A stretch of DNA of 32,000 nt from Acaryochloris marina MBIC11017 (GCF_000018105.1 NC_009930.1:1-32000); one strand, 5' to 3'. Positions 1 through 32,000 are shown, numbered from the stretch's first letter. A program made the numbers and translations. The notes: generated by a model from the sequence alone, not told the origin.

Positions 1-843
1 GTACAGTTGCTTCGTGACCTGGGGGTATTTGATTTAGTGGATACCTACAACGTCACCAGCGCTGATTATGAAGCCTACGATAAAGCGTTGGAGAAGGGAC
101 GCCAAGTGCAACGACAACGGCAGTCTTTGAGATTGGAGGCCAAGGGTCTATCTGGGCAGATCAGGGAAATCATTCAGGAGCAGAAGGTCATTCAAGCTAA
201 GTTGACGGCTTTGGGCAGAAAGGCCCACCCCAGGAAGGCAGCGCTGAAGGGGGAGCTGGAGCAGTTAGAGCAGCAGAAACAGGCCCTCAAGGACCAGAAG
301 CTGGGATTGGTGGAGCGAATTGAGCAGCAGTCTCAGGCGTTTACCCAGGCCCGATATGAGCAGGTTGAGGCCCGGATGCGGATGGAAATCATGGTAATGA
401 CGGAGGGGGATCAGCGGTTGGAAGACATCAAAGTGAAGGCGTTGGAATATCGCTATCAGATCTACCGCCATTTCCGTAATGTCATCAGTGAGGGTCAGAG
501 TGCTGTTGCAATTGTCAATAAGCTCATTAAAAGGGTGGCCCATGAGTTGGTGAAGGTGGGCAGTGAGGAATCCGTGAGTCTGTATGTGATTCGCTATTCG
601 GGCAATGAAGCTTACAAAGACCAGATGCTGAAGGCATTTCAGGCGAAATGGAATCAGAGATTGGAGAAAAATAGACCAAGTTGTGAAATCTGTAAGAAAG
701 ACGGTGATCTAATTACAGAAATGGAAAAGCGATCTGAAATAGATGGATTTGGTCATGGATCTGATCAGGAAATCGGGCCTTTGGAAGGGGGTGATGATGG
801 GATCGAGGGGGGATCTGAGGTGAATTTGGGGGGTGATGGATAA
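1..843 (+). CDS. hypothetical coiled-coil protein, 5' end outside window
   Basis: ORF track 7..843. Codons at 1-6 are in frame with no stop, so the start is upstream. Q/E/K/L-rich heptad-like sequence (LEQLEQQKQALKDQKLGLVERIEQQ) with an acidic Gly-rich tail. No family recognised. Confidence 0.5.
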   Translation, partial: VQLLRDLGVFDLVDTYNVTSADYEAYDKALEKGRQVQRQRQSLRLEAKGLSGQIREIIQEQKVIQAKLTALGRKAHPRKAALKGELEQLEQQKQALKDQKLGLVERIEQQSQAFTQARYEQVEARMRMEIMVMTEGDQRLEDIKVKALEYRYQIYRHFRNVISEGQSAVAIVNKLIKRVAHELVKVGSEESVSLYVIRYSGNEAYKDQMLKAFQAKWNQRLEKNRPSCEICKKDGDLITEMEKRSEIDGFGHGSDQEIGPLEGGDDGIEGGSEVNLGGDG

Positions 844-1188
844 ATAACGGCTCTTCACTAGTACCTGTCATTCTCAAGAAAATGGTCATTCTGTTAAACA
901 TGTGTTTGCAACAAAATATGAAGCGTTGCATAAATGTCGTGAAGGCTACAGATATCAAAAAAAGTTGGAAATCATTCTATGAAATTGTAAGTTTTTTAGG
1001 ATGAGCTCACAAATGAGAATACGTGCATATTAGAAGTCTTTTATATTCAACACTTATAAAAGCATTTTTTCACAAGATATTCTTACTTAGTAAGCATTAG
1101 TCTGAACAGTTTTCTCGGTTTTTTGTGCTTTATCTTAGGGCTTTTAGGTCAACTCAGTTAGTTAACAATATCTCTAAGGAGAAAGACA

Positions 1189-3489
1189 ATGAGATATGCT
1201 AGATATTTTGTTCTAGTGGGTCTTGCACTAATCGCTCTATTTTTCTATGTCAAAGCTACTTCTAGGAATAAAGGTTGGCCTTGGGATAAGAAAACTGATG
1301 TCACACGCAATGAAAGATGCATCTCAAAACTATGGTTTTATATAGTTTCTTTAAGAGTTCCAATTATCTCAATATTGGTAATCTTATCTCTTCCAATAAT
1401 CTCGGCTACAGTAGCAAAAAGATTCTTGGGAAACCTCTATTCTCTAGAATATAGTTGGCAGATTTCAGTGGTAATTTTCGCATCAGGAATGATGTCATTA
1501 ATTGCTATAACTACACTTGAAACTATCGCTGAAAATATTGAACTAAGATTAGAGTTGCCTTTAGGAGAGCGACATAACTTTTTCACTAAAGGTAGATTTT
1601 CGAGGGGGGCATTTACATTAATTCTTGCTTCACCAACTGTTGCAATACTATTCTATAAATCATTAGATATAGGAGTATATCAAGTAGTAACAGGAATAAT
1701 TTTCGGTGGGCTGGCCTCGATAGTATTCTTGTATTCAATACATTCTTTTCATAACTGGGCAAAGACAAGACATAGAAAGCTCTTTGAAGGCTTTTTTAAA
1801 TTTATACTTACAGGCAATATAAATTCTTGCAACAATCATAAGTCATTAAATGGATATTTTCATTCAAATAGTCCTGCATCAAGAACTATTTTGAATGAGC
1901 ATATTTGGAATCTTTTACTGTTTGTAAGTGGGTTATTTTTCTATTCAATTACAGCTTTTATATTCTATCCAGGAAATAATATTCTTGGCCTAGATGATCC
2001 ACCAGCGCTCTGGTTTGCATATTTAATTATTTGGATGCTCACGGGGATATTAGGTGGAATTACTTTTTTAGCCGACCGATTTAGAATTCCGGTTCTTCTT
2101 GCATTATTTATATTTACTGGTCTGTCTTATTTAGCTTTTGATGTTGATCATTTTTATTCGCTTGAACCAATAACTAAGAACTCAGTTATGTATACAGCTG
2201 ATAATAGTAGACAGACTGATGATTTTATCTCAATCATAAATAATAAATTTAGCAAGTCATCATTAGATAAGGAGAAACGTACGCTGGTTATTGTCGGAGC
2301 TAGTGGCGGTGGAATACAAGCATCTGGTTGGACTGTTGAAGCTCTTGAAGGACTAAATCAAGATTTAGGCAAGGAGTTTACAAACTCTATCGGATTAATT
2401 AGTTCTACCTCTGGGGGCTCAGTAGGTACTATGTACTTTCTTGATGGCTTGAAGGATGGAAGCTTACCAGAAACTAGTTCATCCAATTTGATTTTTGAAA
2501 AAGCAACTAGCAATTCATTAGATGCGATAGGCTGGGGATTATCTTATCCTGATTTTCTTCGGATAATCTCATTACCTCCCTTAGCAGGGGATGATCTAAA
2601 AGATCGTGGATATGCTGTTGAAGATGATTGGAAAAATCTGATGCAGAATCCTGATACAAAATTATCTGACTGGAAAAGAAGTATTGATAAAGGAGAAATT
2701 CCTATTCCAGTTTTTAATGCAACTCTCATAGAAGATGGACGTAGATTTTTAATATCGCCTGTCTCTCTAATTGATGGAAATCTTCAGGATTTAGTTTGTA
2801 ATCAGAATTCTAATCAATTAGATCGTAAAGCATTAGATTTCAGAACTCTCTTTCCAAATAAAGATTTATTTGTTACTACAGCAGCTAGACTATCAGCAAC
2901 TTTTCCATATGTTTCACCTATCCCAAGGAATCAAGAAGCTCAACATTTAGAGTGTCCTGGTTCATCAACGGAGTCTCATGATTTTGTTTATCATGTTGCT
3001 GATGGTGGTTTCTTCGATAATTCTGGATTATTTACTGCAATTGAATGGGTAGATAATCTCCTTAAAAACCCTGTTAGTGAATTAGAGGTGGAAAGAATAT
3101 TATTACTTGAAATAACAGCTTTCCCTGGAGAAAAACTAAAAGGACAAAAAGGTAACTCTGGTTGGTTAAATGAATGGGTTGGCCCACTGTTAACTTTAAA
3201 TAGTGTTAGAGATTCTACACAAAAGGCGAGAGATCAAAAAGAAATTGAAGGTTTTGCAGATCTTTGGAGAAGTAAAGGAATTAAAGTTGAGCATTTTTCA
3301 ATTCCATATAATTCCAATAATCAGCCTTTGTCTTGGAAATTATCACTCAATGAGAAAGATAATATAAGAGATGAATGGAACAGCTATAAGCGCTCAAGTG
3401 AGTATCGATGTCTAAATAAGTATTGGACTGAAACTGATAAGTGGGATTCTAAAGAAAATTGCTTAGCTAATGAAGAGAAATTAACTTAG
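1189..3489 (+). CDS. polytopic-membrane patatin-like phospholipase
   Basis: 766-aa ORF with AAGGAG about 7 nt upstream of the ATG. About 330 aa of hydrophobic helices are followed by patatin hallmarks: GASGGGIQA (about 2296-2322), nucleophile elbow GGSVG (2413-2427) and Asp motif DGGFFDNSG (3001-3027). Confidence 0.85.
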   Translation: MRYARYFVLVGLALIALFFYVKATSRNKGWPWDKKTDVTRNERCISKLWFYIVSLRVPIISILVILSLPIISATVAKRFLGNLYSLEYSWQISVVIFASGMMSLIAITTLETIAENIELRLELPLGERHNFFTKGRFSRGAFTLILASPTVAILFYKSLDIGVYQVVTGIIFGGLASIVFLYSIHSFHNWAKTRHRKLFEGFFKFILTGNINSCNNHKSLNGYFHSNSPASRTILNEHIWNLLLFVSGLFFYSITAFIFYPGNNILGLDDPPALWFAYLIIWMLTGILGGITFLADRFRIPVLLALFIFTGLSYLAFDVDHFYSLEPITKNSVMYTADNSRQTDDFISIINNKFSKSSLDKEKRTLVIVGASGGGIQASGWTVEALEGLNQDLGKEFTNSIGLISSTSGGSVGTMYFLDGLKDGSLPETSSSNLIFEKATSNSLDAIGWGLSYPDFLRIISLPPLAGDDLKDRGYAVEDDWKNLMQNPDTKLSDWKRSIDKGEIPIPVFNATLIEDGRRFLISPVSLIDGNLQDLVCNQNSNQLDRKALDFRTLFPNKDLFVTTAARLSATFPYVSPIPRNQEAQHLECPGSSTESHDFVYHVADGGFFDNSGLFTAIEWVDNLLKNPVSELEVERILLLEITAFPGEKLKGQKGNSGWLNEWVGPLLTLNSVRDSTQKARDQKEIEGFADLWRSKGIKVEHFSIPYNSNNQPLSWKLSLNEKDNIRDEWNSYKRSSEYRCLNKYWTETDKWDSKENCLANEEKLT

Positions 3490-3756
3490 TAAAATAACAT
3501 TAGATCCTAATGAAAACGACTTTGTGAATATTGATTAGGGCATTAAAAAATGTCAAATTAAACTTTTCCAACAAAACCCCCAGTGCAGATCTCAAAAACT
3601 ACTCTGCACCTGCAGTAGCAAAGTATATCTGTATGCTTCCCCAACTCGTCTCTTAATTCCAAACCTACGCAAAAACACCCAGTAGGCCCAGAAGTAGCTG
3701 CTACTTACCTTGATTAGACATCGTTTCCAACTATTGTAAGGAAAGATGAGCCACTA

Positions 3757-4242
3757 GTGAAGCGTAAGTCAGCTTCAGAGGGAGGGGACGACAACTACAC
3801 TGAACCCACCCCTGGATACAACCGCAGAGAACCCACCGATACTCGGAGAACTCAGCGAGGATATTCAGCTCGGCAAACACCAGGAAGAGTCCGACCCCCC
3901 AGAGTTTTTGAGTCCAAATTTCACGCCCTTGAGCGCAGTCAAAAGAATTTGGTACAGCAGACTAAATTAGAGGGTCAGCTTGAATATCTAACGGTTTCCC
4001 AAAGCGGTTCAGGGCAGTACTGGATAGCAGTGGAGGGAATCGGAAAGCCATTCATCAGATTTCCCTGTGAAACTCCAGAGTTCTGCTTTGTGGCCGCATT
4101 AGAACTAGAGGAAACGTTCGATATCTTGCAAGTGATTGAATTGCGTCCTGGTGAGACCATTGAGCGGATTGAAGAGATGGTTGACGTGTATCTGGGGTAT
4201 GAGCGGGTGGCAAAGTGTTTGTTTTATTCAGTACCTGTTTGA
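3757..4242 (+). CDS. hypothetical protein (GTG start, uncertain)
   Basis: 161-aa ORF in a GC-richer insert between two AT-rich genes. AAGGAAAG lies about 10 nt upstream of the GTG. Basic low-complexity N-terminus. No family recognised. Confidence 0.4.
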   Translation: MKRKSASEGGDDNYTEPTPGYNRREPTDTRRTQRGYSARQTPGRVRPPRVFESKFHALERSQKNLVQQTKLEGQLEYLTVSQSGSGQYWIAVEGIGKPFIRFPCETPEFCFVAALELEETFDILQVIELRPGETIERIEEMVDVYLGYERVAKCLFYSVPV

Positions 4243-4908
4243 GAATTGTTTGAAACCCCTTATTAAATCTGGCTTTCAGCGATTTTGAGTATTTTGGCTA
4301 TAATCTATGTCAGATAAGGCTTCTGGAGAACTCTTCAAGCAGGTTCTTAGGGGGGGTACACGAGTGCTTTTCTTTGTAGTCTTAAGAGGTATGAAGTTTT
4401 AAAATAAAATCTTTGTTATCAATCCATATTAAAACAGCTTTCTTCCAAGACAACTTAATGCATTTATAAAAAATTTCTTTTTAGACTGCTTTCTTAAAAT
4501 GAACACATGAAACTATAGTAATATACGATATTTATGCTTAATTCGACTTTAACGCACTTTAGTTTTTAAACTTAACTAATTATAAGTCATTTTTTAATGG
4601 TGATGAATATGGTAATCTAATATTATTCGTAAGATTTAAATAACCTGAAAGCCTTCTCAGTGCTTACTAAGATTAAACTGCATTATCGTAACTTATTTTT
4701 GATGCTATAGATTGTTAGATATTGCTTTATTGGCATTGCTTTAAGGCTAACATTACGTTAGCAATTTTAGGTAGATTTGGTGTAAAAAGATCAACTAAGT
4801 TTCATTTTATGAATTAATCTAGAAATCTTTTCCTGTATAGGGTTTGATCGAATTTACATTTCAAACTCTACAAAAGTTTTTCAAGCCTTATCTACTTAGT
4901 GTAATATT

Positions 4909-7311
4909 ATGACTCGCAAGCCAAATTCTTCTGACGATCGCCCTTCTAACAACTCTATCAGAGAAATCCTTGCTTTTCTTCTTGATGCACTAAGAATTTT
5001 GCGTGGTAATCTGACAGCAAAAGTCATATTTCTTTTGATCAGTAGTGGGGTTGCCCTACTCACAACTCAATGGTGGGTGCCATTTATTCAGACTTTGATT
5101 TGTGACGTTTGGGAACAAGACTGTAATCGAATTGATGCTAGTGATCGGTTAGTATTCTGGAGTGGTTGTGTTTTGACCACAATCGGTATTCTATTGCTTT
5201 TATATTATTACCCACGGCAAAGTTATAAGCTAAGAGAAGATCATATTAGGCTTTATGAAACAACTGAGCGGACAAAATCAGAGAAGATATTAATCAATGC
5301 CGTTGAAGCAGAAGTTACTAGCCGTCTTAATCAGTCTTTGCATAATCAAGTACTAATTAATTTAGGTAAGACAGAAAAATTTACGCAGGTAAAACGACCC
5401 TGGGATTATCTAATTAAAGTAAGGACAAGAGTTGAAGAGATACTTCCATCAGATGTAACTATCCAGCAAGTATTCGATCGTTCTGACATTCAAGGTCGTC
5501 TTCTTGTATTGGGACAACCTGGCTCTGGCAAAACAACGGTAATGCTTGATTTAGCCAAAGATTTATTAGAAAGAGTTAAGGATCCTAAAGAGTGTATTCC
5601 TGTATTACTTAATCTCTCCTCCTGGGCTAGCAAACGACAATCAATTCCAGAGTGGATTGTTGAAGAACTCAAGAGTAAATATGGTGTTCCAGCTAGCATT
5701 GGCAAAAAATGGTTGGCTGAGCAAAAACTATTAGTACTTTTTGATGGTCTTGATGAAGTGAGAAGTGATCGCCAGCATGCATGTGTGGAAGCATTGAACC
5801 AATGGATTTCTGGTGATGATAGCAATAGAATTCCAAAGCAATTTGTGGTGTGCAGTCGCATTGAAGAGTATGAGCAACTAGAAGCTAAACTTCAAATGAA
5901 TGGTGCAATTTGCCTGAGTGAACTCTCAAACCAACAAATTGAAGACTATTTAGTGTCTATCAAGCAACAACATCTATATTCTTTTTTTAGTCAAAATCCG
6001 GCTATTCTAAATTTAGTGCATACCCCATTATTCTTGAGTATGATCATCAGTGCTGAGCAGTCAGCACCAGGGGAGTTACAAGCTTTAACTGGGAAGGATA
6101 AAATACAAACGCGTGTACTTGATATCTATGTTAGCCAGATGTTGGGGAGGGCTAAAAATTATACACGTAAGCAAATGCGTACTTGGTTAGTTCAGATTGC
6201 TAGTCAACTAGAAAGAGATCAGCAAACTGAGTTTTTGGTCGAGCGGATACAGCCAAGATGGCTGCAGAATGAAAAATTAAAGTCTTCATATCAATTGAGG
6301 GTGAGTTTGCTTTTTGGGATATTCTACAGCTTGTTTAGTGGAGTGTTTCGTAGTTTGATCCGTGCTGCCATCAAGAGTTCATCCAGTCTGCCTACACTTT
6401 TCATAGATGTACTACTAGAAGGGCTAATTATTGGGTTAATCTACAGACGAATAAAAGGGCCAAAGTCTGGATTGATAGAAGGAATGATTACTGGCTTGAT
6501 AGTTCAACTTACGATTAAATCAACTGGAATTTTTATATTAACTGGATCACTACCTGAAGCCCTGTTTTTTGGACTTCGGGATGGATTGTTTGATGGACTA
6601 GTCATAGGCGTTATGCTTGGATTGGGTAAAGATTTGATTAATGGATCAAACCTTATTACTCCAGTTGAAGGTATCTCCTGGTCATGGGAAAAAGTTAGAC
6701 GTGGTTTGTTTTATGGCTCCATTGTTGGTCTTATCTTTGGAGTCATTAGTGGTTTAGTTGATGCAATAGTTGTTGGGCTGAGTGTTGGAATAAGTAGCGG
6801 ATTGATTAGTGGTTTGAGTGCGTATGAAGTGGAACAAAAAGTTTCTATCAACCAAGGAATTTGGAAGTCTTTACACTCTGGCTTAATGCAGTTCATGATT
6901 ATTGGACTAGGTGGTGCTCTGATGGTTGTTCTGCTTGGTATATTCAATCTTGAACAACAGCCAATTACCTTTTTAAGTGACTGGGTTAACTGGTTATGGT
7001 GGGGGCTGGACTATGTACTGCTGAGAAATATAGAAGTCCGCAGAGGTACCGGGTTGATTGGTGGTTTGTATACCTGGATTAGATTAGGACTACTTGGTGG
7101 ATTAGCTGGTGGGTTAGGTGTTTGTCTTAAACACTTGAGTTTGAGACAAATACTCTTCACAAATGGGCTAGCTCCCTGGAACTATGCCAGATTTCTCAAT
7201 GAATGCTCAGACTGTCTTTTATTACAGCGTATCGGTGGTCGATTTCTGTTTATTCATAAATCCGTCCAAGAACATTTCTCTGCAATGTCTTTTGAGAATT
7301 CACAAACTTAG
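4909..7311 (+). CDS. NACHT-family STAND NTPase with N-terminal TM helices and a C-terminal glycine-zipper membrane region
   Basis: 800-aa ORF. Walker A GQPGSGKTT (5512-5538), Walker B LLVLFDGLDEV (5728-5760), VVCSR sensor-1-like motif, TPLFLSMI motif, and terminal FLFIHKSVQEHFSA (7243-7284). Hydrophobic helices at aa about 35-100 and a GxxxG-rich hydrophobic region at aa about 465-760. Confidence 0.9.
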   Translation: MTRKPNSSDDRPSNNSIREILAFLLDALRILRGNLTAKVIFLLISSGVALLTTQWWVPFIQTLICDVWEQDCNRIDASDRLVFWSGCVLTTIGILLLLYYYPRQSYKLREDHIRLYETTERTKSEKILINAVEAEVTSRLNQSLHNQVLINLGKTEKFTQVKRPWDYLIKVRTRVEEILPSDVTIQQVFDRSDIQGRLLVLGQPGSGKTTVMLDLAKDLLERVKDPKECIPVLLNLSSWASKRQSIPEWIVEELKSKYGVPASIGKKWLAEQKLLVLFDGLDEVRSDRQHACVEALNQWISGDDSNRIPKQFVVCSRIEEYEQLEAKLQMNGAICLSELSNQQIEDYLVSIKQQHLYSFFSQNPAILNLVHTPLFLSMIISAEQSAPGELQALTGKDKIQTRVLDIYVSQMLGRAKNYTRKQMRTWLVQIASQLERDQQTEFLVERIQPRWLQNEKLKSSYQLRVSLLFGIFYSLFSGVFRSLIRAAIKSSSSLPTLFIDVLLEGLIIGLIYRRIKGPKSGLIEGMITGLIVQLTIKSTGIFILTGSLPEALFFGLRDGLFDGLVIGVMLGLGKDLINGSNLITPVEGISWSWEKVRRGLFYGSIVGLIFGVISGLVDAIVVGLSVGISSGLISGLSAYEVEQKVSINQGIWKSLHSGLMQFMIIGLGGALMVVLLGIFNLEQQPITFLSDWVNWLWWGLDYVLLRNIEVRRGTGLIGGLYTWIRLGLLGGLAGGLGVCLKHLSLRQILFTNGLAPWNYARFLNECSDCLLLQRIGGRFLFIHKSVQEHFSAMSFENSQT

Positions 7312-7346
7312 CTAAAGAAAAAATAGGCTGATAGAAACTCATATTA

Positions 7347-9210
7347 GGGGTAATTGAAGGGTTGACACTGTTGGCGAATTCCAAGAAGTCACGCTGGTAA
7401 TGGCTGAAGTATCCTCTTGAAAAGAGATACACGGGTTTTTGCTAGTGGAACATCATTAAACCAAGCGTCTAAGCGGACAAAATTGAGAGCAATGGCACAG
7501 AAAACATTCTGTAGATGGCTCTTCGCTAACCCGATATACCTTGACTGGCGCATGCCAAATCGCCGTATTCCCTGTGAATGGGTACTCTCAACACCAGCCC
7601 GCAGGCTATATTTTTCCTTGAACTCAGTCGTTCGTTGCACCTGACGCCGTTCGTTAAGGGCCTGATGCAATTCACGGGGACGAAAGGTTAGCTCTCTAGG
7701 CTGGGTCTTTGATTTCGTACATTGAGATCGTACGGGACAACTTCGACAAGTTGTCCCTAGGAACCGTGCTCGAATGACATCCTTTCCATGAATATCCTGT
7801 CCAGGCAACCACTTTGTACTGGAGTGACCTTGAGGACAGACAACCTTCTGTTGGTCCCAGTTAATTTGGAAGACGCTGGCATCAAACCCATTCCCTGCCT
7901 TTGCCTGCCAGCTGTGGTTTTGACGCACGGGGCCAACAAGGTCCATGTCATATTCTGCTTCACTATTCACTAAATGCTCAGCAGAAAGATAGCCTCCATC
8001 TAGCAAATGCTCTTTAGGCAACAATCGTTTCTCCGCTAAGGCAAGGTGAATGGGTTCAACAACTTGATCATCTGGGACGGTTGCACGGGTAGTATGCACA
8101 TGAGTAATGAGGCGGGGATTATCGTGATCACACACTTCAGTGAAATGAACTTTATAGCCCACCCAATCCATACTTCTTTTATTGCTGTAGCGGGCTTCTA
8201 TGTCGTAAGGAGAATGAATGGATACATCCGAAGGGGGCATATCCTTCACTTTTCGCCATTCGACTGTGCCGTCTGCATTGGGCGGGTAGAATCGCTGGAG
8301 CCAGACTTGCCGCAAAGTTTCTACAGCTGGTAGATGCTTTAACCAGGGTGGTGAGCTTGGGTGGTATATCGCATCAAGCAGTGCCAAACCATCTTGACCG
8401 ATAGTACTGCCCAGGGCTTTGCGTTCGCTATCGGGTTTAGGCAAGCGATAATTCTCTATTCGTCGACCATAGCGATCAAACCAGTCTTCTTGCATGTGTT
8501 CGCTTAACCACTGTGGATCTGCAACGACTAAACTGTTGAGAGCAGCCCGAAAGGTTTCACCAAATAACTCCAACCGATTGAGGGTTCGGATCGCCGCTAA
8601 GATATGAGTCGCATCCGTTCGTTGTTGATGGTGTTCTTTGAGAAACCCTTTGGATTGAAGGTGCTCAAGAAAGATATCAAATAGCCGTTGTTCCTTGCCT
8701 CCCTCGATTAGACGCTTGCGGAATTCACTCAAAATAGAATAATTAAATCCAGAGTCTTTCAGCGGTAGGCTCAGGGCATACTTCCAATCTATCCGGGCTC
8801 GAACGGCATCAGCCGCTTGACGGTCTGAAAGATTCTCAAGAAATTGCATGATGCAAACTAACACAAGCTGCCAGGGGGATAAAGCTGGCTGTCCTTTCTT
8901 TGGAAACAGATCAGCAAAATCGTGATCGTGATAGATAATGCCAAGTTCATCACGTAGTTGCATATACAGGTTGCCATTAGGAAAGGCAGCCCTAGCTACT
9001 TCAAGGGTTTCACTAGGGATGTCCAACAAGTCTGTCGGGCGCATAGATATAACAATGAGCCTCCAGAGTGAGCGTGATTGATTTTAAGTTTTAGCAGTAA
9101 CATACCTCAATCCACGAAAGGCTCGCTGCATCAATGGTTAGAAACTTTTTACAGCCGTCTTAGATCATTGCGGAATATTTCGCCAACAGTGTCGACCCTT
9201 CAATTACCCC
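7347..9210 (-). mobile_element. IS1182-family insertion sequence, apparently complete
   Basis: 32-bp terminal inverted repeats GGGGTAATTGAAGGGTTGACACTGTTGGCGAA at 7347-7378 and its reverse complement at 9179-9210 (1 mismatch). They enclose a single 551-aa transposase ORF. Confidence 0.85.
7389..9044 (-). CDS. IS1182-family DDE transposase
   Basis: N-terminal LSPWQLVLVCIMQFLENLSDRQAADAVRARIDWKYALSL and C-terminal GMRQSRYIGLAKSHLQNVFCAIALNFVRL are typical of this transposase family as I recall it. Confidence 0.88.
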   Translation of the reverse strand: MRPTDLLDIPSETLEVARAAFPNGNLYMQLRDELGIIYHDHDFADLFPKKGQPALSPWQLVLVCIMQFLENLSDRQAADAVRARIDWKYALSLPLKDSGFNYSILSEFRKRLIEGGKEQRLFDIFLEHLQSKGFLKEHHQQRTDATHILAAIRTLNRLELFGETFRAALNSLVVADPQWLSEHMQEDWFDRYGRRIENYRLPKPDSERKALGSTIGQDGLALLDAIYHPSSPPWLKHLPAVETLRQVWLQRFYPPNADGTVEWRKVKDMPPSDVSIHSPYDIEARYSNKRSMDWVGYKVHFTEVCDHDNPRLITHVHTTRATVPDDQVVEPIHLALAEKRLLPKEHLLDGGYLSAEHLVNSEAEYDMDLVGPVRQNHSWQAKAGNGFDASVFQINWDQQKVVCPQGHSSTKWLPGQDIHGKDVIRARFLGTTCRSCPVRSQCTKSKTQPRELTFRPRELHQALNERRQVQRTTEFKEKYSLRAGVESTHSQGIRRFGMRQSRYIGLAKSHLQNVFCAIALNFVRLDAWFNDVPLAKTRVSLFKRILQPLPA

Positions 9211-9671
9211 AAGTTAAGCTTTCCCCTGAAACTCCCTAGAGCATATCCCCAGACGCTACACTGACTTTGCCTTAGTAGAGAAGATCTGCTTTATAAATTA
9301 TGCTTCAAGAGAAGGATACTTCCCGTCTTGAATATACAGCGGAAGACTTAATCTCCCATAAATTGCAGCAGTCTAGAATACTGGTAGCCAAGCCTAAATT
9401 TGACCGTGAAGGAACAGATTTACTCGCTTTTTTGGAGATGGGTGATGGTGTTAAATTTTGCCGAATTCAATGTAAAGGGCGTTCGCTTGCAAATTCCGAA
9501 TCCTCCCAAGTGAATCTCCCAAAGTCCTATATCACAGAAGGATTTGTCTTATTTCTCTATGTTGAAGAATCGGCCAATGTCTCTGGTCTGTACTGTTTCT
9601 TTCAGACCGATTTTCAGAATTTGCAGTATTGGCATGAGAATATAAAAGGCGAGTATTCTCTAAATATTTCG

Positions 9672-9680
9672 AGGAGTAAC
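9672..9680. repeat. target-site duplication AGGAGTAAC (left copy)
   Basis: An identical 9-mer directly abuts both IS ends. Confidence 0.9.
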
Positions 9681-10739
9681 GGCTTTGTTGCATGAATCGC
9701 GTAAAGGCTAGATGAATTGCCTCTCCTCGTTATTCTTAAGCTTCAACCCAAACAGTCTCGGGTTTGGCGATCTGAATCATTCGATTGAGTGCCGCACACT
9801 GCAGGAGTAACTCTGTGGCTTGATTATCAAAGTTACGGGAACGTACCTGACCCCCAAAGATAGTTTTGAAGCGAAACATCGTCGTTTCAGCTAGAGACCG
9901 CCGATGATAGTGGGCTTGTTTTTTCCACCTCTTTCGTCCCTGTTTTCGGATGGCTCTGAGATTTTGATCTCGTGGATGGGGTGGAGCATTGCAGTTTCCA
10001 TGTTGCCAAATTTTGGCATTCTTCCTTGGGGGAATTGCAGCTGTGGCATTGCGCTCCATGAGGGCATCATAGCAATGACTTTGGTCATAGGCTCCGTCAG
10101 CAGAGACCTGTTCAATCTCATCGTCGATGCCTTCAAGGAGATCTTCAAACACTTCACCATCCTGAACGTCATTGGTTGTCACGACACCCGTGAGAATTTC
10201 TCCAGTGGACTCATCAACACTCAAGTGAAGTTTACGCCACGTCCGACGTTTGCTCACACCATGTTGCCTGGTTTTCCACTCTCCTTCACCATAGACTTTG
10301 ACCCCTGTGCTATCGATAACGACGTGAATGGCACCTTGCTTAGGTATAACGGGCAATGAAATCGATAGCTGACCTTTCCGCCGAGAGACGGTGCTGTGGT
10401 CACAAACGGGAAGCTCAATTCCCATCAACTCAAACAATGAATTTAGAAATCCTTCGGTTTGACGCCCTGCTAAACCATAGATACATTTGACGGTCTCGAA
10501 GGTGGAGATTGCTGTATCGCTATAGGTCAGAGAGGCTCCCCGCTTTTGTCTCGGTGTGGTTTCTAGCCAATGAACGATAGCTGATTGTTCGAGCCAGAAG
10601 GTCACACTTCCCCGCTGTTTGAGACCAGCGTTATACTCGGACCAGTTGCGGATTTGGTAACTCATGGGCTAGCGGTTTTTGGTGGTACATAAACTCTAGC
10701 CCGCGCCTAATCCGCAGCACCTATTCATGCAACAACGCC
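9681..10739 (-). mobile_element. IS5-family, IS903-group insertion sequence (1059 bp)
   Basis: Terminal IRs GGCTTTGTTGCATGAAT (9681-9697) and the reverse complement of ATTCATGCAACAACGCC (10723-10739), with 1 mismatch. 9-bp direct duplication of the target. One 309-aa transposase. Size, 9-bp duplication and the GGCTTTGTTG end match my recollection of IS903. Confidence 0.9.
9736..10665 (-). CDS. IS903-group (IS5 family) DDE transposase
   Basis: 309 aa. N-terminal NWSEYNAGLKQRGSVTFWL signature. Lies between the IRs. Confidence 0.9.
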   Translation of the reverse strand: MSYQIRNWSEYNAGLKQRGSVTFWLEQSAIVHWLETTPRQKRGASLTYSDTAISTFETVKCIYGLAGRQTEGFLNSLFELMGIELPVCDHSTVSRRKGQLSISLPVIPKQGAIHVVIDSTGVKVYGEGEWKTRQHGVSKRRTWRKLHLSVDESTGEILTGVVTTNDVQDGEVFEDLLEGIDDEIEQVSADGAYDQSHCYDALMERNATAAIPPRKNAKIWQHGNCNAPPHPRDQNLRAIRKQGRKRWKKQAHYHRRSLAETTMFRFKTIFGGQVRSRNFDNQATELLLQCAALNRMIQIAKPETVWVEA

Positions 10740-10748
10740 AGGAGTAAC
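10740..10748. repeat. target-site duplication AGGAGTAAC (right copy)
   Basis: Identical to 9672-9680. Confidence 0.9.
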
Positions 10749-10901
10749 TACAAAGCTAAATTGGAGAGCTTTAAATTCGATGATACTAAGATCGAACTTT
10801 TACGCACCTTGATCAAGACAGCTGAGTCTTCTGGAGAATTTAGAAAGCTAATCTACGGAAACTTAACGGCACAAGCTGGTCCCGCGACAGCAAGTGTAGA
10901 A

Positions 10902-11177
10902 TTAACTGTTGAAGATCCCAATGCTGGCGTCTAATGCCCATCTGACAATGACTTGAGGAGATAGTGGTAGTGTACCTGGAGCGGGAGCGTGTAGCTCGGA
11001 TCTGGGGGTGAGGGATGTCGTGTAATCTGCTTGTATGTAATTCATAACAAAGCTTGGGTCTTGGCCTCTTTTGGTGAACCGAAATGGGAAGTAGGGGAAA
11101 TAGCGTCTTACATCAGCTACAAATTTGGAGTGAGGCTGACGGCGTAACGGAAAATTTGTCGGTTGCATGTAAGGCAT
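10902..11177 (-). CDS. hypothetical protein (weak)
   Basis: 91-aa ORF, last in the minus-strand string after the par genes. Overlaps the 3' end of the reconstructed plus-strand gene by 33 nt. No family recognised. Confidence 0.3.
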   Translation of the reverse strand: MPYMQPTNFPLRRQPHSKFVADVRRYFPYFPFRFTKRGQDPSFVMNYIQADYTTSLTPRSELHAPAPGTLPLSPQVIVRWALDASIGIFNS

Positions 11178-11190
11178 TATGTCTCATTGC

Positions 11191-11613
11191 TCATTGGCGG
11201 GTTAGCTCAAGAAAATAGTTCAAACAAGAAGTATGACCATTGCATAGAGAATGATTTGCGTAGCGCATAGTGAAAACAAGAAGCTGCAGGTGACGGTATG
11301 CTTGATAATCGACTCTGGGAAAGTAATTTAGATGATTGAGTTGCTTGTATGCAGCAGTAGATTCTATTCCCGCATCGCGCATCCATTTTATGTAGATTAT
11401 TGGAAGTAAAAGCATAGCTACCGTTGTTGCAGGAGGGATAATAGGAGCAGATTTGATAAATTTCTGCAAAGTCTCCGAAGACGCGAGCCAACCGATTACA
11501 ATCACTAGCAATGCGCTATTTTTTAGCTGCATTTCTAGCATTGTCGAATAGATACCTGAGACAACAGAAAGGAGTTGTTCGGCGCGCTCCTTTTTCGTAG
11601 CTGATTCAGTCAT
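11191..11613 (-). CDS. hypothetical membrane protein
   Basis: ORF track 11191..11667. The ATG at 11613 (MTESATKKERAEQ..) is the more plausible start. Two hydrophobic segments (NSALLVIVIGWLASS, VAMLLLPIIYIKW). Confidence 0.5.
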   Translation of the reverse strand: MTESATKKERAEQLLSVVSGIYSTMLEMQLKNSALLVIVIGWLASSETLQKFIKSAPIIPPATTVAMLLLPIIYIKWMRDAGIESTAAYKQLNHLNYFPRVDYQAYRHLQLLVFTMRYANHSLCNGHTSCLNYFLELTRQ

Positions 11614-11659
11614 ATTTGTGTCGTCAACTGGGGCATAACGTCTAAGCAAGTATTGTTGA

Positions 11660-11730
11660 CAATACAATTATACAGTTAGCAGTATTTCAGTATATCCACA
11701 TAAGCTGTTATACAGATAACTGTATATAAG
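11660..11730. repeat. TACAG/CTGTA iterons including palindrome TATACAG-ATAA-CTGTATA (11710-11727)
   Basis: Read directly. Same motif family as upstream of parA. Confidence 0.7.
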
Positions 11731-11752
11731 GGTTTAGGCTCTGATAATCTAA

Positions 11753-12043
11753 TCAAGCTTTGCGACGATCAATAATATCGTCCTCTTCAACATCAACACC
11801 CCACATCTTCAGAGCTTCAAGTAAGATTTGGCGTTGAGTCTTTCCAGTTGTAGCGGCTTGGATCTTTAAATCTCTGTGGACATAATCAGGAATTTTGACA
11901 GTCAATGGACTGTCCTCAGACTCAATTGGCTTGATTGTACCTTTCGCTTTTTTAGTTGCTTCTGACTGAGCACTAGGAAGTTCTTCTGCAAGCTGTCCTA
12001 ATGCTGCGACATCAACTGCAGGTATGTTTCGCTTATTTGCCAT
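11753..12043 (-). CDS. ribbon-helix-helix (ParG/CopG-like) partition or regulatory protein
   Basis: 96 aa, immediately downstream of parA. The C-terminal LTVKIPDYVHRDLKIQAATTGKTQRQILLEALKMWG fits a beta-alpha-alpha RHH pattern after a disordered N-terminal tail. Confidence 0.65.
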   Translation of the reverse strand: MANKRNIPAVDVAALGQLAEELPSAQSEATKKAKGTIKPIESEDSPLTVKIPDYVHRDLKIQAATTGKTQRQILLEALKMWGVDVEEDDIIDRRKA

Positions 12044-12081
12044 TGTCCATCCTCACTCGCAAGTTGTACTGAGATGATATT

Positions 12082-12127
12082 AACCATATATACAGCTAAC
12101 TGTATAACCATATATACAGCTATATAG
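12082..12127. repeat. direct repeat AACCATATATACAGCTA x2 with palindrome TATACAG-CTAA-CTGTATA (12089-12106)
   Basis: Copies at 12082-12098 and 12106-12122, in the parA/RHH intergenic region. Confidence 0.75.
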
Positions 12128-12761
12128 TAGTATTACTTTCAATTTCATTTGCTAAATCAGCAATTTCCTTCGCAGCCTTTCCATTTGGTTCCATGATGAT
12201 GGGGGTTGAACCATGAAAGCGGGCTGTTTGAAATGGCGTTCGTAGCATAACTTCAGTCTTTAACACGGGTACAGAAAAGGCTTCAAACTGATTGCGAGTA
12301 TGGGTGATTACGCGAGTGTTCTCCCTCCCTTGAGTTATCACCGCAAAGTAAGGAATTGACCTCTTTGTCAAACGTGAAGCATTTTCTACTAGCCTTTTGG
12401 TCTTAACCGCTTCCAACACGTCATCCTCTGATGGTCTGGAAGGGATCAGAACCATAGACGATACCCCGATTGCGTACACCATCGATTGGTTTCCAAACCC
12501 TGCTATGTCAACTAGGACAATTTGATTATCTCCAGCTAGACCATCGATGGCATCGATAATTCCGTTTTCATCGGGTTCAGCCACTAAAGGAATATCCTCA
12601 ATTTCTCCTTTGGAAAACCAACGAGCCAAATTGCTGTTGGGATCAGCATCTACCACTCCTACTTTGAATGACTTTTTGTGCCAGTGTGTGGCGAGGCTGG
12701 CCGCTAATGTCGTTTTCCCTGTTCCACCTTTGGATGTAGCAAAGGTGATGATTAATGCCAT
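12120..12761 (-). CDS. parA: ParA-family partition ATPase (small, no N-terminal HTH)
   Basis: 213 aa. Deviant Walker A in MALIITFATSKGGTGKTT. VVDADPN and VLVDIAG motifs. Confidence 0.92.
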   Translation of the reverse strand: MALIITFATSKGGTGKTTLAASLATHWHKKSFKVGVVDADPNSNLARWFSKGEIEDIPLVAEPDENGIIDAIDGLAGDNQIVLVDIAGFGNQSMVYAIGVSSMVLIPSRPSEDDVLEAVKTKRLVENASRLTKRSIPYFAVITQGRENTRVITHTRNQFEAFSVPVLKTEVMLRTPFQTARFHGSTPIIMEPNGKAAKEIADLANEIESNTTI

Positions 12762-12780
12762 ATTGATATCCTGCTATCAG

Positions 12781-13165
12781 TAAATACAGCTATACAGTTT
12801 TAAATCTTTCAAGCTAACCGCAAATCAATATAGCAACATTCTTGCTTGCAGTAACCTTTTTCTTAAAGTTAGCAATCAAACTATACAGATATCTGTACCT
12901 ATATCTATCTGTAAATACTGTTAACTGTATAACAGCAAAGCTTTATCATACTTAGCCCAAGCCTATAGTCGTAATGCACTAGCTACTATGAAAAGCTGTA
13001 GATACAGCTATATTGTTTTATGGATATCTGTTAATTCATAAATCATTAAATACTGTTAACTGTATAAAAATAAATCCTCATTACACTTAGTCCAACCTAA
13101 AAATTTGTACTTGTATCATTACTTTAGTAGCTGCATATACAGTTATACTGTTTTAATGCTCTACA
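12781..13165. promoter_or_regulatory. centromere/operator-like iteron field upstream of parA
   Basis: At least 10 copies of TACAG/CTGTA half-sites. Examples: ATACAGCTATACAG at 12784, TATACAG-ATAT-CTGTA at 12882-12897, CTGTAGATACAG at about 12996, TATACAGTTATACTG at about 13135. A 21-bp exact repeat TAAATACTGTTAACTGTATAA occurs at 12912-12932 and 13048-13068. Confidence 0.6.
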
Positions 13166-13435
13166 GCTTTTTGATATAAGAAGTTACTAAGAAACTCATG
13201 ATGTATGTCGAACATCCCAAAAAGAGTAAATTTGATAAAACATCAGCAGAACTTATCATTTACAGATTTTCAACGAGTTTCCAGTACTTCCAGCCCTGAA
13301 CCAATCATAAGTTCAACTTAATCGAAGGGTCTTTAATGACCTCTACCTCCAAAACCCCCTAAAATCGTTCTACAACTGACTACAAAATAATTGTTTTGTT
13401 ATCAGTTTGGTGTGAGTGGAATCCTCAAGGTGAAA

Positions 13436-14008
13436 ATGGTCATTTGCCGCCAACGAAACGAACACTATCGCAGTCGGGAGTATCTGACCCTGGCGGAAGT
13501 GAATCGGCTGATCATGGCCGCCGAGTTGAGGGGTCGTCACCCGATCCGAGATAAGGCGTTGTTACTGCTGATGTTTCGTCATGGGTTGCGAGTCAGTGAA
13601 GCAATATCCCTGAGATGGGATGCGGTGATGCTGGAGTTGAAGGCCATTGGGATTACTCGACTCAAGGGGTCCGTCAGTGGGACGCATCCATTGCAGGCTG
13701 ACGAGGTGGAGTCATTGAGGGACTTACGCGCTGAAGGTTACCCAGATCCGTATCTGTTTGTCGGGGAGCGGGGTGGACATCTCAAGCGCCATGCGGTGAC
13801 GAGTCTCATCAATCGCTGTGCGGAGTTGGCGCAATTAGGGATTAAGTGCCATCCCCATATGCTGCGCCATAGCTGTGGGTATCACCTGGCGAATCAGGGG
13901 TTGGATACGAGGTTGATCCAAGACTGGCTGGGACATCGGAATATCCAGCATACGGTAACGTATACGATGCTGAATCCGAAGCGGTTTGGGGAGATTCAGT
14001 GGGGGTGA
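13436..14008 (+). CDS. small tyrosine site-specific recombinase (FimB/FimE- or Xer-like)
   Basis: ORF track 13391..14008, with an ATG at 13436. Catalytic signature: RHGLRVSE (Arg), HMLRHSCG (His-x-x-Arg), WLGHRNIQ (His), TVTYT (Tyr). Confidence 0.88.
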   Translation: MVICRQRNEHYRSREYLTLAEVNRLIMAAELRGRHPIRDKALLLLMFRHGLRVSEAISLRWDAVMLELKAIGITRLKGSVSGTHPLQADEVESLRDLRAEGYPDPYLFVGERGGHLKRHAVTSLINRCAELAQLGIKCHPHMLRHSCGYHLANQGLDTRLIQDWLGHRNIQHTVTYTMLNPKRFGEIQWG

Positions 14009-14166
14009 GTGATTAGTATGGGAAGTGGGGGACAGTGTAGCTGTTTAGCAGATAATGGTAGATGAAGTTCAGCTTATATTCCGTCATGCAGATCTGGAAA
14101 CGGCGATGTGAATTGACGATAATCGCAGAAATCTCCAGAGTAAGGGTCATGGTGTTACTGTCGGGG

Positions 14167-14488
14167 TAATTGGCTTTTTCTTATCAATGGACCGAAAATG
14201 GTCGCTAAAGTGTTCAGAATACTAAACGGTGATTAAGTTTTGGCTGTCCCCCAACTGACCATATCTGGGACACAAGAATTCTACATCTATTGATCTATAT
14301 AGCTTTCAGAAACTTTCCTAAAACTGTCCAAGCATAGAAAGTGGGACAGTGCTGTTTTCATGAATTTTCAAAGTTTTGAATCTATTGGGTATTCTATAAG
14401 TATTTATACTTATATCTATGATCTATATGGGGAAAGGATTTCAGCCTTATCAACCAAAACGGGTCCATTGATATGAAATGGCCTAATT
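14167..14488. repeat. imperfect inverted repeat pair flanking about 265 bp
   Basis: TAATTGGCTTTTTCTTATCAATGGACCG (14167-14194) versus the reverse complement of CGGGTCCATTGATATGAAATGGCCTAATT (14460-14488). The core TATCAATGGACC is perfect. Confidence 0.7.
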
Positions 14489-14547
14489 GGGTGAAGGTGA
14501 TTTGGTTTGATCGCAAGATCTATTTTCTTTTGTTTGAGGAGTTATAG

Positions 14548-14720
14548 ATGCAATGTGACAAAAAGGAACATTATGTGATTATTAGTAATTAATAAAATCA
14601 GGTAATATAAACAGTTTATTGCTTTTTTCAGGATAATTTGGGAATGCAATGTGATAAAAAGGAACATTATATGATTATTAGTAATAAATAAAATTAGGGA
14701 AATTAACTGTTTTATACTTG
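14548..14720 (+). repeat. tandem direct repeat (about 96-bp period), each copy starting with a 14-15 codon micro-ORF
   Basis: ATGCAATGTGACAAAAAGGAACATTATGTGATTATTAGTAATTAA at 14548 and ATGCAATGTGATAAAAAGGAACATTATATGATTATTAGTAATAAATAA at 14644. Confidence 0.75.
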
Positions 14721-14839
14721 CCAGGAATTGTTTAGATTAAGGATGAAATCTAATTAATGTTAAGAAATAGTATTTATTTATTGTGCGTTAAATATGGTTA
14801 ATGTATCCTTTAAGAATACAGGTGATGTTTTATTGATGC

Positions 14840-14976
14840 GGCACTGGTCTCTTAGCAGGATCTATACGTTCACAACCCTTTTGGACTATGGACTTCAAAG
14901 TAAATATAAATAGAGAACTCAAATGCTTATTAGATAGGCGTTATAGAAATCTAGATCCTCTTAAGACACCAGTGCC
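14840..14976. repeat. 25-bp inverted repeat (22/25) with 87-bp spacer
   Basis: GGCACTGGTCTCTTAGCAGGATCTA (14840-14864) versus the reverse complement of TAGATCCTCTTAAGACACCAGTGCC (14952-14976). Confidence 0.75.
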
Positions 14977-15190
14977 ATTGATGCTGATTAAAGTTTCATC
15001 GTACTTAGAATAGAAAGGAATTGATATATAAATCTATCTATATCTATCCTTATTACTACAATCCCAATAACTCTAAATCTAGTTAATTTTGTTTTCAACT
15101 AGTATTTTTGATTCTCAAAATAAATTGAATCAGGTATTTTTGGTGATGTGAATGAAGTTGAGAAAGAATAAATTCAATTATCTCATTCAT

Positions 15191-15223
15191 CTTAAGCATA
15201 GATTACCCTAATCTATGCTTAAG
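15191..15223. repeat. perfect 15-bp stem / 3-nt loop palindrome
   Basis: CTTAAGCATAGATTA-CCC-TAATCTATGCTTAAG. No adjacent T-run. Confidence 0.85.
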
Positions 15224-15557
15224 TTCCTTATCATCTCTCTCCTCAATTAAGAACTGCTCACACTTGATAAAGGTGCCATTGAATAGCTTTATTTAGTCAA
15301 AAAGCTATTCAAAGCTCGAATGCTAGATTTATTAAAGACTGCTTGAATATTAATACAAAACTTGTGTTTTTATCTAAGATTATTTGTTGAGTAATAAATA
15401 TTTCAGATAAAAATATGTTTATTAAGGTGTAAGTCTTATAATCTGAAAAAAGCTTATAAAAGATAGCTATCTTGTGTTTTAAATATTCTATGAGATTTTC
15501 ATGGTAGATGTTCTCAATTCATTGATTTAGAGGAACTAGTTTTTTTAGTTGTTGAAA

Positions 15558-16618
15558 ATGAAGTATAGGTCTCTTATGTACTTACGAAAGTTTAATCATT
15601 TTATCTATGTTATGCTCGCAGTATCTTTACTAGCGAGTTGTAAAGGCCTAAAACAAGCTGAAGAATTTGGAAAGCTCCATGAAAAACTTGAAACTAATTT
15701 CGCATCTTTAAGCAATGATATATATTTATCCTGCTTAAGAAAAGCGAGCTACCCTGATGAAGGATATTTTCCAGCAATAATAAGTTTTAGATCTGATGAA
15801 GATAAAAAGTGCAAGGAAAAATTTCTCCCTGTATACAAAAAAAGTAAATGATGCAAATTTGACATTAATTAATTACGTAAAAGGCATAGGAACGCTAGCT
15901 ACAAATAAGCCAGGTTTGTTTCGACCTAATATTGATAAGCTTAAGACATCATTGGGAACTCTAAATACGAGTTTACCTACTATAGGTGTCTCCTCTCTTG
16001 ATTCAAGTACTATTGATTCGGGCTTTAATCTTGTCAATCTGTTAGCAGATATATTTACGTTTAACTTTCGTAAGAAAAATAGTAAAGACTACGGTTATTT
16101 GCTCTAACAAAGATATTCAGGCTTTTGTACCAGCATTGAAAAAAATTGTTAATGTTGGTTATATACCGCTGCTTGAATCTGAGAAAAGAATAGTTAATTT
16201 ATACTTTGAGAATCATACACCAGATTCAGGTGTAACTAATACCTTATCTGATTTTATAGCTTCTCATCAACTCACTGAAAGCTATAATACTGCTCTCAAT
16301 AAAACCATAATGCGTAAGATTGCAGCTGAGTCATATATTAAAATCCTAGATGAAACAGCTGATTCTCACCAAAAGTTAACGAATATTTTTCTTAAGAAAA
16401 AATCAATTAATGATCCTAAAATTGAAAAAAAATGCAAGAAGTTTTTTGAAGAAGGAAAAGAATTAAGAAAGGATAAAGAAAAAAAGACTAAACAGGTTAG
16501 TGATGAACTAGAAATTGAGTCTTTATCTAAGGAAGAAGTCGAACAAGTACAACAAGTACTCTCTCAGTACTATAGAAAAATAAAGCCACTTGCTAAGAAT
16601 ATCAATAATGCCTTCTAA
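15558..16618 (+). pseudogene. putative lipoprotein gene whose frame is broken twice at A-runs (tracked as 15549..15851, 15796..16107, 16136..16618)
   Basis: N-terminus MKYRSLMYLRKFNHFIYVMLAVSLLASC has a lipobox L-A-S-C (15628-15642). The three ORFs occupy successive frames. Skipping one A in A7 (15837-15843) and one in A5 (16075-16079) gives one continuous ORF of about 350 codons. The third ORF has no ATG or RBS of its own. Confidence 0.55.
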
Positions 16619-16705
16619 CTTGACTGTATCAATTCTGATTATCTTCTCTTACTTAAGAAAGCTGGCTGTAATTACTGAGAAATTTAGATTGAAGGACTTA
16701 ATGGC

Positions 16706-17104
16706 ATGACAAACTTGAATACCGAAGACTTAATCAAATGCCGAGATCATTTGAACGAAATTATCGAGAACTATATGGTAAAAAGGAGAAATATTTTCCC
16801 TGGCTCAATAACGAGGGATCAATTTCTTCTATTCGGCTCAAAAATAAGAATATTGATTGGAATTTCAGATGAAATGACCCTTATGATTGTAGAAGGGCTA
16901 CTTGTAAGTGCAAACGAAAATCAGCAGCGAATTGATGATGCTGTTCTAGTTATCAATAACCGAATTGAAAGATTGAATCAAATTAATCAAGCTATTGAAG
17001 ACTTTGCGAATGTAATTAATTTATTTTCGGGGATTCTTGGAGGTATAGTAAGTGGATCTATACCTGATTTACAGAAACTCCTTGAACCATTTTTTGATGG
17101 ATAA
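16706..17104 (+). CDS. hypothetical helical protein
   Basis: 132-aa ORF with GAAGGA upstream. A long ORF in stop-rich, very AT-rich DNA. No family recognised. Confidence 0.6.
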   Translation: MTNLNTEDLIKCRDHLNEIIENYMVKRRNIFPGSITRDQFLLFGSKIRILIGISDEMTLMIVEGLLVSANENQQRIDDAVLVINNRIERLNQINQAIEDFANVINLFSGILGGIVSGSIPDLQKLLEPFFDG

Positions 17105-17406
17105 GTAACTAGAGAATATCTAACTTCTTTATATAAATGCTCTAGTGGTAATTTTTTAAACTGAAAGAGCATATGCAATTCTTAAAATATAAGTCAATTC
17201 TCTTACTAAATTAGTTGGAGAAATCCTGGAATTTCTGTTTCGAGAAGAAAGATCTAAAATTTTAGAATTCATGCCTTCAAAAAAATAGCTGAAAGAATTT
17301 TCGGTAGTAAACCAATTAAAGAAGGTGAATATCCTGAATTTTGTTTGGTTATACAGAATATTCTGCAAGTACTATATTGAGTTTTTTCCCAGCAAGGAGC
17401 TATATT

Positions 17407-17733
17407 ATGCCGATATTATCAGTCACAACTGATCAGAATGGTTTCTTCATGAAAACTGAAGAATATGATCCGCCAGGTCCATTTCCGTTAAATGTTAATC
17501 TTTCAGCAAAACTTCTCTCCCCAGATCAAACTAAAGTATCTAGTAGTCTTGATATTGATGCGGTAGGAGGAGAAACAAATCAGAAACGTGATTTTCAAAT
17601 TAATACAGGTGAAGAAATATCTTTAGGAGAGTGGAGAATTGATGGTGGTAATAATATTATTATTGTAAACGGGAAAACAACTCCAGTACGTGCAAACACT
17701 GAAATAGAAATTGAGCTAAATGTTTCACTATAA
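17407..17733 (+). CDS. hypothetical small beta-rich protein
   Basis: ORF track 17341..17733. The ATG at 17407 is preceded by AGGAG. 108 aa (MPILSVTTDQNG..). Confidence 0.6.
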   Translation: MPILSVTTDQNGFFMKTEEYDPPGPFPLNVNLSAKLLSPDQTKVSSSLDIDAVGGETNQKRDFQINTGEEISLGEWRIDGGNNIIIVNGKTTPVRANTEIEIELNVSL

Positions 17734-17880
17734 TTTTAAGGATTGGTAGTGATTTAAAGGTAGTGAAACTCTTCAAGAGTTATCAGATATGCGTTATGGT
17801 CAAGGCTGCCTCATTCTAGTCCAGCATGGAATAGTTTTACTTGTAATCGCTAACGAGTTCGATTGCTTTTTGAAACATAT

Positions 17881-17915
17881 ATCATAAAGTAGGAAATACC
17901 TTCCTACTTTATGAT
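17881..17915. repeat. perfect 15-bp stem / 5-nt loop hairpin
   Basis: ATCATAAAGTAGGAA-ATACC-TTCCTACTTTATGAT. No flanking U-tract on either strand. Confidence 0.85.
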
Positions 17916-18026
17916 AGTGGTCAATAAACTGAGGTCTGCAGTGATATAACTATTGTCGGTTACAATATCTCTATCTTTTTTTAGTTTAATAGACCTATTT
18001 ATTCTGGCTAGAAGTGAACCAATAAA

Positions 18027-18764
18027 ATGACCAATAATAAACTTAGTAGATATTTAGTCTCTCAAATAGCAAAAAAAATCCCTAAAGCAGTATTTCTAAA
18101 AGAGACAAATAGAAAGATTATTTCACTGACAATTGATGATATACCTGCTCAAAATGAAGATGATAAACAATCGGCTCGGAAGATTTTAGAAGCCATAGAA
18201 GCACATAATGAATCGTTTTCAACAACTGTAAGTGCAACTTTCTTTATAACCACTGATCATGTCAAGTATGAAAGTGATAAGAGTAAATTAGATTTAGATA
18301 TACTTAAAGAAATTAGTGATAAAGGTCATGAAATCGGCAATCATGGAAAAATTGATCGACGTCATGCAAGTCTATCCAAAATAGAATTTGAAACTGAATT
18401 TCTTGAAGCACATCAATTTTTGTCACAGCATATTAGTCAACCCGTTTGTTGGTTCCGACCTGGACAGGGTTTCTTTAACAAATCTATGTTTGATACATTA
18501 ATAACAGTAGGGCAGAGCTTAGGTTATCAAGAAAAATTTGCTTTGGCATCAATGATTCCGTTTGATACACTGAAATTTTTAGATGATCCAGACTTCACAT
18601 TAAAGAATATAGGTCGCTTTACTTTTCCTGGCTCTATTCTACTTTTACACGGTGGCTTTAGTCATCAGGCTATTAATACTGTAGATGTCTTGAATAAGCT
18701 GTTACCACGACTGCATGAACACAATTATCAAGTTGTTTCCTTGTCCAAACTAATGCTTTCATAA
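18027..18764 (+). CDS. polysaccharide deacetylase-like (CE4 / NodB homology) protein
   Basis: TIDDIP (Asp-Asp at 18135-18140), GHEIGNHG, WFRPGQGFF and ILLLHGG correspond to CE4 motifs 1, 2, 3 and 5. No signal peptide seen. Confidence 0.78.
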   Translation: MTNNKLSRYLVSQIAKKIPKAVFLKETNRKIISLTIDDIPAQNEDDKQSARKILEAIEAHNESFSTTVSATFFITTDHVKYESDKSKLDLDILKEISDKGHEIGNHGKIDRRHASLSKIEFETEFLEAHQFLSQHISQPVCWFRPGQGFFNKSMFDTLITVGQSLGYQEKFALASMIPFDTLKFLDDPDFTLKNIGRFTFPGSILLLHGGFSHQAINTVDVLNKLLPRLHEHNYQVVSLSKLMLS

Positions 18765-18780
18765 ATTGGAAGTTGTGATT

Positions 18781-19665
18781 ATGGCCTCAGCACGAGAAAA
18801 TCTAGAATCAGCGATCGAAAGTATTAGAAATTCTTCCAATGAATTTGCATTCCAATTTCGCATTATTAGATTCCCCAATGCATTAATAGGTATAGCAGAA
18901 GGCGATTCATGGTTTGATTATCCACCATCTTGGATCGAAGATCCTGAAAAAGGTGATCTAATTAATCAATTAAATACTTTTAAGCTTGGGGACGAGAGAA
19001 AATTTAATATCTTACGGATAGCTGAAGCTGGTGATACATTGGAGAACATGGTATTCGGCAACGATCTAGATAAGCTAGGTGAACCCAGGAAAAATCAGTT
19101 CCTAAGAACTTTAGCATTAGTCAGGAGATATAAACCTAAGTTTGTCTTGTTTTCTGGAGGAGGTAATGATGTTGTCGGGGATGGATTAGAAGCTTTCATC
19201 AATCACAATATGCTAAAAGGTAAATATGGACTGCTGCGAGATAGTTATGTAGACTATATTTTAGAAGAAGTATTTCGAGAAATTTTTGAAACGTTTATTA
19301 GTGAAATACTTGATATTGATGACAACATACAAATACTCTTGCATGGGTATGGTTATGCAATACCTGATGGAAAACCTGTGGTCGGTGATGAAAACTTTGG
19401 TTTTATTGGCCCATGGATGGCTCCCACCTTTGCAAGGAAGCGAATTGACTTTGAGGATGGTCAGAAAATCATTATAAAGTTGATCGATAAATTTAATATA
19501 TTACTCAAAACAATTGCGCATAATAATAAAAATAACGTGCATTATCTAGACTTGAGAGAAGTCATTCAACAAGATGACTGGGCTAATGAGCTTCATCTCA
19601 CCGTGACTGGCTATGAAAAAGTGGTTAAAGTTTATACGGACAAGCTCCTAGAAATCTTCCCCTAA
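18781..19665 (+). CDS. SGNH/GDSL-family hydrolase
   Basis: ORF track 18766..19665, with an ATG at 18781. Block I GDSWF (18901-18915) and block III GGGND (19156-19170). The C-terminal NELH sits where DxxH is expected. No signal peptide seen. Confidence 0.78.
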   Translation: MASARENLESAIESIRNSSNEFAFQFRIIRFPNALIGIAEGDSWFDYPPSWIEDPEKGDLINQLNTFKLGDERKFNILRIAEAGDTLENMVFGNDLDKLGEPRKNQFLRTLALVRRYKPKFVLFSGGGNDVVGDGLEAFINHNMLKGKYGLLRDSYVDYILEEVFREIFETFISEILDIDDNIQILLHGYGYAIPDGKPVVGDENFGFIGPWMAPTFARKRIDFEDGQKIIIKLIDKFNILLKTIAHNNKNNVHYLDLREVIQQDDWANELHLTVTGYEKVVKVYTDKLLEIFP

Positions 19666-19879
19666 TGAGCCATGATTTTGTTAGCGTTCATTAGATCTGT
19701 AATAAGTTAATCAGCGGTAATTTAAGCGCACTGCCCTCCATGTCGCAGTCATGCTATGAAAAATCTGTGAACATAAAAATCTTGGTTTCAGATTACTTTT
19801 TTGGGAATTTAAAATAGCCCTGCACAGACCTTAAATACCCTCGGTAAACTTAGCGATGCCTTTTCCTTTGAGTCATTGA

Positions 19880-20195
19880 CTACACCACGTCATAAACACC
19901 GTGAATCAGTTCCTCAAGCATCAGTGCCGCCTCAATATGCTTAAGGGCATCGATCTGCCGATGTTTGGACCTTAGCGTCGTCGCCTCAGCAATCAAATAG
20001 GCGACACAATCACGGAAACATTGGGCCTTTTGCCAGTCAAAGAGAATCCGTTCAATCTCTGGTTCTAACTGTGGCCAGACCAGTGGATTGAAAAGTTTCT
20101 AGGCACCACTAAGGGTTAAATTCTGGGATTGCATCAGGGTTCATGCCGTGGCTACTGTCATGATTGCTACGGAGGAATAGACGACATTGATGATG
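19880..20195 (-). pseudogene. 5'-truncated, nonsense-containing paralogue of the 26601..26978 gene
   Basis: The minus-strand translation IINVVYSSVAIMTVATA*TLMQSQNLTLSGA*KLFNPLVWPQLEPEIERILFDWQKAQCFRDCVAYLIAEATTLRSKHRQIDALKHIEAALMLEELIHGVYDVV* aligns colinearly with PIVNAAYSPMAIVTIATAKSLMQSQELMLSGAQKLFNPAVWPLLEPEIQRIPFDRQKAQCFRDCVAYLMAEATTLRSERRQNDALKHIEAALMLEALIHGGYDD. There are two in-frame stops. Confidence 0.8.
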
Positions 20196-20410
20196 CTGTG
20201 ACGAGTCTCATCAATCGTTATGCTGAGTTGGCGCAACTGGGAATAAAGTGTCATCCCCATATGCTGCGCCATAGCTGTGGGTATCACCTGGCGAATCAGG
20301 GGTTGGATACGAGGTTGATTCAAGATTGGTTGGGACATCGCAATATCCAGCATACGGTGACCTATACGATGCTGAATCCGAAGCGGTTTGGGGAGATTCA
20401 GTGGGGGTAA
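20193..20410 (+). pseudogene. 3' fragment of a second, diverged tyrosine recombinase gene
   Basis: Colinear with 13791-14008. The encoded 71 aa are identical except C->Y. About 15-16 nt differences by hand alignment. No 5' two-thirds of the gene. Confidence 0.88.
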
Positions 20411-20449
20411 CGGATGAGTAGGTGAAGGGGGCGATTGGTAAGTTGTTGT

Positions 20450-20556
20450 GGGAGCGTAATATATCCCTAGTCTGAAATCATTTAGTCAAAAAATCATAGG
20501 AATTTTCCAGATAATGGATAATTATCTAGAGTAGACTAGGTATATATTACGCTCCC
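20450..20556. repeat. 23-bp inverted repeat (22/23) with 61-bp spacer
   Basis: GGGAGCGTAATATATCCCTAGTC (20450-20472) versus the reverse complement of GACTAGGTATATATTACGCTCCC (20534-20556). Confidence 0.85.
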
Positions 20557-20931
20557 TCTGTGATTGGATTCTCTCTAGTTGTAAGAAGTCAATTTAATAG
20601 CGTACTTAACCTTATTGAGAAAGATATCTGTCTCTCTCTGGAAACTGACACGGTATCCTTCCCTGATAATTTAAAGTCATACCCGAGGTTAGTTTTATGC
20701 TGAAGAAAAGAGACGCAGGTTGAGTGGTAGTGAGGACAATCCATGTAAAGCAGACAGAGCTTAGCTTCGGGTAAGCATTAAGCCTATCAGATTTGCGGAC
20801 GTTAATCAATTTTGGCTACTCAAGACTGATAGATTTATTTTTTCTGATCGGTCGCTAACTTGTAAATGCTGGAAACTCAAACCACTATAATCTTCAAACC
20901 TAAAACATTCTAATGCACAACGAATTACTTT

Positions 20932-23652
20932 TTATTGTAATTGGTTTTTAATTTCTTCAGAAATACAAAAATTATATTTTTCTATAACGAAACTATCACT
21001 TTCGTCAGATTTACATAAAGAGTCAGAGTCAAGATCATTATCTGGTTCTGGAATTTGTGTATCTATTGACATTCTAGTATTTTTTGATAGCAGCCAACCT
21101 AACGGTAAAGTTGCTCTTTCTCCAATATAATTATCTAAATATATTGGTATAAATCGTGTATTATATATGATTTTCATATTTGATTCATTTTTATTCTTTT
21201 TTATATTTGAAACAGCTAATGGATGAGTGTTAAGGTCATCTTCTGCTTGCTCAATAATACTATTAGCACGTGAATTTCGAACATTGACTACTGTGCGCAA
21301 TGGAGAAAGTATTTCATTCAAACCCTGATGACTGGCATCAGAAAATTTTCTTGTATCAGGTGAATCAACAAGTGCAATATTTATAAGACTAATTCTCAGA
21401 ACTTTTTCTTTAGATTTTTTAACTGTTTTTGGATTATAAATCTGAGTATCTTCAAGGATTTCATCAATAATATCTCTTGCAGTAGCTACACCTGAATTAT
21501 CAAAATAACCTCCGTCTACAAGTCGGCTTTTACTGATACGTTTTGTAGCTGAGGTTTCATCTTTAACGTAATGTTTAAACCATCCAGCAGGAGTGAATAT
21601 AGGAAATCTCGCACTAATGAATGTAGCAGTACTAAGAGGAATATTAGGATAAACTAAATCAAAATCAAAAAAAGAATTTAACCCATTTGTTGAAAATTTA
21701 AAAGGACTAAAAACTACTCGTTCACCCGTTTCAACGTTTGTAGTATTTAAAACTAATGCAGGATTTTCCTCACATAAATTCCAAAATTCCTTGTAAGAAT
21801 TTGAAAAATAGTTTTCATAGTTCTTCATTTCAGTACTGGCATTAAAAGTATTATCCCAATATTCTTCTAATGCAAGCTCTAGACCACGTACTCTATCCCA
21901 TGTACTAATAGGTATTGGGATAAATCTTTGTAGTAAATCAGGAAACAGAGCTAAAGAAAATAATGGCGATAGAAAGTCATTACCTAATATTTTTTCTACA
22001 TATGGAGATATTTTTTTGTGAACATTTATAGTTGTTGGGCTATTAATATTTTTATTCTGTTGCTGTGCAAACTCTTTAACTAATGCTGAATACACCGCTG
22101 AGCCTAAACTACCACCTGATACAGAACTAATTGCAAAGACATGGCTTGAAAACTTTCCATCACTTGTATCATGTAGCTTTGCTAACGTAGATGCTGCATG
22201 GTATGCAGCATATATTCCACCACCCTGTGCAGAAACAATATAAACAGGATAAGCTATATTTTTTTCGATATACTTATTTTTATCATTTCGTTTTTCTATC
22301 CAACTATCAAATGCATCTGGTATGCTTAGAACAATATCTTTCTTTTTAGAATTTTCAGTTTTATTTTGTTCTTTAATGCCATATATATGTCTTATTTGAT
22401 GATTATCATTCCAGTTAAACTGACTTGATATTAGAGCTAGTATAATTATGAGTGTTATAGTAGGTATTTTTTCTCCAGGCAATATATTTATATATCTAAA
22501 ATCCTCTTTTGGTGTTGAGTAACCCCAGTAGTAAATATTAGAAAAAATAACTGAAAAACTTCCTAGACAAAGAGCTGTGATACTTATTGGACCAATGAAA
22601 ACGATGAATTTTACTGAAGAGTATTTAGGAACAAGCAAAAGAAATACTAATAAAGTTATTACAATACGTGATATAAGAAGCAGATTGACCTCAATTAATT
22701 TCTTTTTCTTATCGACCTCACTAGAAATACATTTAATCTTGTTTTTATTGAACAGATATAGGAAAATATTAAAAATTAAGCATGTTATAAATACAAATAA
22801 AGATTGAAAAGAATAACTGCCAGATGTGTTAGCAATTGTGGGCATAGTGAAAAATATGAAACAGATTAGAGCTGGTGTGATCACCAAAAATTCTGTAACT
22901 GGATTAAATAAGATTTGATTCTCATACTTTTCTAAAGATTTTTTTTTAACTTCGTTCTTGTTAAGCAAGAGATTTTCTTTTATGATGTTAATAATATCAC
23001 GTCTATAGAAAATTATCTGATTAAGACAAAAAAGAATAACCCCAGTCATTGCAAGCCATATCAATGCAAATAGATCAGAATCACTTAGCTCTCCAATATC
23101 TATATATAACTTATATCTATTAACTTTATAAATACCCGTTAAGAGACCATATGTTGGTAATAGACCAATTATTCTTGGAATATATTTTAATGCTGAATAT
23201 TGAGCATGTAATTTGTTTAAATGTAGCTTTTGTTCAGGTTCTACAGTCTCCTCCTTTTCAAACCATTTTGAATAAGTTAATGACTCACCATTAGTATTCT
23301 TGATTTTATTAAAAACATATTTTTCAGAAAGTAAACGCCCTGACATACAAACAAGAATAGAAAGTAACAGCACAAAAAATGTGCTTATTATGACCTTAAG
23401 ATGCTCTTGATCATATATATAAGATCTATAAATTTCAAGACTTTGGTCGATATAGCCAAAAATAATTAAACTTAATATTCCTATAATTGTAGGAACCCAT
23501 AAATGAAATGATATTTTGCGCAAATATATAAAAATAATAGAAATAACAATTATCCAGCAAGCGATATTAATAGTGAGGAGATAAATTACTAGTAAAGATA
23601 ACAATAGGAACGAGATTGAAGACAATGTCTTATTATTTTTTGTTGATTCCAT
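20932..23652 (-). CDS. polytopic-membrane patatin-like phospholipase (paralogue of 1189..3489)
   Basis: 906-aa ORF. About 470 aa of hydrophobic helices, then SAQGGGIYA (GGG at 22217-22225), GGSLG (22102-22116) and DGGYFDNSG (DGG at 21508-21516). Further shared motifs with the first copy. Confidence 0.85.
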   Translation of the reverse strand: MESTKNNKTLSSISFLLLSLLVIYLLTINIACWIIVISIIFIYLRKISFHLWVPTIIGILSLIIFGYIDQSLEIYRSYIYDQEHLKVIISTFFVLLLSILVCMSGRLLSEKYVFNKIKNTNGESLTYSKWFEKEETVEPEQKLHLNKLHAQYSALKYIPRIIGLLPTYGLLTGIYKVNRYKLYIDIGELSDSDLFALIWLAMTGVILFCLNQIIFYRRDIINIIKENLLLNKNEVKKKSLEKYENQILFNPVTEFLVITPALICFIFFTMPTIANTSGSYSFQSLFVFITCLIFNIFLYLFNKNKIKCISSEVDKKKKLIEVNLLLISRIVITLLVFLLLVPKYSSVKFIVFIGPISITALCLGSFSVIFSNIYYWGYSTPKEDFRYINILPGEKIPTITLIIILALISSQFNWNDNHQIRHIYGIKEQNKTENSKKKDIVLSIPDAFDSWIEKRNDKNKYIEKNIAYPVYIVSAQGGGIYAAYHAASTLAKLHDTSDGKFSSHVFAISSVSGGSLGSAVYSALVKEFAQQQNKNINSPTTINVHKKISPYVEKILGNDFLSPLFSLALFPDLLQRFIPIPISTWDRVRGLELALEEYWDNTFNASTEMKNYENYFSNSYKEFWNLCEENPALVLNTTNVETGERVVFSPFKFSTNGLNSFFDFDLVYPNIPLSTATFISARFPIFTPAGWFKHYVKDETSATKRISKSRLVDGGYFDNSGVATARDIIDEILEDTQIYNPKTVKKSKEKVLRISLINIALVDSPDTRKFSDASHQGLNEILSPLRTVVNVRNSRANSIIEQAEDDLNTHPLAVSNIKKNKNESNMKIIYNTRFIPIYLDNYIGERATLPLGWLLSKNTRMSIDTQIPEPDNDLDSDSLCKSDESDSFVIEKYNFCISEEIKNQLQ

Positions 23653-24607
23653 AGAAGTAATATAAGTATTTTTGTTTGCTCAAAATTGATTTAGATAGTA
23701 TTTCTATTTAGATATAGAGAATAAATATATCATAAATGATACACTTAAAGTACTTAAACTTTCCATCTAGAATAATAATAAGATATTTCTAGATTATTTA
23801 TTATTTTTGCTGAGCAATTAAGTTTTTTTTGTGATGCTAAATACTTTATAACTAAACTATGCATTTTTCAGTTTAAGATTTTGATACTGTATATCTTTGA
23901 GTTCAAAAAATTGAATAACTTTCAAGAAGTTAGATGTAGAAATTTGCACGAGAATATGTATCTTAAAATACTTAAATCTTCATCTAGACTGGCATACTAA
24001 ATATCTCTATCAGGTCATCAGTAGTGAAGAGTAAAAAACGATGCTGAGAATTTTTCAGACTCATATGTGATGCAGAGAATATTTGAAAATTAAAATGACT
24101 TGTGAGTAAAGATCATGAGCATATACTTCCCACGTCGAAATCGGTAAGTGACATTATCAAGGGGTAAAAACAAAAAGCAACATGACTTCAACAGGTGTTA
24201 CAGGAGTATGTGAAACGATATTGTTGGAAAAATTTATTGGTCATTGGTTGTGAAGTCTGGAGCAAGGGTTATAAAAGTGAACTAAGGTGTAAGAATATTC
24301 CAATCTTTAGAATTAAATAGATACGTTGCCTAGTCTTAGTTTTGGAGGTCTACAATGGTCACTTACCACACAGTTTAAGGCCCTTGAGTAGCAATTGAAC
24401 AGGAACGTACGCTATGGCTGAAAGCTATATATATAGTAGATTTCAGAGGCTGTATTTTTTACTTTAGAAACTGTACCATTTAGACCTTAGGTTAATTGGT
24501 ACAGAAAAACGGAACGGAATATCAAGGGTTTCAGGCCCCTTCTGGTTGAGAGGTTTAATTTGGTACAGAAAATTTGGAAGCTTAGCGTACGTTTCTGTTC
24601 CGATACT

Positions 24608-24739
24608 GATACTGTTGGCGAAAGTATTACAAATGCAACTACACATGTATTACAGGATCATAAGTGCAACGAAATTCTGTAGGTTGTGCCGTGCGTAGTA
24701 TTTGAATTTCATATTTGTAGCACATTCGCCAACAGTATC
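24608..24739. repeat. inverted repeat of about 28 bp with about 74-bp spacer; possible MITE or IS-end remnant
   Basis: GATACTGTTGGCGAAAGTATTACAAATG (24608-24635) versus the reverse complement of CATATTTGTAGCACATTCGCCAACAGTATC (24710-24739). It contains the 12-mer ACTGTTGGCGAA, also found in both IS1182-type IRs. Confidence 0.7.
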
Positions 24740-24757
24740 CGATACTACCCATACTCC

Positions 24758-25030
24758 TCAATCGGCTTGTCTGGGATAGTCAATCTCGTCACAGAACTCG
24801 GACCAATTCTCTTGCTGAAACTCAGAGGCACGTATAGAAGTTTCTTTGGCTTGTACCTGAATGAAATGGTGATCAATTAATTCTTGGATAAACGTTGAAT
24901 GGCCGCCTGAAGGTACACTGTCATCCAGCACTGGAAACTCATAGGAAAGCCGTAGTTCAGCCACAGTATCCTTCTTGGCTAATCTCAGCAGTTCTAGCTG
25001 TTGTTGAGTTAGGGAAGGAATCTGAGTCAT
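24758..25030 (-). CDS. hypothetical protein
   Basis: 90-aa ORF. Its ATG overlaps the stop of the upstream gene (ATGA at 25027-25030), suggesting translational coupling. Confidence 0.55.
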   Translation of the reverse strand: MTQIPSLTQQQLELLRLAKKDTVAELRLSYEFPVLDDSVPSGGHSTFIQELIDHHFIQVQAKETSIRASEFQQENWSEFCDEIDYPRQAD

Positions 25031-25350
25031 GGTTGACCGTTTTGCAACAGTTGCTCAATCCGATCCAAGCGTTGGTTGACGCCTTCAAATTGAGTATTCA
25101 TATCTTTACGCAACAGTTCAATCTCAATCCTGTTGTCAGCAATCTTGTCCAGTAATCGGCTCTCACTAGTGGGGACGATAGCAGCAACACTGGTATTGAT
25201 CAGGAAGAACAGACCACCTATCAGAAAACCAATGACAGCCAATATGGGCAGCAAGTCTTTGGATAGATCCACCAAAGAAGAAAAACGGGTTGGGGTAGTG
25301 TCTTGGTTATCTGAGGTCATTGTGCTGTCTGTGTCCTCAAACGCAAACAA
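25027..25350 (-). CDS. hypothetical single-pass membrane protein with coiled-coil tail
   Basis: 107 aa. Hydrophobic segment LLPILAVIGFLIGGLFFLINTSVAAIV, then heptad-like RIEIELLRKDMNTQFEGVNQRLDRIEQLL. Confidence 0.6.
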   Translation of the reverse strand: MFAFEDTDSTMTSDNQDTTPTRFSSLVDLSKDLLPILAVIGFLIGGLFFLINTSVAAIVPTSESRLLDKIADNRIEIELLRKDMNTQFEGVNQRLDRIEQLLQNGQP

Positions 25351-25380
25351 TGGAAATTTGTTTATATCGTATTCTGAGGG

Positions 25381-25641
25381 CTATTGACTTGGCCCCTCCC
25401 AATGAACAGCGTTACATAGTTCTTCTAAGGTGACGTTCAGCATTTCACAAAGTTTTTTTACCTGGCAGGGGTTAAGAGTGGGGATTGACCGCCCATTCTC
25501 CCAATTTCCAATCGACTGTGGTTTTACTCCTAGCTCATTAGCTAATTGTGTCTGACTTAGTTCAGCCCTCTTTCGCTTCAAAAGAAACCATTCAGAGAAA
25601 TCGATATCCACACTTCGACTCAGTAGCAAACATGAGTCCAT
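25381..25641 (-). CDS. XRE-family helix-turn-helix transcriptional regulator
   Basis: LKRKRAELSQTQLANELGVKPQSIGNWENGRSIP is a classic HTH_3 / Cro-cI pattern. Confidence 0.85.
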   Translation of the reverse strand: MDSCLLLSRSVDIDFSEWFLLKRKRAELSQTQLANELGVKPQSIGNWENGRSIPTLNPCQVKKLCEMLNVTLEELCNAVHWEGPSQ

Positions 25642-25830
25642 AATAGTCCCTGCTTTTGTATATCTTGGTTCATTTACATTGTAGAGGCACTATAAAAGAT
25701 TAGCAATAAATAACAAATAATTTGATTAATCCCAATATATTTGGTATTATTGTTTCATACAACAAAAGGCACCCGGTCGCCTGGACAGTTCCCGGATGCC
25801 CTAGTTAAAACCCCGTAAAGGAAATTAACT

Positions 25831-26142
25831 ATGAATACTGTACTCGAAACGCCCACCACCGTTAACGAGCTGGAGAAGTGGATCGACGCTCAGGTCACAG
25901 ATCCCCTCCATCCCGAAATGGTGATGGTGGAACTTCAGATTGAACAATACCCCGGTGTTCGTGAAGGGGGCGACTTGTTTGAAGTCTTCGCACCCGTCAT
26001 CTGTAAACCTGGACTACTCAGACCTCGCTTAGAGGCTTGGGTCAAAGCCACCTATGGGAATGACCACTGGCTAGCCAACTGGCGTACCGTTCCCTCCACT
26101 CGCCAAATTGACGCTGAGAACGATTACGAAGACGAATTCTAG
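25831..26142 (+). CDS. hypothetical protein
   Basis: 103-aa ORF, first in the plus-strand string divergent from the XRE gene. AAGGAAA upstream. Confidence 0.6.
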   Translation: MNTVLETPTTVNELEKWIDAQVTDPLHPEMVMVELQIEQYPGVREGGDLFEVFAPVICKPGLLRPRLEAWVKATYGNDHWLANWRTVPSTRQIDAENDYEDEF

Positions 26143-26210
26143 GAATATCCTGGGGGCACCCTGCCCCCTTCCACGCCACATATACCCAGTCGCTACATAG
26201 GGTTAAAACA

Positions 26211-26537
26211 ATGAAACCGACTCCCAGAAACAAACTGGTTCCAATCGTTCAATTTACGACTCAAGTTGAGCTTGACTGTCAGCAAGTCGCAGCCCTCAAC
26301 CGCTTGGTCTTAGGCAGCACAGACCTCAGTGACGATCAGGCACTCAACCTCTGGCAAGCCCTCAATCCTTGGGTCATGGAATTCCAGCACTCCACCCCCA
26401 GAGATGTGTTTGCCTCATTGCGGTTTATCGCTCTTGCCAAGCCAGCAACGGAACCAGAACCCCTCTACCCCACTGATCTTTTGAACTCCGTAGGCTCAAA
26501 CATCGAAACCGATAGCCCAAGCTGCCTTTGTGCATGA
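26211..26537 (+). CDS. hypothetical protein
   Basis: 108-aa ORF, same strand string. Confidence 0.55.
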   Translation: MKPTPRNKLVPIVQFTTQVELDCQQVAALNRLVLGSTDLSDDQALNLWQALNPWVMEFQHSTPRDVFASLRFIALAKPATEPEPLYPTDLLNSVGSNIETDSPSCLCA

Positions 26538-26600
26538 GGGACCGCCTACTCTCCGTGTCGTTCCCCCATCAATCCCAACAATCCATACCTGGAGATAGCC

Positions 26601-26978
26601 ATGAAAGACCATCCCTGTCTTCCTGAATTCCCCTTGGATCCACCCATCGTCAATGCCGCTTATTCACCAATGGCAATTGTGACGATAGCCACGGCGAAGA
26701 GTCTGATGCAGTCTCAGGAATTAATGCTCAGTGGTGCTCAGAAACTGTTCAATCCAGCGGTCTGGCCCCTGCTTGAACCAGAGATTCAACGGATTCCCTT
26801 TGACCGTCAAAAGGCCCAGTGCTTCCGTGATTGTGTTGCCTATCTCATGGCCGAGGCCACGACCCTCAGATCCGAACGTCGTCAGAACGATGCCCTTAAG
26901 CATATTGAAGCCGCACTGATGCTAGAAGCCCTGATTCATGGCGGCTACGACGATCTGCCATTCATGTCCGAACAGTAA
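26601..26978 (+). CDS. conserved hypothetical protein (has a decayed paralogue at 19880-20195)
   Basis: 125-aa ORF with GGAGA upstream. The protein-level similarity of the second copy argues that this is a real gene. Confidence 0.7.
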   Translation: MKDHPCLPEFPLDPPIVNAAYSPMAIVTIATAKSLMQSQELMLSGAQKLFNPAVWPLLEPEIQRIPFDRQKAQCFRDCVAYLMAEATTLRSERRQNDALKHIEAALMLEALIHGGYDDLPFMSEQ

Positions 26979-27010
26979 AAAGCATCGCCAATCTTTTGCT
27001 GAATCAAGCG

Positions 27011-27391
27011 ATGCCTGCTGATGCCTTCATTGAAGAACCATTCAACGAGGTTATTCAAATGAATCCTACAACATTGCCAAAACCAGTACCCGACAACATC
27101 GAACTGCCCTCCTACGAACTTCACACGAGGCCCACTGCTGACAACTATCGCAAGTTCAATGTGTTCTATGGCTCTCGGCTGATCGGGTACGTCTACATCA
27201 ACTTTGTCCAGGGCCAATCCAACTTTGTCGGCACGACCCTCGATCATCGGTCCTTCGGTCCCTACTCCCGCAGGATGAAAGCGGCTGAAGCGGTCTTAGA
27301 AGCTTTCACAGCAGGACTCACCGGGCAACAGCGAATGATGGTGGCTCTTGCCAATGAGCTAGTCGAAAACATGATCGTCATTGCTGGGTGA
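27011..27391 (+). CDS. hypothetical protein
   Basis: ORF track 26996..27391 (TTG). First ATG at 27011. The stop overlaps the next start (GTGATG). Confidence 0.55.
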   Translation: MPADAFIEEPFNEVIQMNPTTLPKPVPDNIELPSYELHTRPTADNYRKFNVFYGSRLIGYVYINFVQGQSNFVGTTLDHRSFGPYSRRMKAAEAVLEAFTAGLTGQQRMMVALANELVENMIVIAG

Positions 27392-28284
27392 TGCCAAAAC
27401 CTTCAAATCACCCAGGCCAACAAATCCAATCAACATTGAATATTAGCGAGGACATTATGGAAACGAATATCCTAGCCCATCAAATTCACGGCGTTTCTGT
27501 AGGGATGCAGAAAGCTGATGGATACGTGAACGCAACGAAAGCCTGTGAGGCGTATAAAGTTGCGACGGGCAAGACGAAGCGAACAGAGAACTGGACTCGA
27601 TCCGCACGAGCTAAAGCCTACATCGCTTACGTGGCCTCCGTTACGCGAAAAAGCGTAACGGAACTGGTACTTGTTCGTAAAGGTGGAACCCCTGAAGAAC
27701 AAGGCACCTGGATACACCCTGACCTAGCCATCGCTTTTGGCACCTGGCTATCCGTCGAGTTTGAATATCAGCTCACTCAATGGGTGAAAGAGTGGGAGAG
27801 CAGTCAACGCCCTCCCATTAACATAGACCCCGATCAGCCTAGCCCCCATGAGATTGAATCTGTCCTCCAAGCGACCTTTGGTGAAGTCGTTGAACCCGCG
27901 AGGTTAGCCATCGTCAAATCAAGTGCCATTGTCGGCGTTCACCCTGAATGGTCCGCGATTATGAGTGAGGGTCTGGACGCTTTACCTTCCCTGCCCCCAG
28001 AAGAACAAACCTATACCCCAACTGAGCTGGGCCAACTGCTAGAGCCTAAGCTGTCAGCCATCAGAGTTAACAAACTCCTTGAAGCAGCGGGCTATCAAGA
28101 AAGCTATCGAACCGCTCGAAATGTCCTGAAGTGGAAGCCCATCGACAAAGCGGGTGATTTGGCGGTGATAACGCTGGAAGAGAAATCGAATGGCAAGCCC
28201 ATTGAATCTTTGCGGTGGAAGCATTCAGTGGTGGATGTGCTGTTGTCGTTAGTGGCAGACAGTGAGCAGGCAAAGGTGGGATGA
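27388..28284 (+). CDS. KilA-N domain DNA-binding protein
   Basis: GVSVGMQKADGYVNATKACEAYKVATGKTKRTENWTRSARAKAYI...GTWIHPDLAIAFGTWLSVEF fits the KilA-N pattern. An alternative start ATG at 27457 is preceded by GAGGA. Confidence 0.75.
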   Translation: MMPKPSNHPGQQIQSTLNISEDIMETNILAHQIHGVSVGMQKADGYVNATKACEAYKVATGKTKRTENWTRSARAKAYIAYVASVTRKSVTELVLVRKGGTPEEQGTWIHPDLAIAFGTWLSVEFEYQLTQWVKEWESSQRPPINIDPDQPSPHEIESVLQATFGEVVEPARLAIVKSSAIVGVHPEWSAIMSEGLDALPSLPPEEQTYTPTELGQLLEPKLSAIRVNKLLEAAGYQESYRTARNVLKWKPIDKAGDLAVITLEEKSNGKPIESLRWKHSVVDVLLSLVADSEQAKVG

Positions 28285-28444
28285 GGGATGGATCATGAAC
28301 ATCAAACTCAAGAAACTATCTAGAAGCACGAGCCGCAAAGGGTTATAACTCCTAGAGAATAGCCCACTCAAGTGCCCGTTCCACTCATACAGTGATGCTG
28401 AGAACAGTAACTGTGCCAAGGCATACAAAGCCTACCTCTATGCA

Positions 28445-28693
28445 GTGCTAGAGCTGAACCAGAAACCGAGGGATGCTGCCCTGAAATTGTCAAAGCAGTG
28501 CAAAATCTTGGTCTCAGGCCGATGGAAGCCCCCCACGAGAGCTGCCGTTGTGAGTGAAATCAGGGAAATCGTCAGGCAAGGCTCTGTGGTGATTGGAACC
28601 CATCGCGCACCGGATCCAGGGCATGGACTCGCAACCTACCTCAGATGGAAGTATCCCGATGCCGATCAGTTGGAGCTAACCCATGCAAGATAG
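28445..28693 (+). CDS. hypothetical protein; possibly the distal part of a gene interrupted by an in-frame TAA (see findings)
   Basis: GTG-initiated 82-aa ORF. The same frame is open back to 28349 and continues an ATG ORF at 28295-28348. Confidence 0.35.
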   Translation: MLELNQKPRDAALKLSKQCKILVSGRWKPPTRAAVVSEIREIVRQGSVVIGTHRAPDPGHGLATYLRWKYPDADQLELTHAR

Positions 28694-29138
28694 AAAAATC
28701 CTTTCCCTCAGCCGCTCGACCACTCAAGCAGTTACACCATCTCAATCTCAGACTAATACCCCTAGGGCATTTCGACGACCGCTTGAGGAAATCTTGGAGG
28801 ATCTGAGACGGCCTATTCCTGGGCGATTTATCAAGACCAAATCAAAGAAAGGCGTGGCCTTGAGGTTTGTCAGTTGGTACGACATCGTTCGCATTCTAGA
28901 GGCCAGGGCACCGGGCTTTGAATATGACTGCTCACCACACTTTGGCGACGGAAAAACCGTAGTGAAGGCAACGATAACGATTCATGGCGAGGACGGTAGC
29001 CTTTCGCGATCAGCTCTGGGAATTGCCGACAGCGACATTGAAAGCTGGGGTGATGCGACAAGTAATGCTAGCTCAATGGCCCTTCGCAGAGCTGCCGCTG
29101 AATTTGGGCTGGGTCTGCATTTGTATTGGGAGAAATAG
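28683..29138 (+). CDS. Rad52/Rad22-like single-strand annealing protein
   Basis: [20 protein letters not shown]...ATITIHG...[16 protein letters not shown] resembles the Rad52-family core ending in the (K/R)RAxxxFGLGxxLY motif. Confidence 0.65.
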
Positions 29139-29317
29139 GCCATGCAAACCGATACGAAATCCCATTCCTTTGGGCAGTGGACAGGGGTTCATTGCCAGAC
29201 TCCCATTTCCTCTATTACCTGGGATCAGCACCTCTTTTTTTAAGAAATACGAATAAGCTATTCCATTTCTCCGGTAGGTGGGGTATTCCTCTAGCAACGG
29301 TGTTTGGGGATTTAAAT

Positions 29318-30124
29318 ATGGCGATTCAGAACGACAGCGTTCAAGCCTATTTGAAGGAGATGGGCCGTTACCCACTCCTCTCCCATGAAGAAGAAATCAG
29401 ACTGGCCCGACAGGTTAAAGCTGGTGATCTCAAAGCCAAACAACGGATGATTGAGTGTAATCTGCGCCTGGTGGTCTCCATTGCCAAGAAGCATCAGCAT
29501 CTCGGTTTACCCCTGATGGACCTAATCCAAGAGGGCAGCATTGGTCTCAATACTGCTGTTGACAAGTTTGACTTAGCTCAAGGCTGTAAGTTCAGCACCT
29601 ATGCCTATTGGTGGATTTCAGAGGCGATTAAGCGGGCATTGAAATCCCAGTCCCGCACTATCTATATCCCTATTCATCAATGGGAACGCGCCCACAGGAT
29701 CAAGAAGGCTGTTCGCCAATTAACGCAAGAGAAAGGGCGTACTCCCACCCTCAAAGAACTCTCAGCAGCGACTGGCATAAAGTCTTCACTGATTCGCAAT
29801 ACCCTGCAATCATTTCAAGCTGTTTCTTCTCTCGATCAGCCCGTTGGCCCAGAACAGAAGGATGCTCTTATTGATTTAATCCAAACAGAAGACGCTGCTC
29901 TCTCGATCATGGATGGGCTAGAAATTGAAGATGCTCTAACCCGATGCATGGCCTACTTAACTGAGCGGGAGAGATTCATCGTTGATCAGCGGTATGGCTT
30001 AACGGATGGTCAGCCAAAATCAATGGGAGTCATTGGCAAGCAAATTGGTGTCAGTCGAGAGCGGGTTCGGCAAATCCTCAATATCGCCATGAAGAAGATG
30101 ACAAGACAGGTTCGCTCAGCTTAG
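29318..30124 (+). CDS. sigma-70 family RNA polymerase sigma factor
   Basis: ORF track 29126..30124. The ATG at 29318 gives [26 protein letters not shown] (region 1.2). [28 protein letters not shown] and [14 protein letters not shown] (region 2). [19 protein letters not shown] (region 4.2). Confidence 0.9.
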
Positions 30125-30165
30125 TCATTGCGAGTTGCAACCTGTGCAGCTTTACTTCGGACTAA

Positions 30166-32000
30166 TCAGCAACTTGCAACAGATTGACCAGAGTTATAGG
30201 TCATAAGCTTTGAAGTGTTTGCTGTTAATACTACTCGGCCTTGTTTATCCCGAATCCATCTTTGTGCCTCAACAATGGTAGGGTTGGACGCTGGGGTCAG
30301 TGATTGATTATATGTCTCTCGTTTTGTGAGATTGGATGTTTCTGTAATTGTTGAAGAAGGAGAGTTTTGGGGGGATATTTGTGGCTCTCTCAAGTCTTGC
30401 CAAATGGAGGGTGGCGTTTGGATATGATGTGGGCCAAGAGGTACTCCACCTCTTCCAACATTCACGAAAGTGCTATTTCCGAGAGATTGACCAGGACGAC
30501 AACTTTTTATAACGTCTTTTGGTTGAGCTAGTGATTCTTTGTATTTTTCAGCAGCATCAATTATAAATTGACCGTTTGAATCAAAAAAACCTAATGATTC
30601 AATATTGAATTGAGTTAGAGGTGCATCAATCTCAATAAGACTTTCTTCTAGACCTACCAGGAGTCTAACATCGAAATCAATTAAACCACCAATACCAAGT
30701 CCGTTTGCATCATATTTTATCTTGCTCTTATTTCTCAACAGCAAAATATTATCAAGTTCAATATTTAAATCACCGAGACGTTGATTTTCCACAATCATAG
30801 AAATAGAAGCATTATCCTCCAGAGTTAGATTATTGCCTGTGATAGAGAGAGAGCCTCCAGGTGCATTGCTTGAAAATAATCCAATTTCTGCGTTGTCTCT
30901 AAGAAGTATTTCTTTCGAAGCTATTGTAATATTTCCTGCTTTCCCAAATACATTAGAATTGCTGGATATTTTACCCATATTTTCTAATGTAGTATTCTTT
31001 GAATTGATCAGTATATTTCCACCACTGGATGACTGATATGAATTTGAAGATATAGTGCCACTATTATCAATATTGAGTGCATTCCGTGTATTTATGAAGA
31101 TATTCCCACCAGTCCCATTAAAGTATGAATAAGTATCAATCAATCCATTGTTTTCAACATTTAAATTTCTTGAATTTATACGTAAATATTTATTTCTTGA
31201 AGAATCAGAGCTATCAATTAATATCTTGCTGGAATTTTTTACATTTATATCTTTGAAAGACCCAACATCTTCATACCCCAATAGCCAGCCCTGATTGGTA
31301 GGCTGTAAACTTACGTAGCTTCTTGGTGCTACACTACCAATTTCAATATTTCCATTGAGAACTTGGATGCCACCTCGTAGGAAATTTATACCTCCGCCTA
31401 GAATTGATATCGTATTTCTAGGCTTAACCCTCAAATTTGGATATTCAGAAAAGCACAGATTCATGCATGTAGTAATACTAGGATCTACAACATAAACTGA
31501 TTGGATATTTATATCTTGAGCTGTGTTACCAAATTGAATGCCGATTGGAATACTTAACTTTAGATTTTGTACTGGTTGAGGATTGATTGCACTAAACGAT
31601 TTTCCATCTTTAAATATAAATCTACTTCCTGTAGTTGCAAGAAATGATCCATTTAAATCTAAAAAAGAATTAGGTCCAAAATAAATCCCAGATGGATTCA
31701 TCAAGAATAGGTCAGCATCACCTAGTACACCTAGAGTGCCATTAATATTTGATGGATTTCCACCCGTTACACGGGTCAGGATCAAGTTGATGTTATTGGG
31801 ATTTGAGAAGTAAACTTCCTGACCAGTCCCTATACTTAAGTCCTTAAGGCTATGGAATAGAGATTTATTTCTTGAAGCCCCTCCCTTGATCAGAATCCGG
31901 TTTCTCTGTTGCTCAATTACCGAATTCTCATTCCCTAACGTCCGATCAGCAGATACTTGGGCTAATCCTGGTGTGAGCAAAACGCTCCAAATGGCTAGAG
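30166..32000 (-). CDS. two-partner-secretion (filamentous haemagglutinin N-terminal domain) exoprotein, 5' end outside window
   Basis: The frame stays open to the window edge (..LAIWSVLLTPGLAQVSAD looks like the end of a signal peptide). TPS-domain pattern NKSLFHSLKDLSI..GQEVYF..NIN LILTRVTGGNPSNINGTL..DLFLMNPSGIYFG. Beta-helix-like repeats and a GRGGVP..EAQRW tail. Confidence 0.85.
   Translation of the reverse strand, partial: LAIWSVLLTPGLAQVSADRTLGNENSVIEQQRNRILIKGGASRNKSLFHSLKDLSIGTGQEVYFSNPNNINLILTRVTGGNPSNINGTLGVLGDADLFLMNPSGIYFGPNSFLDLNGSFLATTGSRFIFKDGKSFSAINPQPVQNLKLSIPIGIQFGNTAQDINIQSVYVVDPSITTCMNLCFSEYPNLRVKPRNTISILGGGINFLRGGIQVLNGNIEIGSVAPRSYVSLQPTNQGWLLGYEDVGSFKDINVKNSSKILIDSSDSSRNKYLRINSRNLNVENNGLIDTYSYFNGTGGNIFINTRNALNIDNSGTISSNSYQSSSGGNILINSKNTTLENMGKISSNSNVFGKAGNITIASKEILLRDNAEIGLFSSNAPGGSLSITGNNLTLEDNASISMIVENQRLGDLNIELDNILLLRNKSKIKYDANGLGIGGLIDFDVRLLVGLEESLIEIDAPLTQFNIESLGFFDSNGQFIIDAAEKYKESLAQPKDVIKSCRPGQSLGNSTFVNVGRGGVPLGPHHIQTPPSIWQDLREPQISPQNSPSSTITETSNLTKRETYNQSLTPASNPTIVEAQRWIRDKQGRVVLTANTSKLMTYNSGQSVASC

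Follow-up and report, generated by a model that had tools for sequence, protein, structure and literature searches.

The partial recombinase gene at 20193-20447 (copy B) is probably the scar of a rearrangement, i.e., the dead 3' piece of a second allele of the recombinase gene rec, lying in the variable cargo of a mosaic plasmid in which two units of 'rec then cargo' stand in tandem. The window (the whole 32,000-nucleotide stretch from Acaryochloris marina MBIC11017 that was analysed) belongs to an Acaryochloris plasmid that is large and highly mosaic. The 6.4 kb of DNA between the intact gene and copy B was originally predicted to be the trace of an element that had entered a gene at its 3' end and provided a new end in exchange. 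On the present reading it is instead a by-product of the tandem arrangement and not a mobile element, and the repeats around it are not att sites.

The intact gene, rec, is located at 13436-14008 on the + strand and encodes a small tyrosine recombinase of 190 aa from the ATG at 13436, the reading frame being open from a TTG at 13391. The protein resembles FimB/FimE and has no domain other than the catalytic one; it matches Pfam PF00589 over profile positions 2-171 of 172 (E 1e-39), i.e., the full catalytic domain, which makes it a member of the superfamily. The motifs GLRVSE, HMLRH, LGH and TYT are present in its translation (the Arg, Lys, His-x-x-Arg, His/Trp and Tyr motif set). The top NCBIfam match is 'tyrosine-type DNA invertase', and the nearest families are NF007370 and NF007371, outside both of which rec falls, scoring 156 bits where 221 is required and 142 where 222 is. 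Alleles on other Acaryochloris replicons are 94-100% identical to rec at the amino acid level. No invertible segment with suitable inverted repeats was seen beside rec, nor any sign of both orientations.

Alignment with the other contexts in which rec is found placed the edge of a conserved region upstream of the gene (13236-13435, + strand). The homology starts at 13236-13345 in 10/10 comparable contexts, and at 13236-13242 in eight of them. Within this region are an 11-nt inverted repeat, GAACTTATCAT (13249-13259 / 13304-13314), the arms of which are only 44 nt apart, and a 12-6-12 dyad (13376-13405) with arms that are conserved and a spacer that varies among nine alleles. A 17-nt inverted repeat (13233-13249 / 13565-13581) is partially conserved and coding-constrained. 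In the window rec adjoins parA and an RHH gene, as it does in five of the other contexts (L019, L049, L052, L053 and L055), and together with the ~200 nt upstream it is a strongly conserved maintenance module next to partition genes. A recombinase gene linked to partition genes, with a candidate dyad core site nearby, is the layout of a plasmid multimer-resolution system, and it was found here. Judged by position and architecture, the dyad is a candidate core site for recombination by rec, and rec is most likely a multimer-resolution recombinase acting on it.

The final 71 codons of rec, its stop codon and a degenerate 37-nt 'tail' (copy A, 13791-14045, + strand) recur as a direct, colinear repeat in copy B. 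A repeat search of the window gave 255 nt at 89% identity with a spacing of 6402, BLAST self-comparison aligned 13791-14032 with 20193-20434 (90.5%, E 5e-92), and the pair was also recovered by MAFFT; the predicted colinearity of 13791-14008 and 20193-20410 was confirmed by each. The likeness runs on for 37 nt beyond the stop codon (24/37 identical), farther than the ~25 nt first estimated, and the longest identical run is 68 nt. Through the stop codon there are exactly 16 differences in 218 nt, in agreement with a hand count of about 15-16. Fifteen fall in the 213 nt of coding sequence, as 14 synonymous changes and the one amino acid change already noticed (TGT to TAT, Cys to Tyr), with no indels; the sixteenth is the stop codon itself (TGA vs TAA).

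Nei-Gojobori estimates for the two copies were dS 0.39, dN 0.006 and dN/dS 0.015. Pairs of rec alleles from other replicons and strains have dS values of mostly 0.22-0.64, the only closer pair being the near-identical alleles of pREC1 and pREC4, and one other allele encodes a 100% identical protein at a nucleotide identity of only 91.5%. The dS of copies A and B is inside the spread for rec alleles from different Acaryochloris plasmids. Together with the low dN/dS, this supports the view, advanced in the original prediction, that the copies diverged as working genes under purifying selection and did not arise by recent duplication in situ. In comparison with other rec alleles, five substitutions are private to copy B; one is nonsynonymous, and not one of 12 other alleles encodes the resulting Tyr. 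Among known alleles, the nearest to copy B (L056) is only 95% identical. These few private changes fit a recent truncation of copy B, although its open frame could instead reflect gene conversion or some selected role.

Copy B (+ strand) is a 5'-truncated rec fragment plus tail, comprising codons 135-205 of the 205-aa reading frame (20195-20410). It covers only positions 110-171 of the PF00589 profile. Of the catalytic motifs, HxxR, His and Tyr are still present, but the Arg and Lys of the N-terminal part are gone, and copy B therefore cannot work alone as a recombinase. On its left lies an inverted, 5'-truncated pseudogene relic (19865-20195, - strand, codons 16-125) that is a paralogue of the backbone ORF at 26601-26978. 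The relic contains two in-frame stops plus a premature TAG, and is 79% (nucleotide) and 73% (amino acid) identical to the resident, intact member of its parent family (26601-26978, + strand). Copy B and the relic meet head-to-head at 20193-20195 with a 3-nt overlap (ATG microhomology), and neither a dyad nor extended identity is present at the junction; the left edge of copy B is an illegitimate junction. Truncation, loss of essential residues, an illegitimate junction and allele-level divergence from the intact gene are the features by which a recombination scar or relic is recognized, and copy B has all of them.

The closest relative is pREC4 of A. marina MBIC10699, to which homology resumes at position 24759 of the window; the block 24759-30124, containing the resident backbone gene, is shared at 91-96% identity. 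In pREC4 the interval from rec to the shared block also contains a relic, in syntenic position, with the same derived 'GGTGTAGTCAATG' stop, i.e., the premature TAG, and pREC4 has no copy B. As this derived stop is common to both plasmids, the relic is older than the truncation of copy B. Copies or relics of the same backbone gene number up to three in pREC4, including a second complete inverted block, which implies that composite backbones are normal in these plasmids. A. marina genomes also contain many transposable elements and several recA copies, and their paralogues are mostly on different replicons and under strong purifying selection (PMC11086944).

The DNA between the two copies had been described as an AT-rich cassette of about 6 kb. 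This was so for 14046-19854 (cargo unit 1, + strand, 32.7% GC, compared with 49-50% for the backbone), but the final 340 nt of the bracketed DNA (19855-20195) are backbone-like, with 48.6% GC for the whole island 19855-20449. AT-rich DNA is found again at 20557-24600 (cargo unit 2, - strand, 30.4% GC), and it therefore flanks copy B on both sides and reaches ~24600. Cargo unit 1 includes a 1.5-kb non-coding stretch that contains short repeats, a gene for a 346-aa protein (15576-16618) interrupted in the window by two additional A's, ORFs at 16706-17104 and 17407-17733, a polysaccharide deacetylase gene (18027-18764) and an SGNH/GDSL hydrolase gene (18781-19665). No integrase or excisionase was found among all ORFs of 14046-20192 with Pfam, NCBIfam and PADLOC, the only matches being the deacetylase, the SGNH hydrolase and unknowns, and cargo unit 1 contained no transposase. 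Cargo unit 2 is dominated by a gene for a 906-aa membrane patatin-like protein (20932-23652, - strand).

The non-coding tail of copy B (20411-20449, + strand) shows homology to the final ~45 nt of the coding sequence of int2, a second family of small recombinases (e.g., pREC4 68298-68867). A tail also follows rec in L004 and pREC4, which share the better-conserved, 'native-looking' form of copy B, and is degenerate after copy A and in L053. Directly 3' of the tail is a 107-nt element (20450-20556) with 24-nt terminal inverted repeats (23/24 complementary). It looks like a hairpin or MITE, and was absent from the other loci compared, a same-strain contig excepted.

In 10/10 other rec contexts, homology to the window reaches no farther than the stop codon or some point in the tail, beyond which the genes differ; the DNA 3' of the stop codon thus differs in all 11 contexts, the window included. 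A search for the empty site in related replicons had been proposed as a check, and none of the 10 contexts continues from rec into 20448 and onwards beyond the tail. A donor, i.e., a full-length allele that has the copy B substitutions and precedes the hairpin element and patatin gene, was likewise not found among the related replicons searched. Logan contigs from the same strain have the arrangement of the window and break inside the repeat.

The favoured explanation is that a second rec allele would have evolved, while still functional, on a different backbone related to this one. That backbone may have been a plasmid (co-resident or donor) or else the second half of what was once a cointegrate. 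A junction at the level of microhomology would then have fused this allele head-to-head with the older backbone-gene relic, and its 5' two-thirds would have been lost recently in that event. The result would be rec and cargo unit 1, followed by the truncated allele, its tail, the hairpin element and the patatin cargo. Recombination between two related plasmids, each with its own recombinase allele, had been the second reading offered by the original prediction, and part of it stood: a relic of a second backbone gene lies beside copy B, and pREC4 has up to three copies. A homologous crossover between two plasmids alone would not truncate a copy, however, and at least one illegitimate junction is therefore required. 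The sequence in which these events took place is inferred from one genome; that the truncation was recent and that rec serves in resolution are inferred as well. Whatever their origin, the repeats could allow an occasional RecA-dependent deletion of 6.4 kb that would leave an intact hybrid rec.

A Campbell-type route to the same arrangement was judged possible but unlikely. In this scheme a 6.4-kb circle (e.g., an excised or deleted plasmid fragment), already containing the relic joined to a truncated rec 3' end and cargo unit 1, would insert by one RecA-dependent crossover in the 255-nt homology. An intact hybrid rec would result, together with a truncated copy B, behind which the resident's own DNA (hairpin and patatin) would continue. 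The geometry is exactly that expected when a gene fragment lacking its 5' part undergoes one crossover, the identical runs, the longest of 68 nt, suffice for RecA, and it is copy B that has the native-looking tail. However, since pREC4 has the syntenic relic with the same derived stop and lacks copy B, the relic was probably resident and not brought by a circle; an earlier illegitimate junction in the donor would still be needed; and rec has neither a change point at 13791 nor a recombination break within 13791-14045. A hybrid of its 5' part with copy B is no more coherent as an allele than the present gene. The missing change point also bears against the originally predicted integration, in which a tyrosine recombinase would have put a mobile cassette into an att site in the rec 3' end. 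The order of intact gene, AT-rich DNA and displaced 3' fragment in direct orientation, the recombinase nature of the target gene itself and the start of the pMB04 fragment ~12 nt from the same position would all suit integration, as would the rec-derived 255-nt direct repeats that bound the DNA, although non-site-specific routes yield the same geometry. The bracketed DNA contains no integrase or excisionase, however, and the would-be arm beside attR is a decayed backbone gene joined by 3-nt microhomology. The 12-6-12 dyad is found only upstream of rec, with no similar dyad or half-site at 13791, 14046, 19855, 20193 or 20447, and the AT-richness extends past copy B. Integration of this kind is therefore very improbable.

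The second known rec 3' fragment, an independent one in the plasmid pMB04, starts just downstream of the breakpoint of copy B, and this near coincidence could hint at a preferred break site. The two breakpoints differ and their left flanks are unrelated, which counts against integration. An integron- or shufflon-like programmed system, in which rec would capture or stack cargo immediately 3' of the stop codon of its own gene, with rec 3' fragments as cassette boundaries, is slightly less credible even than integration. It would account for the different post-stop DNA in 11/11 contexts, for the repeated occurrence of recombinase 3' fragments (rec-type or int2-type) in pREC1, pMB04 and the window, and for the two tail types that recur behind both recombinase families. 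However, at a dS of ~0.4 flanks under no constraint would in any case have become impossible to align, and an abrupt end of homology at the stop codon can be explained without a dedicated mechanism. Among the Acaryochloris plasmids in PLSDB, sequence matching the rec 3' end occurs at four places, and 10 plasmids together have 13 int2 ends; rec 3' fragments number just two in ~14 plasmids, and any one plasmid has at most 1-3 int2 ends. Neither cassette arrays nor a conserved boundary motif were seen at these fragments, of which the window holds one, and the int2 'fragment' of pREC1 is really a decayed whole pseudogene. It is similarly a long shot that the stop-proximal end of the rec module is a preferred, possibly recombinase-assisted point of cargo capture in Acaryochloris plasmids, i.e., an integron-like platform with an attachment region inside or just after the recombinase gene, at which rec 3' ends from codon 135-139 (window and pMB04) mark the boundaries of stacked units. 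Least probable of all is that the rec 3' end was duplicated in situ, in tandem or as a segment, and diverged later. The copies are colinear and in direct orientation, as such a duplication would require, but a dead duplicate should gain nonsynonymous changes and indels, and the pattern of 14 synonymous changes, one nonsynonymous change and no indels led to its rejection; the divergence is moreover that of alleles on different replicons, and the neighbour of copy B is a paralogue relic with only 79% identity to the resident gene.

A literature search found no published description specific to this locus, and comparison was made with known systems. Small tyrosine recombinases and plasmid multimer-resolution systems include Cre/loxP, ResD/rfsF, Rsd/crs, XerCD/cer and the FimB/FimE type. 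Like these, rec is ~190 aa, has a catalytic domain only, is near parA and an RHH gene, and has a 12-6-12 dyad just upstream; unlike FimB/FimE-type invertases, it scores below the curated cut-off (156 vs 221 bits) and has no suitable invertible segment, its activity and site being predicted. Unlike an integron, the locus does not have repeated cassettes that each end in a conserved recombination site beside an integrase gene. Genomic islands and prophages reportedly insert in the 3' end of tRNA or tmRNA genes and supply a replacement end, and the geometry here is the same (intact gene, foreign-looking DNA, displaced 3' fragment as a direct repeat). The locus differs from them in having no element-encoded integrase or att architecture, a far 'arm' that is a backbone pseudogene, and a repeat of 255 nt at 89% identity in place of a near-identical att core, with no empty site known.

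Two further parallels are single-crossover insertion, as in the classical Campbell model, and homology-facilitated illegitimate recombination. The locus resembles their products in having one homologous anchor and one microhomology junction (ATG), and an intact gene and a 5'-truncated direct duplicate around acquired DNA, read here from one sequence in which either flank may have been the anchor. It is also like mosaic or cointegrate-derived plasmids and the paralogue-rich, multi-replicon genomes of A. marina (PMC11086944): a second, diverged allele of a maintenance gene persists as a fragment beside backbone-gene relics, paralogues from different replicons are under purifying selection, and the cargo is variable and compositionally atypical.

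The intact small tyrosine recombinase gene rec (13436-14008, + strand) ends in a stretch, copy A (13791-14045), that recurs at 20193-20447 as copy B, the remnant of a second, 5'-truncated allele (rec_B). The two are colinear direct repeats, as was found concordantly by MAFFT alignment, BLAST self-comparison (13791-14032 against 20193-20434, 90.5% identical, E 5e-92) and a repeat search (13791-14045 against 20193-20447, 255 nt, 89% identical, spacing 6402). They differ at 16 of 218 nt, stop codon included: fifteen differences lie in the coding part (213 nt), 14 synonymous and one nonsynonymous (Cys to Tyr), and the sixteenth is in the stop codon itself (TGA versus TAA). Similarity runs a further 37 nt beyond the stop, with 24 positions identical. 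These values match the hand count of the original prediction, which had also noted the colinearity and a single amino-acid change, and the dN/dS calculated from the exact alignment (0.015; dS 0.39, dN 0.006) bears out its view that the copies diverged as functional genes under purifying selection and are not a recent duplication.

The rec ORF (13391/13436-14008) encodes a small, catalytic-domain-only tyrosine recombinase that matches Pfam PF00589 end to end in a profile search; its nearest NCBIfam families are FimB/FimE-type 'tyrosine-type DNA invertases', below whose cut-offs it falls. Its neighbours are a parA gene and a ribbon-helix-helix gene. Judged by its sequence, the window belongs to an Acaryochloris plasmid, and its best DNA matches are pREC4 and pREC1 (A. 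marina MBIC10699) and pMB04 (Acaryochloris sp. 'Moss Beach'). The gene was gathered from 11 other contexts (pREC1, pREC4, several MAG contigs and several Logan/ENA contigs), 10 of them comparable. In these 10, homology to the window begins at 13236-13345 (at 13236-13242 in eight) and stops at the rec stop codon or inside a non-coding tail of ~40 nt, with different genes following each time. Constraint on the protein is extreme, more so than is usual for a plasmid recombinase: in one contig (L049, 1717-2304 against window 13436-14005) it is 100% identical over 190 amino acids, with only 91.5% nucleotide identity. Most allele pairs have a dS of 0.22-0.64, with dN/dS of 0.01-0.13, the one nearly identical pair being that of pREC1 and pREC4; the difference between copies A and B is therefore the ordinary divergence of working alleles on different replicons. 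Gene conversion between the copies was also considered. Their identical runs of 68 and 46 nt fall in stretches that vary little across all alleles, and so provide no evidence for it.

Upstream of rec, ~30 nt before its ATG, lies a 12-6-12 dyad (13376-13405, CTGACTACAAAA-TAATTG-TTTTGTTATCAG), the arms of which are conserved in nine alleles while the 6-nt spacer varies between plasmids. The dyad has the architecture of a tyrosine-recombinase core site and is a candidate core recombination (resolution) site; the variable spacer could keep site-specific recombination plasmid-specific. It offers a candidate target of the plasmid recombinase that can be tested. An 11-nt inverted repeat (GAACTTATCAT at 13249-13259 and ATCATAAGTTC at 13304-13314), kept in most alleles, is found at the left-hand end of the conserved rec module, and homology among otherwise unrelated contexts starts ~10 nt to the left of this repeat. 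Candidate centromere (parS) or iteron repeats lie between parA and rec (12780-13155): 135-nt tandem units with roughly 70% identity (12888-13020 and 13023-13155), and a 23-nt motif, GTAAATACAGCTATACAGTTTTA, present three times.

The left edge of copy B was resolved by its neighbour. Positions 19888-20195 are an inverted copy of a backbone ORF (26601-26978; 79% nucleotide and 73% amino-acid identity) that lacks its first 15 codons and contains two in-frame stops. The end of this relic coincides with the start of copy B, the two overlapping by 3 nt (ATG) with no other shared sequence. Two 5'-truncated genes thus meet head-to-head, and the edge is an illegitimate junction and not an att site. The closest relative, pREC4 (rec module 91% identical, block 24759-30507 91-96% identical), carries a relic of that paralogue at the corresponding place and in matching orientation, and a derived premature TAG is common to both relics and absent from the three intact copies; the relic therefore appears to be old and resident at this place, between rec and the block. 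Besides its relic, pREC4 contains a third copy, in a second complete, inverted HTH/DUF6876/orf26601-like block adjoining conjugation genes (L051, pREC4 117124-135456; L019 35803-36285). Duplication of backbone segments is nothing unusual in this plasmid group, and pREC4 itself has the look of two related backbones combined. Near the resident paralogue, ARAGORN called a 91-nt tRNA-Arg(ACG) (26438-26528, - strand) inside ORF 26211-26537; the call has no Rfam support and is therefore probably a false positive.

The relic and copy B also bear on composition. The original prediction described a single AT-rich cassette between the repeats, and this did not hold: cargo 1 (14046-19854, GC 32.7%) is followed by an island comprising the relic and copy B (19855-20449, GC 48.6%) and then by cargo 2 (20557-24600, GC 30.4%), which encodes a 906-aa patatin-like protein. 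With the backbone at 49-50% GC, the 0.6 kb made up of the relic and copy B stands out as backbone-like within a 10.5-kb AT-rich cargo region. The patatin-like domain is carried by the product of 20932-23652, a distant paralogue (tblastx) of the 766-aa product of 1189-3489; both genes are large, AT-rich and encode membrane-anchored proteins, and they lie in opposite orientation. A NACHT-like NTPase gene (4909-7311) is flanked by AT-rich cargo genes. An SGNH/GDSL hydrolase (18781-19665) has homologues on other plasmids annotated as trypsin-like peptidase or caspase-family proteins, which hints that it may be part of a conflict-system effector module; PADLOC assigned no defence system to the cargo. 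These plasmids exchange conflict-type cargo (patatin-like, SGNH and NACHT proteins) in the interval that separates the rec module from the conserved KilA-N/sigma-factor block. Single extra A's at 15835 and 16081, relative to same-strain Logan contigs, split a 346-aa ORF (15576-16618) into three, and are either assembly errors or real frameshifts. Elsewhere, 7347-9210 is an insertion sequence with 32-nt terminal inverted repeats (7347-7378 and 9179-9210) around a 551-aa transposase gene, and 9736-10665 encodes a second, IS5-like transposase of 309 aa.

It had been proposed that an element integrated into the 3' end of rec and supplied a replacement end. Profile and PADLOC scans found no integrase, excisionase or transposase between the repeats, and fuzzy scans with the dyad and its half-sites found nothing dyad-like, nor a good half-site, near 13791, 14046, 19855, 20193 or 20447. 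Were copy A a replacement end, the affinities of rec_A should shift at 13791 and a hybrid of its 5' part with copy B should be the more coherent allele. Comparison of difference positions with nine alleles gave no break at 13791, the hybrid was not the more coherent, and divergence from pREC4 rises at about 13650 instead. An empty site was sought with the rec protein in genome and metagenome contigs, in PLSDB (megablast, blastn and tblastn with the locus, both rec halves, the relic, and the SGNH and patatin proteins) and by exact-protein look-ups of the deacetylase, the patatin and five rec alleles, and none was found; the deacetylase and patatin look-ups yielded nothing but contigs of the same strain that break off within the repeat, and the other searches unrelated contexts. 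Nothing of relevance came from Rfam, tRNA or promoter/terminator scans, and neither this locus nor any rec fragment of an Acaryochloris plasmid was found described in the literature. Integration is accordingly not the reading adopted here. There is a small probability that recombinase gene ends serve as preferred exchange points: pMB04 has a second rec 3' fragment that starts ~12 nt downstream of copy B's breakpoint (its left flank unrelated), int2, a second small recombinase family, has a coding 3' end to which the tail behind rec is homologous, and in other plasmids a further short motif is found behind both families. However, recombinase fragments are few, the int2 'fragment' of pREC1 is an entire gene decayed to a pseudogene, and there are no arrays or shared junction motifs.

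The tail itself (window 20411-20449; L004 2496-2538, L002 2185-2232 and L001 15954-16001 among the compared loci) corresponds to the last ~45 coding nt of int2, TDEQVEGAIAKLVF, with TAG in the tail in place of int2's CAG codon, which points to past displacement of int2 genes by rec modules, or to recombination between the two. A motif search found this tail as a single occurrence, and did not find in the window the 'tail 2' motif common to L005, pMB04 and pREC1. Directly 3' of the tail is a 107-nt element (20450-20556) with 24-nt terminal inverted repeats (23/24 complementary) that looks like a MITE or hairpin and was not found in the other fetched loci.

Only five substitutions are unique to copy B, one of them nonsynonymous (its Tyr is found in none of 12 other alleles), against a neutral expectation of about 70% nonsynonymous, which argues that copy B probably belonged to a working gene until recently. 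Its five diagnostic bases are T, A, A, C and C, at the equivalents of 13816, 13818, 13843, 13939 and 13960. Because the adjoining relic already had the defect common to pREC4, the junction would have joined an old pseudogene to a then-functional allele. The most likely history, we infer, is that a second unit of recombinase and cargo (rec_B, tail, hairpin element and patatin gene) came into the slot that holds these plasmids' variable cargo, whether by import from a related plasmid or as the remnant of a cointegrate, and that rec_B lost its 5' two-thirds at the illegitimate junction with the relic. The alternative in the original prediction, recombination between related plasmids, thus survives in part, as a possible source of the second unit, but does not account for the 5' loss. 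No donor turned up in any collection searched: the Tyr variant is absent from every allele in the 90% cluster of rec, and the nearest DNA to copy B is 95% identical. The main rival is a Campbell-type single crossover of a circular fragment; against it speaks the relic, which seems to have been in place already and not to have come in with the circle. A maintenance gene common to co-resident plasmids acts as a landmark, and probably a substrate, for cargo exchange, and the 255-nt repeats, with identical runs of up to 68 nt, could still mediate a RecA-dependent loss of 6.4 kb that leaves an intact hybrid rec. Taken as a whole, this is an ordinary recombination scar of a mosaic plasmid and involves neither a mobile cassette nor a new mechanism. 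As it stands it matters little: it is one more rearrangement scar in a family of plasmids whose rampant duplication and mosaicism are already known.
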